64,000 nucleotides of DNA. Source: Patescibacteria group bacterium. Its GTDB lineage: Bacteria; Patescibacteriota; Patescibacteriia; UBA1558. This document shows positions 1-64,000 of the stretch, piece by piece. The position numbers and the translations under genes are program-made. Under the pieces are notes generated by a model. It had not been told where the DNA came from. It saw only the letters and a list, made by a program, of their open reading frames with translations, and searched no databases. Numbering within the stretch: position 1 is the first letter of the stretch; each line of letters starts with the position of its first letter. The stretch is from the NCBI GenBank assembly GCA_016784445.1, contig JADHUR010000001.1, positions 19,464-83,463 on the forward strand, read 5' to 3'.

Positions 1-1143
1 TACAAGATATTTACTTAATTGATGACTCTGTGATTGCCATATAGTAAATATTGATCTGTATTCTGCTGGTATAATATTTAAGTTTACTTTATCTATCTTA
101 GCAGCCACCGTTGAATAGAGATCATTAATTTCATTAATATTTACAGATAATACTATTAATTTATCTGCTAGTGACATATTCTCATCACTGGTAAGTGAAG
201 CAATTGTATTAAGTTTCACGCTAATCTCTGACATCACAGCTCCTATTGCTACAAGATTAAGTCCAGAACCCACTTCAGTGCTATCTAGTGATATCCAAGC
301 TGGAACTTTATCTAATGTATTTGAATAGGAAGCAAGCATTGCTTGAGCACTTGCAAAACTAAATGATGCTTCAGTAAAACTTCCTTCTGCACCCGCCCAA
401 TCTCCTTGCATCATACTGTCTAGGCCCACCTGCCAAGTCCTAGCCGCCTCTTCACTAATACCCATTACTCTACCTTGAACAGTTTTAGCATTATTATATA
501 GTCCAAATCCAAAGTATGGGAGCATTAACATAACTGCAACTATAATAAAAACTAATAAACTACGACTATATTTTAAAACTAAAGAATCTGTTAATAGTTT
601 TCTACTAGATAATATACCATTTCCAATAGACTTTATTCCATAAGCAGATTTTTTGCCCATTGAAATAATAAAATAATTTATAGTAATAAGTGCCAGCTTC
701 AATAATCTAAAAAAACTATATATTAATTGAACAATAGATAATCTATATATATTTGGAAATTCAAAAGAGAATTTAGGCCTTTTAAAGCTAGCTATTTTTT
801 TTAATTTTACTAAAACATTTACGGGCTTCATTGAATCCAGAACAGGCACTTTAGATTTAACAGGTATTGGTGCTACTTCTTCAAGTTCTTTCTGTTTTAA
901 TTTCTTATCCTGAAGATTAAGTAAATGTGGCGAGTGGGTGAAGATTAATTTCTTTTTATGATTAACAAAAAAAGAATCATTAGACTCTGACTGATGAATT
1001 AATCTATCTAGCTCATAATGTGCAAGAACTTTCTTCTTAGCAACAGATGATAGCTCCTCTGCTATTTCTTCATCACCGATACCAAAATCATTATCTATAT
1101 CTAGATCTTTATGTTTTTTCTTAATTTGTTTTTTCTTGACCAT
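1..1143 (-). CDS. hypothetical protein, partial (start codon at 1141-1143, runs off the window at base 1); hydrophobic segments
   Basis: Hand translation of the minus strand from the ATG at 1143 gives a continuous frame (MVKKKQIKKKHKDLDIDNDFGIGDEEIAEEL...) with no stop before position 1. It is absent from the ORF track, presumably because it is incomplete. Confidence 0.45.
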   Translation of the reverse strand, partial: MVKKKQIKKKHKDLDIDNDFGIGDEEIAEELSSVAKKKVLAHYELDRLIHQSESNDSFFVNHKKKLIFTHSPHLLNLQDKKLKQKELEEVAPIPVKSKVPVLDSMKPVNVLVKLKKIASFKRPKFSFEFPNIYRLSIVQLIYSFFRLLKLALITINYFIISMGKKSAYGIKSIGNGILSSRKLLTDSLVLKYSRSLLVFIIVAVMLMLPYFGFGLYNNAKTVQGRVMGISEEAARTWQVGLDSMMQGDWAGAEGSFTEASFSFASAQAMLASYSNTLDKVPAWISLDSTEVGSGLNLVAIGAVMSEISVKLNTIASLTSDENMSLADKLIVLSVNINEINDLYSTVAAKIDKVNLNIIPAEYRSIFTIWQSQSHQLSKYLV

Positions 1144-1144
1144 T

Positions 1145-2398
1145 TTATGGATTTATATCCAATGTAATAATAATATCTTCGATATCTCCACTAGCTCTTA
1201 ATACAGATAATGTTACTGTACTACCAAGTGGATATTCTTGTAATAGTCTATTTAAGCTTGAACCAGATTCTATAAGTTGATCATTAACTTTTAAAATAAT
1301 ATCTCCACTTACAATCTTAGCTCTGGCTGCTGCTCCATCTTCTACAATCGCATCAATTCCTAACTCTTCATTACCATAAATAAGTGCTCCCTTATTATAT
1401 CCCTGATGAAGATTTGCTGGCAGACCAACTACTTCCGCAAGGTCTATATAATTAGCTCCTAAACTATTATGATTAACCATTGCCTCACTGCTTAGAAAAT
1501 TTCTAACTGTAATCTGAATATTTAAACCACTGAGTGCCATATTATCACCTATAAGTATTCCAATAACATCTCCATTACTATTGGCAAGTGGTGATCCAAT
1601 AAATTCCTGCCCCACGCTATCTTTAATAACTAAATTTAAATCATTTTTATCTGTGCTATGCAGGAAATTATAACTATCTTCAATTAATGTAAAGTCCTTT
1701 GCAATAAGCTTAGTGTGTAACTGAAAAGGCTTATTAAATTTCAAAGTATTTCTAAGTACAAGTAAATTATCTCCAAACTTTACACTATCTGCAGTTCTAA
1801 TTGTAATTGGATTTAAATCTGATTTATCTATCTTCAAAAAAACGAGACCATTATAGCTATCAACTACAAATTCAACGACTTCAAAACCTTGCCTATCATT
1901 AGTAATTATTAAATAATCTTCATTAACATCAGTAATTACTGAATCTGTGGTCACTATCCAACCATCACTAGTTACAATTAGACCATTACCCTGCAAATTA
2001 TCATCTGTATATAATGCATCCCATTCATCTGCAGATGCTGAGTAATTATTAGTATAAATAAGAACAGTTTGATTGCTTAGATTTTGAGTTGTAATATTAT
2101 CAAAACTATTCTTTATATTATCATTTTGCTGGGCCGCAAGATCTAAAATCTCACTAATGCCTGGCCCTGTACTTACATCTGTATAAAGCCAATTTGGCTG
2201 CATCTTAATTTGCCACCAAGAACCAAAAAATCCAGCCATAAGACCAAATAATAAAGAGACAATGACTACTGCTGTCCAATTTAATGCTTGCTGAGGCAAT
2301 CTTATTTCATCTTCTTGTAAATAGATTTCCTTAATTGTTTCTGCTCTTGAATTGTCTGCTTTAGTAGCTTTTGGTTTAGGTTTTTTCTTTAAACTCAT
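1145..2398 (-). CDS. HtrA/DegP-like trypsin-fold serine protease with a C-terminal PDZ domain and an N-terminal TM anchor
   Basis: There is an N-terminal TM helix. The segment EFIGSPLANSNGDVIGILIGDNM resembles the DegP active-site region GNSGGALVNLNGELIGINTA, although the GNSGG box is shortened. The C-terminus is PDZ-like. Confidence 0.55.
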   Translation of the reverse strand: MSLKKKPKPKATKADNSRAETIKEIYLQEDEIRLPQQALNWTAVVIVSLLFGLMAGFFGSWWQIKMQPNWLYTDVSTGPGISEILDLAAQQNDNIKNSFDNITTQNLSNQTVLIYTNNYSASADEWDALYTDDNLQGNGLIVTSDGWIVTTDSVITDVNEDYLIITNDRQGFEVVEFVVDSYNGLVFLKIDKSDLNPITIRTADSVKFGDNLLVLRNTLKFNKPFQLHTKLIAKDFTLIEDSYNFLHSTDKNDLNLVIKDSVGQEFIGSPLANSNGDVIGILIGDNMALSGLNIQITVRNFLSSEAMVNHNSLGANYIDLAEVVGLPANLHQGYNKGALIYGNEELGIDAIVEDGAAARAKIVSGDIILKVNDQLIESGSSLNRLLQEYPLGSTVTLSVLRASGDIEDIIITLDINP

Positions 2399-3086
2399 AT
2401 TGCTTTGTTATTTTATGAAATTGCTTATTAATAATATATTTAAATAATATAAATAAATTTGCAGCTACTATTAAACCTTTTAAGTACAGATCTACCGGTA
2501 AATAATAAAGTATATAGAAGACTTCCATTGTTAAGATAATAACTGCTATATCTACAAATATATAATCCATTTTATGTTTATACCCTTGAAGTCTTAATAG
2601 TAATAATGCAATAAGTATAATCATCACAAGGGATACAAACCATAATGCCCAGTTTAGATATAGTACAAAGTTATAGCCAATCACTGACATAAAAAATACT
2701 AAAGCAACTATTAATACCATTTGCAAATTCGTATTAAAATCAAAGGTCTTACCAAGAAAGGGATGATGTCTATCAAATGCTTCATTTAAAATTAAATAAA
2801 GCATTATTGCAAAGAATATTATCATAATTACAAATAAATAATTCTTTGGTAGAAATACAAGGAAAGATAAACCAATAACTTGTGTAAGTAATGGATATAT
2901 CATTTCATATAAAAATACTTTCACATCTCCTGCTTGCCTCGTAATTGAAAATATACTAATAGCAAGAAGTATAATTACAAATCCGCTGCCATAATAAACC
3001 CAATTACTATGAATAAGCCAAGATAAAGCTACAAGAAAATATATTAAAGGAACAAGATATGTAGATAAACGACTCAGTAATACCAT
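2376..3086 (-). CDS. polytopic integral membrane protein, unknown function
   Basis: At least six hydrophobic helices over 236 aa; no recognisable catalytic motif. Confidence 0.4.
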   Translation of the reverse strand: MVLLSRLSTYLVPLIYFLVALSWLIHSNWVYYGSGFVIILLAISIFSITRQAGDVKVFLYEMIYPLLTQVIGLSFLVFLPKNYLFVIMIIFFAIMLYLILNEAFDRHHPFLGKTFDFNTNLQMVLIVALVFFMSVIGYNFVLYLNWALWFVSLVMIILIALLLLRLQGYKHKMDYIFVDIAVIILTMEVFYILYYLPVDLYLKGLIVAANLFILFKYIINKQFHKITKQYEFKEKT

Positions 3087-3088
3087 TC

Positions 3089-3523
3089 CTATTCAACTAG
3101 GAAATTAAATCTACTAAATAGCCAAATATGCTCAGATTGAAGCTCTTTATAAATACCAATCGCTTCTTCTCTATAACCATTTAAATCTCTACTGAATGCT
3201 AAGACCAATTTTAAATGTAAGTCTTTCATATCAGCTGGTATATGAGCTATGCTCAAAATTTTCTCCCTTATCTCTTTTATGGCATCATCTCTAGTTAAGG
3301 ACTGTAATGCAATCTCTTGCTGATACTCATACAAAATATTACTTAAATCATCTTGATAAGTTTCAAGCATTTCAGTAGGACTTAAAATAACTTTATTATC
3401 TGGAATATTTACAGATAAATTAGCTGGATCATCATAGCTATCATTTTCACCAATAATAATAAAAACTAATACTCCTGTAAGTACTACTAAAATTAGAAAA
3501 AAAGTAAATTTTGTTTTACGCAT
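3089..3523 (-). CDS. hypothetical protein with N-terminal TM anchor
   Basis: An ORF with a single N-terminal hydrophobic helix, tightly packed between its neighbours. Confidence 0.35.
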   Translation of the reverse strand: MRKTKFTFFLILVVLTGVLVFIIIGENDSYDDPANLSVNIPDNKVILSPTEMLETYQDDLSNILYEYQQEIALQSLTRDDAIKEIREKILSIAHIPADMKDLHLKLVLAFSRDLNGYREEAIGIYKELQSEHIWLFSRFNFLVE

Positions 3524-3526
3524 AAT

Positions 3527-4267
3527 TTATTGTTTTTTAGTAAATCCCTCAAATGCTCTTAATACTTCAAGAGGCATTGCAAATATAACCGTATTAGATT
3601 GATCAGAGGATAAATCATTAATAGACTGTAATGTTCTTAAATGAAGTGCTCCTGGAGACTTGCCTAATATATCTGCTGCTGCTCCCATATTATCTGCTGC
3701 AATTTTTTCACCTTCTGCTTTAATAATAACTGCTCTCTTTTCTCTCTCTGCTTCTGCTTGCTTTGCAATTGTTCTCTTCATGTCTTCCGGTAAGGAAATA
3801 TCTTTAAGTTCAACATTATCTACCTGTATACCCCAAGGATCAGTTGCTTTATCTACTGCAATCTTAATTCTGTCAGATATTTCATCTCTATTAGATAATA
3901 ATTCATCTAAATCTACTTCACCCACTGTATTTCTCATAGTAGTTTGTGCAAGTTGAGTTATTGCATAATAGAAATTCTCTACCTCAATAATAGCTTTTGC
4001 CGCATCAGATACTTTATAATAAATAACGGCATTAATTTGTGCAGAAATATTATCCTTTGTAATTGTCTCTTGATCCGGAACATCAACAGCTTTTACACGA
4101 ACATCAACTTTTTTCATGGATTGAAAAATTGGTAATACAATTCTCCAACCTGGTTGCATAGTTCCTGAATATTTACCTAAAGTAAACTTAACTCCTCTTT
4201 CATACTGATTGATCTGACGAATACTAATCAGAATAATAAATACTATAATTCCAATAATGTAATACAT
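3527..4267 (-). CDS. SPFH/band-7 (stomatin/prohibitin-like) membrane protein
   Basis: N-terminal TM followed by the typical SPFH core (ERGVKFTLGKY...VDVPDQETITKDN...QTTMRNTVGEVDLDELLSNRDEISDRI) and a C-terminal coiled-coil AKQAEAEREKRA. Confidence 0.85.
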   Translation of the reverse strand: MYYIIGIIVFIILISIRQINQYERGVKFTLGKYSGTMQPGWRIVLPIFQSMKKVDVRVKAVDVPDQETITKDNISAQINAVIYYKVSDAAKAIIEVENFYYAITQLAQTTMRNTVGEVDLDELLSNRDEISDRIKIAVDKATDPWGIQVDNVELKDISLPEDMKRTIAKQAEAEREKRAVIIKAEGEKIAADNMGAAADILGKSPGALHLRTLQSINDLSSDQSNTVIFAMPLEVLRAFEGFTKKQ

Positions 4268-4285
4268 AATTCTACTTATTAATAT

Positions 4286-4633
4286 TTAAGCGAAAGCGGC
4301 AGCATCAATTCCCTCCCATTTTTGTTCTGCTGCATTCCATTTATATGCGTTTAAATTACAACTCACTTCATCCTCTGAATAGACATAGTCCACCTTTACA
4401 TCAGACCCTATTCTATTACTAAAACTAGTCTTTTTATCAAGTATCCTAGGTTTAATAACAAACTCTAGTTTCATCAACCCCATAGGACCCTCAAATTCAA
4501 TAATCTCTACCTTGCCAATACCATCAATACCCTCCTTTTCAGACTCATTCTGAATATCAAATTTCTCTTTTGCCATTAACTTTATTTGCTCCCATTTTTC
4601 TAAATTCATAGGCATTTTAAAAAGATTAAGCAC
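4286..4633 (-). CDS. hypothetical soluble protein
   Basis: ORF only; it sits downstream of the SPFH gene but is not NfeD-like (no TM segment). Confidence 0.35.
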   Translation of the reverse strand: MLNLFKMPMNLEKWEQIKLMAKEKFDIQNESEKEGIDGIGKVEIIEFEGPMGLMKLEFVIKPRILDKKTSFSNRIGSDVKVDYVYSEDEVSCNLNAYKWNAAEQKWEGIDAAAFA

Positions 4634-4727
4634 AATTATTATACCACTTTTACCTATTTATTGACAACGATACCTCAACATGGTTAGATTAAGTACTGAT
4701 CGTTAATATTTAACAAGGGAGGCTAAA

Positions 4728-4952
4728 ATGACCAGATTATTTTATGAGGACATTATAGCCCTCATCAAAACACAAATTGAACATGGACTTTCCATAGTTC
4801 AAGTTGAAAAATTAGGTAATATTCTTTCTGTAGAAGCTACTTCTGTAAATAAAGAAAATATACTATCTTTGTTGCAGGAGATTATAGATAATAAAGCTCC
4901 TGAAGATATTTCTGTCTATTTAAAAAAATTACAAAAGAAAATTGGAGGATAA
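4728..4952 (+). CDS. small hypothetical protein
   Basis: Strong SD GGGAGG upstream of the ATG; 74 aa. Confidence 0.4.
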   Translation: MTRLFYEDIIALIKTQIEHGLSIVQVEKLGNILSVEATSVNKENILSLLQEIIDNKAPEDISVYLKKLQKKIGG

Positions 4953-5202
4953 AATGTCAAAACAAAAACCAACCGCTCATCAAGTAATCCTAGGTAAAAT
5001 TCAAAATGCTGCAAAATCAGCAATGCATTTACCGGAATTTGAAAAAGATTTAAAATTGCTTTGTTCAATTCTGCATGAAATGCATATTCCAAAACAAGCT
5101 GTTCCCAATGTTTGTTTTAATAAAACTTGGAGAACTCTACAGTCAGTATCCGGAAACATCAACTCCTGGAAAATGTATTATGGATCTTATCCTGGATATT
5201 GA
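4942..5202 (+). CDS. small hypothetical protein
   Basis: SD GGAGGA upstream. An intrinsic terminator hairpin follows (accgttgata/tatcagcggt plus a T-run, about 5228-5256). Confidence 0.4.
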   Translation: MEDKMSKQKPTAHQVILGKIQNAAKSAMHLPEFEKDLKLLCSILHEMHIPKQAVPNVCFNKTWRTLQSVSGNINSWKMYYGSYPGY

Positions 5203-5422
5203 AAACAGGAAATAAAAAATTTAAAAAAAGACCGTTGATAATTATCAGCGGTTTTATTTTTATAATAATATTAACTTAATAAAACGACCCACAAACCTAC
5301 ATAATTAGTAATAATAACCACAACAGCTATAAGCAAATGTTCAAGAGCAATATGCCATGGTTTATTACCCTACTCTTTAGCTATATAGAAACTAAATCCT
5401 TTTTTAATAGATGTACTCATAT

Positions 5423-5842
5423 CTATATAATTTGTTTTAAGAACTCATCAATATATTTAACAGCCTCTTCATAACTCTCATAATCCTTTGTTTTAACATC
5501 CTTACAGCCTCTTACCATAGCAGACAGACGAGTACCTTTTTGCTCCCTATACAGACACAATACTTTCTTTTTATCCATCACTGCTCTACCAATTTCATAA
5601 CCGACACCTAATGAGGGGGTTGTAACTTCTGCTACCATAACATCCGCTTCAAGTAGCCAATTCATATCTCTATTATGTATAAACTCTTCTGTCTTATCTT
5701 TCTCACCCTTTTGTGTTAAATTTCTTTCACCAATATGCTCAGTTAATACTCCACCATATTTCTTTAAATAATTAATTAACTTAATGTATAGATCTACATC
5801 ATTTCTTCCTCCACGAATTGCTCCTGCAAAGTATATTTTCAT
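5423..5842 (-). CDS. 2'-deoxynucleoside 5'-phosphate N-hydrolase (DNPH1/Rcl family; nucleoside 2-deoxyribosyltransferase fold)
   Basis: YFAGAIRGGRNDVDLY...GGVLTEHIG...IHNRDMNWLLEADVMVAEVTTPSLGVGYEIGRAV...KVLCLYREQKGTRLSAMVRG aligns nearly block for block with mammalian Rcl/DNPH1 (YFCGSIRGGREDRTLY...PSLGVGYELGRAV...LSAMIRG). Confidence 0.8.
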   Translation of the reverse strand: MKIYFAGAIRGGRNDVDLYIKLINYLKKYGGVLTEHIGERNLTQKGEKDKTEEFIHNRDMNWLLEADVMVAEVTTPSLGVGYEIGRAVMDKKKVLCLYREQKGTRLSAMVRGCKDVKTKDYESYEEAVKYIDEFLKQII

Positions 5843-5847
5843 ATGAT

Positions 5848-6249
5848 TTATTTAATATTTTTTAAATCTCCTTTTAAAATAATAGGTTTCATAGCCTCTA
5901 TCTCATCACTGTATCCAAGATCTGGTACGGGATTCAATATAAATATCTTCTTATCTAAAACATAAGCAAATGCCATCTCAATCAATGTATTACCACCAAC
6001 ATAATTACTAACTCCATGTTTATCTAAATTAATAACTAATATTGCGTCTGCTTTCTTAATTTCTTCAAAATAGACCTTAAATGGATCAATTTCCATTTTT
6101 CGCCATTTATCCTCATCTACTATTTCACCTGAAGCATGTTGTTCAACATCATCTTGAATTATTACTTCATGACCTAATTTCTCCATATCTTCTTTAGCCT
6201 TAATCATTTCCTTTGCAAAGGCCATACTACTACAAATTGCTATTTTCAT
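5848..6249 (-). CDS. nucleoside 2-deoxyribosyltransferase-like fold protein (second paralogous fold)
   Basis: MKIAICSSMAF...ADAILVINLDKHGVSNYVGGNTLIEMAFAYVLDKKIFIL matches the NDT/Rcl motif D..GT.FE.GYA.A.gKP with the catalytic Glu retained. Confidence 0.55.
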   Translation of the reverse strand: MKIAICSSMAFAKEMIKAKEDMEKLGHEVIIQDDVEQHASGEIVDEDKWRKMEIDPFKVYFEEIKKADAILVINLDKHGVSNYVGGNTLIEMAFAYVLDKKIFILNPVPDLGYSDEIEAMKPIILKGDLKNIK

Positions 6250-6253
6250 ATTT

Positions 6254-6706
6254 TTAGTAAATTACTTCATTATTATCTAAATCTCTAAACATTCTCTTAA
6301 TCTTAGTTTTTAACATAACCCCACCCTTATTGTTCATAAAATCCTCAATACCTACTCTATGGCGTAATAATGTATTTAATGGTAGATTCTCTGGTGAAAA
6401 ATATTCAACTTTATCTGCTTCATCTGTTGTTATTAATTTACCACCAACAACCTCACACTCAAAATCAAAACTTATATCTTCAGCATTAGGCTTTGAATAG
6501 ACATTCACCAGCTTCTTAACCTTAACATCTAGGCCCGTCTCCTCTTTAACTTCTCTTACCACCGCATCCCAGGGTGACTCTCCCTTTTCCATGCGTCCAC
6601 CTGGCAAATTCCATTTCATTAAATCATCTCTATGGCAAAGTAAAACTTTACCTTCTTTGTTAGGAATTATAGCAAATCCACCTATTGTTACTTTATTACT
6701 TTTCAT
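6254..6706 (-). CDS. NUDIX hydrolase
   Basis: Canonical Nudix box GGRMEKGESPWDAVVREVKEETGL (GX5EX7REUXEEXGU). Confidence 0.85.
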   Translation of the reverse strand: MKSNKVTIGGFAIIPNKEGKVLLCHRDDLMKWNLPGGRMEKGESPWDAVVREVKEETGLDVKVKKLVNVYSKPNAEDISFDFECEVVGGKLITTDEADKVEYFSPENLPLNTLLRHRVGIEDFMNNKGGVMLKTKIKRMFRDLDNNEVIY

Positions 6707-6708
6707 GA

Positions 6709-6867
6709 TTAGCTCATGAACTTTCCACGACTAAAACCTAAAACACTACCGCAATGAGGACAAGAATACATTATCTCTTGTTTAATAAACCCCACTCCTT
6801 TAGTTTCTCTCTGAACTGTTTCTAATTTTATTTCCCCTTTACAATGGGGACATTTTGAAGGACTCAT
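6709..6867 (-). CDS. small zinc-ribbon protein (about 52 aa)
   Basis: Hand translation gives MSPSKCPHCKGEIKLETVQRETKGVGFIKQEIMYSCPHCGSVLGFSRGKFMS, with two CxxC pairs. It fills the gap between the NUDIX and MazG genes exactly and is below the ORF-track size cut-off. Confidence 0.4.
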   Translation of the reverse strand: MSPSKCPHCKGEIKLETVQRETKGVGFIKQEIMYSCPHCGSVLGFSRGKFMS

Positions 6868-6877
6868 ATGTTTTAAA

Positions 6878-7138
6878 TTATCTATCTTTATTCTTATTTA
6901 ATTTATGTAAAAATACTTCCTCTAAATCTAGCTTATTTATCCAACATAATTTATTTAATTGCCATAATACATCTGCAATCTCATCTTTAAGCTCTTCTCG
7001 ATCATCTTCGCGAATAGCTTCACAAACCTCCCCGACCTCTTCAACTAAATGCAATACAACTTCAGTCTCATCTTTTGGTAAACAATCTTTAATTGTCATC
7101 TGCTCCATTTGAGCAGCTTGTAATTCTGATAGGTTCAT
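6878..7138 (-). CDS. MazG-like nucleotide pyrophosphohydrolase (small all-alpha NTP-PPase)
   Basis: LVEEVGEVCEAIRE...ELKDEIADVLWQL matches the MazG EExxE...DExaDvL signature. Confidence 0.75.
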   Translation of the reverse strand: MNLSELQAAQMEQMTIKDCLPKDETEVVLHLVEEVGEVCEAIREDDREELKDEIADVLWQLNKLCWINKLDLEEVFLHKLNKNKDR

Positions 7139-7139
7139 A

Positions 7140-7478
7140 TTATTTATCTACTTTTTTAATTCTCTTAATTACAGCATCTTGAAATATTCGAAAAGCATGT
7201 CGTTTTTCTTTCACATAAATATAAGGCATGCCTATGATGAAACCACACTTATTACATTTTAAAACCTTCACATCTTTTATATTCTTCTTTTGTAAATCAA
7301 CTAATTTATCTGGACTCAATATTCTATCCATATACATTCTTCGCAAATTTCCAGGACCATCCTTTTGATACACAGCTACAATATTCTCACACTTACGGCA
7401 CATAATATTAAGTAAACGAGAATATCCACCCCTCGCCGATTTATACTTATCTTTCTTTATTGCTATCGATTTTTTCAT
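7140..7478 (-). CDS. zinc-ribbon protein, unknown function
   Basis: CRKCEN ... CNKCG is a C4 pattern; the protein is basic. It is tightly packed between the MazG-like gene and rarA. Confidence 0.4.
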   Translation of the reverse strand: MKKSIAIKKDKYKSARGGYSRLLNIMCRKCENIVAVYQKDGPGNLRRMYMDRILSPDKLVDLQKKNIKDVKVLKCNKCGFIIGMPYIYVKEKRHAFRIFQDAVIKRIKKVDK

Positions 7479-7482
7479 AGCT

Positions 7483-8724
7483 TTAATCTAAATATTTTTT
7501 ATTCTTAAGCTTCTCCGGTAAATATGTCTGATCTTCTTTATAATCATGATCTGGAGAATATTTATAACCATCACCATAACCTAAGTTTTTCATAAGCTTT
7601 GTAGGCGCATTACGAATATGTAATGGTACTGGCAAATGCATAGTAGCTTTAACATCTTGTTTAACCTTATTATATGCTCTATACAATTCATTACTCTTCT
7701 TACATTTTGCCATATATACAACAGCTTGCGCAAGGGCTAGTTCACACTCAGGCATTCCAATATTATGACAGGCATTATGAGCTGTTACTGCTTGAACAAG
7801 TGCTTGTGAATTAGCCAGGCCAATATCTTCTGATGCAAATCTAATTAATCTCCTGGCTACATATAATGGATTCTCACCAGCCTCTAGCATTCTACTAAGC
7901 CAATATAAAGAAGCATCAGCATCTGAACCACGCATACTCTTATGCAGGGCGGATATAATATTATAATGCTGCTCTCCATCTTTATCATAATATAGATTAC
8001 TATTCTGTATAGCTTGCTCAAAATCGTCTTTAATAATGCTATGTGGTCCTTTTCCCTTAGACTTAGTTAAAACTGCAAACTCGAGTGCATTTAAGGCCAC
8101 ACGGGCATCTCCAGATGCTAGACTAGCTAAATATTTAAGATCTTTTAACTTAATATTCATATCATGCTTTCCTAAGCCATTAACCTTATCTTTTAAAGCT
8201 TTCTTTAATATCTTTACAATATCTTCAATCTGCAGGGGTTCTAATACAAAAACCCTACAACGAGAAAGTAAAGCAGAAATAACTTCAAAGGACGGATTCT
8301 CTGTAGTTGCTCCAATTAAAGTAATTATTCCCCTTTCCACATATGGTAAAAGACCGTCCTGCTGCGCTTTAGTCCAACGATGTATTTCATCTATAAAAAG
8401 TATAGTTTTCTTCTGATGATGCTTTAAATTATCCTGAGCATTAGCAATAACCTGCTGCAAATCTTTCTTACCACTTGAAACAGCAGATAATTGTATAAAT
8501 TCTGAATTTGTCTTATTAGCAATAATAGCAGCCAGTGTTGTTTTACCAGTACCTGGTGGTCCCCAGAATATCATAGATGGTAATTGATCATTAGCAATTG
8601 CTTGCCTTAATATTTTATCCTTAGCTACAATATCTTTTTGACCAAAAAACTGCGTCCAATCATTAGCCCGCATTCTATCTGCCAGTGGTCTTGCTTTTAA
8701 TAAATTGTTATCAAATAAATCCAT
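7483..8724 (-). CDS. rarA: replication-associated recombination protein A (AAA+ ATPase RarA/MgsA)
   Basis: Walker A GPPGTGKTT, Walker B ILFIDEIHR, sensor LLSRCRVF, and the RarA C-terminal helical domain. Confidence 0.9.
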   Translation of the reverse strand: MDLFDNNLLKARPLADRMRANDWTQFFGQKDIVAKDKILRQAIANDQLPSMIFWGPPGTGKTTLAAIIANKTNSEFIQLSAVSSGKKDLQQVIANAQDNLKHHQKKTILFIDEIHRWTKAQQDGLLPYVERGIITLIGATTENPSFEVISALLSRCRVFVLEPLQIEDIVKILKKALKDKVNGLGKHDMNIKLKDLKYLASLASGDARVALNALEFAVLTKSKGKGPHSIIKDDFEQAIQNSNLYYDKDGEQHYNIISALHKSMRGSDADASLYWLSRMLEAGENPLYVARRLIRFASEDIGLANSQALVQAVTAHNACHNIGMPECELALAQAVVYMAKCKKSNELYRAYNKVKQDVKATMHLPVPLHIRNAPTKLMKNLGYGDGYKYSPDHDYKEDQTYLPEKLKNKKYLD

Positions 8725-8783
8725 ATATCTTTAATTATCGTAGCACAAACATAAAAAAAGTACTATAATATTATTAGGAGGTA

Positions 8784-9176
8784 ATGAACCTTAATAATGG
8801 AGGTGTTATCATGTTACAATTAGTTGGTACAGATCCATTTTTTATGTCTATTGACGAGTTTGATGAGGTAGCAATGAAAGGACTGGATTCATTTCAATCT
8901 GGATTGCTTAAATTAGCGGGCTTTGTCCCTATTCATGAACTGGATCAAGGATCGCAAGATGGCTGGAATTTATTTCAGTCTGCACTACGCAAATCTGCTT
9001 CAAGTTTGCCAAATTTCAGTATTGATGGACGTATGGCCGAGCGCCATACAGTACGTTTTTCTGAATTGTTCAACGATAGACCACTGGGCATTACATTAGA
9101 ACAACAACAGTCAGCTGTTGCTGAACTTATGATATGCTTAGATCCAAAAATTGCATTACAAATAACGCAAGGCTAG
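8784..9176 (+). CDS. hypothetical protein (GC-richer stand-alone gene)
   Basis: AGGAGG SD upstream and a terminator hairpin downstream; no recognisable motif. Confidence 0.45.
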   Translation: MNLNNGGVIMLQLVGTDPFFMSIDEFDEVAMKGLDSFQSGLLKLAGFVPIHELDQGSQDGWNLFQSALRKSASSLPNFSIDGRMAERHTVRFSELFNDRPLGITLEQQQSAVAELMICLDPKIALQITQG

Positions 9177-9203
9177 GAGTTTCAATTGAAACATGAAATC
9201 ATT

Positions 9204-9245
9204 CCCCTTAACTAAAGTTTAATACTAAAGTTAGGGGGTTTTTGT
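9204..9245 (+). terminator. intrinsic terminator (stem ccccttaact/agttaggggg plus a T-run)
   Basis: A hairpin of about 10 bp with one G-U pair, followed by TTTTTGTT directly after the 8784..9176 stop. Confidence 0.5.
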
Positions 9246-9261
9246 TATCTTTTACAACCCC

Positions 9262-9290
9262 TTGACAAATCATTAAAAGTATGCTATCAT
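9262..9290 (+). promoter_or_regulatory. sigma70-like promoter TTGACA-N17-TATCAT
   Basis: ttgaca at 9262-9267, a 17-nt spacer, and tatcat at 9285-9290, about 60 nt upstream of the 9353 start. Confidence 0.5.
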
Positions 9291-9352
9291 ACTAAGTATT
9301 GATGGTAAATTGACATTAAAATAAACAATAAATAACAACAAGGAGGCATTAT

Positions 9353-9601
9353 ATGCTTCGATGTAATCACGCCAATTGTGGCGCTAAAAAGGGTGACTGT
9401 TCACCATATCAGGCTGGAGATGTATGTCCCAATGGACATTCAATAACAACAGCTGATCTGGCTAAGGCTGAACCCCATTCAGTCGAGACACAATCTCCCA
9501 CTACATTTGGGGTACACTGTCCAAAATGTGGACACCCTAATGATGATGGTACTCAACGCCAAAGGGGCGATGAGTGCTCAAATTGTCATGAGATTCTTTA
9601 A
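9353..9601 (+). CDS. small Cys/His-rich zinc-ribbon protein
   Basis: AAGGAGG SD; CNHANCG...CPNGH...HCPKCGH...CSNCH; the gene is GC-rich. Confidence 0.45.
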   Translation: MLRCNHANCGAKKGDCSPYQAGDVCPNGHSITTADLAKAEPHSVETQSPTTFGVHCPKCGHPNDDGTQRQRGDECSNCHEIL

Positions 9602-9621
9602 AAGGATTCTCAAAAAAAATT

Positions 9622-9655
9622 CCCCTCGCTATATTAATATGGTGAGGGGTTTTTC
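9622..9655 (+). terminator. intrinsic terminator (cccctc/gagggg plus TTTTT)
   Basis: A hairpin at 9623-9649 followed by a T-run. Confidence 0.55.
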
Positions 9656-9663
9656 ATTTACCA

Positions 9664-9692
9664 TTGACAATGAGCTAATAATGCATTATACT
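9664..9692 (+). promoter_or_regulatory. sigma70-like promoter TTGACA-N17-TATACT
   Basis: ttgaca at 9664-9669 and tatact at 9687-9692, upstream of the 9734 gene. Confidence 0.5.
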
Positions 9693-9733
9693 ATTTTAAC
9701 TGAAAAATGGAGCTCATTAACAAAGGAGAATAA

Positions 9734-10060
9734 ATGACTGTAAGTACTGAATTCATTATGTTAAAACATGATGTGAAATCCAAAGATCTTTTGCAAATGC
9801 ATGCATATTTACACAAGCTTAGAACTCAAGCAAATCCATTAGCAATATTACAGAGTAATATTCTAATGGCCTTGATTGATAACAGGAAAGATAAACAAGG
9901 CTTTTGTGGAGTTAAGGCTGAAGAGTTTATTCATGACAATACTGAACAAATGGTTCTGCGCAATCAAACAATTCAAGCCTGGAATAATCTTACGAGCACC
10001 TTGCAAAATCTCGCACCAAATGCAATCCTTACGGGACTACCTGAAATGCATAATGCATAA
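9734..10060 (+). CDS. hypothetical protein
   Basis: SD AAAGGAG upstream; a terminator downstream. Confidence 0.45.
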   Translation: MTVSTEFIMLKHDVKSKDLLQMHAYLHKLRTQANPLAILQSNILMALIDNRKDKQGFCGVKAEEFIHDNTEQMVLRNQTIQAWNNLTSTLQNLAPNAILTGLPEMHNA

Positions 10061-10071
10061 AAGAATAATTA

Positions 10072-10102
10072 GAACCTCACTAACTAGTGAGGTTCTTTAT
10101 TT
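10072..10102 (+). terminator. intrinsic terminator (perfect 10-bp stem gaacctcact/agtgaggttc plus TTTATTT)
   Basis: A perfect inverted repeat followed by a T-rich tract. Confidence 0.6.
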
Positions 10103-10105
10103 ATC

Positions 10106-10134
10106 TTGACTTTATATCCTTAATATAGTAAAGT
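10106..10134 (+). promoter_or_regulatory. possible promoter TTGACT-N17-TAAAGT
   Basis: Good -35 box, weak -10 box, upstream of the 10168 gene. Confidence 0.35.
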
Positions 10135-10167
10135 GCTCTAAACAATCGCACATTAAAAGGAGATGAA

Positions 10168-10557
10168 ATGGAAACTTTAATAATAGTAGCATTACTGATA
10201 ACTGCCTCACTCACACGTTTATACTTTCATTTTAAGATTGAACAGAACAATCAACCAAAGCCAGTCATGTCTATTTATTACATTGTCATGACTAATGAAG
10301 AAAAAAAAGCTTTAGAGGATTTGAAAGCATACTACGAGAGTAAAGAAACAGCTCACGCTAAACAATGCTTAACATTTCTTAATCATTTAATCTCTGGTCG
10401 AGAAATTAATCTGGGAAATTATGCAAAGATTGACTCAACGCTTCAAGTCAAAGAAAATCTCTATCATTCCTTTCAAGAAATTGGTAAGAAATTACGGCAT
10501 AAAAAGTTTAAAAGCTTTGTACTTCACAGTATTCCAGATGAAATCTTAGCACAATAA
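10168..10557 (+). CDS. hypothetical protein with N-terminal TM helix
   Basis: SD AAAGGAG upstream. A bidirectional terminator lies at about 10571-10596. Confidence 0.45.
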   Translation: METLIIVALLITASLTRLYFHFKIEQNNQPKPVMSIYYIVMTNEEKKALEDLKAYYESKETAHAKQCLTFLNHLISGREINLGNYAKIDSTLQVKENLYHSFQEIGKKLRHKKFKSFVLHSIPDEILAQ

Positions 10558-10593
10558 AAACTTAATCAAAAAACCCTGACAAATGTCGGGGTT

Positions 10594-11133
10594 TTATAAT
10601 AATTTCTTTTTTTTAAGCATCATCCGCCAATACCAGTCTTGTATAATATCTCTCCTTACTCCCAAATCGTCCATTAATTGTTTAATCTGTTTAATAGCTG
10701 TTTGTCTATTATTAGCATTCATTATCTCAACTTCTATAAAACTACCGAGACCTTTCACCTCATCTATAAATATATTGAAATGTCTATACTCATAATAGCT
10801 TCTAACTTTGTCTACTCTTACCTCTTCAATAAATTCTAAATGTTTAAGTATTACATCCATCATATCTCCATCAGATATTGTTACCTCTCTTTCTTTACCA
10901 CCATATATACCAGAAGGAAGATGGTATTCAAAAGAAGCTGTACCAGATGTCATATCTTTTCTAACTCTTAAGCGAGGAGATTTAAAACTAATAAATCTCT
11001 TACCATTTTTTGGGGAGAAATATATATCTACATAATGTTTCTTGGATTTATTACGTATACCTAAAAGCGTAAACTTTTTTAGTAAACGCTTCTTATTCTT
11101 TATCTTTGCTTTCATCTCAATTTCTAATTGCAT
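10594..11133 (-). CDS. CYTH-domain protein (class IV adenylate cyclase / triphosphate tunnel metalloenzyme family)
   Basis: N-terminal EIEMKAKI (the ExExK motif), a central SGTASFEYHLP...ISDGDMM block, and a C-terminal LGSFIEVEI. These are typical of CyaB/ThTPase-like CYTH domains. Confidence 0.6.
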   Translation of the reverse strand: MQLEIEMKAKIKNKKRLLKKFTLLGIRNKSKKHYVDIYFSPKNGKRFISFKSPRLRVRKDMTSGTASFEYHLPSGIYGGKEREVTISDGDMMDVILKHLEFIEEVRVDKVRSYYEYRHFNIFIDEVKGLGSFIEVEIMNANNRQTAIKQIKQLMDDLGVRRDIIQDWYWRMMLKKKKLL

Positions 11134-11172
11134 AATGCAGATATTATATATTCAAAATAATTATCTAGCAAA

Positions 11173-12426
11173 TTAATTTTGTCTGAGTGCTTCAATTGGA
11201 TCAAGCTTAGCAGCTTCTTTTGCTGGATATAGTCCAAATATTAAACCAATAGCAACAGCTACTCCAACAGATATTATTACAGACTCAGGTGGAAGACTAA
11301 AGCGCCATTCAATACCTTGGGATTGAGCAATGATGGCTGTTAGCCAAGCTAGCAATGCTCCAACACCAACACCAACAATAGCCCCTCCAAAGGTTATAAG
11401 TCCTGCCTCAATTAAGAATTGATTCATAATATTTTTACTAGTTGCTCCAACTGCCTTCCTAAGTCCAATTTCATAGGTTCTTTCTGATACAGATACATAC
11501 ATAATATTCATAATACCAACACCACCAACAATTAATGAAATACTAGCAATAGCTATAAGCAACAGACTAATACCACCAAGAATTGAATCCATCATACCCA
11601 TGGCTTCTTGCATAGAAGTAACTGAGAAATCATATTTATCTGGATTACGTTCTTCTATATCATGTCTTGTTCTAAGTATTTCTGTAAACTCATCTATTCC
11701 TCTATCTATATATGAATCATCTTTAAGCCAACTCATTGCATAGGTTAAATGATCTACTCCCATCAGCTGTTTCTGTATAGTTGTTACCGGAATCATCGTA
11801 ACACTATCCATATCCATGCCAAAATATATTCCCTTTTCTTCTAGAACGCCAATAACTCTATAGTTCTTATTACGTATCTTTACATTCTTACCAACAGCTT
11901 GAGACTTGCCAAAAAGTTTTTCCTTAATACCAATGCCAAGTACAACTACTCTAGCCTGACTATCTACATGAGTCTCATCAAGAAAATAACCCTCGCCAAT
12001 AACCATATTATATACATCGAGAAAATTCTGATCAGTTCCAAAAATTAAAGCTGTTTTAGTATTACCTTCATAATTAAATACTTCTTGACCAATCAGTCCT
12101 ACATTTACTTTATCTACATAAGATAATTTAGATAAAGCTTCTGCATCTTCTCTAGTTAAAGTTGTAATACTTAAGCCCTGTGCCATTGATGTAGCATTTT
12201 GAACAGAAGTTTTGCCTACATTTGGAGTTTTAACTTCAACTTGTATAATATTTGTACCAAAACTAGATATTTGATCTGTTACATAATTCTTTATTCCCTC
12301 ACCAGCTGCCATAACCATAATAACTGAACCAATACCAATAATCATACCAAGAACAGTTAAGGCTGTTCTTACCTTATGCTTACTCAATGCTCCATATGCA
12401 GTTTTAAGTGGAAATAAAAATTTCAT
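11173..12426 (-). CDS. ABC transporter permease, MacB/FtsX family
   Basis: N-terminal TM, a large extracytoplasmic domain, and a C-terminal FtsX bundle (LRKAVGATSKNIMNQFLIEAG). Confidence 0.85.
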   Translation of the reverse strand: MKFLFPLKTAYGALSKHKVRTALTVLGMIIGIGSVIMVMAAGEGIKNYVTDQISSFGTNIIQVEVKTPNVGKTSVQNATSMAQGLSITTLTREDAEALSKLSYVDKVNVGLIGQEVFNYEGNTKTALIFGTDQNFLDVYNMVIGEGYFLDETHVDSQARVVVLGIGIKEKLFGKSQAVGKNVKIRNKNYRVIGVLEEKGIYFGMDMDSVTMIPVTTIQKQLMGVDHLTYAMSWLKDDSYIDRGIDEFTEILRTRHDIEERNPDKYDFSVTSMQEAMGMMDSILGGISLLLIAIASISLIVGGVGIMNIMYVSVSERTYEIGLRKAVGATSKNIMNQFLIEAGLITFGGAIVGVGVGALLAWLTAIIAQSQGIEWRFSLPPESVIISVGVAVAIGLIFGLYPAKEAAKLDPIEALRQN

Positions 12427-12428
12427 AA

Positions 12429-13673
12429 TTATTCATAACGTAATGCTTCGACTGGATTAAGCTTTGCTGCTTTACTTGCCGGATATAGTCCAAAGAATAT
12501 TCCAATTGCCACACTAATACCGACACTTAATAATATTGAACTAATACTTACAATAAACTCCCAATGATAACCTAAATAATTTGCTACTAAGGCTATAAGA
12601 CCTGCTACAAATGCTCCAATAATAATACCAATAGCTCCTCCCACAAAAGTTAAGGTAATTGCTTCTACTAAAAATTGAGTAGTAATAACAATAGGTTTTG
12701 CACCAACTGCCTTCCTAAGACCAATTTCTGCCGTTCTTTCAGTAACGGATACAAGCATAATATTCATAATTCCTACTCCACCAACAAGAAGTGCTATTGC
12801 TGCTATTGCTGCTAAAAAGAAATTGAGAGCCCCCGTTACAGACCCTAGTACATCTAAGGCTTGAGCTTGTGACCTTACCGAAAAATCATCTATACCAGCT
12901 TTATCAATATCATGCTGGTCGCGAATTATACGTTTCACTTCCTCAATAACAGCTGGCACATTCTCTTCCTTATCTATTTGGAAGCGAGCGGAAGAAATAT
13001 GATTAATACCAAGCATGATCTTTTGAGCTGTTCTAAGTGGTATATATACCTGATTATCTAAATCTCCAAAAAAAGTAGAGCCTCTTTCCTCTACTACTCC
13101 AACTACTCTAAATATTTCTTTTTTTATCTTAATTTTCTTATTTAATGGATCAATATCCCCAAATGTATCAAGAGCTGCTTGATAACCAAGCACTACAAGT
13201 CTAGACAGTCCTTTATCTTCTACTTCTGTATACCAACGGCCAGATATTAAATTTGCATTCTCTACAATAGGATAAGACTCTGTTGTACCAACAAATGTAG
13301 TATCTACTTTCTGATTCTGATAAACAATATTAGCAACACCTTGCACATATCCAGCACCAGCTACAATAGCATTTGTTGAATCATTATTTAAAATGGCTTC
13401 TAAATCATCGAGTTGAAGAGTTGTTACTGTAATACCCATAGCGGATGCAGGTGGACCTTCATCATCCGAAGCACCAGGTAGTACTGAAACTAAATTCGAA
13501 CCAACACTCTCTATCTCATTAAATATAAGGCTTTGTGCTCCAGCACCAACTGACAGAATCATAATAACACCAGCTACACCAATAATTATTCCAAGCATAG
13601 TTAAAAAAGACCGCCATCTATTGATGTTCAGACTTTTTATCGCTGCTTTAAATAATCCAAGTATAACCATCAC
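12429..13673 (-). CDS. ABC transporter permease, MacB/FtsX family (second copy)
   Basis: Same architecture as its neighbour (LRKAVGAKPIVITTQFLVEAI). Confidence 0.85.
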   Translation of the reverse strand: MMVILGLFKAAIKSLNINRWRSFLTMLGIIIGVAGVIMILSVGAGAQSLIFNEIESVGSNLVSVLPGASDDEGPPASAMGITVTTLQLDDLEAILNNDSTNAIVAGAGYVQGVANIVYQNQKVDTTFVGTTESYPIVENANLISGRWYTEVEDKGLSRLVVLGYQAALDTFGDIDPLNKKIKIKKEIFRVVGVVEERGSTFFGDLDNQVYIPLRTAQKIMLGINHISSARFQIDKEENVPAVIEEVKRIIRDQHDIDKAGIDDFSVRSQAQALDVLGSVTGALNFFLAAIAAIALLVGGVGIMNIMLVSVTERTAEIGLRKAVGAKPIVITTQFLVEAITLTFVGGAIGIIIGAFVAGLIALVANYLGYHWEFIVSISSILLSVGISVAIGIFFGLYPASKAAKLNPVEALRYE

Positions 13674-14389
13674 TTAATAAGTTCACCTTCTTTAACAGAT
13701 CTTCTCTTTTCTACTTTTATATCTGATTCAATTAAACCATCTCTAATTTTAATGATTCTATCTGCATGATTTGCAGTATCTTGCTCATGAGTAACTAAAA
13801 TTATTGTATGCCCTTTATCATTCAAACGTTCAAATATTTCCATTATTTGTGTACCAGATTTTGTATCTAAATTACCAGTTGGTTCATCTGCAAATACTAT
13901 TTTTGGCTGATTAACAATAGCTCTCGCTATTGCTACTCTTTGCTTTTCACCACCAGATAATTGATTAGATAAAAAATCTGAACGATGATCAAGGCCTACT
14001 GATCTAATTGCCTCTTCTGTTAATTTATCTTTATCTAATCTAGTTGAATATGTTAAAGGTAATTTAACATTCTCATAAACAGATGTTTTAGAAAGTAAAT
14101 TAAACTGTTGAAATACAAATCCCACCTCCTCATTACGAATAGATGCTAATTTATTTTCATCAAAAGAAGTAATATCCTGACCATCAAAGATATATTTACC
14201 AGTTGTAAGTTTATCCAAGAAACCAAGAATATGCATAAGAGTAGATTTACCTGAACCAGATGGTCCCATAATAGCAAGATACTCCCCTTTTTTAATTGAG
14301 AAATTTAAACCATGTAAGACTTTTGTTACAACTTCTTCATTAACAAATTCCTTTTTAAGATCTTGTATGTCTATTAATTTATTGTCCAT
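13670..14389 (-). CDS. ABC transporter ATP-binding protein (MacB/LolD-type)
   Basis: Walker A GPSGSGKST, signature LSGGEKQRVAIARA, Walker B IVFADEPTGNLD. Confidence 0.9.
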   Translation of the reverse strand: MDNKLIDIQDLKKEFVNEEVVTKVLHGLNFSIKKGEYLAIMGPSGSGKSTLMHILGFLDKLTTGKYIFDGQDITSFDENKLASIRNEEVGFVFQQFNLLSKTSVYENVKLPLTYSTRLDKDKLTEEAIRSVGLDHRSDFLSNQLSGGEKQRVAIARAIVNQPKIVFADEPTGNLDTKSGTQIMEIFERLNDKGHTIILVTHEQDTANHADRIIKIRDGLIESDIKVEKRRSVKEGELIK

Positions 14390-16034
14390 TACTTTGTGTA
14401 ATAATTATTGTTTCACCAATCTCTACACCTGAAATTATTTCAATATATCCAGTATCATCTTTAAGTCCTGTATCTACTTCCTTTGTAATAGCCTCGTCAT
14501 TATTTAATACTTTTATTTGCTGTATATTATCTACTTCAAATACTGCTCTTGCTGGAACAGCTACAACTGCTTCCTTTTGATCGATTAGAATATCTACATT
14601 AGCAGTCATACCTGGTTTTATTGCCTGATCTGGAAGATCAAAAGCAACTCTTACTTTATAGTAAACAACATCTGATATTGTAGTTTCAGCAGGTTCTATA
14701 AAACTAATATGTCCACTAAATACAAGTGCACTACCATAAGCATCTAATGTTATCTCCGCACCATCACCAACTCTTATATCAGCAATATCTGATTCTGGAA
14801 TATCTACTTCTATTTCATAACTAGATTTACCAATAATGGTAATTACAGAATCAGTTAGTCCTGCTTGTTCACCTAATTTTTTATCTACTTTAACAATTGT
14901 TCCAGAAATAGGAGCTTTAATCATATAATCTGCAAGTCTTGCATAAGCTGTCTGCAAAGTAGCTTGTGCCTGTTGTAATCTAGCTTCATAAGACGATATT
15001 TCAAAATCTCTAGGACCAGCTTCTTTAAATGCCAATTGAGCTTCAGCTAATAATACTGCTTCTTCTTGCGCATTAATATTATCTTCGGCTATCTTTACTT
15101 GATTCTCATAATATACAATATTATTACTTAGATTTGCTTTAGCTGTTTGCAAACTTGTAAGAGCTGTATCTAAATTTGTTTGTTGTGTTCTTACACTTGT
15201 TTTATATGCATCTAATTCTGTTTGAGTAAATGATGAACCAGTCAAACTATTCTCTAACATTAAATATGTATTAACGAGTAGACCTGAAATATCTGACTGA
15301 TAGCTTATTAAACTTGAAAGTCCAAATTCAATCTCATCATTGCTAGACAGGCTTGTAATTGAATTAAGTGTAGCTTGAATTGTCTGATACTGACTATTCA
15401 ATGCAGCATATGAACTTTCAGAAATATTCTTATACTGAGGACTAATTACAGATAAAAGTGGCTTAGCATCTGTATCTGTCAATATTGTCTTTACAGTATC
15501 TAGCGCAGCTCTTGAATAAAAGTTCTTAGTAGCCAGACCATTAAGTGCTGTCTCCCTATATGTTGTAAGTTTATCATCTCTTTCATTTAGAAGATTAGCT
15601 AAACTAGTTCTAGCTTGATTCAAGCTGACATTAGCTTGAACAAGTTGCTGCTCAGTAACCGCAATATCCTCAGAAGATGCTCCAGACAATACCCTATCTA
15701 AGTCTGCTTGTGCTGCTGCAACATTAGCATTGGCATTAGCAACATCTGCTCCAACTGAAGCTGTATTTAGCTGAGCTAGTGTTTGCCCTACCACAACTTC
15801 ATCACCCACTGCAACATTAATGCGAGCAATTCTTCCACTGCTAGAAAAACTTAAATTTATCTCATCGGCAGATTCTACAGATCCAGTAGCTGATACCGTT
15901 TTAATTAAATCACGAATACCAACTTCTTCTGTTATGTACTCAATTTGTTCTCCTCCTTTACTTACACTTGAAATGACAATTAATACTACAATGATAGCAA
16001 TAACTGAAATCCAAATAATCTTTTTCTTTGTCAT
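14379..16034 (-). CDS. HlyD/MacA-family periplasmic adaptor (membrane fusion protein) with a long coiled-coil hairpin
   Basis: N-terminal TM, a lipoyl-like segment, about 300 aa of coiled coil, and a C-terminal beta-barrel; the start overlaps the ATPase gene. Confidence 0.75.
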   Translation of the reverse strand: MTKKKIIWISVIAIIVVLIVISSVSKGGEQIEYITEEVGIRDLIKTVSATGSVESADEINLSFSSSGRIARINVAVGDEVVVGQTLAQLNTASVGADVANANANVAAAQADLDRVLSGASSEDIAVTEQQLVQANVSLNQARTSLANLLNERDDKLTTYRETALNGLATKNFYSRAALDTVKTILTDTDAKPLLSVISPQYKNISESSYAALNSQYQTIQATLNSITSLSSNDEIEFGLSSLISYQSDISGLLVNTYLMLENSLTGSSFTQTELDAYKTSVRTQQTNLDTALTSLQTAKANLSNNIVYYENQVKIAEDNINAQEEAVLLAEAQLAFKEAGPRDFEISSYEARLQQAQATLQTAYARLADYMIKAPISGTIVKVDKKLGEQAGLTDSVITIIGKSSYEIEVDIPESDIADIRVGDGAEITLDAYGSALVFSGHISFIEPAETTISDVVYYKVRVAFDLPDQAIKPGMTANVDILIDQKEAVVAVPARAVFEVDNIQQIKVLNNDEAITKEVDTGLKDDTGYIEIISGVEIGETIIITQSNGQ

Positions 16035-16155
16035 ATTTTTAATTATATTAAAATAACTCAGGGTGATTATATTATCACTTTCTTATATATTTTACCACTT
16101 TTAAGCAAAAAAATCGAGCTATAAGCTCGTTTTAGGATTATATGTCCAAATATAC

Positions 16156-16737
16156 CTATTCTACTACTTCAGAGGGTCTTTTTGGCTTACAAACCATTGG
16201 ATCAACTATTTTCTTACTTACATAATATACAGAGATAATCATAACAATAAGAGCTAATATCATAAACTCCCCGCCATCAAGTGGCAGGAAAGAAATTAGT
16301 GAAGCTGTAAAACCTAAACCAAATATTGAAGTTAAAATAACGGAACCACAGGCGGCACAGCCAATTCCAAACATTCCAGCGACAATACCAAAAAAACTAG
16401 CACCAGCTTCCTTATTGGCCTTTGCCTGTCTTCTTAAAAGATATATAAGCATTGCAATATTTATACCAGCTACTATTGCTAATAATATAACAGTCCAAAA
16501 AGTAAACAATGAAGTAAAGTTTGTATCTATTGATAACAATGATTGAAAAATTAATTTCATTTTAGTAGCAAAATTAAATATATCTGACTTTATAGTAAAA
16601 TCAATAAACTCTGCCTTGTTTGTAAATACAGATAATAGATAAACAAATAAAGCAAAAACGATGCCAGTTAATATATACCTAGTATTTTTAAATACTAATA
16701 TAAATGCTTTATATATTTTTTGAAGTTTATCTTTCAT
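16156..16737 (-). CDS. integral membrane protein, unknown function
   Basis: Four or five TM helices. A terminator hairpin (cgagc/gctcg plus a T-run) follows at about 16110-16132 on the minus strand. Confidence 0.4.
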   Translation of the reverse strand: MKDKLQKIYKAFILVFKNTRYILTGIVFALFVYLLSVFTNKAEFIDFTIKSDIFNFATKMKLIFQSLLSIDTNFTSLFTFWTVILLAIVAGINIAMLIYLLRRQAKANKEAGASFFGIVAGMFGIGCAACGSVILTSIFGLGFTASLISFLPLDGGEFMILALIVMIISVYYVSKKIVDPMVCKPKRPSEVVE

Positions 16738-16741
16738 AGAA

Positions 16742-17998
16742 TTATTCTAACATATCTATTAAGCGAGAGATAGTTTGTTCAAATCTCTCTCTGTTCTCTT
16801 CTAGTATTGGCTTACCAGGAGGCAATACTTCATACATAGGATTTATCTTAACTCCATTCTTTACCATCTCATAATGTAAATGAGGGCCCGTAGAAAAACC
16901 CGTTGAACCAACATAACCAATAACCTCTCCTTGCTTCACCTTCTGTCCATAACCAACAGCTATTCTAGATTGATGAGCATAATTTGTTGTATATGTTCCA
17001 TTATGTCTAATACTTGTTAAGTAACCATAGCCCGCACTACTCCAACCAGCAAAAACTACTGTACCATCACCAACTGTTCTAATTGGTGTGCCATAAGGCG
17101 TTGCATAGTCTATTGCTCTATGTCCGGTTGAAACATTAAAGGCTGCCACATAACGACTACCAGTTGTAAAGCCAGAAGATATATATTTAAAGGCTACTGG
17201 TGCTTTTAAGAACATTTTCTGTACTGAATTACCATCGATATCAAAATAACCTTTATTCTCTTCTGATTCTTCAAAATAAAATAGCTCATAATTCTCACCA
17301 GCATTTACATATCTACCAGCTAGAATCTTTCCAGGCATAATATATTCACCATCTAAATATCTTTCCTCAAATGCAAATTTAAATATATCTCCTACTCTTG
17401 GATCCATAGCAAAGTCTATTGACCATTGAAAGGCATTAGCAAATTCAATGATAGCTCTTTCATCAATATCATTCTCAAGTGCTGCCTGATACATAGAGGA
17501 CTTTACCTCACCTGAAACAACCCTTTCTTTTACTTCATAAGCAATAGCCTGTCTTATTGCACTCCAATTCCCCTCTCCTGCCTCAGATAAATCTTTAGCA
17601 ACAATAAGTTCATCTTCTGAATCTATCTTATACTCCAGCCTAATAATATCTCCTGTATCACCATCATAATATAAGTCTAATTTCTTACCAGCTCTTAAAG
17701 TTACCAAATCATAGTATTCTAAAGATTTATTATATATATCATTAGCTATAGATATTGGCACAGAATTATTCTCCATAATTATTCCATAAGTATCCCCAGT
17801 AGAAATTTCCACTACCACTTTAGTGTCCTCATTAGCTATAACAATATCATCAGCGATTATATCTGTGGTTTTAAATAGCTTAGGTATAAATATTACTAGC
17901 AATAAAAAAACAATCACAATAATACCTATTGCTGCTATTTTAATATATCCCCTATATGAATCTAATCTTCTTTGCTTCCAAACTGTTTGTACTTTCAT
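16742..17998 (-). CDS. M23-family metallopeptidase (LytM domain) with N-terminal TM
   Basis: C-terminal HRAIDYATPYGTPIRTVGDGTVVFAG...GSTGFSTGPHLHYEM, that is the HxxxD and HxH motifs of M23 peptidases. Confidence 0.85.
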   Translation of the reverse strand: MKVQTVWKQRRLDSYRGYIKIAAIGIIVIVFLLLVIFIPKLFKTTDIIADDIVIANEDTKVVVEISTGDTYGIIMENNSVPISIANDIYNKSLEYYDLVTLRAGKKLDLYYDGDTGDIIRLEYKIDSEDELIVAKDLSEAGEGNWSAIRQAIAYEVKERVVSGEVKSSMYQAALENDIDERAIIEFANAFQWSIDFAMDPRVGDIFKFAFEERYLDGEYIMPGKILAGRYVNAGENYELFYFEESEENKGYFDIDGNSVQKMFLKAPVAFKYISSGFTTGSRYVAAFNVSTGHRAIDYATPYGTPIRTVGDGTVVFAGWSSAGYGYLTSIRHNGTYTTNYAHQSRIAVGYGQKVKQGEVIGYVGSTGFSTGPHLHYEMVKNGVKINPMYEVLPPGKPILEENRERFEQTISRLIDMLE

Positions 17999-18073
17999 GG
18001 TTTATATATTTTAGCAAAATTAGACAAAAAAAAGAAGCCCTCATAAACAAGGTGCTCCTAGACAATTTGAATA

Positions 18074-18592
18074 TTATTTAAAATAAACAGGAACCTCTAG
18101 CGAATCATTATATAAAGGAATGCCTGATGGATTATCTTTTCTTAAAATTAATAAACCATGTTTATCCTCTGGCTTACTAAATTGCAATTTAGTTAAGAAT
18201 GGAACAAAGCTTTCAGTCATCCAATCTGACTGTGCAGTTGCTATTCCCCGAGCTAATAAATTACCACTAGCATCATATAATTCCACTGGAAAGTCTGCTT
18301 CGAAAAACCAATTTCCAACAGCTTCTCCAGTAATGCTAAGCGGGCTAGTAATAACAGTATTTGGTCTAGGACTATCTATACGTATTAAGTCCATCTTTTC
18401 CATCTCATTACCAATATATTCAGTGAAAGTATTATTACCATCACTACATTGTCTGGGATAGCTTTCCATAGCTGGATTACCGGTAGCTATACACTCATCA
18501 AAATTAGTAACCGAAACTATCTCAGATACTAAACTACATCCTGTTAAGGAAATAGATAATATTGCGAATACAATTATTCTTTTCATCATCAA
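18074..18592 (-). CDS. putative lipoprotein
   Basis: Signal peptide with lipobox LTGCS. Confidence 0.45.
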   Translation of the reverse strand: MMMKRIIVFAILSISLTGCSLVSEIVSVTNFDECIATGNPAMESYPRQCSDGNNTFTEYIGNEMEKMDLIRIDSPRPNTVITSPLSITGEAVGNWFFEADFPVELYDASGNLLARGIATAQSDWMTESFVPFLTKLQFSKPEDKHGLLILRKDNPSGIPLYNDSLEVPVYFK

Positions 18593-19071
18593 TTACTTAT
18601 TTGATAATACTTAGAAGAACCATTTATACCAAGTATACTCTCAAAAACTCCTGTTCCTCCACCCGGTGTTGGCTTTGTAATACTTTCTAAGGTCACCTTC
18701 TCGTCAACATTTTCCAAATTAGCATAAAGAGTGCAATGATTATCCTCATTAACAATATATGTATATTGTGAATTATCACTAGTACCAGATTTAGGATCTT
18801 TGATATTACTTGGTATAGCATTCGCATACTGCGGGTACTTTGATTTATATTCTTGTATCAATTCTTTTAAATCATACTCACCTGCTCCCGCTTCTGGAGT
18901 AATGCAACCAAAGGATAAAAATCTACCAATTTGAGATAAATCAGCTATACGTTTTGTGTCTCTTGCCTTAAATCGTGAACTACCTAAAGATACCATTACC
19001 ATCGTAGATAAAATACCAATAATACCTATTACCACCAGTATCTCTATTAAACTAAAACCCCTAAACTTCAC
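18589..19071 (-). CDS. type IV pilin / pseudopilin (prepilin-type N-terminal cleavage/methylation domain)
   Basis: N-terminus MKFRGFSLIEILVVIGIIGIL is the classic class III signal, with G at -1 and E at +5. Confidence 0.8.
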   Translation of the reverse strand: MKFRGFSLIEILVVIGIIGILSTMVMVSLGSSRFKARDTKRIADLSQIGRFLSFGCITPEAGAGEYDLKELIQEYKSKYPQYANAIPSNIKDPKSGTSDNSQYTYIVNEDNHCTLYANLENVDEKVTLESITKPTPGGGTGVFESILGINGSSKYYQISN

Positions 19072-19073
19072 AA

Positions 19074-19304
19074 TTAAAGTTCTAATGGCTCTTCTTCTCC
19101 AATATCTTCAATTGGTACAAATTTCTCTGGATCATTAGCTGTAACAAATTCATCATTCTCCTCATCATCTGTTTTCTCTCTATACTCTGTAGGTGCTTGA
19201 TTTACAGCTCGAGCATCTCTTAATCCTGCTTCTGGGTGCATTTGTTGTCTTCTAGCCTCATCTTTGGCCTCTTGATCTTCTAAATTAGGTGTTTCAAATC
19301 CCAT
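19074..19304 (-). CDS. small highly acidic protein
   Basis: 76 aa, rich in D/E, tightly coupled upstream of the pilin gene. Confidence 0.35.
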   Translation of the reverse strand: MGFETPNLEDQEAKDEARRQQMHPEAGLRDARAVNQAPTEYREKTDDEENDEFVTANDPEKFVPIEDIGEEEPLEL

Positions 19305-19378
19305 AATTTTAGTATTAATTGTAATATATATACATTATATCATAATAAAAAATACCCATCATATAGATGAGTGTTTTT

Positions 19379-19453
19379 TGGTAGCCCGTAGGGGAATTGA
19401 ACCCCTGTTGCCAGATTGAGAATCTGGAGTCCTAACCACTAGACGAACGGGCC
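19379..19453 (-). tRNA. tRNA-Glu (anticodon CUC), CCA encoded
   Basis: The reverse complement folds as a cloverleaf: acceptor GGCCCGT/ACGGGCT, anticodon stem CCAGA/TCTGG with loop TTCTCAA, T-arm AGGGG-TTCAATT-CCCCT, and a 3' ACCA. Confidence 0.75.
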
Positions 19454-19502
19454 TAAAAAAATTACTCGCATAGATTAGCAAGAAATTGTTAAAAAATCAA
19501 GT

Positions 19503-20801
19503 CTATCTATTTATCCAATTATCTTCTTGTCTAACTAATAATTCTTGTGCCTTTTGAGGTTCAGCCATAATCTCTTTTGTGATACGTTCCATTCTAGCAC
19601 CTTGAGAACCTTTAATTAATATAACATCCCCTTCTTTGATTCTATTTTGTATAAAATGACCAGCCTCATCATGACTTGTAAAGGTAAATACATGCTCATC
19701 TAACATGCCAGCTTCTTTGGCTCCTCTTGCAAAATCTCTAGCTATTTCACCAACTGTTATAAGTATATCTATATTTTTTTCAGCAATATATTTACCAACA
19801 GAATTATGTTCAAGTTCTGTTTTTTGACCAAGCTCAAGCATATCTCCCAAAACTACAAATCTTCTTGCTCCCTCTGAAAGTGGCAAAGTAAGTAATAAAT
19901 CAATAGCTGCTCTAACTGCTATTGGTGATGAATTATATGTATCATCAATCAATTGCGTATGTTTAATACCCGGTAATAATCTAGTCCTTCCGGCAATGCC
20001 ATCATAATTCTGTACAAGTTCAGAAATTGCCACCAAATTCATATCATACATTACACCAACGGCAACTCCTGCTAAGATTGCATATACATGTTGAAAGCTA
20101 ACAATATTTGGTAAAAATACCGGCACAACTGTTCCTTGATGTCTAAGCTTAAAATTAAGTCCCAATTCATTACCACGACTTAGTAAAATAATATCATCAG
20201 CATGAACAGAAGATTCTTGATGAATGCCATAACTCATTACATTTGCCTTTGTATGAACTTGTTGAGACCAAGCCAATTCATTGTCTTTATTAATAATTGC
20301 TGTACCCTCTTTAGCAAGCTGGCTAATAATTAATCTTTTCTCTGCCGCAATCTTATTCTGTGTTCCGAAGAATTCAATATGTGCATCGCTAATAGCTGTT
20401 AAGATTCCAATCTTACATTTAATAAATGAAAGTAAATACTTAATATCTCCTGGTTTATCTGCGCCCATTTCAAGTATTAATATACTTGGATAAGAATAAT
20501 CTGTTTTAAAAATTAAACCAATACCCTTTTTAAATACTTTTAACCATTTATATATAGATCTATCTCCTGAATATGAGCCAATAATTGTAAGGGGCACTCC
20601 GATCTCATTATTATAGTTCTTAATATTCTTACGAACATTAAAATTTGCAGATAAAACAGCAAAGACAGCTTCTTTGCATGAAGTTTTACCAACACTACCT
20701 GTAATACCAATAATATCTGGATTATATTTCTTAAGTATCCCAGAAGCTATGATTTTAAGTATAAAATGTAATATTCTTTGCATATATCTATTATATCTCA
20801 A
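19503..20801 (-). CDS. murF: UDP-N-acetylmuramoyl-tripeptide--D-alanyl-D-alanine ligase
   Basis: Mur ligase P-loop GITGSVGKTSCKE followed by ...YNNEIGVPLT (MurF-type NNxIGVP). It sits directly downstream of ftsI. Confidence 0.75.
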   Translation of the reverse strand: MRYNRYMQRILHFILKIIASGILKKYNPDIIGITGSVGKTSCKEAVFAVLSANFNVRKNIKNYNNEIGVPLTIIGSYSGDRSIYKWLKVFKKGIGLIFKTDYSYPSILILEMGADKPGDIKYLLSFIKCKIGILTAISDAHIEFFGTQNKIAAEKRLIISQLAKEGTAIINKDNELAWSQQVHTKANVMSYGIHQESSVHADDIILLSRGNELGLNFKLRHQGTVVPVFLPNIVSFQHVYAILAGVAVGVMYDMNLVAISELVQNYDGIAGRTRLLPGIKHTQLIDDTYNSSPIAVRAAIDLLLTLPLSEGARRFVVLGDMLELGQKTELEHNSVGKYIAEKNIDILITVGEIARDFARGAKEAGMLDEHVFTFTSHDEAGHFIQNRIKEGDVILIKGSQGARMERITKEIMAEPQKAQELLVRQEDNWINR

Positions 20802-20805
20802 TTAA

Positions 20806-22551
20806 TTACTTTTCTGTAGGTATTTGTAAATATTGGAGGATAAATTGAGCAAGTTCACCAAATAAAGGAGCTGCAGATGATGCTGCGAATTCTACATTTG
20901 ATGGATGATCAAATTTAGTAAGCATGACAAATCTTGGATTATCTACTGGTGCAAAACCAATAAATGTATGAATTGTTTGAACTTCATCATAACCAACTGT
21001 TCCTCCGCTAGCTACTTGAGCAGTGCCTGTTTTACCACCAATATAATAGCCTGGCACACTGGCTAGTTTTGCATGACCAGATTCAACTACATTTGCAAGC
21101 ATAGCAGATATTGTCATGCTAGTTTTTGGTGATATTACTTGATTTACTACAACTGGTTTATTCTTCTCTTCAATACCAGATGAAAATACTATTCTATCTA
21201 CAATATAGGGTTGCATAAGCTTTCCTCCATTTGCGAGAGCTGCAAAAGCGGTGACAAGCTGAATTGGCGTTGCTGTTAAACCCTGTCCATATGATGCGGT
21301 GGCAAGAAAAACATCACTTTTTTTATCTAATGAAGATATATTTCCAGCTACTTCTTTATTTAAAGATATTCCAGTAAACTTACCAAAACCGAAATTTTCC
21401 ATATAGTCTCTAAATTTATTAATACCAACTTGCTGTGCTATCCATATTGCACCAGTATTAATAGACTTCTCAAGAATCTGTGTAATAGTTTGTTCACCAT
21501 ATACTTTTTCTTGTGCATTTTTAATAGTATACTTACCTATTTCAACAGATCCAGTATCAGTAAACAATGTATTAGGCTCAACCTTATCTTGATCTATTGC
21601 CGCTGCAATTGTTAATGCTTTAAATACTGATCCTGGTTCATAGGCTGTAAATATAGCTGGATTATTATATACCTCCACAGTCTCAACCATATTATATTCA
21701 TTCGGATTAAAGTCTGGATAAGAGCACATGGCCATAATAGCGCCAGTATTTGGCTCCATAATAATAACTGTACCTGTTGCTGCACCATATTTCACGGCAT
21801 GTTTAGCTAGCAAATTACATGTTTGAAATTGAAGAGCTCTATCTATTGTCAGTACTAAATCAAAACCATCTTCAGCTCTTTCATAAATTCTATCTCCGGT
21901 TGGTATAATTCTTCCCAATACATCTCTATGATATTGCATTCTACCGGACTCTCCTGATAATTCCTTATTAAAATATCCTTCTAAACCATATTGACCCTGA
22001 TAGCCATTATCTGTATAACCCACAAAGCCTAATAAATGACTACCAATATTATTCTCAGGATAATATCTCCACACCTCTTCAATGAAATGAATACCTGGCA
22101 GTTCAAATTCTTCAAGTGCTTCTTTCTGCTCGGTTGTTATTTTTTTATATAATGGCTCATAAACATCATCTACTTTAAGTAGTCTATTCAAAATTATATC
22201 TTGATGTTCTTCGTCTTCAATTTTAAGTATATCTATTAATTTATCCAATATATCTTTAGGGTATTTAACTTCATTAGTATTTGCATAAGCTAAATAGTAT
22301 TTTCTATTGGTAGCATATGGATAAATTTTGCTTTCATCTTTATAATCTTGTAAATATATTTCACCACGATTTGGAGATAATTCTGCATCTATCTTATATT
22401 GACTCTCAGCTATATCACTATAATACTCATGTTGAAATATTTGTATTATAAAAAGCTTACCAATAAGAAGTATCACAAATGCCAAAATAACCGTCACTAA
22501 AAAAGCCAGACGATTATCTATAAAATTATCTTTTTTTCTAATTCTCTGCAT
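20806..22551 (-). CDS. ftsI: penicillin-binding protein 2/3 (FtsI-type transpeptidase)
   Basis: N-terminal TM and dimerisation domain; SxxK (GSVFK), SxN and KTGTA motifs. Confidence 0.9.
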   Translation of the reverse strand: MQRIRKKDNFIDNRLAFLVTVILAFVILLIGKLFIIQIFQHEYYSDIAESQYKIDAELSPNRGEIYLQDYKDESKIYPYATNRKYYLAYANTNEVKYPKDILDKLIDILKIEDEEHQDIILNRLLKVDDVYEPLYKKITTEQKEALEEFELPGIHFIEEVWRYYPENNIGSHLLGFVGYTDNGYQGQYGLEGYFNKELSGESGRMQYHRDVLGRIIPTGDRIYERAEDGFDLVLTIDRALQFQTCNLLAKHAVKYGAATGTVIIMEPNTGAIMAMCSYPDFNPNEYNMVETVEVYNNPAIFTAYEPGSVFKALTIAAAIDQDKVEPNTLFTDTGSVEIGKYTIKNAQEKVYGEQTITQILEKSINTGAIWIAQQVGINKFRDYMENFGFGKFTGISLNKEVAGNISSLDKKSDVFLATASYGQGLTATPIQLVTAFAALANGGKLMQPYIVDRIVFSSGIEEKNKPVVVNQVISPKTSMTISAMLANVVESGHAKLASVPGYYIGGKTGTAQVASGGTVGYDEVQTIHTFIGFAPVDNPRFVMLTKFDHPSNVEFAASSAAPLFGELAQFILQYLQIPTEK

Positions 22552-22632
22552 ATACTAAATTGAAAGCCCTCAATTTAAAACAGAGGGCTTATAGTTCTCA
22601 GGCATGGGAGTTATGGCGAATCATATTCGTCA

Positions 22633-22962
22633 TTATTTAACAGCCACTACTGCATCACCACCTATATAGCTATAATGATCCACTTGAACCATATTAAGCT
22701 CTGTTGCCATCTCTTCAATACGAGATATTGCACGTAGATTTGTAATCTGAAGTTGTATTTCCCTATTCTGCTCCTGTAATTCATAGATATTCCTTTGATA
22801 TTCTGAAATAGCTATTCCTAAGGTTGCAGAATTATTAACTACAAATAAATAGACAAATACTGATGCTGTTGCTGTAAAAATTAACAATGAACGTAATTTT
22901 CCAACATTAAAAAAATTTATAAAGTTTCCACTAAAAAGTGAATTTGATTTTGGCCCTCGCAT
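22633..22962 (-). CDS. ftsL: FtsL-like cell-division protein
   Basis: A small bitopic protein (TM plus coiled coil) in the position between rsmH and ftsI. Confidence 0.5.
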   Translation of the reverse strand: MRGPKSNSLFSGNFINFFNVGKLRSLLIFTATASVFVYLFVVNNSATLGIAISEYQRNIYELQEQNREIQLQITNLRAISRIEEMATELNMVQVDHYSYIGGDAVVAVK

Positions 22963-23003
22963 ATTTTTTATTTTTTAATTTTTGCTATTTAATATTTTAA
23001 TTA

Positions 23004-23939
23004 TTATATCTTTTCTATTATTCTCAACTTAGCACTTCTTGAACGTGGATTTACTTTAATTTCATCAGCGCTAGGTTTAATAGGTTTTTTTGTTATCTTC
23101 TTAATACTTGCTTTATGATCACAAACACATTGTGGAAATTCAGGTGGACATATACAGTCTATACTCATTTCCTTAAATACTTGCTTTACTATTCTATCTT
23201 CTAATGAATGAAATGTTATAACCGCTAATTTGGCTCTTGCTGGTAATACTTTAACTGCCAGGGGTAAATACTCCTTTAAATTGTTAAGCTCATCATTTAC
23301 AGCAATTCTTAAAGCCTGAAAGGTTTTAGTAGCTGGATGTATCTTATCTAATGCATGCCTTGGTTTTATCTCTAATATTAAATCTACTAAATCTTTTGTT
23401 ATAACAAACTCTTTTGTTTTTCTTCTTAATACAATTTTATTTGCTATCAGCTTCCAAAACTTCTCTTCCCCATATTCTTTCAATATCTTTCCTATCTCTC
23501 CTTCTGACCAATTATTTAATATATCCGCAGCTGTTACTCCAGCAGTATCTCCAAATTGCATATTAAGCGGTGCATCTATTTGAAAACTGAAACCCTTATC
23601 TTTATCTTTAAGTTGCATTGATGATATTCCTAAGTCTACATATATTCCACCAAGCTTCTTCTTATCTATACTATATTCTTTAACTATATCTTCTATTGAA
23701 GAATAATCTTCATTTATGTATACAACTCTATCCGCATATTCTACTAAATTTTTTTTAGCAATATTTATTGCTTTCTTATCTAAATCTAAGCCATAAACTT
23801 TTCCACCCGGACTACTAAGCTCTAATACTCTCATAGCATGACCACCTGCACCCAATGTACAATCAATATAATCCTTATCTGGCTCAATACTAAGGCCTGC
23901 GATTAATTCAGATAATAATACAGGTATATGTTCTTCCAT
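23004..23939 (-). CDS. rsmH: 16S rRNA (cytosine1402-N4)-methyltransferase
   Basis: HIPVLL...DCTLGAGGHA is the MraW signature. Confidence 0.9.
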   Translation of the reverse strand: MEEHIPVLLSELIAGLSIEPDKDYIDCTLGAGGHAMRVLELSSPGGKVYGLDLDKKAINIAKKNLVEYADRVVYINEDYSSIEDIVKEYSIDKKKLGGIYVDLGISSMQLKDKDKGFSFQIDAPLNMQFGDTAGVTAADILNNWSEGEIGKILKEYGEEKFWKLIANKIVLRRKTKEFVITKDLVDLILEIKPRHALDKIHPATKTFQALRIAVNDELNNLKEYLPLAVKVLPARAKLAVITFHSLEDRIVKQVFKEMSIDCICPPEFPQCVCDHKASIKKITKKPIKPSADEIKVNPRSRSAKLRIIEKI

Positions 23940-23944
23940 AGATA

Positions 23945-24376
23945 TTAGACTCCTAATTCACCCAATGCTTCTGCAATATCTGAACTATTTGTTTCTGTTT
24001 GCTTACTGTATTTTGTCCATTCATTTTCATCCCATATTTCTAATCTGTCATATAGTCCTGTAATAATTACTTTCTTTTTCAACTTAGCATATGTAGTTAG
24101 ATAATCTGGTAAGTTAACTCTTCCCTGCTTATCTAATGACACATCCATAGCACCAGCTAGCATTAAACGAGCAAATGCTCTTGTCTTAGCTTGGCCAATT
24201 GGTAGGGCTGCTAATTTATCTGCGAGCTTTTTCCAATCATTCTTAGGGTAAATAAAAAGACAGTTATCAAGACCTCTTGTGATAACTGCTCCAGATTTGA
24301 AAACTTGGCGAAACTTAATAGGAAGTGCCATTCTACCTTTTGTATCTATACTGTGATTATATTCACCAATCAACAT
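23945..24376 (-). CDS. mraZ: transcriptional regulator MraZ (start taken at the internal ATG, MLIGEY)
   Basis: MraZ normally begins MxxGxY; the tracked ORF carries a 20-aa extension that is probably not translated. The duplicated MraZ fold is recognisable (DTKGRMALP ... DKQGRVNLP). Confidence 0.8.
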   Translation of the reverse strand: MLIGEYNHSIDTKGRMALPIKFRQVFKSGAVITRGLDNCLFIYPKNDWKKLADKLAALPIGQAKTRAFARLMLAGAMDVSLDKQGRVNLPDYLTTYAKLKKKVIITGLYDRLEIWDENEWTKYSKQTETNSSDIAEALGELGV

Positions 24377-24558
24377 ACTTGTTTCTTTTTTGATAGTTAT
24401 TAACAGATAAATGGGGTTATCCCCACCTTCTCCCACTTTTCACCCTTACATATCCATTATACACCACATTGTATAACTGTTCAACCACTTCAATATTACG
24501 ACATAAAAACAAAAAATAGCCAATAAATTGACTATTTCTATATTTATACACAGTTCCC

Positions 24559-24948
24559 CTATTTACCCTTAGTAATATTAGGTTCTTTATAATACTCCGG
24601 AATAATAAAAGATGGTGCTGACTTTCCTTTAATCTTTAACTTAAGTGCTCTAGCAAGTTCTAGGTCTGAAGCATCTTTACTCTTTATCTTATAAACTGCT
24701 ATTCCTAAACTCCAAGCCAATGTATTTGCAATACTAGTAACTGCTCTTAATAGTGAAAATGAAGCAGGACTATATAGCACTGCTATTGCTTGTAATTGAG
24801 TAAGTTTAACTTTCTCCTCTTCAAGAAATTCAACAATGCTGTTTAACAAAATATTCTTATCTACTTTAACGGTCTTTGTAATAACCTCAGCTGGTTTAAC
24901 TAGTTTTAAATCTATACTATCTTTTTCTATCTTAAATATTAATATCAT
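24559..24948 (-). CDS. TsaB/YeaZ-like protein, N-terminal domain only (possible t6A-pathway remnant)
   Basis: LQAIAVLYSPASFSLLRAVTSIANTLAWSLGIAV resembles the TsaB core IAVGRGPGSFTGVRIG...A.gLA, but the protein is truncated to 129 aa. Confidence 0.35.
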   Translation of the reverse strand: MILIFKIEKDSIDLKLVKPAEVITKTVKVDKNILLNSIVEFLEEEKVKLTQLQAIAVLYSPASFSLLRAVTSIANTLAWSLGIAVYKIKSKDASDLELARALKLKIKGKSAPSFIIPEYYKEPNITKGK

Positions 24949-25505
24949 TTGTTTAATTTATTTATAAGGACAATAGACTTTCTCTCAAGTAAGTCATAAA
25001 GAAATCTATCCGTCATACTATTTCTATAATTATATTCCTTGGTTGTAAAATGTGTATATCTAAGTGGCTGATTTGTAATCTTCTCAATCTCTCTAATAAA
25101 GCTAGCAAGATTTGTTTTATTAATTCTACCCACGATTACAATATCTGTTTTAGCTTCATCATCATCTACAAAAAAACCAACCAATGATAGATAACGAATA
25201 CCGTCATACTTTTTGGTTGATTCTAAAATCTTATTCTCCCAAAGTAGTCTTGCTTTAATAAACAAGCTAGTCATCTCGGGTAATAGAATAAAGTCCATAT
25301 TTAAAGAATAGTACTTTCTTCTGTCCTCTTCCTCAGATATAACTAATTGGAATTTCTCTAAATTAGAAAGTTCTCTCCTTACAGAATTCAATCTTTCACC
25401 AATGATTCTTGTTATTTCTCTCACAAAAAACCTCTTATTCTGGTTAAAAAGGAATAAATTGAGTAGTTTTTCACGTGTTCTTGAACTAAATAGTTGTTCT
25501 AGCAT
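24945..25505 (-). CDS. hypothetical protein with N-terminal winged-helix-like segment
   Basis: FFVREITRIIGERLNSVRRELSNLEKFQLV is HTH-like. Confidence 0.3.
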   Translation of the reverse strand: MLEQLFSSRTREKLLNLFLFNQNKRFFVREITRIIGERLNSVRRELSNLEKFQLVISEEEDRRKYYSLNMDFILLPEMTSLFIKARLLWENKILESTKKYDGIRYLSLVGFFVDDDEAKTDIVIVGRINKTNLASFIREIEKITNQPLRYTHFTTKEYNYRNSMTDRFLYDLLERKSIVLINKLNK

Positions 25506-25575
25506 TTATATTAAATTAGGTTTTACTAAACGTTAGCAAATATAGTATAATAAGTTTGAATAATTTTGCAACTCT

Positions 25576-27744
25576 ATGACCAAAAATATACAACTTTCTA
25601 GCATTTTTATACAAGATCCCACTCATGCCAACGCATTAGGTGATGTATATATAGTAGATGACCAGACTTCTGTTGAGGATAGGGGTCATTTTTTTATCCT
25701 TGCAAATATGCAAAATCCGAAGCCAGATTATGAGAGATTCTTGGGTGCTTTTATAAATAGAGCTAAAAGTACATATTATGATTCTCACCTTGAGGATTCA
25801 ACAAAACTTTTAGAACATACACTTAATGATTTAAATAAATGGCTGCCTGAAAACCTTCCCGAACAAAAGAAAGTATTAGCTCAATTGAATATCATTGTTG
25901 GTAATCTAAAAGATAATATTTTAAATATTGCGTCCATTGGAGATTGGAGAGGTTATTTAATGAATAAGACAAAAGCAATTGATGTCTTAGGTAAAACTCC
26001 TCCACCACTTAATCCTATAAAGCTATTTGAGAACATTGTAACTGGTAATTTAGATAAAGGCTTAAGTTTTATTATTACTAATCCATCCTTATTAGATTAT
26101 TTAGCACTGGACAAAGTAAGAAAGATATTAGCAACAATACCGGCAAGATCAGCTGCTGAGCAAATTAAAAATATGGTTGGAGAAGTACCAACTCATGTTA
26201 CCTTTGCAAGTTTAATAATAAAGAATAGTGAGGTAGATTCAGAACAAGCTATTCCAGCCTTTATTGCACACAAAGAAAGAAGAAATGATATTGAAAGCAT
26301 ACCTTCTAATGCCAAAACGCCAAGACAAGCTGCTATACATTCAAGAGAATCTATAGATCGATTAATTAATACTCAAAGTGAGACTCAAAGAGTACTTACT
26401 GTCCCCTCTTCTTGGGAGACAATTAAAGCTGGATTTGCTAATTTAACAGCTTCAATACATGATGCTGGCATAATGGGAAAAGTTATTAAATATATAACAT
26501 TATTATTTTCATATATTTGGCTCGGTCTTAAATTTATATTTCAAATTTTAATATATTTATTGAAACAATTATATTCTGTATTACTTGCACTCATTAGTCC
26601 TGGCAAACAACTATCACGAATAAAGATGCCAGCAAAAATCAAAGAAATTAAATTAGATAAGAAAGCAAAGATAATCACAGCTACTATATTAGCTTTAATT
26701 ATCATTCTATTATTAGTAATAATGCCTGGTAATAATTCAAATTCATTAACAACAGAACAATTAGATGCAATAGATCTTGAATTAAAAACTAGAGAAGAAA
26801 CAATTGAAGCTTCTCTAATATATGGAGATAGAATTAAGGCGCAAGGACTATTAACTGAAATACATGAACTTCTAGCACCACTTCCTACAGAAAATAAGAA
26901 ATTTCAAGCAGAATTAGATACATTAAATCAAAGGGCAGATATTTTAACAGAACGCATTTGGAATATTATGGAAATTGATAATCCAGTAGCTTTATTTAAT
27001 ATTGAAGAAATAGATAATAAGGCAAATTTAATAGCTCTTGCTAATAAAGAAGATCAAGCATATATATTTACAGACACAGATAAATACTATATCTTCGATC
27101 TTACTGATAAAGGTTATCAAGCTATTGAGTATCCGAGTAACTTTGCTGGAGTACACAATACTGCAATCTCACCTGCTCAAGATATTCTAGTAGTAGATAA
27201 TAATAAGCAATTCTTTATAGCTACAACAGAAGGTTTGCAGCCTGTTTTAATTTCACTTGCTGCTGGCTTACAAGACATTACAGCTATGACAAGCTTCTAT
27301 AATAGACTATACATTTTAGATAGTACAACAGATCAAATATATAGACATAGACTATCTGGTAATACTTATCTGTCACCAGATACATGGCTTAAGGAAAATA
27401 CAGATTTAGCATCTACTAAAGACATTTCAATTGATGGTTATGTATATATATTAAATGGAATAGAGATAAATAAATATATAAATGGTAGACAAGAATCATT
27501 CCCACAAATTAGCATATATCCAGAAATATCTAATCCAACTAAACTATATACAAATTTGAATGCTACAGATATATATTTGCTAGAACCAGACAATAAGCGC
27601 GTACTAGTACTTAATAAAGATGGTAAACTAGTAAAACAATTTCATTCTGAATCATTTACAAATATTTCTAATTTCTCTGTTCAAGAAGAAGCAAAACGAA
27701 TGCTTATCATGACAGATAAACAACTATATATAATTCCACTATAA
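25576..27744 (+). CDS. large membrane protein: cytoplasmic N-domain, 2 TM helices, extracytoplasmic coiled coil plus beta-rich C-domain
   Basis: Hydrophobic helices lie around aa 300-380; no catalytic motifs recognised. Confidence 0.45.
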   Translation: MTKNIQLSSIFIQDPTHANALGDVYIVDDQTSVEDRGHFFILANMQNPKPDYERFLGAFINRAKSTYYDSHLEDSTKLLEHTLNDLNKWLPENLPEQKKVLAQLNIIVGNLKDNILNIASIGDWRGYLMNKTKAIDVLGKTPPPLNPIKLFENIVTGNLDKGLSFIITNPSLLDYLALDKVRKILATIPARSAAEQIKNMVGEVPTHVTFASLIIKNSEVDSEQAIPAFIAHKERRNDIESIPSNAKTPRQAAIHSRESIDRLINTQSETQRVLTVPSSWETIKAGFANLTASIHDAGIMGKVIKYITLLFSYIWLGLKFIFQILIYLLKQLYSVLLALISPGKQLSRIKMPAKIKEIKLDKKAKIITATILALIIILLLVIMPGNNSNSLTTEQLDAIDLELKTREETIEASLIYGDRIKAQGLLTEIHELLAPLPTENKKFQAELDTLNQRADILTERIWNIMEIDNPVALFNIEEIDNKANLIALANKEDQAYIFTDTDKYYIFDLTDKGYQAIEYPSNFAGVHNTAISPAQDILVVDNNKQFFIATTEGLQPVLISLAAGLQDITAMTSFYNRLYILDSTTDQIYRHRLSGNTYLSPDTWLKENTDLASTKDISIDGYVYILNGIEINKYINGRQESFPQISIYPEISNPTKLYTNLNATDIYLLEPDNKRVLVLNKDGKLVKQFHSESFTNISNFSVQEEAKRMLIMTDKQLYIIPL

Positions 27745-27801
27745 TTTGACATTATTATATATTTTGCTAATGTATTCATAGAAATTACAATAGGAGGAGA
27801 T

Positions 27802-27909
27802 ATGCAGTGTTTTGAACAACCTTGCGCAAAGCATGTGAAGAAAACTAATGACCAATGCCCCGGATGTGTTAATGGCAAACTTGTAAACTACTACTGGGAC
27901 AGCAACTGA
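27802..27909 (+). CDS. Cys-rich mini-ORF (35 aa) ending at an in-frame TGA; a further 29 codons, also Cys-rich, follow in the same frame to a TAG at 27994-27996
   Basis: AGGAGG SD 4 nt upstream. Translation is MQCFEQPCAKHVKKTNDQCPGCVNGKLVNYYWDSN* GRGNYRSCDQGCGYDEKVEDGKKSTCAT*. The segment is GC-rich. Confidence 0.3.
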   Translation: MQCFEQPCAKHVKKTNDQCPGCVNGKLVNYYWDSN

Positions 27910-28013
27910 GGTCGCGGAAATTATCGCAGTTGCGATCAAGGTTGTGGCTATGATGAGAAAGTTGAAGATGGAAAAAAATCGACTTGCGCTACATAGCTTT
28001 TAAATGTTTAAAC

Positions 28014-28046
28014 AAAAATACCTCGATAAATCGAGGTATTTTTTTT
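28014..28046. terminator. bidirectional intrinsic terminator (perfect 10-bp stem aatacctcga/tcgaggtatt flanked by A/T runs)
   Basis: It lies directly after the rplL stop on the minus strand and after the small plus-strand ORF. Confidence 0.6.
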
Positions 28047-28060
28047 ATCTTTGAAATATA

Positions 28061-28525
28061 TTATTTCAATGTAACAGTACCACCAGCTTCTTCTATTTGC
28101 TTCTTCATTTCTTCAGCTTCTTCTTTCTTAACACCTTCTTTCAAAATTGTTGGTGCACCGTCTACCATATCTTTAGCTTCTTTAAGACCAAGTTGTGTAA
28201 TTGCACGTACTGCTTTAATTACATTAATCTTTGTTTCACCTGCTGCAGTCAATTCAACATTGAATTCACTCTTTTCTTCTGCAGCTTCACCACCAGCTGC
28301 AGCACCAGGTGCCATAGCCATCATAGGTGCAGCGCTTGATACGCCGAACTTATCTTCCAAGATTGTAACTAGTTCAGATAAATCTAGAACTGACATTTTT
28401 TCAACCTCTTCTACTAAGCTCTTGAACTTTGCAGGAACTACAATGTCCTTTTTTTCTTCTTTTGCATCTTCTGCTTTAGTTTCTTCAACTGGAGCATCAG
28501 CTACTTTTTTTTCTTCGTCTGTCAT
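28061..28525 (-). CDS. rplL: 50S ribosomal protein L7/L12
   Basis: [20 protein letters not shown] ... [27 protein letters not shown] ... AGGTVTLK. The tracked ORF has an N-terminal extension of about 30 aa that may not be real. Confidence 0.9.
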
Positions 28526-28566
28526 AATATTATTATTACTTATTTATTAATATATTAATATACAAA

Positions 28567-29100
28567 TTACTTTGTATCTTTAATCGCATTCAAAACATTT
28601 ACAAGTCCTCTTAGATTTCCTGCAAGTACATTTACGAATCCATTTACAGGAGCCTTAATAGAACCTACTACCTTAGCTAATAATTCTTCACGTGAAGGTA
28701 AATTAGCTAAATTTAATACTTCTTCTTGAGATAAGTATTTCCAATCTTCACCAATCTTAAGTAGTCCTGCTCTCATCTCAAAGTTTTTACTGGTTTTAGC
28801 AAAATCATTTGCAATTTTAGCAGCTGAAACTTCATCTTCTGTAGAAAATGCTGCACCAATACTACCCTCTAAATCTGTAATATCTTCATGCTCAATCTTT
28901 GCATCATCTAATGCAATATTTATAAGATTCTTACCACTAGCCTTATATTCTACACCTTGTTCACGGAATTTCCCTCTTAACTCTTCAAGGCCAAATACAT
29001 CTAGTCCAGCATATGATGTAAAAATAATACTTTTAGCTCTAGTTATTTTATCTACTAGATCTTTAATAGCTATTTTCTTTTGTTCTCTTGTTTTTGGCAT
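28567..29100 (-). CDS. rplJ: 50S ribosomal protein L10
   Basis: MPKTREQKKIAIKDLVDKI...IIFTSYAGLDVFGLEELRGKFRE is the typical L10 N-terminus. Confidence 0.9.
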   Translation of the reverse strand: MPKTREQKKIAIKDLVDKITRAKSIIFTSYAGLDVFGLEELRGKFREQGVEYKASGKNLINIALDDAKIEHEDITDLEGSIGAAFSTEDEVSAAKIANDFAKTSKNFEMRAGLLKIGEDWKYLSQEEVLNLANLPSREELLAKVVGSIKAPVNGFVNVLAGNLRGLVNVLNAIKDTK

Positions 29101-29465
29101 ATTATTTAAAAATTTAAATTAATAAAGTGAAATTAATTCTTTAGCAAAGCTAACAACTGGTTGAATCAAATACTCCCATATTCCTATAACCAATAATGTA
29201 TAACTTATTAATATTGAGCTAAACAAAATCTTTTCTTGTTGATCCATATGTGTTAATAAAAAAATCTACGGATAAGCCGTAGAAAAGTATAGCAAAACTG
29301 CTATTTATTTACCTAAATGAGATATTTAAGGCCTTTAGCGACCACTCACTTTCTACGGTAAAAATAGTATATATTATATATATCAACATGTCAATGCTTT
29401 GACCTGTTTAAATATAAGTGCTATCTTCAAAATAGCAGTTGGTTATTGCTAGAAAGGAGGTTTAA

Positions 29466-29675
29466 ATGCATATAATAGCAAATCCTCCACACTGCCAGAT
29501 GTGCCAAGATACCGGTACATTTAGAGGTAAATCACGTTGTCCAAAATGCTGTGGTTATAGAATAATAAATAACATTATCTGTAATCATTGCCGCGGAGTT
29601 GGATATATAAAGATCCAACCAGCATCCTGTCCCTTCTGCAAAATAAAAGAGGAAAAACATGAACAAACAGCCTAA
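29466..29675 (+). CDS. small DnaJ-type zinc-finger protein (CxxCxGxG repeats)
   Basis: GGAGG SD; HCQMCQDTG ... CPKCCG ... CNHCRGVG ... CPFCK. Confidence 0.5.
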   Translation: MHIIANPPHCQMCQDTGTFRGKSRCPKCCGYRIINNIICNHCRGVGYIKIQPASCPFCKIKEEKHEQTA

Positions 29676-29821
29676 CCCTCAAACTTAAGAACCCTTTTGA
29701 ATATAATATTTAAAAGGGTTTTTAAATTATCCACTAGAAAAATAATAAATATAATGCTAATATATTATTAACGGATAAAAGTTACCGTTATCGTACATTA
29801 ACCGTAGAAATGGAGGTTTCA

Positions 29822-30199
29822 ATGATTAAGAAATTAATCTTAGCTCTAGCTCTATCTCTGCTTATCTTTACCGGAATCGTCTTCGGTAACAACAAAGCAT
29901 CCCCTGCACAGAATGCAGATAGCTTTGTAAAGCAGAATGCCTTCATCGTGAAAATCAGCAATGAGATCACTTCTCAGGAGGTCAGTGCCATCCCGGCCGT
30001 TGAAATTGTCCTGAACAACTCAGCAATCTCAAGCGAATCACTATCTGCCTGTGAGGAAATGATGATCAGTGTATCCGGTGAAACAAGAAATGGAGGTGAA
30101 TGTGCCACTTTGGCCACCACCATACCAGTAAGCATTTCATTTGATGCAGCCATGACTACTCGTGAATATGCAAAAAAGAGAAACGCAACATTCACTTAA
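29822..30199 (+). CDS. small secreted protein (signal peptide), two Cys, GC-rich
   Basis: The start is placed at the ATG after a GGAGG SD. The N-terminus MIKKLILALALSLLIFTGIVFG is signal-like. A hairpin ccctgctaa/ttagcaggg follows the stop. Confidence 0.45.
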   Translation: MIKKLILALALSLLIFTGIVFGNNKASPAQNADSFVKQNAFIVKISNEITSQEVSAIPAVEIVLNNSAISSESLSACEEMMISVSGETRNGGECATLATTIPVSISFDAAMTTREYAKKRNATFT

Positions 30200-30270
30200 T
30201 TGCCGAACTATCAAAAAGGCCCTGCTAATAACTTTAGCAGGGTCTTGAATTTGTATAGAATTAAATAAAG

Positions 30271-30630
30271 CTATAAGCAAGCCTTTGCTTTTATAATATC
30301 TAAAACTCCAGGAGTTGCACCATTTGTTATTTCTAATGCCCTTTCTGCTCCCACAGCTTCTGTTAAACATGTTTCTAATTCTGGACTTATCTCTGTCGGT
30401 AAATTTGCAATATCCACACCAAGACCAGATAAAATCTTTTCTTGAGCAGAATCTAATAATGGATTTTCATCCACTACTTGAGAATTGTCTACATTACTTA
30501 TTGGCACGCTTTCATTAATAATACCTTTCAATCCAAAAGGATCAGCGATAAAGAGATATGCAATAAAAATCATCTCAATTACAAATAATACTCCAAAGAC
30601 TACAAATAAAATTGTAAAGAATTTTTTCAT
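30271..30630 (-). CDS. small membrane-anchored protein
   Basis: N-terminal TM; no recognisable motif. Confidence 0.35.
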   Translation of the reverse strand: MKKFFTILFVVFGVLFVIEMIFIAYLFIADPFGLKGIINESVPISNVDNSQVVDENPLLDSAQEKILSGLGVDIANLPTEISPELETCLTEAVGAERALEITNGATPGVLDIIKAKACL

Positions 30631-30633
30631 ATA

Positions 30634-31650
30634 TTAATCTAAATATTTATACTTATTATCTAAATGTTCATCATATGTACGACCATATATCACTCTGCCA
30701 TCATCCTTTGTTGTTAAAAAGAAATAATATGAATTAGGCATTGGATAAAGTACTGCCTTTATTGATGATAAACTAGGGTTTCCAATAGGTCCTGGTGGAA
30801 GTCCAGCATATTTATATGTATTATATGGAGAGTCTATTTTAGTATCTTTTATTGTTGACTGTGCCCTACCAGACTTTGTTATATAATTAACTGTAGCATC
30901 TGATTGAAGTGGATAATTTTCGCTTAAACGTCTTAAAAATAGATCCGCAACTAGCTTCCTATCACTTTCATTGCGAACTTCCATTTCAATAATGGACGCT
31001 AGTGTTACTATTTCATGTAAACTCATAGAGCTCTTAGCAATATCTTTTGCAAGTGGAGAGTATACTTTCTCTTCAAAAGTAGCAAGTAATTTATTTATTA
31101 TATCCTCAGGAGTTGCATTCGGTAAAATACGATAAGTATCTGGGAATAGATAACCCTGCAAATAGTCTGATAAACTAGAACGTGGTAAAAAAGAATGATC
31201 TGAATAATTTCTAGTTGTAGCAGATAAGAAATCATTACCAGATATACTTATACTAGATTCCAAATACTCCGCTATCTCATTATTAGTCCACCCTTCAATA
31301 AGCGTTATTCGTAAATCTTCAAGTGCTGAAGAAATAATTAGCTCATTTACAATTTCTTTAATACTCATATCAGTAGCTAAATAATGCTCACCCGCTTTTA
31401 ACTGAGAACCTTTATCTGTTAATTGAAGATAAGACTTAAATATAAAAATTGAAGATATAAAATTATCTTCTTTTAGTCTATTTGCAATACTATTTACAGA
31501 TTCACCAGTTTCAATAATAAACAGCTGATCACCATCAAGTGCTTGTCTTCCAAATATTGCTGAACCTATAAACCAAATAAATAATATTAAAAGTAATATT
31601 ATTACAAATTTATTAACTTCAAACTTCTCTTTCTTATATTCAGATATCAT
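30634..31650 (-). CDS. mltG: endolytic murein transglycosylase MltG (YceG family)
   Basis: N-terminal TM; the YceG core ...IEGWTNNEIAEYL... and ...YNTYKYAGLPPGPIGNPSLSSIKAVLYP... Confidence 0.85.
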   Translation of the reverse strand: MISEYKKEKFEVNKFVIILLLILFIWFIGSAIFGRQALDGDQLFIIETGESVNSIANRLKEDNFISSIFIFKSYLQLTDKGSQLKAGEHYLATDMSIKEIVNELIISSALEDLRITLIEGWTNNEIAEYLESSISISGNDFLSATTRNYSDHSFLPRSSLSDYLQGYLFPDTYRILPNATPEDIINKLLATFEEKVYSPLAKDIAKSSMSLHEIVTLASIIEMEVRNESDRKLVADLFLRRLSENYPLQSDATVNYITKSGRAQSTIKDTKIDSPYNTYKYAGLPPGPIGNPSLSSIKAVLYPMPNSYYFFLTTKDDGRVIYGRTYDEHLDNKYKYLD

Positions 31651-31660
31651 AAATTAAATA

Positions 31661-32314
31661 TTATTTTTTAACGAATGGTACAAACATGAATCCAGGGAAT
31701 CTTTTCTTCTCAAATCTGTCTTGACCAATTTTTTTGATCACTAACAATTCTTGTACACCTTCACCAACCGGAATCATCAATTTACCACCCAGCCTTAATT
31801 GCTCGAGTAAATCTTTTGGTACTTCACCCTTTGTTGCGCAAGCACATACAATTTTATCATAAGGTGCATTTAAAGAGAAACCTTTATTGCCATCACCATG
31901 TACTATTTGTATATTATTAAAACTATATTTAGAAATATTATTTCTAGCCTTTATGGTTAAATCTTTAATTATTTCTATTCCCGTCACCTTTCCACTGGGC
32001 CCAGTAATTTCAGCAAGAAGTGCAAGTTGCCACCCTGAGCCACATCCAATATCTAAGATATTATCTCCCGTATCAATATTTAATTGCTCAAGCATAAATA
32101 CAACAGTGCTTGGTTGAGAAATTGTCTGACCAAAACCAATACCCAGCGGATAATCTATATACGCCTCTGTTCGACTATTAGTATTCACAAAATCCTGACG
32201 CTTAATCTTATGTAAAGCTTCTTCAATCTTTTGAGACTTAAGTACGCCCTTACCTTTTAGATACTGTATTAAACTTTCTTGAGATATATTCTCCATAAAT
32301 ATATTATACCGCAA
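31661..32314 (-). CDS. pcm: protein-L-isoaspartate O-methyltransferase
   Basis: GQTISQPSTVVFMLEQL ... DIGCGSGWQLALLA are the PIMT motifs. Confidence 0.85.
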   Translation of the reverse strand: MRYNIFMENISQESLIQYLKGKGVLKSQKIEEALHKIKRQDFVNTNSRTEAYIDYPLGIGFGQTISQPSTVVFMLEQLNIDTGDNILDIGCGSGWQLALLAEITGPSGKVTGIEIIKDLTIKARNNISKYSFNNIQIVHGDGNKGFSLNAPYDKIVCACATKGEVPKDLLEQLRLGGKLMIPVGEGVQELLVIKKIGQDRFEKKRFPGFMFVPFVKK

Positions 32315-32366
32315 TTGACAGCATTAAGGCTATATGATTAGATTATATCTAACCCTAATTTACCCC

Positions 32367-32395
32367 TTGACTTTTTATGAATTATGTGCTAAGAT
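32367..32395 (+). promoter_or_regulatory. sigma70-like promoter TTGACT-N17-TAAGAT
   Basis: ttgact at 32367-32372 and taagat at 32390-32395. The tracked ORF start at 32377 lies inside it and is therefore spurious. Confidence 0.45.
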
Positions 32396-32472
32396 GTATG
32401 TATAAAAGCCCTCGAAGTGGGCTTTTTATGTTGCGAAAAAATGTATCGCACAAAAATAAAACAAAAACACAA

Positions 32473-33060
32473 ATGAATATATTTAATAAGAAAATAGGGA
32501 TTATTTTAAGTATTACATTCACAGTAAGCGCTGTTTGCTTGCTGTTTTTTATTCCTATAGGTAAATCTCAATCCCCTAGTATTTTAGATACTGATATTAA
32601 TACAGCAGATTTAATAATATTAACTAATGAGATAAGAAATATTAAAGGTTTAAATCCTTTAACTGAAAATATTAAACTTCAAATTGCAGCTACTAGTAAA
32701 GCTAAGCATTTAATACAGCATGACTACTTCTCGCACAATTCACCTAATGGTAAACAATTTTCAGAATGGATTATTGAATCTGGATATAATTTCCAAATAG
32801 TGGGTGAGAATTTAGCAATTGGTTTTGAAAGTAATAAAGATGTTATGAAGGCTTGGATGGATTCTCCATCTCATAAAGAAAATATTCTAAATGAAAAATA
32901 CAATGAGATTGGACTCATTGTAATGCAAGGAGATATTAATGGTAAACTTGAAACAATTATAGTTCAAATATTCGGCTCTCAACCAGTACTTAGATTATCT
33001 GAAAGCTTTAGTAAATATATTGAAACAAGTCCCCTTTCATTAAATCACTCCTATAGCTAA
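32473..33060 (+). CDS. CAP/SCP (YkwD-like) domain secreted protein
   Basis: HDYFSHNSPNG ... GYNFQIVGENLAIGFES ... AWMDSPSHKENIL is the CAP signature. The start is chosen at MNIFNKK because a signal/TM segment follows; the alternative ATG is at 32428. Confidence 0.7.
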   Translation: MNIFNKKIGIILSITFTVSAVCLLFFIPIGKSQSPSILDTDINTADLIILTNEIRNIKGLNPLTENIKLQIAATSKAKHLIQHDYFSHNSPNGKQFSEWIIESGYNFQIVGENLAIGFESNKDVMKAWMDSPSHKENILNEKYNEIGLIVMQGDINGKLETIIVQIFGSQPVLRLSESFSKYIETSPLSLNHSYS

Positions 33061-33855
33061 ACAAATAATTAAAATAAAAGCTAATGCTAAACGGTAATAT
33101 GCAAAAACCTTAAGTGAATGTGAATTTAAAAACTTAAGTAAAAATTTAATAACAAAAAAAGAAAAAACAAAACTTATGAACAATCCAATCCCCAGCATTA
33201 TAATATTAGTACTCGTCGTGCCTTGGCTAGCCATCATCATCAAACCACGAATACTAGCCCCAAGTATAATAGGAATAGCAAGGAGGAAAGAATAACGAGC
33301 AGCTTCTGCTCGTTTTAGTTTACAGAGCATTCCAGTAATAATAGTAATTCCAGATCTAGACGTACCAGGTATTAAAGCTAGACATTGAGCTAGGCCAATA
33401 TATATTGCTTCCTTAACACCAACCTTAAATACATCTCCCTCTCCCCTGACTTTTCTCTCTACAAGAAGAAATACAATACTTACAATAATAAGCATTGCAA
33501 TCACCCAATAAATTGAACGGAATATATTTGTAATAATATCTTCCATAAAAAAACCTACTAATGCAGCCGGTATCGTAGATAAAATAATAAGCCAACCCAG
33601 TCTACTATATGCGGTCACTTTACCTGAGAATGAAATAAACCATGCTTTGAGTATTCTTACTATATCCTTCCAAAAATATACAATCAAAGCTATTACAGAT
33701 CCCAAATGTAAAACAATATCCAAATGTAATGCAGTTACAGGCGAATTAAACAAATTATGCCAAATAACTAAATGACCAGAGCTAGAAATTGGAAGAAATT
33801 CTGTTAGACTCTGGATTATTCCACTGATTATAATGTATAATATATCCATAAACAT
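33040..33855 (-). CDS. uppP: undecaprenyl-diphosphatase
   Basis: LTEFLPISSSGHLVI ... GTSRSGITI are the BacA/UppP motifs; eight TM helices. Confidence 0.9.
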   Translation of the reverse strand: MFMDILYIIISGIIQSLTEFLPISSSGHLVIWHNLFNSPVTALHLDIVLHLGSVIALIVYFWKDIVRILKAWFISFSGKVTAYSRLGWLIILSTIPAALVGFFMEDIITNIFRSIYWVIAMLIIVSIVFLLVERKVRGEGDVFKVGVKEAIYIGLAQCLALIPGTSRSGITIITGMLCKLKRAEAARYSFLLAIPIILGASIRGLMMMASQGTTSTNIIMLGIGLFISFVFSFFVIKFLLKFLNSHSLKVFAYYRLALAFILIICLAIGVI

Positions 33856-33867
33856 TTAATAACTATT

Positions 33868-34281
33868 ATGCCAATCTATTTAATACCGATTATAGTACTT
33901 GCGGTAAATCAAATTTTAAAACTTATTATTGAAACTATCAAGGGTAAATTCTCCTGGAATCATCTGATGAGTAATGGTGGCATGCCATCTTCTCACTCTT
34001 CTTTTGCAGTATCTGCTGCAACTCTTATATATTTAACTGCTGGTCCTGAATCCCCTATATTTGTACTAGCTCTTACGACTTCATTAGTTATAATCTGGGA
34101 TGCTTTTACAACTAGACATCAAATAGGCTTTCAAGGAAATATCTTAAATAAACTTATTAAAGAGTTACCAGATAAGGAAGAATATAAATACCCATTGCTT
34201 AATGAAAGAACTGGTCATAGTTTAAGTGAAGTAATAGTTGGTATAATTGTTGGTATTGGCCTCACTTGGCTATTGTTCTAA
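33868..34281 (+). CDS. divergent PAP2-family membrane protein (YuiD-like)
   Basis: The GGMPSSHS motif is characteristic of the divergent PAP2 family. Confidence 0.7.
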   Translation: MPIYLIPIIVLAVNQILKLIIETIKGKFSWNHLMSNGGMPSSHSSFAVSAATLIYLTAGPESPIFVLALTTSLVIIWDAFTTRHQIGFQGNILNKLIKELPDKEEYKYPLLNERTGHSLSEVIVGIIVGIGLTWLLF

Positions 34282-34292
34282 AATCTATTAAA

Positions 34293-35876
34293 TTATATTA
34301 AGCTCGTACCAGTCATTTGGTCGGGCTTTTTTAATTTCATAATTTTCAATATTGTAGGAGCAACATCAGATAGAATACCAGTTGGTACTTGTCCTGCTAA
34401 ATTTTGAGGTGTTACACCCGGAATTATTGCCTTACCCTTTAACTCATTTGCTAGAATATATAATGGTACAGGATTTACTGAATGTTCTTTTACCATCTCC
34501 CCTGTTTGCAAATTGAATAACTCTTCTGCATTACCATGATCTGCTGTAATCATAGCTACCCCTTCGCTCTCAAGTACTGCATCTACAATTCTACCAACAC
34601 TTTCATCAATATATTCTATAGCCTCAATAGTTGCCTTAATATTTCCTGTATGTCCCACCATGTCTGCATTGGCAAAGTTTAAAACAATAAAGTCATACTT
34701 ATCTGCCTTAATCTCTTTAAGTACTGCTTCTGTTACTTTATCTGCACTCATTTTAGGCTCTTCATCATATGATGCTATTCTAGGTGATGCAATGAGTACT
34801 CTATCCTCTCCCTCATATTCATTTTCCTTACCACCATTAAAGAAAAATGTTACATGAGCATATTTCTCTGTTTCAGCAATATGTAATTGTTTAAGACCAG
34901 CCTGAGATATAACTTTAGCAAGCGGCTCTTCTATCGCAATTGGTGGGAATGCAACTTTGATTGGTAAATCCTTCTCATACTCTGTCATTGCTACAAAATA
35001 TATATTTGGAAAATACTCACGATCAATTACTAATTTATCAAAACTCGGTAATACAAATGCTTTTGTTAATTGTCTAACTCTATCTGCTCTATAATTAAAA
35101 CATATTATTGAATCTTTATCTTTAATAATGCCTTGAGATTTATCATTCTCAATTACAACAGGAATAAACTCTTCATCATATACGCCCTGTTCATATGAAG
35201 CCTTAATAGCATCGGCTGCTGTTTTAAATTTATTAATAGACTTTCCATTTACCATTGCATCATATGCCTTTGTAATTCTCTCCCAATGATTATCTCTATC
35301 CATTGCATAATATCTTCCAGAGATTGTTGCAATTTTACCGATGCCAATACTTGTAATTTTACTTTCCAGTTTAGCAATAAATTTTTCACCTGCATTATAT
35401 GATGTATCTCTACCATCTAATATTATATGTATATACACATTTTCTACTTCTTGTTGTTTAGCAACTTCAAGTAATGCATAAAGATGTTCATTATAGCTAT
35501 GTATTCCACCATCAGACAAAAGACCAATCATATGCAATGAACTATTATTATCCTTTGCATGTTTACAGGCAGCAATAAATTCTTCATTCTCATAAAATGA
35601 ATTATCTGCAATTGCTTTAGTAATGCGTGGCAGACTCTGATAAATGATAGTACCACTTCCAAGTGATAAATGACCTACCTCTGAGTTGCCCATTTCACCC
35701 CAAGACAGCCCCACAGACTCTCCAGACGCCTGTAATGTCACAACTGGGTATTGCAAGACATAGCCGTCCAAATTAGGCGTTTTAGCAAGTTCTATAGCAT
35801 TAGCTTTAGCAGCTGGTGCTGTACCCCATCCATCTAATATCATTAAGACAACTGGCTTCGGTCTATCTTCAAACAT
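34293..35876 (-). CDS. gpmI: 2,3-bisphosphoglycerate-independent phosphoglycerate mutase (iPGM), copy 1
   Basis: VVLMILDGWG, catalytic-Ser region GNSEVGHLSLGSG, LLSDGGIHS, ISGRYYAMDRDNHWERI, ADHGNAEE. Confidence 0.9.
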   Translation of the reverse strand: MFEDRPKPVVLMILDGWGTAPAAKANAIELAKTPNLDGYVLQYPVVTLQASGESVGLSWGEMGNSEVGHLSLGSGTIIYQSLPRITKAIADNSFYENEEFIAACKHAKDNNSSLHMIGLLSDGGIHSYNEHLYALLEVAKQQEVENVYIHIILDGRDTSYNAGEKFIAKLESKITSIGIGKIATISGRYYAMDRDNHWERITKAYDAMVNGKSINKFKTAADAIKASYEQGVYDEEFIPVVIENDKSQGIIKDKDSIICFNYRADRVRQLTKAFVLPSFDKLVIDREYFPNIYFVAMTEYEKDLPIKVAFPPIAIEEPLAKVISQAGLKQLHIAETEKYAHVTFFFNGGKENEYEGEDRVLIASPRIASYDEEPKMSADKVTEAVLKEIKADKYDFIVLNFANADMVGHTGNIKATIEAIEYIDESVGRIVDAVLESEGVAMITADHGNAEELFNLQTGEMVKEHSVNPVPLYILANELKGKAIIPGVTPQNLAGQVPTGILSDVAPTILKIMKLKKPDQMTGTSLI

Positions 35877-37428
35877 GTTTTTTTGTAATCAAAGAATTAG
35901 CTGTCATAAGTTTAGGTTTCTTTACATCAAGCATATCCAGTATTGTAGGGGCTACATTAGCTAAACTTCCTGTCTTTAATTTATATTTATGCTTATTTAC
36001 AATAATGAAAGGTACTACATTATCTGTATGTTCTGTATGCACTTCTCCTGTTTCTAAATTAATCATCTCTTCAGCATTTCCATGATCGGCAACAATAATT
36101 AAACTACCATTAGTCTTATCTACTGATGCCTGTATTTGACCAACGGCCCTATCTACAGCCTCTACTGCCTTAATACCAGCAAGTAAATTACCCGTATGAC
36201 CAATCATATCTGGATTTGGAAAGTTTACACATATAAAATCATACTGTTTTTCTTTAAGACTATTAACAATTATCTTCGTTAAATCTTTAATAGACATCTC
36301 AGGTCTCATAGCATAGGACTTAACTTTAGGAGATGGAACTTTAATACGGGCCTCACCATCTACTGGATCAGCATATCCACCATTAAAAAAGTATGTAACG
36401 TGTGCAAATTTTTCACTTTCTGAAATATATAATTGAGTATAATCTTTAAGTGCCATAGGTAATGTATCTTTTACATCTTCACTTGGATAGGCAACTAATA
36501 TTTCACCGAGATCTGGACCAAAATCTGTCATCGCAACAAATTTAATATTCTTAAACACTCTTTGCCTATGAAATGACTCTGGATTCATCTTGCCAAAATC
36601 TTTTTGAACAAAAGCTTTTACTAATTGTCTAGCCCTATCTGATCTTAAATTAAAGAAAAATACCGAATCATTTTCTTTAATAGTAACTATAGATTTTGCA
36701 TCTTTAGCAATAATTGTTGGCTTGATATATTCATCTGTCTCATTTCTATTATATGCTTGTAATATAGCTTCCTCTGGAGTACTAACAAGTCTACCAGTAC
36801 CTTTTGTTAAAAGATCATATGCTTTCTGAGTTCTTGTCCATGATTTATTCCTATCCATTGCATAAAATCTACCCATGATAGAAACAATCTTTTCTCCATT
36901 TTTGAAACCTTTCTTCACCTCATCAAGATATGTTAAAGCTGCATGCTGCGGAGCATCTCTACCATCTGTAAATAGATGAATATATACATTAGCAACATTG
37001 TGCTGCTTCATTAATTCTAATAATCTCAATAAATGGCCACGTTCTGCATGCGCTGATTCATGGCCAGATAATAATCCCATTAAATGGATAGCGGATTTAT
37101 TCTTCTTTGCATATTTAATTGCATCAATAAATGCAGGGTTTTTAAAGAACCTACCACTAGCAATGGCATCATTAATAATAACTGAATCTTGCTTTACAAT
37201 TCTTCCTGCTCCTAAATTTAAATGGCCAGCCTCTGAATTACCAAATTGATTACGAGGAAGGCCAACATATTTACCAGAAGCTTGCAAAGTTGTATGAGAA
37301 TAATTATCCCAAAACTTATCTATATTCGGTGTATTAGCTATTGCTATTGCATTACCTTTGGAGGGCTTGGCGAGTCCCCATCCATCTAATATTGCAAGAA
37401 CTATTGGTTTATATTCTTTATTTGTCAT
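35869..37428 (-). CDS. gpmI: iPGM paralog, copy 2 (divergent metal-site motif)
   Basis: IVLAILDGWG, GNSEAGHLNLGAG, MGRFYAMDRNKSWTRT and ADHGNAEE are conserved, but the SDGGVHSH box reads LLSGHESAHAERGH. Confidence 0.85.
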   Translation of the reverse strand: MTNKEYKPIVLAILDGWGLAKPSKGNAIAIANTPNIDKFWDNYSHTTLQASGKYVGLPRNQFGNSEAGHLNLGAGRIVKQDSVIINDAIASGRFFKNPAFIDAIKYAKKNKSAIHLMGLLSGHESAHAERGHLLRLLELMKQHNVANVYIHLFTDGRDAPQHAALTYLDEVKKGFKNGEKIVSIMGRFYAMDRNKSWTRTQKAYDLLTKGTGRLVSTPEEAILQAYNRNETDEYIKPTIIAKDAKSIVTIKENDSVFFFNLRSDRARQLVKAFVQKDFGKMNPESFHRQRVFKNIKFVAMTDFGPDLGEILVAYPSEDVKDTLPMALKDYTQLYISESEKFAHVTYFFNGGYADPVDGEARIKVPSPKVKSYAMRPEMSIKDLTKIIVNSLKEKQYDFICVNFPNPDMIGHTGNLLAGIKAVEAVDRAVGQIQASVDKTNGSLIIVADHGNAEEMINLETGEVHTEHTDNVVPFIIVNKHKYKLKTGSLANVAPTILDMLDVKKPKLMTANSLITKKHV

Positions 37429-38683
37429 TTAATTGATTATATATTTCTAAAAGCCTATTATATTTTACAACTCTTTCCCCTCTTGAAGTTGCTCCTGTTT
37501 TTATGTATTCAGCATTAACAGCTACTGCTAAATCTGCAATGAAATCATCTGTTGTTTCACCACTTCTATGTGAGATAGCAATCTTATATTCATTATCTTG
37601 TGCAAGTTTTATAGCTGCCATTGTCTCTGATACTGACCCAATTTGATTTACTTTAATAAGAATAGCATTAGCTACACTCTCATCTATACCCTTTTGTAAT
37701 CTTTTAACATTAGTTACAAAAAGATCATCTCCAATAAGTGGAATACCTTTAAACGTCTCATTTGCTGTCATCGTTTTCCAACCAGTCCAATCATCTTGAT
37801 CAAGTGGATCTTCAAGTGCAAGTATTGGATAATCTTTTACCCAAGACTCAAACATAGCTATCATATCTTCTGAAGAGGCTTTAATACCTTCTCCTTTTAA
37901 TTCATATAAGCCAGACTCTTTATTATAGAATTCTGATGAACCAGCATCCATTCCCATGTATATATCCATGCCAGGTTTATATCCTGCATCTTTAATTGCT
38001 TTAGCAATAGCTTCCCAAACCTCCTTGGCTGTATTTAATTGTGGTGCATAGCCACCTTCATCACCAACATTTGTAGAATGACCACCAGCTTTTAATTCAG
38101 TACCTAAAGTATGGAAAACCTCAACGCAAGATCTAAGAGCTTCTGGATAATCTTTAATACCAGCTGGAATAATCCAAAACTCCTGCCAATCTAAAACATT
38201 ATCTGCATGCTCTCCTCCATTTACAATATTTGAAAGTGGAGTTGGTAATAGATAATCCTTTTTATCTAATGAATATATATCTCTTAAATGTTCATATAAT
38301 GGTTTATTACTTGCTAGTGCCCCTACTCTAGCTGCTGCTAGTGACACTCCCAAAATTGCATTAGCTCCAAACTTACTCTTATTTTCTGTACCATCTGCTG
38401 CAATCATCATACTATCTAAATTCTGTAAATCATTTACATCTTGCCCAATAAGTAATTTAGCAATATCTTTATTAACATTAATAATAGCTTTTAATACGCC
38501 TTTACCACCAAATCTTTTCTTATCTCCATCTCTCAATTCTAAAGCTTCATGCACACCTGTTGAAGCACCGGAAGGAACGGAAGCTTTTGCCTTAAAGCCA
38601 CCTACCACACCTACAGTTACTTGAATTGTAGGATTACCTCTTGAATCTAATATCTCTATAGCCTCTATTGATTTAATTTTCAT
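37418..38683 (-). CDS. eno: enolase
   Basis: SRGNPTIQV ... GASTGVHEA ... SHRSGETTD. Confidence 0.95.
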   Translation of the reverse strand: MKIKSIEAIEILDSRGNPTIQVTVGVVGGFKAKASVPSGASTGVHEALELRDGDKKRFGGKGVLKAIINVNKDIAKLLIGQDVNDLQNLDSMMIAADGTENKSKFGANAILGVSLAAARVGALASNKPLYEHLRDIYSLDKKDYLLPTPLSNIVNGGEHADNVLDWQEFWIIPAGIKDYPEALRSCVEVFHTLGTELKAGGHSTNVGDEGGYAPQLNTAKEVWEAIAKAIKDAGYKPGMDIYMGMDAGSSEFYNKESGLYELKGEGIKASSEDMIAMFESWVKDYPILALEDPLDQDDWTGWKTMTANETFKGIPLIGDDLFVTNVKRLQKGIDESVANAILIKVNQIGSVSETMAAIKLAQDNEYKIAISHRSGETTDDFIADLAVAVNAEYIKTGATSRGERVVKYNRLLEIYNQLNDK

Positions 38684-38684
38684 A

Positions 38685-39800
38685 TTATTTATTATTTAAT
38701 TTTTTTAATATTGGTAATTGCTTACTCTCTAAATATTGAAGCATTGCTCCCCCTCCAGTAGATATGAAATTATAGTATTTATGTAAATTCAAATGCTTAA
38801 TAATTGCTAATGTTTCGCCTCCACCTACAATTGTTTTTGCCTTAGCTGAAGCTATTGCCATAGCGACTGCATAACTTCCTTTTTCATAACCAACCCTTTC
38901 AAATACTCCCATTGGACCGTTCCAAATAATAGTCTTTGCTCCTTTTATTATATCCGAATAATACTCTATTGTAATTGGCCCAATGTCTAATATTTTATCA
39001 TAATTCTTAACTTCTGCCACAGGTTTAATTATTCTCTTATTCCTTGACTCAACAACCACATCTATTGGTAAAAGTATCTTTTTATTCAATAATTTCTGAC
39101 ACATATCTACCATTTCTGGCTCATATAATGATTTACCGATTGGTAAATCTAATGCTTTCAAAAAATTATTAGCAAGTGCACCACCTACTATTAAATAATC
39201 TACTTGTGGTAATAGTTTTTTAATTAGCTGGACTTTTGTAGATATCTTTGCACCGCCCATTACAGCAACGCCACCTTTAGATTTTCTTAAATCTAAATTC
39301 TGTAATTCATGTTCAAATCTATAGCCAATATATGTTGGTAAATAATCTGGTAAATAATATACTGATGAATCATTTCTATGACTTGATGCGAATGACTCAA
39401 ATACAAAATAATCTCCTAGGTCTGCCAATTCCTTAGCAAATTTTTTACTTCCCTTTTGTTCTTCCTTATTAAAACGAATATTCTCTAAGAGTATTAATTT
39501 CGCACCACTGTCTTCTACTTTCAAATAATCTGTTATAAACTCTACTTTCCGTTTTAGTAACTTCTCTAAACTATTTACAACTGGTTTTAGACTTAAAGAT
39601 CTATCTATTCCCTCGGGTCTTCCAAAATGAGATATTAAAACAACCTTTGCTTTTTGTTTAAGAAGATAATTAATTGTAGGTAATGCTGCCTCAATCTTAA
39701 AATCATCCAAAACTTTTCTACCTTTAAGAGGTACATTAAAATCTACACGTACAAGTACTGTCTTATCCTTTATATTTTTTAATGTTTTAAGTTTTTTCAT
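38685..39800 (-). CDS. pgk: phosphoglycerate kinase
   Basis: VLVRVDFNVPL ... the hinge and ATP-binding motifs; the start overlaps the upstream gene's stop (ATGA). Confidence 0.95.
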   Translation of the reverse strand: MKKLKTLKNIKDKTVLVRVDFNVPLKGRKVLDDFKIEAALPTINYLLKQKAKVVLISHFGRPEGIDRSLSLKPVVNSLEKLLKRKVEFITDYLKVEDSGAKLILLENIRFNKEEQKGSKKFAKELADLGDYFVFESFASSHRNDSSVYYLPDYLPTYIGYRFEHELQNLDLRKSKGGVAVMGGAKISTKVQLIKKLLPQVDYLIVGGALANNFLKALDLPIGKSLYEPEMVDMCQKLLNKKILLPIDVVVESRNKRIIKPVAEVKNYDKILDIGPITIEYYSDIIKGAKTIIWNGPMGVFERVGYEKGSYAVAMAIASAKAKTIVGGGETLAIIKHLNLHKYYNFISTGGGAMLQYLESKQLPILKKLNNK

Positions 39801-42800
39801 TCTACTTTCTTTGGTCTTAATATTACTTCATGCATTGTATCACCGCCCTGAGAATAACTACCTTTCTCTTCCATGATAAACTCTACGCCAATATCTTTAC
39901 CTAACTTATCCAATTGTTTGTTTATTATCTTATATGACGTCTTGTCTCTCAACTGAGCATATATCGGCAGCATATTATCTTTTTCAGCATAATGCTTTTT
40001 ATACAGCTCTGTAAATGCTAGAATCAATGAACCACCTGCCTTAACACTACCATCTGAAGCCATATCTGACACATAGATAACGGATTCTCCATTTTTATCT
40101 ATTTTACCCTCATAAGATAATAGATAGCCATGCATTTTTCCTTTTGTATCCTCATATTTTATACTCATATTTGGCCTATCTTTAGCTGCATTATTAACGT
40201 CCTTTGCTATAAGAGCATTCTCCATGTTATGTAAATACTCTATTAAACTTTCATTGTCTTTATATGCTTTACCCTCGATATAAGAAACTCGCAAACTATC
40301 ATGGAAATCTAAAGGTTTAACTCCTTTAGGTAATTTAATACCCTCACTAACATCAGATTCAACAGCCCTTCTAACTTTCTTTTTAAATCCTTTTGCACCC
40401 TTCTCTTCCTCTAATCCCAACCTATAAGCTTGACGTCCCAAATTATCACTGTAAGCAACTGGTGCTTCTGGGGTAAAAGTATTGGCAACGGTCGGTAAAT
40501 CGGTCAAAGCATCTGTATATCCCATACCAACAATTACTTGGCCCATATCTAGTTCATCTTGCTCTCCATACAAAGATAAGTATTCTCTAAAATAATCCTC
40601 ATATATATCTTTAATAACCGCTTTATCTCCAGAAAAGTTTTGAGCAACCTCAATATTGTCACATGTTATGATTCCCGGCTTATCAATCAATAAATCTTCC
40701 TCTACCAATTCATTTAATTTAACTTTGGACGATGTCATTTGCTTAACTACATCAGCTATATTTTTGTTAATATCTATATTTCTAGTTAAAACACTTTGTG
40801 CAACTGTACGCCACGTGCCATCAGCAGTTTTCCTTTGAATAGTAAATAAAGAACAGATTGGGTTAAAAGTATATACATTGTTCTTACCAGATCCAAAAGG
40901 CATACAACAAGCTGTATCATTGCCAGCCACTACTCCATCAGGATCAGATTTTTTGTTAATTTTAGCTCTATACTCAATCCTAGGTGACTTACTCGATAAA
41001 CCAATCTCACTATCTAACAACAATTCTCTAGCCTGATCTATTACAAGTTCCGCTTCCGGAAAATCCTCAGCTACATTTGCTGATTGCAAATAATCAATTA
41101 ATTTAATATTAGATTGTTTAAATAATTTAGTAAGTTCACTAAAAAGCTTGTTTGGATTTTTAGCTTTACCTTTTATCCCTTCACTCCGCTTACCAACCGC
41201 CTGCCAAATCACATCAGGTAAAGGCTTAGCCTCGGCCTCAACTCCACCAAACTTATATTCAATTTCTAAAGATTTAAAGGATTGAATCTTATCATAGTCA
41301 CCCGCAATCAATGCATCACGTAATTCTTCCCCAGTTAAATCCAAATTTGGAATATCAGTATAGTTCGATGGCTTCTTCCTTCTCTGAACATCCTCTGGCG
41401 TATGAGCATCATCAAGCTCTAAAAAACTATCAATATCTTGCCAAAAATCCATTACTTTCTTTAAAGCTATATTAGGATGAAATGCTAAAGTCTCCACATA
41501 TCTATATAAATCTTCTTTACCCTCAACCTTTAAAGACTGTAGCTTATCTAATATTTCCTTTCTCTTTAATAAATCATTAATCTCACTGTATTTTTTCAAT
41601 AATTTCCAGGACCCAAAAATTTGTTCAGGTGATTCAATCTCATCTAAAAGTTCTTGTAATTTTGTAATGTTTGGATATTTTCTAGCATCATTAATAACAG
41701 CCCCAAAATCAGTGTTAACATTCATAGCTAAACTATTTAATGTATGATGAGCAGTGCCCCATTCATACTCCGCATCATCCTGTTGTACTTGTTTTAATAT
41801 ATTATTGAAAAATTGCTCGGGTTTAAGACCGGACTCTTTATATAAAACATAAATCTGATTAAAATTATGCAACCCATCATGACGTGACAACCCATCCCTG
41901 TCTAAATACTCAAATACAGCAGACGCTCCAAACGCTTCTTTGGCAACATCAAATGGATCTATAATATTCTGCTCATCTTCCCAAATATCTGAATTTTCTT
42001 TTAATATTTCATAGAACTTATCTGCCTGTTCATCCCTACTTAAACTTTCATCAACACTATCTTCCACTAAATAATACTCCGATGGCCTTAAATGATACGA
42101 CTTAGCTTTTTCAAACCAATCTCCTTCGAAACTGTTCACATTTTTATCAACAATTTCCGCCTTGCCATCTTCAAGTAGTCTACTAACTACCTCTTTACTG
42201 AGAGAAGAAAAATTACCAAGATTTTCAGAAACTGCTCCACTCATAAATGAATCCAATATTTTAAGAGCTACTTCATTATGATTAATTCCTGAAAAATTAT
42301 TAAGATTTTCTGCAAGAGCATAACATTCTTGGGCATCTATCATTCTATATACTATCTCCTCATGATTAATACCTGAAAACTGATCAAGATTTCTTGCTAC
42401 AGACTTAGCTGCATGATGTTCAACCATCATAAGCGCAACCTGATTATCAAGACCTGAAAATGCCTGAAAATTATCGGCTACACCCTCTGATTGTTCCAAC
42501 TCTATTAACTTCATAGCAATCTCTTTATCGAGCCCACTAAAACTACTAGAATATCCATGAACCATCCACGGCTTCTCAGACTTTATTAGTTCTAGTGCCA
42601 CCTCTTTATCTAGTCCACTAAAATTTCTCAGAGTTTCTCCAAAATCAATGGAAAGATTGCCAGCCTTAATTATTTTTAAAGCTATCTGCTTATGATCAAG
42701 TCCGGAAAACTTATGCAAATGAGTTGCAACTACACTTCCTTGACCCGCGTTAATCATCTTAAGGGCTATCTTCTTGCGATCAAGATCCGAAAAATTGTTT

Positions 42801-44314
42801 AAATTTATAGCTAAAAATTCTGCTTGATCTGTTTCTATCATTTTTAAGGCCACCCATTTATGATCAAGTCCAGAAAAATTATTTAAATTCTCAACTACTA
42901 CTGATGCCTGATCTGTTACCATCATTTTTAAAACAATCTCTTTATGATCAAGTCCTGGAAATTTATTAAGATTCTCAGCCACTACTGATGCCCATCGTGC
43001 TTCTATTATTTTTAAAGCTGACTCTCGATTTAAATTGTCAAAAGAATCAAAATTTAAAAATATGGCCTTCATGCTGTTAACTGATATCAATTGCGATGCT
43101 ACTTCTCCGTCCAAGTTAGAAAATTTATCGAGATTATTTAACACTACACCCAAATCACCTGCATTAATGGCCATTAGAGCTATTTTCTTGTAATTTATTT
43201 TTGTAAAATTATTAATTTTTCTAACCACAGTAGCAGCTGCGCCCAATTCAATCATCTTTAAAGCTATCTCGTTATCAAGTCTAGAAAATAAACTTAAATG
43301 CTCCACTAAAGGCATGACCTGACCCATATCAAGAATTTTAATAGCTAATTCTTTATGATCTAAACCCTTAAAATTATTTAAATATTTTGCTACATATCTA
43401 CCTTTACCTTCCTCAACCATTTTCATAGCTATCTCTTTGTGATTCAAATTTCTAAAATTTGATAAGTACTCAGCTACATATTCACACCCATCCTCTGTAT
43501 CAGCTTCAATTAATTTCATAGCTATCTCCCAATTATCTACCTCTTTAAGTTTATATAAATTACTTGTTACAAACTTTACATCACCGACTTCGATTGACTT
43601 TAAAATTACTTTAGTATCAATATTTTTAAAGAAAACAAAATTTTCAGTGACACTCTTGCCATCACCTGCCTCAATTAGTTTCATAGCAATATCTTTATGA
43701 TATGCCTCGTTAACTTTATCAATGTGTCTAGCTACGTATTTACCAGCACCTGCATCTATTACTCTGATAAGGATTTCCTTTTGATTCTCCTTAGCAAATT
43801 CATTAATAAACTCAGCTGCATATTCACCCGCACCTGCATCTATAGTCTTCATAATGAATTCTTTACGATCTACTCCTGTAAAATGTTTTAAACTCCTCAA
43901 TACGACACTGGGGTAATTAGCATTTATTAAGGCCATTGCAATTTGCTCATGATCTGTTTCTTTAAAATTATCAATATACTTAACCAAAAGAACAATGTCG
44001 TCCCCTAATACTTCTATTATTTTTGAGACCAACTCCTTATGATTTACTCCATTGATAAACTGTAAATTTTTTAAAAGAAAATCTACCCTTCCCGATTTCA
44101 TAAATTTACTTATATCACGCTTCCTATCCCAAGGAGCTTGAAAACCATCATCAGACCGTGTTTCTAAAAAACTACCGTCTAGTAAATCTGAAACTACTCC
44201 ATCCAAGTCTACCTGCTGTTTACTCGTAAGAGTGTCCACGTTACCATTTTCTTCATTTTCAATAGAATTTTTATTTTCAATCGGAATATTCGGTTGTTGT
44301 TCTGGATTAAACAT
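39797..44314 (-). CDS. giant (1505 aa) tandem-repeat protein: about 24 copies of a 28-aa alpha-helical-type repeat, then a roughly 700-aa non-repetitive C-terminal region; no signal peptide or TM
   Basis: An uninterrupted 4.5-kb ORF. The repeat consensus is roughly NLNNFSGLDHKEIALKMIEAGQGSVVAE, with period 28 aa, spanning about aa 90-790. The start is 1 nt after the hypC stop and the stop overlaps the pgk start. Confidence 0.7.
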   Translation of the reverse strand: MFNPEQQPNIPIENKNSIENEENGNVDTLTSKQQVDLDGVVSDLLDGSFLETRSDDGFQAPWDRKRDISKFMKSGRVDFLLKNLQFINGVNHKELVSKIIEVLGDDIVLLVKYIDNFKETDHEQIAMALINANYPSVVLRSLKHFTGVDRKEFIMKTIDAGAGEYAAEFINEFAKENQKEILIRVIDAGAGKYVARHIDKVNEAYHKDIAMKLIEAGDGKSVTENFVFFKNIDTKVILKSIEVGDVKFVTSNLYKLKEVDNWEIAMKLIEADTEDGCEYVAEYLSNFRNLNHKEIAMKMVEEGKGRYVAKYLNNFKGLDHKELAIKILDMGQVMPLVEHLSLFSRLDNEIALKMIELGAAATVVRKINNFTKINYKKIALMAINAGDLGVVLNNLDKFSNLDGEVASQLISVNSMKAIFLNFDSFDNLNRESALKIIEARWASVVAENLNKFPGLDHKEIVLKMMVTDQASVVVENLNNFSGLDHKWVALKMIETDQAEFLAINLNNFSDLDRKKIALKMINAGQGSVVATHLHKFSGLDHKQIALKIIKAGNLSIDFGETLRNFSGLDKEVALELIKSEKPWMVHGYSSSFSGLDKEIAMKLIELEQSEGVADNFQAFSGLDNQVALMMVEHHAAKSVARNLDQFSGINHEEIVYRMIDAQECYALAENLNNFSGINHNEVALKILDSFMSGAVSENLGNFSSLSKEVVSRLLEDGKAEIVDKNVNSFEGDWFEKAKSYHLRPSEYYLVEDSVDESLSRDEQADKFYEILKENSDIWEDEQNIIDPFDVAKEAFGASAVFEYLDRDGLSRHDGLHNFNQIYVLYKESGLKPEQFFNNILKQVQQDDAEYEWGTAHHTLNSLAMNVNTDFGAVINDARKYPNITKLQELLDEIESPEQIFGSWKLLKKYSEINDLLKRKEILDKLQSLKVEGKEDLYRYVETLAFHPNIALKKVMDFWQDIDSFLELDDAHTPEDVQRRKKPSNYTDIPNLDLTGEELRDALIAGDYDKIQSFKSLEIEYKFGGVEAEAKPLPDVIWQAVGKRSEGIKGKAKNPNKLFSELTKLFKQSNIKLIDYLQSANVAEDFPEAELVIDQARELLLDSEIGLSSKSPRIEYRAKINKKSDPDGVVAGNDTACCMPFGSGKNNVYTFNPICSLFTIQRKTADGTWRTVAQSVLTRNIDINKNIADVVKQMTSSKVKLNELVEEDLLIDKPGIITCDNIEVAQNFSGDKAVIKDIYEDYFREYLSLYGEQDELDMGQVIVGMGYTDALTDLPTVANTFTPEAPVAYSDNLGRQAYRLGLEEEKGAKGFKKKVRRAVESDVSEGIKLPKGVKPLDFHDSLRVSYIEGKAYKDNESLIEYLHNMENALIAKDVNNAAKDRPNMSIKYEDTKGKMHGYLLSYEGKIDKNGESVIYVSDMASDGSVKAGGSLILAFTELYKKHYAEKDNMLPIYAQLRDKTSYKIINKQLDKLGKDIGVEFIMEEKGSYSQGGDTMHEVILRPKKVE
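41950..44050. repeat. intragenic tandem repeat array, period about 84 bp, about 24 units (encodes the 28-aa protein repeats)
   Basis: Recurrent nucleotide blocks such as tcaagtcc(a/g)gaaaa...ttaa(a/g)ttctca are visible by eye; the coordinates are approximate and derived from the protein repeat span. Confidence 0.55.
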
Positions 44315-44315
44315 A

Positions 44316-44519
44316 TTAGTTAAATAGTTTCATTAAATTATCTGCATCCTCTGTCGGAATAATTTGTAATACATAACCATTCTGAGCCAAGAAGAAATCT
44401 CCTATCTTAATATCCCCTTCTAAGACATCTGTTTTAAATTCCTTCTCTTCATCACTAATAACGCCAATAACAATATTGTCTTTAATGCTTTTTACTTTGT
44501 ATGGAATAGTCATGCACAT
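44316..44519 (-). CDS. hypC: [NiFe]-hydrogenase maturation chaperone HypC (start at the internal ATG, MCMTIP)
   Basis: The HypC family begins MC(L/I)x(I/V)P; the tracked ORF's 26-aa extension overlaps the upstream gene and is discounted. The 68-aa protein is ...VIGVISDEEKEFKTDVLEGDIKIGDFFLAQNGYVLQ. Confidence 0.7.
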   Translation of the reverse strand: MCMTIPYKVKSIKDNIVIGVISDEEKEFKTDVLEGDIKIGDFFLAQNGYVLQIIPTEDADNLMKLFN

Positions 44520-44520
44520 A

Positions 44521-44775
44521 TTAATTTCCGTCAATTGATACAAGCTCCCAATCATCACCTTCAACAACTGATATATTAACAAGGGCCGTTTCAGCAATAG
44601 TTCCCTTTGCTAAATTCTTTATATTAAATTCTAAATTACTTGGATTTATAATTTCACCATGTTCTTCTATTTGCCCAAGGCGAATATCCATCTCCTTAAC
44701 TATCTTAAGCCTATTCTCTACTGCCTTTTCCAAAACAAGTTTTAAAATTCTATTTGCTTCGTGTAAATCATGCAT
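44521..44775 (-). CDS. HypA-like protein: N-terminal Ni-binding (MHE-motif) domain only, no zinc-finger Cys
   Basis: MHDLHEANRILKLVLEKA...KIVKEMDIRLGQIE...LEFNIKNLAKGTIAE resembles the HypA N-domain (MHE...), but the protein has 85 aa and no cysteine. Its stop is 1 nt before the hypC ATG. Confidence 0.45.
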   Translation of the reverse strand: MHDLHEANRILKLVLEKAVENRLKIVKEMDIRLGQIEEHGEIINPSNLEFNIKNLAKGTIAETALVNISVVEGDDWELVSIDGN

Positions 44776-44780
44776 AAAAT

Positions 44781-46031
44781 TTAATGTGTTGCGCAACTAA
44801 TACAAGGATCGTATGCGCGTATTAATAGTCTAATCTTTTGTCTTCTTTCTTTTGCTGTCATATCTTTAATATTTGGTAAATACATTGCTAAATCATCCTC
44901 AAGATTAAATAAAAATTGAGCTGTTGGAGTAATAATATTACAATCTTGAATAATTCCATCCTTGTCTAATTTATAATAATGGAATAATGTACCACGTGGT
45001 GCCTCCATGGCAGCTACTGCAAAACATTCCTTTACCCTATACTCTACCTGTCCTTCTTCCTTTAATTTTAAATCTTTCAATATCTTTTGTGATTCTTCCA
45101 ACATATGCACCAGCTCGACAGCTTGAGCTAGAATATTATAGAAAGAATTATATGTAGGTAATTTTACCCCAGATTCTTTTAATAGAGCTTTAGCTCTTGG
45201 ATTAAGTTGACTATGATTATTATTTAGCCTGGCAATAGCACCCACCATAAAAGACTTACCGGATAATTTAGCCTTCTTTACAGCTTCATACTGTTTTTTA
45301 ATCTCCGTTATCTTCTTACTAAATTTAGTACTAGATATTGTTTCTTCTTCTGAAGATTTAATATCTCCAGAATATATGCCATATTCCTTATCATTAAATA
45401 AACAAATATATTCTGTCTTTCTATTAAGTTCCGGATAATTTAATTTAATAAATAATTTAACAAGCTTTTCTGCTTTTTTAATTAAAGCTGGTAAACGATC
45501 ATTGATTTCATCTAAATCTTCTTGGGCTGGTAATATTTTAAACCCACCAACTTGTGAAGTAATGGGGTGAACAGTTCTACCACCAATTAAACGAATAAGG
45601 TCTGTTGCCCATCTACGAATATCCATTGCCATGTCCGCTTCCTTTGGATGTTTCTTTATTAATTGAAGGTCATTGAGTATTCCATAGAAATCGGGTAATG
45701 ATAAAAAGAATAAATGTAAACCATGACTATGTATTATTTGAGAATATTGCATTAACTTTCTTAAAGTCCTTGTTTGATCTGTTACTTTTACCTCTAATGC
45801 TTTTTCTAAGGACTCAATAGCTGTTAAATTATGTACAACCGGACAAATACCACAAATACGGGCAGTAATAATTGGAGCATCCATATAGTGACGACCAATG
45901 AGCATACCCTCAATAAGTCTAGCTCCTTCTTGTGTTTCAATTTTAGCTAATGCGACATTACCTTCTAAAATATGACCAACAAAACCAGCATGACCTTCCA
46001 TTTTTGCTAAATGATTTATTTGTATCTTCAT
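44781..46031 (-). CDS. [NiFe]-hydrogenase large (alpha) subunit, cytoplasmic group-3-type; ends exactly at the C-terminal His (no cleavable extension)
   Basis: L1 motif RICGICPVVH near the N-terminus and L2 motif DPCISCATH as the last residues; 416 aa. Confidence 0.9.
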   Translation of the reverse strand: MKIQINHLAKMEGHAGFVGHILEGNVALAKIETQEGARLIEGMLIGRHYMDAPIITARICGICPVVHNLTAIESLEKALEVKVTDQTRTLRKLMQYSQIIHSHGLHLFFLSLPDFYGILNDLQLIKKHPKEADMAMDIRRWATDLIRLIGGRTVHPITSQVGGFKILPAQEDLDEINDRLPALIKKAEKLVKLFIKLNYPELNRKTEYICLFNDKEYGIYSGDIKSSEEETISSTKFSKKITEIKKQYEAVKKAKLSGKSFMVGAIARLNNNHSQLNPRAKALLKESGVKLPTYNSFYNILAQAVELVHMLEESQKILKDLKLKEEGQVEYRVKECFAVAAMEAPRGTLFHYYKLDKDGIIQDCNIITPTAQFLFNLEDDLAMYLPNIKDMTAKERRQKIRLLIRAYDPCISCATH

Positions 46032-46780
46032 AGTTTTTCTTCTATATCATCTCTCAGGCCAAAGATTTCTATTATTCTATTCATTTTCTCTTGGCCGTGC
46101 TCTTTAATTAATTTTTTCATCATTATTTGTACTTGGGCACCATCAAATAGCCCTCTACAACCTTGACATGCCATTTTGCTCTTTAAACAAATTGCTTCAC
46201 AACCACCAAGTATTATTGGTCCAAGACAAGGTTCACCTTTTTGTAATAAACATTCATAACCTCTTGCTTGACATTCAAAACAAACTGGACGCTGTGGAAT
46301 ATTAACTCTCTCATCCCTCATTAATGCATATACCACTTTGTAAAACTCATCAGCATTAATTGGACAACCAGATATCTTAAAGTCTACCTTAACAATATTA
46401 TCTATCTCTTTAATGTCTGGATTCGCTACTGTAGACTTCTGTCCATAAATATATTCTTTAATCTTTTTCTTATCATGATAATTCTTAATCTCATGTACAC
46501 CACCCATAGCAGCACAATTACCAAGTGCAATTAAATACTTAGACTTCTCTCTAGCTTCTTTTAATGTCTTAACATTCTCTTTAGTAATTGGAGAACCCTC
46601 AATAAAACAAATATCATAATATGTATTATGATCAAACTCTTCTTCAAGTAATCTAAACTCTGCAAGATCTATTTGTTTTAAGAAATCTAGAAATTCTCTA
46701 CCGGTATCAAGTAATGCAAACTCACACCCTTCGCAGGATGTTAGACCAATAATTGCAATTTTTAACTTACGTTTCTGCAT
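46028..46780 (-). CDS. [NiFe]-hydrogenase small (delta) subunit with Fe-S clusters
   Basis: Proximal-cluster motif IIGLTSCEGCE; a C-terminal Cys-rich region CPINADEF...CFECQARGYECL...CLGPIILGGCEAICLKSKMACQGCRG. Confidence 0.85.
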   Translation of the reverse strand: MQKRKLKIAIIGLTSCEGCEFALLDTGREFLDFLKQIDLAEFRLLEEEFDHNTYYDICFIEGSPITKENVKTLKEAREKSKYLIALGNCAAMGGVHEIKNYHDKKKIKEYIYGQKSTVANPDIKEIDNIVKVDFKISGCPINADEFYKVVYALMRDERVNIPQRPVCFECQARGYECLLQKGEPCLGPIILGGCEAICLKSKMACQGCRGLFDGAQVQIMMKKLIKEHGQEKMNRIIEIFGLRDDIEEKL

Positions 46781-47254
46781 TTACATTAAGTTCTGCTTAA
46801 TTAAATCTACAATTTGTTCTGGATTATCTGTTGTAAAATAAAATTTCTTATTCTCAAGCTCTAGCAATACTCCCATATCATTTCCTGCAATATATCCCCA
46901 AGATCTATCCAATCTACCATATCTAATTCCATAACCCCAATAATTCTTAAATTCAAATTTCTTTATACTGACATTCTTTATATCCCCCTTATTAACTTTC
47001 TTTTTAAATATACCGAAACCAAATTGAACAAATTCAGTAGTGATTACAACTTTCAAGTTTTTAAAGAATATAAATAATAGAATAAAAATAACAGCCATTA
47101 TTAGAAATGCCATTCCATCTTCTTGCCTGAAAGCTGCAATGCCATATTCATAATAGTTGCTAACAAGTGACACAATCAAGACAAATGCAACAACAAGGAA
47201 TACTATTATTGCCATTATGCTTGAGTTTTGTTTTTCTTCGTAAATATTATTCAT
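46781..47254 (-). CDS. small membrane protein (2 TM plus a soluble C-domain)
   Basis: ORF overlapping its neighbours by 1 nt and embedded between the hydrogenase subunit genes. Confidence 0.35.
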   Translation of the reverse strand: MNNIYEEKQNSSIMAIIVFLVVAFVLIVSLVSNYYEYGIAAFRQEDGMAFLIMAVIFILLFIFFKNLKVVITTEFVQFGFGIFKKKVNKGDIKNVSIKKFEFKNYWGYGIRYGRLDRSWGYIAGNDMGVLLELENKKFYFTTDNPEQIVDLIKQNLM

Positions 47255-48039
47255 TAATTCGTAAATGTTATTTTATTAATCTTAGTATTATTTTCAACAG
47301 CTTGATCTATTTCTCTCTGACCAGCTACTTGTTTGTAATTATCCCCCCGTCTATTTTCTATTTCACTAATAATATTCATATAAACATTCTTTTTAAAAAT
47401 CTTCTCATCTGTATAATCTATTACTCTATCCTTAACTGTTTCTAATATATCTTTCCAATATTTATGATCTGCTTGTTTAAGTAAAATATCATCATCTGTT
47501 TTAGATTTCTTGTCTACTACTACTCCAAAATGTTGCCAAACAATGTTCCCCACAACGACATTCAAATTGTTTGGAATAATTACATTTCTGTACACTATAT
47601 TATCTCCTTCAAGCTCTGCAATAGTCGCTCCTTCACTTTCATATATTTTAATTATATTAGCTATAGACAAGGTATGAGCTAAAGCATAGCTAGCACCCTT
47701 CAACTTAATAATTTCATTATTCTCAATAGTGTTTAAATGATCAAGGGCAAAACATTTTATTACATCATCTCTTGAAAGGTATAGCTTTTTATGTTCCTGA
47801 GCATACTGCGCAAGGGTTGCTGGGGCGGCTGTTAATATATGTTTTGAAATATCTGCAAGTAATACAAATTCTTTATCTATATAATCTTCTAAATTAATAT
47901 CTATTAAACAGTCTGGATTTAGGAATAGATTAGAAATTATCCTTAGTCCATCTCCAGATACCTTAATTTTATCGAAATCTACAAAACTCAACCTCCTGGT
48001 CTTTTCAACAAGCTCTATCTGTTTCTTAGTAAACGCCAT
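47254..48039 (-). CDS. hypothetical soluble protein (261 aa)
   Basis: ORF with coupled starts and stops; no motif recognised. Confidence 0.4.
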   Translation of the reverse strand: MAFTKKQIELVEKTRRLSFVDFDKIKVSGDGLRIISNLFLNPDCLIDINLEDYIDKEFVLLADISKHILTAAPATLAQYAQEHKKLYLSRDDVIKCFALDHLNTIENNEIIKLKGASYALAHTLSIANIIKIYESEGATIAELEGDNIVYRNVIIPNNLNVVVGNIVWQHFGVVVDKKSKTDDDILLKQADHKYWKDILETVKDRVIDYTDEKIFKKNVYMNIISEIENRRGDNYKQVAGQREIDQAVENNTKINKITFTN

Positions 48040-48929
48040 TGTTTTATATTTAATGACTTGAGGCTATACATAATATACAAACCAAAGATAATAAATGCTA
48101 TTCCGATAAAGGCCATGCCTGACATACTCTTATCTAAAAATACCATTGTTAAAATAGCTGTAATTGGAGCGCCAAGTGCTAAGACAGAAGTTGCCTCAAC
48201 AGCACTTACATGTTTAAGTCCTGAATAAAAAGTTGTCACATAAGCAATAAGTAATACTGCGGTAATACCAACCCAACCCCATTGTTCCATGGATAAATTT
48301 GTTACTAAGCTAAACTTACCCGTAATAAGCAAAAATACCCAAATAAAAATACTACCAAAAAACATTCTAGAACCGGCTACAATATTTGCGGGTAAATCAT
48401 TTAATAGTTTTTTAGAAAGTAATATTTCAACAGACCACAATAATACTGAGCCAAAAACAAGAAGGTCTCCAATATTTAATGCCTGAGGTTTAATATTTAA
48501 AAATAGTATATTACCAATAAGTAATGAAATAATTCCCACCCAAACATATTTACTTGGCTTATTCTTTAAAAATACAACTGACATTAATGCTATTACTAAA
48601 AACATGCTCTTGTGAATGAAACCAGCTTTTACAGCTAATGTTAAACTTAAACCTTTAAAAAACATCAAGAACGGAATAGCGCCACCAATAAGTCCAATAA
48701 GTAATAACAATAGCCATTGTTTACCTTTGATCTCTTTTAAGGACTGTTTGTTTATAAGCAATAATGCTCCAACAAGGAATACTGCAACAACTGTATTTTT
48801 TAAACCTGCAAAAACATACGGATCACTCATTGCAATACCAAACTTGTTTACAAATATTGAAATACCTGAAATAAAAGCGGTAGCAAGTACTAATAGAAAA
48901 CCTTTTTTTGTTTTATCTTTCATTATCAT
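48015..48929 (-). CDS. EamA/DMT-superfamily transporter (10 TM)
   Basis: Two repeated five-TM halves, typical of drug/metabolite transporter permeases. Confidence 0.65.
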   Translation of the reverse strand: MIMKDKTKKGFLLVLATAFISGISIFVNKFGIAMSDPYVFAGLKNTVVAVFLVGALLLINKQSLKEIKGKQWLLLLLIGLIGGAIPFLMFFKGLSLTLAVKAGFIHKSMFLVIALMSVVFLKNKPSKYVWVGIISLLIGNILFLNIKPQALNIGDLLVFGSVLLWSVEILLSKKLLNDLPANIVAGSRMFFGSIFIWVFLLITGKFSLVTNLSMEQWGWVGITAVLLIAYVTTFYSGLKHVSAVEATSVLALGAPITAILTMVFLDKSMSGMAFIGIAFIIFGLYIMYSLKSLNIKQWRLLRNR

Positions 48930-49783
48930 ATTAAATCTGGATTATTTATTAAATCATTAACATTAAATACAGGCCCATCTTTGCATATATATACATCATT
49001 CACTGCACAATGCTGACAAACACCAATACCACAATACATTCTTCTTTCCAGTGAAAAATATATATCTTCATCTGCAAATCCTAATTCCTGTAATTTTTTT
49101 ATAACCGGCTTATACATTGCAGGCGGCCCCACCATAAATACCGTTGAATCTTTATCTATATTATCTCCATTTAAAAGTTGAGTAATTACCCCCTTAACTA
49201 CCTTAGCATTTGCAACTGCAGTTGCCCTTTTAAGTCTATCTACTGAAATACCTAGCCTTATATCATTATTAACCCAATTAGCCATCTCATCTTGATACAT
49301 TAAATACTCTATTTCATTACTACCACATAATACCTGTACTGTATTTTCTTTAAAATATTTAGAACTAATTATATGTTCAATCTCACCTCTTATAGGAGCT
49401 ACCCCAGAACCACCAGCAATTAAAATAATATTTGGTTTTGCAAGTTTATTTAAATTTGGCCAACCATTACCAAATGGCCCCCTAAATGTTAATATATCTC
49501 CGACTTTTGAATCTACTAATTTCTTAGTTAAAAAACCAACCTGCTTAACAGTAACTTGCATATATTTAGACGACTTGTCCGAAGGAGAGCAGATATCTAA
49601 AGCACATTCACCTGCTCCTATAATACCAACCATTGCAAATTGCCCCTGTATAAAAGCATACTTCTTTTGAACTTTAGAATCTTCAAATTGCAGAGTAAAT
49701 AAAGCTGCATCATCTGCCACTGCTTTTATCTTTACTATTTTAACTCTTTGTGGTAAATATGGATCAATCATTTTTCTTCTCAA
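48926..49783 (-). CDS. hydrogenase gamma subunit (FAD/NAD(P)-binding PyrK/AsrB-like reductase with C-terminal 2Fe-2S)
   Basis: FRGPFGNGW, IAGGSGVAPI (NAD-binding), and a C-terminal CGIGVCQHCAVNDVYICKDGPVF. Confidence 0.8.
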   Translation of the reverse strand: MRRKMIDPYLPQRVKIVKIKAVADDAALFTLQFEDSKVQKKYAFIQGQFAMVGIIGAGECALDICSPSDKSSKYMQVTVKQVGFLTKKLVDSKVGDILTFRGPFGNGWPNLNKLAKPNIILIAGGSGVAPIRGEIEHIISSKYFKENTVQVLCGSNEIEYLMYQDEMANWVNNDIRLGISVDRLKRATAVANAKVVKGVITQLLNGDNIDKDSTVFMVGPPAMYKPVIKKLQELGFADEDIYFSLERRMYCGIGVCQHCAVNDVYICKDGPVFNVNDLINNPDLI

Positions 49784-50759
49784 GCTTGTTTAATACTTCA
49801 ATTATATTTATTCCAACAGGACAAACTTTAAAACACCTCATACAACTAACACATCCTGGTACTTTATACTCTGCTGGTGTTCTACTAAATTTATGCTCAT
49901 ACCAAAAGAATAGTTTCTGTTTAACAGTATCTACAAATTTTTTACCGCCAGCCACTTGTGAAAACTCTGGATAAAAGCAATTACCCCAAACTCTTTTTTT
50001 AGAAACTGTATTGTCTGCACCAGCTTCATCTAATAGATCAAAACAAAAACATGTAGGACATGCTGTTGAACATTTACCACAAGCTGTACAAATCTTTGCA
50101 ATTTCATCCCAAACTGGATTATCTTCAGACCCCTTAACAATGGGCATTAACTTTAACATTCTTTGATCCGGACCCTCTTCTTGTATAAGACCAGCAAATT
50201 GAATATTTTCAAAGACATCAATGCCAGCACCTCTTAATACTTTTCTACCTTTAGCTGAACCAGAATATACTTTAAACTCACCTTCTTTATTTTTTTCTAA
50301 GAAAATATCGAAAGGAATATGTTCAAGTACATTCTCCACCTTATCCATTGAGAATATCTTATATTCCTCATAATCTGCTGGAGCGCCAGATGAAATACCA
50401 ACAACTAAACCATTTTCTCTTTTTGCTAAATAATATGGATCATTTGTAAACACTAAATCAAAAAGACCAAGTGCCTTTAAATCTAAAACATTCATGCCAT
50501 ATGCCGCCTTACCTTTTACTTTACTTAAATCTGGTTTAATTAATTTATCTTTCTTCCAAGAAAAAAGCTCTTCTTGGTCTGGCAAGAAAAGCTGCTTAAA
50601 AGTATTATCTGGAATACGACTAGAATAGTCTATATTATCAATATTATTTACACCCTTTACAATTAGTTCATCCTTAGAAAGAACTGGTGCATAAATATCG
50701 TATTGTTTAGCAATATATATTGCTAATTTATCTATCTCATTTTTTAGCATAAGTAGCAT
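49764..50759 (-). CDS. hydrogenase beta subunit (AsrA/HydB-like, two [4Fe-4S] ferredoxin motifs)
   Basis: CTACGKCSTACPTCFC and CVSCMRCFKVCPVG. Confidence 0.8.
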   Translation of the reverse strand: MLLMLKNEIDKLAIYIAKQYDIYAPVLSKDELIVKGVNNIDNIDYSSRIPDNTFKQLFLPDQEELFSWKKDKLIKPDLSKVKGKAAYGMNVLDLKALGLFDLVFTNDPYYLAKRENGLVVGISSGAPADYEEYKIFSMDKVENVLEHIPFDIFLEKNKEGEFKVYSGSAKGRKVLRGAGIDVFENIQFAGLIQEEGPDQRMLKLMPIVKGSEDNPVWDEIAKICTACGKCSTACPTCFCFDLLDEAGADNTVSKKRVWGNCFYPEFSQVAGGKKFVDTVKQKLFFWYEHKFSRTPAEYKVPGCVSCMRCFKVCPVGINIIEVLNKLEKKND

Positions 50760-50790
50760 TATTATACTAAAAAATGCTTATATTGTAAAT

Positions 50791-51357
50791 TTAATCTGAT
50801 TGCAAGAATTTCTGATAATCCAAGTCATTTCTAATAATTTCTTGAACTATATGCCCTCTCAACCAATTAGCCTTTGTTTTACCAGAAACAGAAGTCTTCC
50901 ATCTTAAATATCTTTCAATTCTTGGAGTAATTCGCCAAGTAAACTTAACAGATGGCGTGTCCCATCTAGAATCACCATTCTCAATTAAGTCTAAAAACTC
51001 CGACACCTTTGTCTTAATATTACAATCATTATAGTGTTTAACAATTAAAAACTTAGAAACATCTTTATTATTCTTTATAAATAACAATTCATCGGGCAGT
51101 GGTTGTCCCTTTTCAAGTAAATACAATATAGGACGCTTTTGAGAAATAGCTAAGGCAATTAAGTATCCCGCATCCTGATTATTCTCTCCTCCAGCTATAA
51201 TAAGCCCATCAAGTCTTGAAAAAGATATATTATTAGATATATTACTCTTGTCATTCTGAGTAAAAACAATTACGCCAAGATCAGACAAAACTCTATCGAT
51301 ATCAAATATCTTAGATTGAGAATTATTATTAATATTTGAACTTAAGAATAATTTCAT
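50791..51357 (-). CDS. hypothetical protein, possibly NDT/SLOG-like Rossmannoid fold
   Basis: LDGLIIAGGENNQDAGYLIALAISQKRPILYL loosely resembles the deoxyribosyltransferase motif but has no Glu at the catalytic position; a weak call. Confidence 0.3.
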   Translation of the reverse strand: MKLFLSSNINNNSQSKIFDIDRVLSDLGVIVFTQNDKSNISNNISFSRLDGLIIAGGENNQDAGYLIALAISQKRPILYLLEKGQPLPDELLFIKNNKDVSKFLIVKHYNDCNIKTKVSEFLDLIENGDSRWDTPSVKFTWRITPRIERYLRWKTSVSGKTKANWLRGHIVQEIIRNDLDYQKFLQSD

Positions 51358-52271
51358 TGTTTTATAGTAAATATCTTTTTAAATTCCATAGTAGACTTAG
51401 ACTGTGCCAAACACCACATCGTTCTAATTATCATCATCTCCCAAGACATTAGTGATGTAATAATATAATTACTAGGTAGTGGATTTTCTCTTACTATCCC
51501 AAGTCTGTTATATATTATAATTGGTTTATTCCTAAAGTTTTCTTTAAGCCATAAAATATCATTATCCAGAAGTCCGTCTGTATGAATACTTTTAATTATT
51601 AAAGCTTTACTCTTTTTTAAAACAGCTTTATGTTTATCCCAAGCAAAACCAGGGTGTAAATAAAATACAGATAAATTATTATTAAACTTATTTATAAACT
51701 CAACATCTCTATTTTTCTTCTTTGGCTTGGCAAGTAATTCTAAACTAAAATCTACTGTTGCAATATATTCTCCTGTTAAGCTATCAAATGAATTTAAATG
51801 TGAGACACTTACCTTTCTAGCAAGAGAAGCCTGTATGGCTTTCTGTCCATAGACTAACATCACGTCACTAATATTACTGTTTATAAGCTGCAAGGCATTT
51901 ATTAAATTAGTCTTTAATGATAAATCAGATAATTTTTTAAACTTAAAACCACCGCCTGAAAGTAATGCGGTGGTAAATACTATTGGTTTATAATTTTTAA
52001 TAAAGGCTGTATCTGTAGCTACTGCTGAGTATATTAAATTATCTCCCTTAGCAACAATCACAAACCCATCATATCTATCATAATTACTATATATTGTATC
52101 ATTTATAGCAAGCCAAGACTCCAATTGAGAACTGCCTGTTTTAATATGTAATGGTAATGTTACTATCTCAGCTAGAAGGTCTAGTTCGGGCATTTTAGAG
52201 GCTATTAAATCAGCCTGCTGCAGGCTATTTCTCATATCTAAATAGATTATTAATACCCTATTCTTAGCCAT
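51354..52271 (-). CDS. L-asparaginase/glutaminase-fold protein lacking both catalytic threonines (probable pseudo-enzyme)
   Basis: YDRYDGFVIVAKGDNLIYSAVATD...NYKPIVFTTALLS aligns with AnsA [24 protein letters not shown]...NLGKPVIVTGSQ. The N-terminal TGGTIGM box is replaced by YLDMRNS and HGTDTM by AKGDNL. Confidence 0.55.
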   Translation of the reverse strand: MAKNRVLIIYLDMRNSLQQADLIASKMPELDLLAEIVTLPLHIKTGSSQLESWLAINDTIYSNYDRYDGFVIVAKGDNLIYSAVATDTAFIKNYKPIVFTTALLSGGGFKFKKLSDLSLKTNLINALQLINSNISDVMLVYGQKAIQASLARKVSVSHLNSFDSLTGEYIATVDFSLELLAKPKKKNRDVEFINKFNNNLSVFYLHPGFAWDKHKAVLKKSKALIIKSIHTDGLLDNDILWLKENFRNKPIIIYNRLGIVRENPLPSNYIITSLMSWEMMIIRTMWCLAQSKSTMEFKKIFTIKQ

Positions 52272-52338
52272 TTTATTGAATTGTACCCTTTTTAATATTA
52301 AGCGACGGCGCTTATATTCACGACGGCTTAATAAAGCA

Positions 52339-52368
52339 ACTTAGCACCAGTTAAATATATTGTCAAGT
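52339..52368 (-). promoter_or_regulatory. candidate promoter TTGACA-N17-TAAGTT for the long minus-strand gene train
   Basis: Reverse-complement reading: ttgaca (52363-52368), a 17-nt spacer, taagtt (52339-52344), about 70 nt upstream of the 52271 start. Confidence 0.3.
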
Positions 52369-52410
52369 ATAAAGGTAAAATAAAAACCCTTTTAATATAA
52401 AGGGTTAATA

Positions 52411-52432
52411 TGGTTCGGAGGCAGGGATTCGA
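52411..52432. repeat. 22-bp direct repeat identical to the 3' end (T-loop to CCA) of the tRNA-Gln gene at 53469-53490: att-site-like
   Basis: tggttcggaggcagggattcga occurs at 52411-52432 and again at 53469-53490; the first copy is preceded by a hairpin aaccctt-taatat-aagggtt. Confidence 0.6.
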
Positions 52433-52451
52433 TGTCAAGAAGCAGTAAATA

Positions 52452-53396
52452 CTAACCAGTCTGCTTAAAAACTCTCATCCAATTATCATAGAATATTTTC
52501 TTAACAAGCTTCCTATCTAATCTTTTAAGTAAATACTCTTCTATTCCGTTTAAAACTAATACATCTTTATGGCCACCCAAGAATGGATACTCTTTTAAGG
52601 GATAAATATCTGAACTAATTGCAATACAATCTTCCCCCCATTTATTTAAGATATATTCTATATGATTATAGAACTCATCAAAACTTCCCTTGTCTCCGAC
52701 ATCTTCAGAAAGAGGAAATAAAGATATAACTCCTCCTCTATCAACAATCAATTGGATTTCTTGATCAGTTAAATTATGTACTGAATTATGAACAGAACGA
52801 ACATTTCCGTGTGTAGAAACAATCATACCATTGAAATTTTTAGCTACATCTACCACAGATTTTTCACTCAAATGAGCAATATCAATAATTAATGATTTAT
52901 CATTCATTCTTTCTAGTACATCAAATCCTTTTTGACTGATTCCTTTATCTTTTTTTGAACCTCTTCCGCAAGCATAATCATTGTCATCTTCCCAAGATAA
53001 ACCAAAAATCCTTACTCCTAAATTATAAAAATAGTCAAAATCATCTGGACTGCGAAAACACTGAAGTCCCTCAATAGTATAAATACAAGAAATATCATTT
53101 GATTTTTCATCTATCTCACTAAATTCAGCAATAGATTTAATTGCCGGACTAAGAGAAAAAAGATTTTCACACCAATAATAAAAACTAGTAACTCCATCAT
53201 AAAAGCTTGTTTTAAGAAAATCCTTATCAAAATACAAAGACACTCCTAAAACCTTAACTCCTGCTTCTTTAAGTTTTTCTAAAGAAACTGGCAAATCCTT
53301 CTTAGAATAAAAATCATTCTGACTATACTTAAAATGTTTAAATATATCTGCTATATCTATATGAGTGTCAATTTTCTGAATTCTATTATTTTTCAT
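52452..53396 (-). CDS. metal-dependent amidohydrolase, M19 (renal) dipeptidase-like
   Basis: N-terminal IDTHIDI (His-x-Asp metal ligands), an internal DIAHLSEKS motif and a TIM-barrel-like length; the family assignment is tentative. Confidence 0.45.
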   Translation of the reverse strand: MKNNRIQKIDTHIDIADIFKHFKYSQNDFYSKKDLPVSLEKLKEAGVKVLGVSLYFDKDFLKTSFYDGVTSFYYWCENLFSLSPAIKSIAEFSEIDEKSNDISCIYTIEGLQCFRSPDDFDYFYNLGVRIFGLSWEDDNDYACGRGSKKDKGISQKGFDVLERMNDKSLIIDIAHLSEKSVVDVAKNFNGMIVSTHGNVRSVHNSVHNLTDQEIQLIVDRGGVISLFPLSEDVGDKGSFDEFYNHIEYILNKWGEDCIAISSDIYPLKEYPFLGGHKDVLVLNGIEEYLLKRLDRKLVKKIFYDNWMRVFKQTG

Positions 53397-53468
53397 AAAT
53401 ATACAATATTTATTTAATATATAATTATAATATCAAAAAACCACCTATTTTCATAGATGACCTTTTAA

Positions 53469-53542
53469 TGGTTCGGAGGCAGGGATTCGAACCCCAATTG
53501 GCTGGACCAGAACCAGCAGTCCTACCATTAGACGACCTCCGA
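53469..53542 (-). tRNA. tRNA-Gln (anticodon CUG), CCA encoded
   Basis: Reverse complement TCGGAGGTCGTCTAATGGTAGGACTGCTGGTTCTGGTCCAGCCAATTGGGGTTCGAATCCCTGCCTCCGAACCA: acceptor TCGGAGG/CCTCCGA, anticodon stem GCTGG/CCAGC with loop TTCTGGT, T-loop TTCGAAT. Confidence 0.7.
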
Positions 53543-53554
53543 TCGTTAAACATT

Positions 53555-55204
53555 TTAACTGAAAGCTGTTGCTACGTCAACTTTTACATCCTGATCAATA
53601 GGTTTTTCTTGAATCGAATTAGTTTGATCACCTTCAGGTGGTAATTCTTCAATGAATACTTCCCAAACTACTCTTTTCTCATAATCTTTATCTACAATTC
53701 CTTGAACAGTTACCTTCTCGCCAATATGATTACTAATTATTTCTTCCAAGGCGTGCTTTTTAGAGCTATCTTCTAAGACTTCACCATGAAAAGAATACTG
53801 AAAGCCAAAAGTAAATAAACCATTCTCATAACTTACTGGCCTTGCTACCTTCATCAAAGCAGACAAAGAATTATTATATTTCTTAACTTCAATTAAAATG
53901 TCCAGCCACTTGGGCTGGATATCATCTAACTTTAATTTAGATATATTAGCGGGCGGCGACTCAAATACTTTTTCACTTTTTATCTCAGGTTCTTCCTTAG
54001 ATTCCTCTTTAGGAACTTCTTCTTTCTTATCTTCCTTGGGAGTTTCCTTAGGAGGCTTAACAGTAGTATCTGGTTTTGACTGATCATCATTTATAGAAAT
54101 ATTTTCACCCTGACACATAATTACAATAGCAAGTTCTATTGGTAAATGTGGAATTGAAGATAATTTAATTTGTTGAAACTTAGCAAGTAATGTATCTATC
54201 ATAAATACTAAATGATCAGCAGTGATTTTCTCTGTCTGATTAGTCATATTTTTCTGAACTTCTTTATCGAAATTTTGTTGTAATATTCTATTGTCTGCAG
54301 CTAATTTAAATAATAATAACTGCCTTAAATAGTCTATCCAGTCCATAGTTAGCTGATTTAAATCAATTCCTTCCATTAATGATTGATTTAATAGATTCAC
54401 GCCATCAGCTGCTGACTTTTTTATAATATATTCTGTTAAGGATGAAACGATCTTAATATCTGATCTTGGCAGGACAAGTGATGCTTGATCAAAAGTAATT
54501 TTTTTATCAGATAATGTTAATACTTGCCCCAAAACACTTAATGCATCTCTTGCTCCACCTTCTGCTTGTTTAGCAATAGCCTGAAGTACATCATTACTCA
54601 CTTCATATTTTTCTGATATACAAATACCCTCCATCCATTTAACCAAATCTGCAGTTGCAATACGATGATAATCAAATCTCTGACACCTTGAAATTATTGT
54701 TTCAGGAACTTTATGAATTTCTGTAGTAGCTAAAATAAAAAGAACCTTAGCTGGTGGTTCTTCTAATGTTTTAAGTAATGCATTAAATGAAGCAGTAGAT
54801 AACATATGCACCTCATCTATAATGAAAACCTTTGTCTTACCGGAACTTGCAGATATTCTAGAGGCTGCAATAATATTCTCTCTTGTTTGATCTACCTTAG
54901 TTTGAGAAGCAGCATCTATCTCTACCATGGATAATGATTTACCTTCATCTACTTCTTTACATGCATCACATTTATTACACGGCTCAGACTCATTGTCTTT
55001 TCTATTCTCACAATTAACAGCCTTAGCAAGTATTCTGGCAATAGTAGTCTTACCAATGCCTCTAGGTCCATTAAATAAATAAGCGTGAGCTAGCTTATTA
55101 CTTGCTATCTCATTTTGCAGAGTAATCTTAATATGATTCTGATTGACTACATCAGCAAAAGATAGGGGTCTATACTTATTATATAATGTTTGTTTTGATT
55201 GCAT
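53555..55204 (-). CDS. dnaX: DNA polymerase III subunit gamma/tau
   Basis: YRP...GPRGIGKTTIARILAKAVNCEN, zinc module C..C..C, Walker B FIIDEVHML, sensor SRCQRF. The start is taken at MQSKQTLYNKYRP (ATG at 55202-55204); the tracked ORF has 14 extra codons. Confidence 0.9.
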   Translation of the reverse strand: MQSKQTLYNKYRPLSFADVVNQNHIKITLQNEIASNKLAHAYLFNGPRGIGKTTIARILAKAVNCENRKDNESEPCNKCDACKEVDEGKSLSMVEIDAASQTKVDQTRENIIAASRISASSGKTKVFIIDEVHMLSTASFNALLKTLEEPPAKVLFILATTEIHKVPETIISRCQRFDYHRIATADLVKWMEGICISEKYEVSNDVLQAIAKQAEGGARDALSVLGQVLTLSDKKITFDQASLVLPRSDIKIVSSLTEYIIKKSAADGVNLLNQSLMEGIDLNQLTMDWIDYLRQLLLFKLAADNRILQQNFDKEVQKNMTNQTEKITADHLVFMIDTLLAKFQQIKLSSIPHLPIELAIVIMCQGENISINDDQSKPDTTVKPPKETPKEDKKEEVPKEESKEEPEIKSEKVFESPPANISKLKLDDIQPKWLDILIEVKKYNNSLSALMKVARPVSYENGLFTFGFQYSFHGEVLEDSSKKHALEEIISNHIGEKVTVQGIVDKDYEKRVVWEVFIEELPPEGDQTNSIQEKPIDQDVKVDVATAFS

Positions 55205-55294
55205 AAATTGAAAATTAGCATTGGTATTGTAGCAAATATTTAGCAAAAATAAAAGCCGGGAAAATCCCGGCTTTAAATATACAATTTATTGAAT

Positions 55295-55867
55295 TTATGA
55301 ACTGGAACTTTTAATAACATTTTCAATAGCCGCCCATTGACTCTCTGTATCTTTTGGTACCAAAATTACGGCTTCTTCACCTTCACTACCGTGGAAATAT
55401 GTTACTGCTGCTACTATTACCTTAAACATCTTATTGCCAACCATTACTCCATAATTACCTTCGGCGTCTTTAATAAGTCTACCAACCTTTCTATCTCTAT
55501 CTACCGGTCCAATTTGTTTATATATAAATGATCCGTCACCACTTATTCTTAACTTTAAAATATCTCCTTCAACAAGTTTAGATTTTGAAATATAATTTGC
55601 AGGTATTGAATAATGCTTACCATCTGGTCCGATCATCTGTTGACCATCAAATACACCTTCTACAACCTTTTCATCTTCTGTTATCTCTTCACTTAAATCT
55701 TTAAGCTTTGGAGAAAAGTCTGGGCTACGTCCGGTAATAAGTCCTGCTTTAGATAGTTCAAGTTTTATTCTTTGCAGTTCTGTTTCAATTTTATCCAATG
55801 TTAATTGAATACCTGAAACTGCATCTTGATCTATGTCCTGATTGTTTTGTTTTAATTCTTCTTCCAT
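55295..55867 (-). CDS. hypothetical protein (N-terminal coiled coil plus beta-rich C-domain)
   Basis: ORF only. Confidence 0.4.
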   Translation of the reverse strand: MEEELKQNNQDIDQDAVSGIQLTLDKIETELQRIKLELSKAGLITGRSPDFSPKLKDLSEEITEDEKVVEGVFDGQQMIGPDGKHYSIPANYISKSKLVEGDILKLRISGDGSFIYKQIGPVDRDRKVGRLIKDAEGNYGVMVGNKMFKVIVAAVTYFHGSEGEEAVILVPKDTESQWAAIENVIKSSSS

Positions 55868-56076
55868 AATTTTATTGTTTTATTTTAGTTTTAATTTTAT
55901 TTGATTTTTGTTTTATTTCAACATAAGTATATATTATTTTCAAGAAATAAGAAAAGGGCTTTTATCAGCTAAAAATGACCTATTTTTTAATATATTATTA
56001 TTTATTTTAAAATAAACAAAAAATGTGGATAAATGTACCCACATTATTAACAACTTAATTAAGCTCTTATACACAA

Positions 56077-58629
56077 TTACATAATTTTTTCCGGAGCAGA
56101 TGATAGCTTTGTACCCATCTGTGCTCTCTTCTTAATGTCCGCTTCAACCTGTTCACGAGGTCTACCATACTTTAATCTAGACAACTGTATAACAGCATCT
56201 GCCATCTCTTGTTTACCCTGTGGCTCTCTATCGAATGAAATATTGAATGCTGGTGGATTAGCATTGTCTATTAATAATTTAGCATAGGCTGTATATTTTG
56301 GAACATTAACAACATCATATTGATCAAATACTGGGGCAAATTGTTTAGATAAAATCTCTGCATCATCTACACCAACTCTATATGCAATAGTTGTACCAAC
56401 ATTACCAAAGACTGCATCACGAATCGTTGTATCATTATTTTTAGTAAGCTGGCCAATATATTGATGAGCAATAATTAAATTGAGTTTATACTTTCTAGCC
56501 TCAGATAAAATGATTGCAATACTATCTGTTGTGAAGTTTTGAAACTCATCAATGTATAAATAGAAATCTTTTCTCTTATCTTCGTCCATATCTACTCTAG
56601 ATAAAGATGCTAGTAATATCTTACCCACAATAATCATACCAAGTAGGCTTGAGTTAATGTCTCCAAGCTTTCCTTTTGTTAAATTAACAATAAATATTTT
56701 ACCTTCATCCATTGCCTTCCTAAAATCTATACTGCTAGTTTGCTGAGCAATAATAGGTCGCATAAGATCATTAGCTATAAATGGTGTTAGCTTACTGGTA
56801 ATATATGGAACCATATTAGCAAGTGCTGCTTCACCACCAGCTTTTTGTGCTTCTTTTTCCCAAAAATCCTTTACACTTTGATTATTACATTTACTCAATT
56901 TTAAAGCTCTGAAATCTTCATCAGCAAGTACTCTAGGTATTTCCATTAAAGTCATACCAGATTCTGGATCATCCATGATAAGAAGTAATGCATTACGCAT
57001 ATACTGTTCAAACATTGGTCCACCAGTTGCTTTTAAGTCATAAAGTTTATCAAATATAGAAAGTAATTCATTAACAACAAATGTTTTTTGTTCTGGACTA
57101 CTATACTCAAGCATATTAAGAGACATTGGTCTTTCTGTATCCATTGGATTGAAATAGATAACATCCTCTGCTCTTTCTTTAGGAATATTTTTTAACATGT
57201 CCAGTGCAAAATCTCCATGAGGATCTATAACACAACAACCTTCGCCATTTTGCATATCCTGAATCATCATATTTTTCATAACTGTAGACTTACCAACACC
57301 AGTTTGACCAATAATATATACATGACGTCTTCTGTCTGCTCTCTTCATTCTCACTTCTCTTGTAATACCCCTATACTCGCTCTTACCAAGTATAATACCT
57401 TCATTAGGTAAGTTTACAGGCGGCGCTGCTTTCCTAGCTCCCAGCCAACGAATATTAGGTGTAGCATTATTAAAAAGAGGCATATGCCATAAAGAAACAG
57501 CTTCCTCTGTATTCATGATCATCTTATAATTCTCGTCAAAGTTACGATAAATATAATCATGTATAATCTGATTACGCTTTGATTCTTTCTTTGGTTGCCA
57601 TATCTTAAAACTATTCCCCTGTTGAAACATACTAAATTGACTAAATGAATTTAACATATCATTTAATTTAGCATTTGCTACCTGTTCTGAATTAGCAGAT
57701 ACAATAACTCTTAAATTTACATCCAGTCCAGCCTTTGCAGATTTTTCCTCAATATTTTTAATAAGTTCTTGTTCCATTGGAGAAATTTGCCTCATTGGTG
57801 GTCTGTCCATTCCATCGCTTCCAGCTGACTCTCTTGTTGCCTTAAGTAGATTTAAAATAAAATTAAATAATTTACCAGCTTTAGAACCAAAGCCAACAGA
57901 TTGCATAGCCTGACTTAAAGACTTTCCCTGTTGCATTGTACTAGCCACCTTATTACCCATATAATGCCATCTTCTATGTGCAGAACGAATAATAAGCTGA
58001 ACGGCAGCTCCTTCTGTTTCATCGATTTTACCCAAACTTGTAGTTATAATATTAAGAGGATCATTCTCAAGTTTTAAATATGTCTTAATTGGAAATATAT
58101 ATTCTCTCTTAAACTTTAGAACAGCAGCTGCAATATGACTTTGCGCCTGAAAAATATTATAATCCTCTATTGTATCAATATTTATATGTGGGTAAATAGC
58201 ATGTAATTGCTGAGTAACAAAATCCTTATTTATCTCAGGCACAGCTAAATAGAATTCAATCATCCCTTTATTTGCTACCATTTCCATTGCAAATACATCT
58301 GTTCTACCATAAAGCCAGGCCTTAAATCCACGCTGCGCATCAAGACCACCTAAAGTTGAGAATAAATTCTCGGCCATAGATATTGCTTCATGGTTCTTTT
58401 GAATTGTCTCTTCCCCATCCTTATCCTTACTAATTTTAGGTATAGTTAAGGCAAGTACAATTGGTTTCCATTCCTCTGGAAATTTATTATTTTTTCTAAT
58501 ATATTTAAGAATCTGTTTGAATATAATCCACGAAACGATTAATACTACAATTAAAATAGCAAGTCCAATGAAATAGTTTGGATTAATTTCAACATTTATT
58601 TGATTCTCTGGTACTGCAATAGGATTCAT
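56077..58629 (-). CDS. membrane-anchored VirD4/TraG/TraD-like P-loop ATPase (type IV coupling-protein-like, HerA/FtsK superfamily)
   Basis: N-terminal TM; Walker A GQTGVGKST followed by CCVIDPHGDF (the VirD4-type vIDPkGe box); Walker B LYIDEFQNF; 850 aa. Confidence 0.6.
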   Translation of the reverse strand: MNPIAVPENQINVEINPNYFIGLAILIVVLIVSWIIFKQILKYIRKNNKFPEEWKPIVLALTIPKISKDKDGEETIQKNHEAISMAENLFSTLGGLDAQRGFKAWLYGRTDVFAMEMVANKGMIEFYLAVPEINKDFVTQQLHAIYPHINIDTIEDYNIFQAQSHIAAAVLKFKREYIFPIKTYLKLENDPLNIITTSLGKIDETEGAAVQLIIRSAHRRWHYMGNKVASTMQQGKSLSQAMQSVGFGSKAGKLFNFILNLLKATRESAGSDGMDRPPMRQISPMEQELIKNIEEKSAKAGLDVNLRVIVSANSEQVANAKLNDMLNSFSQFSMFQQGNSFKIWQPKKESKRNQIIHDYIYRNFDENYKMIMNTEEAVSLWHMPLFNNATPNIRWLGARKAAPPVNLPNEGIILGKSEYRGITREVRMKRADRRRHVYIIGQTGVGKSTVMKNMMIQDMQNGEGCCVIDPHGDFALDMLKNIPKERAEDVIYFNPMDTERPMSLNMLEYSSPEQKTFVVNELLSIFDKLYDLKATGGPMFEQYMRNALLLIMDDPESGMTLMEIPRVLADEDFRALKLSKCNNQSVKDFWEKEAQKAGGEAALANMVPYITSKLTPFIANDLMRPIIAQQTSSIDFRKAMDEGKIFIVNLTKGKLGDINSSLLGMIIVGKILLASLSRVDMDEDKRKDFYLYIDEFQNFTTDSIAIILSEARKYKLNLIIAHQYIGQLTKNNDTTIRDAVFGNVGTTIAYRVGVDDAEILSKQFAPVFDQYDVVNVPKYTAYAKLLIDNANPPAFNISFDREPQGKQEMADAVIQLSRLKYGRPREQVEADIKKRAQMGTKLSSAPEKIM

Positions 58630-59117
58630 TATCTAACTTTACGATTAAGAAATATCTTATCTGCTTTAATTTTAGCTGATTGCTCTACAAAAAATATATT
58701 AAGTCCTGGAACTGTCCCTAGCCATTTTTTAATTATACCTATAATTTCTTCAATTTTAACAACAGCCTTTTGTAATAGTGTGTTTACTTCACTAGCTGCT
58801 TGTTCGCCAGACTCCTTAAACTTCTTCTGATCGGAAGGATTAAGTTTCATATAATAATCTTCAAGTCCTGCTGCTAAAACATCCTCAATCTGCTTAATCT
58901 GAGGATCTTTAATAACTGGTACTTGTTTTACAATGGGTACTGGCTTGTTAATTACCTGTTTAGCAGATGCAGTCTTATCAGATTTATCCTCTGCTACTTT
59001 CTCAGTTTTTACTTCCGTCTTAGCCTCAGGCTTTATCTCTTGAGACTGATCTGGGCTATTTGGTTGCTCTAAATTTATGAATTCATTTTCCATGGTTTTA
59101 TTATACCAAAAAAACAC
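58629..59117 (-). CDS. hypothetical Lys/Glu-rich protein
   Basis: ORF coupled (1-nt overlap) to the ATPase gene; the real start is probably the internal MENEF. Confidence 0.35.
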   Translation of the reverse strand: MFFWYNKTMENEFINLEQPNSPDQSQEIKPEAKTEVKTEKVAEDKSDKTASAKQVINKPVPIVKQVPVIKDPQIKQIEDVLAAGLEDYYMKLNPSDQKKFKESGEQAASEVNTLLQKAVVKIEEIIGIIKKWLGTVPGLNIFFVEQSAKIKADKIFLNRKVR

Positions 59118-59158
59118 AATTTTTTTAAGACTTTGTAAAATTATGTTATAATATATCC

Positions 59159-60085
59159 ATGATAAATGGTATTAGCAAAATTAAGACAAATAGACTTACT
59201 TGGACACACTTCAATAAATTTGATAGTGATGAAGCAGAATACTTAAGGGAGAATTATGATTTTCATCCTTTAGATATTGAAGATTGTCTATCGCCTGCTC
59301 AAAGACCAAAACTAGATGAATATCCTAGCTATATTTTTTTAATACTCACCTTCCCTATATATGTGCCAGAGAATAAGGAAATAGTATCTGCTGAAGTTAA
59401 TTTCTTTATTGGACCTGAATTTGTCATTACAGTAAATAAAGATAAATTATCCCCACTTACAAAATTCTTTGAACAATGTCAGCTCAATGACACAATGAGA
59501 GATAAGTTTATGGAGGGAAATCCAACTAAACTTCTTTATGAAATTTTAAACAGATTACAAGAGTATTGTTTCCCGATGCTAGATCACATTAGTGATGATA
59601 TAGATTATTTAGAAAAAGGTATCTTTGAAGGATATGAAAGAGCGATGGTTGAAAAGATATTAATTGTTAGACGTAATATTGTAAATTTCAGAAAGATAAT
59701 GCAAGCACATAAAAATGTTATCAAAAAGATCATATCAAAAAATACTAAATACTTTATTCCAACAAGTATAGAAACATATTATGCAAATATCTTAGAGCAA
59801 ACAAAAGATATTTGGGATATATTAAATAATCAAAGAGAAACAATTGAAGCCTTACATAGTACTAATGAATCATTAATATCTTTTCGTTTGAATGATATTA
59901 TGAAAATATTAACAGTAATATCCGTTATTATAGTGCCAGCTAATCTTATGGCATCTATCTTTGGTATGAATGCTATCTTTATGCCAATTGTTCAACATAG
60001 ATATGGCTTTTGGATACTATTAGGATTTATGATGATTGTCATGCTAATACTGGCATACTATTTTAGAAAGAAAAAATGGCTATAA
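59159..60085 (+). CDS. corA: CorA-family Mg2+/Co2+ transporter
   Basis: A cytoplasmic N-domain and two C-terminal TM helices with the GMN motif (IFGMNAIFMP). A terminator hairpin (acctct/agaggt plus T-run) lies at about 60111-60139. Confidence 0.85.
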   Translation: MINGISKIKTNRLTWTHFNKFDSDEAEYLRENYDFHPLDIEDCLSPAQRPKLDEYPSYIFLILTFPIYVPENKEIVSAEVNFFIGPEFVITVNKDKLSPLTKFFEQCQLNDTMRDKFMEGNPTKLLYEILNRLQEYCFPMLDHISDDIDYLEKGIFEGYERAMVEKILIVRRNIVNFRKIMQAHKNVIKKIISKNTKYFIPTSIETYYANILEQTKDIWDILNNQRETIEALHSTNESLISFRLNDIMKILTVISVIIVPANLMASIFGMNAIFMPIVQHRYGFWILLGFMMIVMLILAYYFRKKKWL

Positions 60086-60169
60086 TCTATATATAGTTTT
60101 TATCAAATACCTCTTTTATAGAGGTTTTTTTAATTGGGCAAAACTCTAAGATTAGTATAAAATATATAT

Positions 60170-61546
60170 ATGAATAAAATATACTTAAGTAATACAATTA
60201 CAAAGAAAAAGGAAGAATTCATACCTATTAAAAAAAATAGGGTTGGTTTCTATTCATGTGGTCCAACAGTATATGCATATCCACATATTGGTAATATGCG
60301 TACATATATCATGAATGACATACTAAAAAGAACTTTTGTGTTCAATGGATATATAGTTAAACATATAATGAATATTACAGATGTTGGTCATTTAACATCT
60401 GATGCAGACTCTGGTGAAGATAAATTAGAAAAAGCAAAGCTTAAAGAAAAGAAATCTGCTTGGGATATTGCCAAATATTATACAGATATTTTTAAAGACT
60501 ATAGCAATCAATTAAATATATTACCCCCTACAAAATATGTACGAGCAACAGATTGTATTAAACAACAAATAAAGCTTGTTAAAATACTAGATAAAAAAGG
60601 ATATATATATAAAACAAAAGACGGCATGTATTTTGATACATCTAAATTAAAAGACTATGGTAAACTTTCTGGTCAAGATTTAAAGAGCCTAAAAGCGGGT
60701 GCTAGAATCGATATGGCAGATAAAAAGAATCCTACAGACTTTTCTGTATGGAAATTCTCTCCAGAAAACTCACAAAGGGATATGGAATGGAAATCTCCTT
60801 GGGGTATAGGCTTTCCTGGTTGGCATTTAGAATGTTCAGTAATATCTACTAAATATTTAAGTCAACCTTTTGACATACATACCGGTGGTATTGAACATAT
60901 TCCTATTCACCATACAAATGAAATTGCACAATCTGAAGCAGCTTATGGTAAAAAGATGGCTAATTATTGGATACACTTTGAACATTTAATTATGCGTGAA
61001 GCTAAAATGTCTAAATCATCCGGTGATAGCATTACTTTAAACAATCTTAAAGAAAAGAACATTAATCCCCTAGCTCTTCGTTATTTAACCTTGCAAACAC
61101 ATTACTCTAAACATTTAGAATTTTCTTGGGACTCTTTAAATGCTGCTTATATAGCATATAATAAACTGGGTAATAAATTATCTACATTTGATAATAATGG
61201 TACTGTTAATATGAAATATATAAATAAGTTTAATAGTGTTATTAATGATGATATAAACACACCTCAAGCGCTTGCTATTATTTGGACTATTATGAAAGAT
61301 GATAATATTAAAGACGAAGACAAGAAAGCTACTATTTACTCAATAGATAATGTACTAGGTCTTAATTTAGAAATGTATGAAGTTCCAGAAATTCCAACAA
61401 ATATTATTGAACTTGCAGATAAAAGATGGCAAGCAAAGAAAAATAAAGAATGGGATATAGCAGATAATCTAAGAAAGGAAATATTTAGTAAAGGTTATAC
61501 AATAAAAGATTTAGCAGATAAATATATAATAATAGCCAATGACTAA
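60170..61546 (+). CDS. cysS: cysteine--tRNA ligase
   Basis: FYSCGPTVYAYPHIGNMRTY (the HIGH motif), Zn-binding Cys residues, and KMSKSSGD. Confidence 0.95.
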   Translation: MNKIYLSNTITKKKEEFIPIKKNRVGFYSCGPTVYAYPHIGNMRTYIMNDILKRTFVFNGYIVKHIMNITDVGHLTSDADSGEDKLEKAKLKEKKSAWDIAKYYTDIFKDYSNQLNILPPTKYVRATDCIKQQIKLVKILDKKGYIYKTKDGMYFDTSKLKDYGKLSGQDLKSLKAGARIDMADKKNPTDFSVWKFSPENSQRDMEWKSPWGIGFPGWHLECSVISTKYLSQPFDIHTGGIEHIPIHHTNEIAQSEAAYGKKMANYWIHFEHLIMREAKMSKSSGDSITLNNLKEKNINPLALRYLTLQTHYSKHLEFSWDSLNAAYIAYNKLGNKLSTFDNNGTVNMKYINKFNSVINDDINTPQALAIIWTIMKDDNIKDEDKKATIYSIDNVLGLNLEMYEVPEIPTNIIELADKRWQAKKNKEWDIADNLRKEIFSKGYTIKDLADKYIIIAND

Positions 61547-62474
61547 TTTTTGGAGTAAATTAAACAAACCAATAATAGCATTGGCCCCCATGGCTGGAAT
61601 TACAGATTCCAGTTTTCGTATTGTATGTAAACAATTTGGAGCAGATGTTTTGTACACAGAAATGGTATCTGCTGCTGGACTTACATTTGAAGGAGCCAAA
61701 ACTCTACGATATTTAAAACACAAAAAGAAAGAAAGACCTGTTGTATTACAACTATTTGGATCTAATCCTAAACAATTTGCAGTCGCTGCTAAAAAGGTTG
61801 AAAAAGCTGGCTTTTCTGGAATAGATATTAACTTTGGTTGTCCTGCAAAAAAAGTTGTTCAAAACCAATCAGGTTGTACTTTAATGGACAATTTAGATAA
61901 TGCATATAATATTATTAAAGCTACTTGTGATGCTACTTCCCTACCTGTTTCTATTAAACTAAGGAGAAGTAAAGGAAAGACCACTGCATCAATGCTTATT
62001 GAAAAAGTAAAAGACTTACCTATTAAAGCTATTATGATTCATGGTAGAAGTTTTGAACAAGCTTTTGCAGGAGATCCTGAATGGGATGAGATTATAAAAG
62101 TTAGAAAAATATATAAAGGTATACTACTTGCTAATGGTGGAATATATAGCCCAGAAGATGCTAAGAAAGTATTAGCAATAACTGGAGCAGATGGCATTGG
62201 CCTTGCTCAAGGTGTTTGGGGTAGTCCATGGTTATTTAAACAAGTTAAAGATTATCTAAAGAAAGATAAATATACGAATCTTAATTGGAAACAAATAAAA
62301 AAAGTTATCCTGAAACATGCAAAACTTTCTGTTAAGGATAAAGATAATCTTATTGAATTACGTAAGCATTTACTTTGGTATGTTAAAGGTCATAAACAAG
62401 CAAAAGAATTAAAAAAAGAGTTAATACATATTACAACTCTTAAAGATATTAAATCTATTTTGAAGAAATACTAA
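61539..62474 (+). CDS. dus: tRNA-dihydrouridine synthase
   Basis: IIALAPMAGITDSSFRIVCKQFGADVLYTEMVSA is the Dus signature; a TIM barrel with an FMN site. Confidence 0.9.
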   Translation: MTNFWSKLNKPIIALAPMAGITDSSFRIVCKQFGADVLYTEMVSAAGLTFEGAKTLRYLKHKKKERPVVLQLFGSNPKQFAVAAKKVEKAGFSGIDINFGCPAKKVVQNQSGCTLMDNLDNAYNIIKATCDATSLPVSIKLRRSKGKTTASMLIEKVKDLPIKAIMIHGRSFEQAFAGDPEWDEIIKVRKIYKGILLANGGIYSPEDAKKVLAITGADGIGLAQGVWGSPWLFKQVKDYLKKDKYTNLNWKQIKKVILKHAKLSVKDKDNLIELRKHLLWYVKGHKQAKELKKELIHITTLKDIKSILKKY

Positions 62475-63053
62475 TTATTCAGACTCTTCTTCTGCCTCAA
62501 GCTGTTTTTTAGACGGTTTTTTTATTAAACCTAAAGTGAGAATAGGTGCTACTATCCAAAAGAATTGAGCACCCTCTGATACAAATACAGATTTTGTAAA
62601 GAAAGATAAATACTCTACTAAATAAGCCGGTAAAAAAGATAAGGTTAATGATATTAACAAGCCTGTATATAATAAAGACAGGGCCATTATTTGCCATGAA
62701 GGCGTATATTGAGAAGAACCTCTCATATATCTCAATAAAGCTGACTTGTTTAAAAATGTAAATAGACCAATAAATACAGATAAAAATACTGCAATTTTTA
62801 CAGCAAATAATTTATCTATCCAATTACTAGAAAATATATTCTCTAAATACGGTAATGTATTAACAACTGCAAGTGAAATATATATTGAAAATAATAATAC
62901 GATAACTCTTCTTCTTCCAAAGGACATACTAAATACCACAGCAGCTACAATAAAAAAAAGTATCAACATAATATCCCAGCTGGGTGATGCCCAACCGAGC
63001 GTTGATACTTCTTCTGTAAGCTGTGTAGTTGCTATATTTAATCCTTCACTCAT
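62475..63053 (-). CDS. integral membrane protein, unknown function
   Basis: Five hydrophobic helices. Confidence 0.4.
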   Translation of the reverse strand: MSEGLNIATTQLTEEVSTLGWASPSWDIMLILFFIVAAVVFSMSFGRRRVIVLLFSIYISLAVVNTLPYLENIFSSNWIDKLFAVKIAVFLSVFIGLFTFLNKSALLRYMRGSSQYTPSWQIMALSLLYTGLLISLTLSFLPAYLVEYLSFFTKSVFVSEGAQFFWIVAPILTLGLIKKPSKKQLEAEEESE

Positions 63054-63077
63054 GACTATATTATAGCACAGCTATAT

Positions 63078-64000
63078 TTATAACCCTTCTTTTTGTAATT
63101 TCTCAAGTAATTTCTTTTGATCGCGTGTTAGTTTATTTGGTATTGATATATCTACCTCAACATATAAATTACCATAACCTCTACCGCCTAATTTTGGCAT
63201 TCCTTTACCTCGAATAATAAACTGTTTACCAGATTTTGTTCCTGCTGGTATTTTTAATTTAACTTCATTCTCTACAGTTTGTACAGCAACTTTATCTCCA
63301 AGAGTTGCTTGAGTAATACTGATAGGAATTGTTACAAACAGATTCTCTCCTTCTCTTTTGAATTTATTGGATGGAGATACTCTTAAACTAATATATAAAT
63401 CCCCTGCAGCTGCACCTTTACTACCGGCCTCACCTTTACCAGACATCTTCAAGCTTTGATCATTGCCAATACCTGCAGGTATTTTAACCTTAATTTGCTC
63501 AATACCTTCAGATAAACCTTGCCCATTACATTTAGTACATTTCTGCGATGGTGTTTCTCCCTCACCATCACAATCTGAACACATGCCGACAGTAGCCATT
63601 TGTCCAAATATACTATTTCGTACTTGTCTTATTTTTCCTGAACCATTACAAGTTTTACACTTATCTATCTTCGCTCCTGGCTCAGCTCCATCACCCTTGC
63701 AGTGTTCACAGACAATAGCTTTTCTAAGTTGAATAGTTTTCTCAGCTCCATAATAAGAATCATCAAAAGATATATTCATACTTGATTCAATATCCCTACC
63801 TCTTTGTGGCCCAGATTTTCGCCTACTACCACCAAATATATCGCCAAAGCCACCCCCAAACATATCACTTAAATCATCCATATTAATACCACCTGAAAAT
63901 CCTTGACTACCACCAAAACCACCTTGCCCATTATTAGCACGAGCACCATCAAAACCAAAAGGACCAGATGATCCAAATTGATCATATTGATGACGCTTAT
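63078..64000 (-). CDS. dnaJ: chaperone DnaJ, partial (the J-domain runs off the window end)
   Basis: G/F-rich linker and four CxxCxGxG zinc-finger repeats (CEHCKGDG, CKTCNGSG, CSDCDGEG, CTKCNGQG) plus the C-terminal domains. Hand translation upstream of the tracked start continues in frame (...KRHQYDQFG... is the end of a J-domain) to position 64000. Confidence 0.85.
   Translation of the reverse strand, partial: KRHQYDQFGSSGPFGFDGARANNGQGGFGGSQGFSGGINMDDLSDMFGGGFGDIFGGSRRKSGPQRGRDIESSMNISFDDSYYGAEKTIQLRKAIVCEHCKGDGAEPGAKIDKCKTCNGSGKIRQVRNSIFGQMATVGMCSDCDGEGETPSQKCTKCNGQGLSEGIEQIKVKIPAGIGNDQSLKMSGKGEAGSKGAAAGDLYISLRVSPSNKFKREGENLFVTIPISITQATLGDKVAVQTVENEVKLKIPAGTKSGKQFIIRGKGMPKLGGRGYGNLYVEVDISIPNKLTRDQKKLLEKLQKEGL

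Follow-up and report, generated by a model that had tools for sequence, protein, structure and literature searches.

In [NiFe]-hydrogenases, a maturation protease normally cuts the large subunit right after the terminal His of its DPCxxCxxH motif, a residue that in the solved standard enzymes ligates a nearby Mg/Fe ion and not nickel. The archaeal group 3b enzymes, SHI and SHII of P. furiosus and Hyh of T. kodakarensis (5yxy and 9e1j), are matured with proteases, and their alpha subunit carries a 4-residue peptide after the His (428 vs 424 aa). Other large subunits, namely those of the H2 sensors of groups 2b and 2d, the CO-linked group 4c, the Ech group 4e, and group 4g, already end at the His and are active without an endopeptidase (PMC7294309; PMC12134894). 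Group 3b is not listed among them, and a full canonical HypA-F set matures these known extension-less enzymes. Reviews from 2025-2026 state that the C-terminal peptide is absent only in groups 2b, 2d, 4c, and 4e, to which Hartmann et al. 2020 add 4g (PMC7294309), and regard the two-domain zinc HypA, like the six-protein HypA-F set, as universal.

The operon described here lies in a 64-kb stretch of DNA (the window) from a Patescibacteria (CPR) genome of roughly 0.9 Mb; with about 10 kb past each edge, about 84 kb of sequence was inspected. Its genes, all on the minus strand, follow the order beta, gamma, EamA, a 261-aa protein, a membrane protein, delta, alpha, a single-domain HypA (mini-HypA), and HypC. 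The closest homologues belong to Candidatus Komeilibacteria/Patescibacteria, and the same gene order is found on the Komeilibacteria contig JBLYPX010000001.1 (860 kb). For comparison, we used 84 related loci from Patescibacteria, labelled with L-numbers; L087 and L088 designate non-CPR loci. The locus scans were queried with the alignment A3 and one single protein, the diverse alignments A2 and A5 being too variable. According to our main reading, to which we give a probability of about 60%, this is a working, lineage-typical operon for the cytoplasmic NAD(P)-linked group 3b [NiFe]-hydrogenase of a Komeilibacteria-like CPR bacterium, together with the maturation route that we infer for it.

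The four hydrogenase subunits share their domain families, and the L1 and L2 Cys motifs, with the archaeal group 3b enzymes. The beta subunit (49764..50759, 331 aa) is an AsrA/ShyB-like 4Fe-4S dicluster protein (Pfam Fer4_22, E=3e-24; top NCBIfam ShyB/HydB) found in 47 related loci. The gamma subunit (48926..49783, 285 aa) combines FAD/NAD(P)-binding and 2Fe-2S domains (Pfam DHODB_Fe-S_bind, NAD_binding_1, and FAD_binding_6; NCBIfam PRK08345 and ShyC), and the small or delta subunit (46028..46780, 250 aa) matches Pfam Oxidored_q6 (E=4e-26), with ShyD/HydD as its top NCBIfam family. The large or alpha subunit (44781..46031, 416 aa) is of group 3b type, scoring 125 bits against Pfam NiFeSe_Hases (PF00374; cut-off 25.8), with ShyA/HydA as the top NCBIfam match and T. 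kodakarensis HyhL (5yxy) and P. furiosus SHI alpha (9e1j) as the top PDB matches. Archaeal group 3b enzymes are the best matches of the CPR alpha subunit, at E about 1e-65 over residues 2-416. However, the latter is about 5 residues shorter at the N-terminus, misses the NCBIfam equivalog cut-offs (261 vs 700 bits), and lacks the 4-residue peptide, while its operon has extra genes between gamma and delta. These three genes, conserved within the operon, were missed by the initial annotation, which had only HypC and a HypA-like gene accompanying the large subunit: the EamA transporter gene, the gene for the 261-aa protein, and that for a 157-aa membrane protein.

Both metal-binding motifs of the large subunit are intact, RICGICPVVH toward the N-terminus and DPCISCATH at the C-terminus. 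The protein ends in ...RAYDPCISCATH, with the stop codon TAA directly after DPCISCATH, so that the C-terminal pro-peptide of [NiFe] large subunits is absent. The terminal His is also the end of the protein in all of its 120 best database homologues and in 78/78 complete large subunits from the 84 related Patescibacteria loci. Furthermore, the large subunit does not continue downstream of its stop, and the relatives stop at the same His. The reading frame and these relatives thus bear out the initial annotation on the missing peptide. As the alpha subunit is translated already ending at the cleavage-site His, a maturation endopeptidase step would not be needed.

Consistent with the earlier statement that no protease gene stands beside the large subunit, tblastn and phmmer searches and Pfam scans of about 40 ORFs revealed no endopeptidase, HypB, HypD, HypE, HypF, HydE, HydG, or SlyD in the 64-kb window, and no protease or further hyp or hyd genes were found within about 10 kb beyond either of its edges. 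HypB, SlyD, and a protease were likewise not found across the 84 CPR loci. For HycI, HybD, HypB, and SlyD of E. coli, the query sequences were approximate, and their negatives are weaker than those obtained with real sequences from L003, L039, and L088. The protease query from L088 was an ORF that adjoins hydrogenase genes and was judged a protease by its N-terminus, Pfam showing a receiver domain alone. Apparent protease matches in CPR loci were response-regulator receiver domains that matched the C-terminal domain of this ORF, and they were discarded.

The gene for mini-HypA (44521..44775, 84 aa) has its ATG 5 nucleotides past the large-subunit stop, and a single base (44520) separates its own stop codon (44521-44523) from the hypC ATG at 44519, as first described. 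The protein begins with MHDLHE and has no Cys at all, which agrees with the original description of a retained MH(D/E) start without zinc-finger cysteines. Canonical HypA (PF01155, TIGR00100; 3a43 from T. kodakarensis, 6g81 from H. pylori, HypA/HybF from E. coli) shares with it the MH(E/D) start, the alpha/beta nickel domain, and the hydrogenase neighborhood, but has a Zn(Cys)4 module of roughly 35-40 residues with two CxxC motifs that, in the alignment of the two, is entirely absent from mini-HypA. Conversely, the CPR protein has an extra loop of 4-11 residues past the first strand, with an invariant Glu-His; its features are thus the MHD start, His5, and the Glu38-His39 loop, without the Zn module. 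Because the C-terminal half of the HypA profile is missing, mini-HypA stays below the family cut-offs: its Pfam HypA match spans profile positions 1-69 of 112 with 25.9 bits (cut-off 28.9), and its NCBIfam HypA match (E=1.7e-8) has scores of 34.3 vs 146 and 31.9 vs 88.1.

Mini-HypA is nevertheless one of many. Its 15 close homologues are about 84 aa long and Cys-free, with MHDLH, E38-H39-G40, and W76-E77-L78 invariant. In a profile search, short HypAs of 79-95 aa made up about 90 of the best 150 matches, in many clusters at 50% identity; they match the entire mini-HypA profile, whereas the canonical zinc-finger HypAs, all at E>1e-7, match it over positions 1-72 only. In each of the 79 loci having it, the gene comes after that of the large subunit. 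The AF2 model has a pLDDT of 93.3, and the top 14 PDB matches in Foldseek are all HypA at probability 1.0, the best being 3a43_B (TM 0.86, rmsd 1.8). The comparison with the HypA N-domain proposed at the outset therefore returned the HypA nickel-domain fold, and the model indicates that mini-HypA is a complete HypA nickel-binding domain with the zinc module excised, not a fragment. A frameshift, a gene fragment, or a spurious similarity had also been considered for this gene; the homologues, the profile search, and the HypA-only fold matches exclude them.

A protein derived from HypA need not act as one, and the 84-aa protein could, for instance, serve the large-subunit N-terminus as a structural or assembly partner instead. 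The lost zinc domain has been described as stabilizing HypA and as essential for its partner interactions (PMC13202556), no HypB partner was seen in the CPR loci, and the Pfam score is under threshold. On the other hand, across 86 diverse members M1 never varies and H2 is conserved to at least 90%, M1-H2-D3 and E38-H39 are invariant in the CPR type, and the conserved positions are the nickel-binding positions of canonical HypA. Moreover, in non-CPR loci the zinc-less form takes the place of hypA in a hypA-hypB-hypF-hypC-hypD-hypE operon. We therefore regard a role other than nickel chaperone as improbable.

The zinc-less form is also instructive with regard to the initial proposal of a streamlined maturation route. 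The absence of the extension, the absence of the protease, and the minimal HypA all stand, and they are conserved. However, both non-CPR loci, L087 and L088, have a zinc-less HypA together with hypB and a full-length hypF, and L088 additionally has hypC-hypD-hypE and a large subunit bearing a 25-aa extension. Loss of the zinc module is thus not tied to streamlining.

A missing extension, a HypA of half the canonical length, and few hyp genes nearby are also what would be seen in a decaying locus, with a truncated large subunit, a HypA fragment, and lost maturation genes, which had been raised as the alternative. The dN/dS values contradict it: delta 0.042, alpha 0.064, mini-HypA 0.088, and HypC 0.129, so that the hydrogenase and hyp genes fall within 0.04-0.13 at a dS of about 1.2. 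In addition, the gene ends are identical in the 120 and 78 relatives, every catalytic Cys motif is intact, the tightly coupled reading frames are free of frameshifts and internal stops, and mini-HypA is predicted to fold as a full domain. Given this purifying selection and the conservation of both traits, decay is rejected as extremely unlikely, and the comparisons identify the extension-less alpha subunit and the zinc-less HypA as conserved lineage traits under purifying selection. That a pre-processed alpha subunit, the omission of the endopeptidase step, and a HypA with its zinc module deleted are common to essentially all CPR relatives and maintained by selection is, in our view, very probable. 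These enzymes differ from the known extension-less groups in combining the trait with a zinc-less HypA and, in most loci, with a HypC that lacks His51.

The locus and about 200 relatives represent a large natural group 3b clade without peptide, protease, HypA zinc module, and, apparently, HypB. Mini-HypA may pass nickel to the large subunit without HypB, which was seen in no CPR locus. Nickel would be bound through the free N-terminal Met1-His2-Asp3, possibly aided by His5 and the CPR-specific invariant Glu38-His39 loop. Such a minimal nickel-insertion module could simplify heterologous hydrogenase production. Our literature search found no account of a zinc-less HypA or of hydrogenase maturation in CPR bacteria.

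The last gene of the operon, hypC (44316..44519, 67 aa), encodes a HypC-family chaperone (Pfam HupF_HypC, PF01455, 41.1 bits vs a cut-off of 28.5) of the same family and size as HypC/HybG/HupF and with the same N-terminal Met-Cys. It starts with MCMTIPYKV and retains Cys2, but the conserved His51 is replaced by Gln (DFFLAQNGYVLQ). In E. coli, exchanges of HypC C2 or H51 abolish activity, and His51 has been proposed to ligate Fe within the HypCD scaffold (PMC12134894). Across 54 HypC domains compared at this column (E. coli numbering), the residue is His in 5/5 HypD-linked HypCs, in 0/37 stand-alone HypCs, and in 0/11 fused to HydE. Unlike the HypC/HybG/HupF proteins that act with HypD, the window HypC has no HypD near it, and sister loci have relatives of its His-less type joined to HydE as fusions.

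Among relatives, the slot that separates gamma from the small subunit varies. Here it contains an EamA/DMT-family transporter (48015..48929, 304 aa; Pfam EamA, E=9e-37), placed in the same way in 36 related loci. Sister loci have HypC-HydE fusions, HydG, or DUF6390 in this slot. EamA never co-occurs with the HydE/HydG cassette in the related loci. Of the several alternative cassettes in this slot, the three with a HypC-type domain, HypCDEF, HypC-HydE/HydG, and HypC+EamA+DUF6390, are mutually exclusive, which argues that the EamA cassette is related to maturation. The literature held no relevant account of HypC-HydE fusions or DUF6390.

The position of DUF6390 (PF19927), occupied in 36 sister loci, is taken here by the 261-aa protein (47254..48039), which has no Pfam or NCBIfam family assignment. 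In DUF6390, the C-terminal part resembles HypC, with an hhalign probability of 95.9% and E=5e-9. Residues 127-182 of the 261-aa protein, including an invariant His170, align with HypC at an hhalign probability of 46% (E=2e-4); against DUF6390 the corresponding values are 3.6% and E=0.012, and the HMM-to-sequence scores linking it to either family are not significant (no Pfam match to DUF6390 at E<=0.1; local HMM E=23). The two proteins lie in the same slot, with EamA/HypC ahead of it and the small subunit behind, are similar in length, and have a G-x-x-V-x-x-H-(W/F)-G-V-V segment in common, but the Cys of the DUF6390 MDxCRISWG motif is missing from the 261-aa protein. It has four distinct homologues, one in the contig region common to L001 and L005 and the others in L004, L006, and L077. 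A PDB sequence search returned no match for it, and a single-sequence AF2 model had a pLDDT too low for use (31). These similarities hint at a weak link between the 261-aa protein and HypC or DUF6390.

The loss of His51 and the mutually exclusive cassettes bear on how the iron unit is made. One scenario is that hypD, hypE, a possibly truncated hypF, and a His-bearing hypC elsewhere in the genome make Fe(CN)2CO normally, so that only the loss of the pro-peptide and the zinc-less HypA are atypical, and the EamA, 261-aa, and membrane proteins have nothing to do with maturation. Many CPR genomes encode HypC/D/E and a C-terminal-only HypF, and in L003, L013, and L086 these are found together with mini-HypA and large subunits without the extension. 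In the related genome L046, about 110 kb of one contig separates a hypC-hypD-hypE-hypF' cluster from the hydrogenase, so that a lack of nearby hypD/E/F does not show their absence from a genome; hypD/E/F, hypB, hydG/E, or a protease could likewise be encoded elsewhere in this one. Normal Hyp machinery also serves the extension-less regulatory and Ech hydrogenases (PMC7294309; PMC12134894). Against this scenario, His51 is missing from the window HypC and from 48/48 HypCs that are not HypD-linked while being kept in the 5/5 that are, the HypC-type cassettes exclude each other between gamma and the small subunit, and no HypD was found within about 84 kb. A profile search with two CPR HypD queries gave at least 120 matches; those listed were all other CPR HypDs, with none on the 193,465-bp contig of the window or on the 860,445-bp Komeilibacteria contig, and the saturated search says nothing on absence. 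We consider canonical maturation of this kind rather unlikely.

As part of our main reading, maturation would instead be independent of HypD, a component that we advance only tentatively. The His51-less HypC might carry the iron unit on Cys2 and not on the canonical HypD scaffold, in cooperation with the HypC-like 261-aa protein encoded in the operon. The CN and CO ligands might stem from HypE/F or a radical SAM enzyme of the HydG type, with genes elsewhere in the genome, or from something that EamA imports. Sister loci have a HypC-HydE fusion with HydG next to it. A bolder version is doubtful: here and in most CPR bacteria with the HypC+EamA cassette, NiFe(CN)2CO would be assembled without HypD, HypE, HypF, HypB, or a protease. 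The HypCD scaffold would give way to a His-less HypC plus a HypC-domain protein from the operon (DUF6390 or the 261-aa protein), CN and CO would be supplied by [FeFe]-type radical SAM maturases or by a precursor imported through EamA, and single-domain HypA alone would insert nickel. The His51-less HypC, the HypC-HydE/HydG fusions, and the HypC-like DUF6390 make such alternative Fe(CN)2CO routes approachable by experiment. Hydrogen metabolism in small-genome CPR bacteria relies on maturation machinery that standard annotation would score as incomplete.

The remaining gene of the slot encodes the small membrane protein (46781..47254, 157 aa), which has no family match, lies directly upstream of the small subunit, and is placed likewise in 12 related loci. 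It and EamA may be unrelated passengers. The dN/dS values of EamA (0.17) and the 261-aa protein (0.23) likewise indicate purifying selection. As for the wider neighborhood, the CPR hydrogenase operon usually adjoins lower-glycolysis genes.

The hydrogenase operon occupies the minus strand with nine genes whose neighbours overlap or lie no more than 5 nt apart: the beta (49764-50759) and gamma (48926-49783) subunits, an EamA-family transporter (48015-48929), a 261-aa protein without family assignment (47254-48039), a 157-aa membrane protein (46781-47254), the small (delta) subunit (46028-46780), the large (alpha) subunit (44781-46031), a HypA-like protein (44521-44775), and HypC (44316-44519). 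By its domains and best family and PDB matches, the encoded enzyme is a predicted cytoplasmic [NiFe] hydrogenase of group 3b (sulfhydrogenase type). The G+C content of the window is 32%, the closest or identical matches of its proteins come from Patescibacteria or Candidatus Komeilibacteria MAGs, and the gene order is the same on an 860-kb Komeilibacteria contig. The initial annotation proposed a streamlined maturation route in which only HypC and HypA accompany the large subunit. Our results support this as far as the minimal HypA and an alpha subunit needing no protease are concerned, but it is incomplete on the accompanying genes, as the EamA, 261-aa, and 157-aa genes are also in the operon.

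The alpha subunit keeps both Cys motifs and ends in DPCISCATH directly followed by TAA, which confirms, at the stated coordinates, the extension-less C-terminus described initially. The same His closes 120/120 of its best database homologues (Patescibacteria, 50 to 100% identity) and 78/78 complete large subunits from 84 related loci. Endopeptidases cut after this residue, and in solved enzymes it is a ligand of the neighbouring Mg/Fe ion, not of nickel. Four residues follow it in Thermococcus kodakarensis HyhL and Pyrococcus furiosus SHI, whereas none do in the alpha subunits of the candidate phyla radiation (CPR). Large subunits without an extension are known in groups 2b, 2d, 4c, 4e, and 4g, where they mature with the normal Hyp set, but group 3b, the type of the CPR enzymes, is missing from the published lists (PMC7294309, PMC12134894). 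In the T. kodakarensis HyhL-HypA complex, the C-terminal peptide reportedly displaces the N-terminal strand, which then recruits HypA (PMC7294309, PMC12134894). Since the CPR enzymes lack this peptide and have a shorter N-terminus, recruitment of their HypA would have to differ.

A decaying, non-functional locus had been offered as the alternative explanation. Relative to an 87%-identical Komeilibacteria locus, dN/dS was 0.042 for the delta subunit, 0.064 for alpha, 0.088 for the HypA-like protein, 0.129 for HypC, 0.17 for EamA, and 0.23 for the 261-aa protein, values that are rough since dS is about 1.2. These low ratios, together with the intact Cys motifs and the C-terminus shared by the homologues and related loci above, make decay or an artefact very unlikely.

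The HypA-like gene starts with ATG-CAT (Met-His) five bases after the alpha stop, and a single base separates its own stop from the hypC ATG (MCMTIP...). As first noted, its 84-residue product has no zinc-finger Cys, and indeed no cysteine at all. Residues 1-73 align with positions 1-69 of the 112 in the Pfam HypA profile, at 25.9 bits, slightly below the 28.9 cut-off, and NCBIfam HypA models match at E=1.7e-8. All 15 close homologues are Cys-free and about 84 aa long, with invariant MHDLH, Glu38-His39-Gly40, and Trp76-Glu77-Leu78. A profile search with this mini-HypA family recovered 240 proteins from 1.84 billion representatives. The top-scoring ones are mostly 79-95 aa and align over the entire profile; canonical HypAs, which have 110-140 aa and two CxxC motifs, come in at E>1e-7 only and align just over positions 1-72, so the similarity to HypA held. 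The AlphaFold model (86-sequence alignment, pLDDT 93.3) shows a fold of two helices with four main strands. HypA structures make up its top 14 Foldseek matches in the PDB (the best being 3a43_B, TM 0.86, rmsd 1.8 A), and later ones fall below a probability of 0.3. In the alignment with canonical HypAs, the last strand (GDDWELVSIDG) is the one that normally follows the zinc module, which is therefore precisely excised, and CPR mini-HypAs have an extra loop with an invariant Glu-His. Homologue lengths, whole-profile matches, predicted fold, and the excised module thus identify a complete single-domain HypA and rule out a fragment of a longer one. It lies downstream of the large subunit in the 79 related loci containing one. 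Reviews and a 2026 paper (PMC13202556) call two-domain HypA conserved and its zinc site important for stability and partner binding; our literature searches found no paper on a Zn-less HypA.

An 80-aa MHE-type Zn-less HypA also heads the hyp operon in two non-CPR metagenome loci of 54-56% G+C, L087 (4137-4379; hypA-hypB-hypF, the contig ending inside hypF) and L088 (8001-8243; hypA-hypB-hypF-hypC-hypD-hypE), and the complete large subunit of L088 has a 25-residue extension. Given these combinations, there is no mechanistic coupling between losing the zinc module and losing either the extension or HypB. HypB, SlyD, and a maturation protease were not detected in the window or any CPR locus. A database search for HypD listed at least 120 matches, all of them other CPR HypDs. 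The inspected genome comprised the window and about 10 kb on each side, and absence near the locus does not equal absence from the genome, because a related genome carries a hypC-hypD-hypE-hypF' cluster about 110 kb from its hydrogenase.

Two HypC residues, C2 and H51, have been proposed to bind iron on the HypCD scaffold, and their exchange abolishes activity (PMC12134894). At the column of Escherichia coli His51, His occurs in 5/5 HypCs next to HypD (four CPR, one non-CPR); 37 stand-alone CPR HypCs have Gln (14), Asn (12), Leu (7), Glu (3), or Tyr (1), 11 HydE-fused domains have Thr (9) or Ser (2), and the window HypC has Gln. Among CPR sequences, this split (4 versus 48) has a chance of about 4e-6 (hypergeometric). 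Mainly because His51 is confined to HypD-linked HypCs, there is reason to think that the window system may not use a canonical HypCD scaffold. A link to a non-canonical route of iron-ligand assembly is plausible.

The interval between the gamma and small-subunit genes varied among 50 loci spanning the whole operon: HypC plus EamA, with or without further genes (30/50), HypC-HydE fusions, some with adjacent HydG and one an 881-aa HypC-HydE-HydG (9/50), a small membrane protein only (7/50), HypC alone (2/50), HypC-HypD-HypE plus a C-terminal-only HypF (1/50), and none of these (1/50). The fusions (L002:5175-6455; L039:4550-5821, 5835-7205; L078:3454-6081; L042:1051-3696, some with HydG) contain HydE parts of 257-285 bits (NCBIfam cut-off 254.6) and His51-less HypC domains, and the HydG proteins score 574-631 bits (cut-off 312). 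With such fusions placed within operons for group 3b [NiFe] hydrogenases, maturases of the [FeFe] type probably feed a [NiFe] enzyme; no paper on such fusions was found in literature searches. HypD, HydE, and DUF6390/EamA cassettes never occur together in the related loci, and EamA- and HydE-type loci interleave in a rough large-subunit tree.

In 36 loci, most of them EamA-type, a DUF6390 protein (PF19927, ~255 aa; e.g., L075:4727-5491, L026:3083-3859) immediately precedes the small subunit, and wherever EamA is present it directly follows EamA. Its C-terminal 90 residues are homologous to HypC (hhalign probability 95.9%, E=5e-9; top PDB matches, three HypC structures) and retain the Cys as well as the His. 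Cys27 and His131/132/135 are conserved in the N-terminal domain; no literature on the family was found. The window 261-aa protein sits in the same position and contains a weak HypC-like segment (residues 127-182, invariant His170, probability 46%, E=2e-4); profile comparison gave no significant relation to DUF6390.

Several related loci carry further variations. CPR HypFs of only 358-389 aa (L003:7422-8579, L013:1436-2563, L085:13390-14559, L086:11979-13055) match only the Pfam Kae1-like C-terminal models HypF_C and HypF_C_2, and, at about half of full length, appear to lack the N-terminal half with its acylphosphatase, zinc-finger, and YrdC-like parts; a complete HypF of 729 aa is encoded in L063. 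A CbiM/NikM-type ECF component (Ni/Co uptake) lies within the operon in L012, L021, L030, L048 (3096-3800), and L052, and the window has a CorA-type transporter (59159-60085) instead. Small 23S_rRNA_IVP/bAvd-like four-helix-bundle genes stand between operon genes in 14 loci (e.g., L002:11338-11694, L031:9605-9964), one site being between the large subunit and mini-HypA.

After the operon, the window encodes pgk, enolase, and two tandem phosphoglycerate mutase (iPGM) paralogues (34293-39800), and PGK follows mini-HypA in 46 related loci; these lower-glycolysis neighbours would fit a fermentative redox-balancing role of the hydrogenase. Inserted between hypC and pgk is a 1505-aa ORF (39797-44314, minus) without Pfam match; it contains many ~28-residue repeats with the motif NLNNFSGLDHKEIALKMI (84-nt period in TRF). 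The Komeilibacteria contig L001, though otherwise syntenic, does not have this ORF. Elsewhere in the window, at 56077-58629 (minus), this CPR genome encodes an 850-aa TrwB/TraG-like type IV coupling-protein ATPase.

Follow-up and report, generated by a model that had tools for sequence, protein, structure and literature searches.

The window analyzed here, a 64-kb stretch of DNA from a low-GC (0.32) Patescibacteria/CPR bacterium, carries a tRNA-Gln(CTG) gene on its minus strand. Upstream of this gene lie dnaX and a gene for a VirD4/TraG-like ATPase, and downstream lies an operon with asparaginase-like, ferredoxin, NiFe-hydrogenase, and glycolysis genes. Between the tRNA gene and the operon sits a gene of the M19 (renal-dipeptidase-like) family, bounded on each side by a copy of the tRNA 3′ end. 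The features of the locus are listed in Table 1.

Table 1. Features of the tRNA-Gln(CTG) locus, in the direction of transcription; positions are those of the window.
Feature	Position	Strand	Evidence
Intact tRNA-Gln(CTG) with encoded CCA; its 3′ 22 nt form repeat copy 1	53469..53542	-	ARAGORN; Rfam tRNA model, 53.8 bits; identical to the L001 tRNA-Gln
Repeat copy 1, attL-like core (tRNA nt 53-74 plus 1 nt)	53468..53490	-	Sequence reading, exact match
Segment missing from the empty site, 1,058 bp (1,035 unique bp plus one repeat copy)	52433..53490	-	blastn against L001
Insert-borne hairpin and T-run directly 3′ of the tRNA CCA, terminator-like	53432..53467	-	RNA fold -13.1 kcal/mol, z = -5.75; sequence not in L001
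Promoter-like site upstream of the M19 ORF, ATGAAA-16-TATTAT with TG	53427..53454	-	Consensus match only
M19-family (renal-dipeptidase-like) metallodipeptidase gene, 314 aa, intact	52452..53396	-	PF01244, E = 1.9e-52, full length
Repeat copy 2, attR-like core, the displaced original tRNA-Gln 3′ fragment	52410..52432	-	3′-adjoining sequence same as after the intact L001 tRNA
Original tRNA-Gln intrinsic terminator, which now lies past both the M19 gene and the displaced fragment	52385..52406	-	Terminator scan; fold -10.1 kcal/mol; same hairpin after the L001 tRNA

The 3′ end of tRNA-Gln is duplicated

The original prediction held that the last 22 nt of the tRNA-Gln gene recur identically about 1 kb away. 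An exact-match search of the window confirmed this, placing TGGTTCGGAGGCAGGGATTCGA at 52411-52432 and 53469-53490 and, with up to three mismatches allowed, nowhere else. Reading the sequence extended the identity by one flanking base, and the resulting 23-bp copies are identical at 23 of 23 positions, in direct orientation, both on the minus strand. They start 1,058 bp apart, with 1,035 bp of unique DNA between them. The repeat begins at the second base of the T-loop (TTCGAAT), takes in the 3′ strands of both T-stem and acceptor stem together with the encoded CCA, and ends one nucleotide past the CCA. The window’s other tRNA gene, for tRNA-Glu, has no displaced fragment. We could also rule out that the 22-mer is a generic motif, as the original prediction had considered, since apart from the two copies in the window it was found 0 times in IMG/VR (as was a 20-mer with R at the variable base) and on three contigs in JGI metagenomes, each time in a tRNA-Gln gene.

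A related genome carries the empty site

Using the asparaginase-like neighbor as a probe, we recovered a relative, L001 (GCA_041294325.1), whose asparaginase-like protein is 98% identical to that of the window and whose flanking DNA is 94.5%, 94.0%, and 90.3% identical (about 94% overall) over about 11.5-12 kb. This genome has the empty-site variant that had been anticipated, with tRNA-Gln directly before the asparaginase-like gene. The order in L001 is dnaX, an identical tRNA-Gln, directly TATTAACCCTTTATATTAAAAGGGTTTTT, and the operon leader, with the 23-mer present once and M19 absent; the tRNA, the single 23-mer, and the same terminator as in the window lie at L001 5788-5900. In the window, TATTAACCCTTTATATTAAAAGGGTTTTT and the operon leader follow the displaced fragment instead, which is succeeded by the original tRNA terminator and then by the promoter and leader of the asparaginase-like/hydrogenase operon. 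When the window flanks were aligned by blastn, they mapped to L001 5632-5862 and 5840-6071, two intervals whose overlap is exactly the 23-mer. Because the flanks overlap by the 23-mer only, the window differs from this relative by one precise 1,058-bp insertion that duplicated the tRNA end, leaving a regenerated tRNA-Gln gene at one limit and the displaced original 3′ fragment at the other. The empty site in L001 and the specificity of the repeat together support the reading of this locus as an integration scar.

A chance repeat or an assembly artifact is effectively refuted by three observations. The 22-mer was not matched in any of 100 dinucleotide-preserving shuffles, and the empty site was recovered from a strain that has diverged by ~6%. 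In addition, the filled arrangement is 100% identical over 52201-53700 in four contigs of separate assemblies (L005-L008), so it is not an artifact of one assembly.

The M19 gene is missing from this locus in all three flank-sharing relatives, namely L001, L002 (neighbor protein 82% identical), and L019 (76-78% nucleotide identity to the window), and no M19 homologue match lay on a contig with the length of the 860-kb contig that carries L002. The nearest homologue of the M19 protein in a search of 5.8 billion proteins was 72% identical and came from a Moranbacteria genome. Since the nearest homologue is this distant and the relatives have no M19 gene at the locus, the economical reading is that the gene was gained in the window’s lineage. 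Single-gene indels without repeats were also seen in the same lineage, one involving a 440-aa gene in L001 and one a DnaJ-domain gene in L002.

We considered whether the displaced fragment could instead be the remnant of a second tRNA-Gln gene. In that scenario an ancestor had the order tRNA-Gln, M19, tRNA-Gln; the window’s lineage then lost the 5′ 52 nt of the second tRNA gene, and in L001 recombination between the two tRNA genes removed M19. In other CPR genomes the final 22 nt of tRNA-Gln(TTG) genes match those of tRNA-Gln(CTG), so what was left of such a gene could not be told from the fragment in the window. However, the scenario needs two independent deletions, one of them ending exactly in the T-loop, and the nearest relatives were recovered without M19, L002 and L019 as well as L001. 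The sequence after the fragment is also that found after the single L001 tRNA, and one insertion is simpler. We regard the origin of the fragment from a second tRNA gene as quite improbable.

The insert carries a single M19 gene

The one open reading frame between the repeat copies is the M19 gene, and the noncoding flanks of 72 bp and 19 bp leave no room for an integrase in the insert. The ORF list and Pfam therefore bore out the claim that an M19-like amidohydrolase is the only gene between the copies, in 1,035 unique bp, and that no integrase accompanies it; nor did any of the 15 window ORFs scanned against Pfam match an integrase.

The M19 protein matched PF01244 (Peptidase_M19) at 178.9 bits, against a cut-off of 26, over profile positions 3-319 of 319. 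Six residues (H12, D14, E109, H175, H196, and D263) aligned to the HxD, E, H, H, and D of the family, were invariant in 12 CPR homologues, and matched the aligned residues of PDB 3neh and 3lu2, two Listeria structures of the renal-dipeptidase family. We take these six to be the zinc-ligand and catalytic positions (a binuclear zinc site with HxD, a bridging Glu, and two His, and a C-terminal Asp). Because these positions are conserved, the M19 dipeptidase looks intact. Eleven contigs from public assemblies encode this protein with 100% identity. No relatives of it were found in IMG/VR, and its homologues in plasmids were distant ones only, at <35% identity. With a GC content of 0.292 (gene mean 0.321, standard deviation 0.028) and a codon-usage rank of 23 out of 58, the gene falls inside the spread of the window genes for GC, GC3, and codon usage. 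Its composition is uninformative about acquisition either way; the likely donors are low-GC CPR bacteria too.

The insert-borne hairpin that follows the regenerated tRNA folded better than every one of 200 shuffles (0/200 folded equally well). Promoter-like matches were no commoner in the insert region than in shuffles, so the promoter-like site carries little weight as evidence. Read in the direction of transcription, the unit consists of the replacement tRNA 3′ end, the terminator, the promoter-like site, the intact M19 gene, the displaced fragment 19 bp past the stop codon, and the old terminator. This order suggests a compact expression unit, with the terminator and promoter roles assigned from sequence.

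The position of the fragment, a perfect 23/23 copy between the M19 stop codon and the terminator, raises the question of whether the 23-mer is more than a passive scar and was retained because it does something itself, perhaps by giving the M19 mRNA a tRNA-like signal for 3′ processing or stability. The fragment nevertheless has neither the 5′ strand of the T-stem nor that of the acceptor stem, and its region shows no significant fold (z = +0.64). Fragment and terminator together are simply the ancestral tRNA end as found in L001, and a functional role would leave the origin of the duplication unexplained. We consider retention for function very improbable.

Two kinds of mobile unit were rejected. 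No terminal inverted repeats were found at the ends of the insert, so a transposon or insertion sequence was set aside; there is also no transposase, and the duplication, 23 bp here, measures 16-20 bp where other lineages carry inserts at this site. An integron gene cassette does not fit, as there are no attC-type inverted repeats at the ends and no significant 3′ fold, and the boundary is a tRNA fragment. We likewise rejected an association with an integron, the neighbors being dnaX and the asparaginase-like operon, with no recombinase among the window ORFs scanned.

M19 genes lie beside tRNA genes at other CPR loci

A scan of genome contigs gave at least 4 M19 loci, and altogether the M19 gene was found in 10 distinct CPR contexts with differing neighbors. 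In half of these (5/10), it lies <2 kb downstream of a same-strand tRNA gene: in the window (Gln), L009/L012 (Asn), L011 (Asp), L013 (Lys), and L016/L017 (Lys, Asn). In L011, beside tRNA-Asp, and in L015, M19 belongs to arrays of single genes parted by conserved repeats. The 115-nt repeat of L015 showed no significant fold and no Rfam match. L011 and L009 have a motif in common with the reading “LPLVDMFR...”, and no full-length gene with this reading occurred in the loci compared. Searches with Pfam and PHROGs revealed no recombinase among the unknown ORFs of L009, L011, L013, L015, and L001. DNA similarity between the window and the other M19 loci ends at the limits of the coding sequence. 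None of the 10 M19 contexts holds a potential donor with tRNA-Gln directly before M19, and the window’s unit was not found elsewhere.

The same tRNA-Gln end holds different inserts in other genomes

The tRNA-Gln site has been used repeatedly. Small inserts lie at the same tRNA-Gln end in three other genomes (L019, L020, and L021), where the displaced fragments are 16-20 nt long. L019, whose upstream region is syntenic with that of the window, carries 134 bp of inserted DNA behind its tRNA and then GAATCCCTGCCTCCAAACCA, a fragment of 20 nt with one mismatch. In L020, an unrelated genome, a perfect tandem pair of 194-bp units comes after the tRNA-Gln(TTG) gene, and both units end in ATCCCTGCCTCCGAACCA. 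L021, which is close to L020, has a different insert with the diverged fragment CCCCGTCTCCGAACCA. The fragments of the four lineages start within ~6 nt of each other, in the T-loop region. In L013, a tRNA-Lys fragment lies 47 bp past the intact gene and begins in the anticodon loop. Around CPR tRNA genes, displaced 3′ fragments beginning in the T-loop or the anticodon loop, both of them classical attachment subsites (PMC4383910), are thus common.

The inserts of L019 and L020 are homologous to each other, with GGGATTCGAAC-GGGCAG...CTGCCC in common around two hairpins, a three-way-junction motif, and one of the hairpins keeps its pairing though the sequence differs. Rfam detected tRNAs only at or near any of the inserts. 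A 27-mer from the downstream sequence of L019 had 0 matches in IMG/VR. GGATTCGAACGGGCAG, from the L019 and L020 units, had 24 matches there, which we treated as chance, all of them being GC-rich phage sequence with no tRNA and no unit.

Mode of insertion

We propose, with a probability of roughly 60%, that the M19 unit was placed in tRNA-Gln(CTG) by site-specific recombination of the tyrosine-integrase type, as an element resembling the CIMEs discussed below and without a recombinase of its own. A horizontally acquired unit of 1,035 bp would have entered the tRNA gene through a crossover in or beside the T-loop. The tRNA was regenerated because the incoming DNA, as we picture it, brought its own copy of the last 22-23 nt. 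The same DNA would have brought the new tRNA terminator, the promoter-like site, and the dipeptidase gene, all of which can be read in the insert, with putative functions. The original 3′ end, displaced ~1 kb downstream, would now close the M19 transcription unit together with the old tRNA terminator. The anatomy of the site points to a tyrosine integrase, probably acting on a circular intermediate, and M19 is presumably expressed at present.

From the two junctions we reconstructed attP as ...ctgcttcttgaca / TCGAATCCCTGCCTCCGAACCAT / taaaaggtcatc... and attB as ...GGGGTTCGAATCCCTGCCTCCGAACCATATTAACCC.... Several features of this reconstruction and of the locus count against a site-specific event. 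The noncoding DNA of the reconstructed attP amounts to ~114 bp, compared with the ~250 bp given for an attP by Islander. To the left of the core, attP reads cttgaca in place of the T-stem, so the expected core-binding inverted repeat is missing. Fragment starts differ by 2-4 nt between lineages and so do not demonstrate a single shared crossover point. We also counted on this side that no integrase was found, that the composition of M19 is unremarkable, and that DNA similarity ends at the coding-sequence limits. Searches of IMG/VR and the JGI metagenomes yielded no circular form, second copy, or attP-bearing element, and the fragment-only pattern VTCGAATCC... had 0 matches in the JGI metagenomes.

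The strongest competitor, which we nonetheless think unlikely, is acquisition without an integrase, by a homologous crossover through a donor tRNA-Gln on one side and illegitimate joining in the T-loop of the recipient on the other. Natural transformation, double-strand break repair, homology-facilitated illegitimate recombination, or repair triggered by a homing endonuclease could serve as the route, and the duplication of the tRNA 3′ end would be a by-product. A left crossover in the tRNA combined with a right junction at nt 53 yields exactly the repeat observed. Such a route agrees with the lack of an integrase among the ORFs scanned, with a left half of attP that is not T-arm-like, and with the repeat-less single-gene indels of L001 and L002 described above. 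Small GIY-YIG nuclease genes also lie beside tRNA genes or tRNA 5′ fragments in the related CPR loci L019 (~13149-13360, by a tRNA-Gln 5′ pseudo-copy), L016 (4343-4597), and L009 (4306-4596), but there is no GIY-YIG gene near the tRNA-Gln of the window. An illegitimate junction, moreover, has no reason to fall in the T-loop, whereas the fragments of four lineages start within a few nucleotides of one another there, and the 10 M19 contexts include no donor in which tRNA-Gln is joined to M19.

Under the site-specific reading, the unit could be cargo left over from a decayed island or a minimal unit that an integrase moved in trans, and we lean only slightly toward the former. The small inserts of L013, L019, and L021, where the interval can be nearly empty, favor a decayed island, as do the comparable remnants known from Prochlorococcus islands (Hackl et al., bioRxiv 10.1101/2020.12.28.424599). 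A cassette moved in trans is favored by the perfect repeats, the absence of pseudogene debris, the tidy succession of terminator, promoter-like site, and M19, and the arrays of single genes between repeats at other loci. More speculatively, Patescibacteria may have a whole class of minimal promoter-bearing single-gene cassettes, along with smaller noncoding units, that are inserted in trans into the T-loop-to-3′-end segment of tRNA genes and form a tRNA-gene analogue of integron cassettes. Pointing in this direction are the four different inserts, among them the tandem 194-bp units of L020, that four lineages carry at the same tRNA-Gln end, the motif common to L019 and L020, and the L011 and L015 arrays with no recombinase nearby. 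We consider the existence of such a class doubtful.

Comparison with known systems

The signature used by Islander is an intact tRNA gene together with a displaced cognate 3′ fragment in direct orientation, and crossovers fall at three subsites, namely the anticodon loop, the T-loop, and the junction of the T-stem and acceptor stem (Hudson, Lau and Williams 2015, PMC4383910). Like the islands found in this way, the locus has an intact regenerated tRNA gene and a fragment of the same orientation at its ends, a start in the T-loop, and an empty site in a close relative. It differs in having no integrase gene (PF00589, which Islander requires), one cargo gene in ~1 kb rather than many genes, and little attP DNA. 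CIMEs (cis-mobilizable elements) are ICEs or IMEs in decay, in which the genes for integration and transfer have been lost while attL and attR persist (PMC5704250). The locus has the sequence signature of a tRNA-gene island without the integrase and fits the descriptive definition of a CIME. We call the unit CIME-like because its att-like repeats, at a tRNA 3′ end, are both intact and identical, and its mobility genes are missing. Unlike the CIMEs described, which are from Firmicutes, this Patescibacteria unit has no known parent ICE or IME, no known cognate integrase, and no pseudogene remains.

In Prochlorococcus, degenerated elements have left scattered partial tRNAs in genomic islands (Hackl et al., bioRxiv 10.1101/2020.12.28.424599). 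As in the tycheposon islands of that organism, the genome is streamlined, the cargo sits next to a tRNA gene, past integrations are marked by partial tRNA copies, and one tRNA site was used more than once, but here we saw no tycheposon-type tyrosine recombinase or replication module, and a single gene between perfect repeats takes the place of a multi-element island. Integron cassettes resemble the unit in their size of ~1 kb, single ORF, minimal noncoding DNA, and recombination site at one end. In contrast to them, the unit is bounded by a tRNA 3′ end rather than attC and has its own promoter-like site and terminator, and no IntI or attI was found.

The insertion is a familiar kind of event that is unusually small, and nucleotide-level resolution of such events has been rare in this phylum. 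To our knowledge, little is known about how the tiny genomes of CPR bacteria acquire genes; here the filled and empty sites resolve one gain cleanly, at single-nucleotide precision. If our reading is right, classical tRNA-gene targeting operates in Patescibacteria and can deliver, or leave behind, a unit of one gene. Pipelines that require an integrase within the island miss such units by design. Should these units prove to be mobilized in trans, they would offer streamlined genomes a simple vehicle for accessory metabolism, the cargo in this case being a dipeptidase. In L024, from another CPR lineage, an M19 homologue is linked to a D-Ala-D-Ala ligase gene.

Single-gene indels and the operon leader in relatives

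The relative with the empty site (L001) carries a 1,434-bp insertion of its own, which sits between a 188-aa gene and the ferredoxin gene and encodes a single 440-aa protein with no match in Pfam or PHROGs. No repeats flank this insertion; we therefore conclude that single-gene gain or loss is frequent in this lineage and that repeats are not always left behind. A more distant relative (L002, 82% protein identity) has a different single gene between tRNA-Gln and the asparaginase-like/hydrogenase operon. This gene encodes a 162-aa DnaJ-domain protein and has its own promoter-like and terminator-like sites; the usual terminator is replaced by a different one, and no tRNA fragment was found in the interval.

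In the leader of the same operon, the direct repeat GCCGTCG-N13-GCCGTCG (N12 in L004) is conserved; a TTGACA promoter lies upstream, and the repeat is retained even where the relative's protein is only 44% identical. Neither covariation nor an Rfam match was detected for the repeat, which looks like a protein-binding operator more than an RNA structure.

Positions of features in the window and in the loci compared
Feature	Locus	Position	Strand
Operon leader with repeat	window (equivalents in L001-L004)	52272-52365	minus
Single-gene insertion	L001 (window 50792/50793)	7480-8913	
tRNA-Gln/operon interval	L002	4990-5882	
Insert at tRNA-Gln 3' end	L020	3273-3660	
Insert at tRNA-Gln 3' end	L019	13437-13590	
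Insert at tRNA-Gln 3' end	L021	1071-1192	
tRNA-Gln 5' pseudo-copy and GIY-YIG-like ORF	L019	13003-13360	
tRNA-Lys/tRNA-Asn region	L016	3959-4940	
GIY-YIG gene	L016	4343-4597	
GIY-YIG gene	L009	4306-4596	
tRNA-Lys 3' copy	L013	4800-4990	
Motif-separated array	L011	3209-7651	
Motif-separated array	L009	5997-7022	
Exact 31-nt repeat	L011	3321 and 4338	
Repeat-preceded array	L015	3004-5950	
M19 gene and partners	L024	673-3412	
M19 gene and partner	L018 and L022	5342-6954	

Inserts and partial copies at tRNA genes

Small non-coding inserts are present at the 3' end of tRNA-Gln in a relative with 76-78% nucleotide identity (L019), in an unrelated genome with tRNA-Gln(TTG) (L020) and in a close relative of the latter (L021). 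The L020 insert consists of two perfect tandem units of 194 bp, each closed by the last 18 nt of tRNA-Gln. L019 has a homologous unit of 134 bp, after which comes a tRNA fragment of 20 nt (154 bp in total); the L021 unit differs from both. Each insert reads like a T-arm (GGGAT...ATCCC) with a structured insert in place of the loop. In L019 and L020 this structure forms a three-way junction; the pairing of one of its hairpins is conserved and the sequence is not. The L019 insert folds at -52.7 kcal/mol (z = -4.26). No Rfam match was found for any of these inserts. After the last tRNA fragment, a conserved stretch of ~170 nt (CGTCGTAGTCG...CTACTCCTTT) follows in 3/3 genomes.

Upstream of its intact tRNA-Gln, L019 also has a 5' pseudo-copy of the gene (nt 1-46). 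A GC-rich palindrome of 29 nt, CCCTGGCCKCGTCCCGCGTCYGCGGGCAGG, interrupts this pseudo-copy at two places, and a small GIY-YIG-like ORF comes after it. GIY-YIG genes also adjoin tRNA genes in two related CPR loci, L016 and L009. The L016 gene lies between tRNA-Lys and tRNA-Asn, each of which has a copy of its own first 17 nt ~140-210 bp upstream, both copies being fused to a common sequence with the blocks GCTCAATGAGGGGTTAGTGATCCCGAG and TAGTCCCGCGAAACCCGCTG. In L013, a further CPR locus, a diverged copy of the 3' part of tRNA-Lys lies 47 bp after the intact gene, starting in the anticodon loop and with 20 nt inserted in the region of the T-loop. We conclude that an older scar is present in L013, at the other canonical attachment subsite.

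Gene arrays and partners of M19 homologues

M19 homologues in L011 and L009 lie within arrays of small single genes, separated by the conserved motif TCTGAACAyATCCACyAGrGGGAGC. Every gene of the arrays seems to come with a promoter-like site, in some cases together with a terminator-like hairpin. Because the opposite strand of the motif starts a conserved peptide reading of ~30 aa (LPLVD[MV]FR...), in which differences between copies are synonymous, the motif copies resemble 3' ends that were displaced from a protein-coding target gene. No full-length gene bearing the motif was found among the loci examined, nor any recombinase at the arrays. The L011 array, which contains an exact 31-nt repeat, begins at the final bases of an intron-containing tRNA-Asp.

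Another CPR locus, L015, has four copies of a ~115-nt repeat (74% mean column identity in an alignment of the copies), and a single gene follows each of them. These genes encode an APH-type kinase, a PsbP-like protein, a 185-aa product (from the opposite strand) and M19. A 213-aa ORF extends with its 3' end into the first copy, and two ABC-2 permease genes flank the array; the repeat neither folded significantly nor matched Rfam.

In other CPR lineages, genes for a D-Ala-D-Ala ligase and an Rce1-like protease are linked to the M19 gene (L024), or a gene for an HD-domain (YfbR-like) phosphohydrolase is tightly coupled to it (L018 and L022). These partners offer hints to the M19 substrate.
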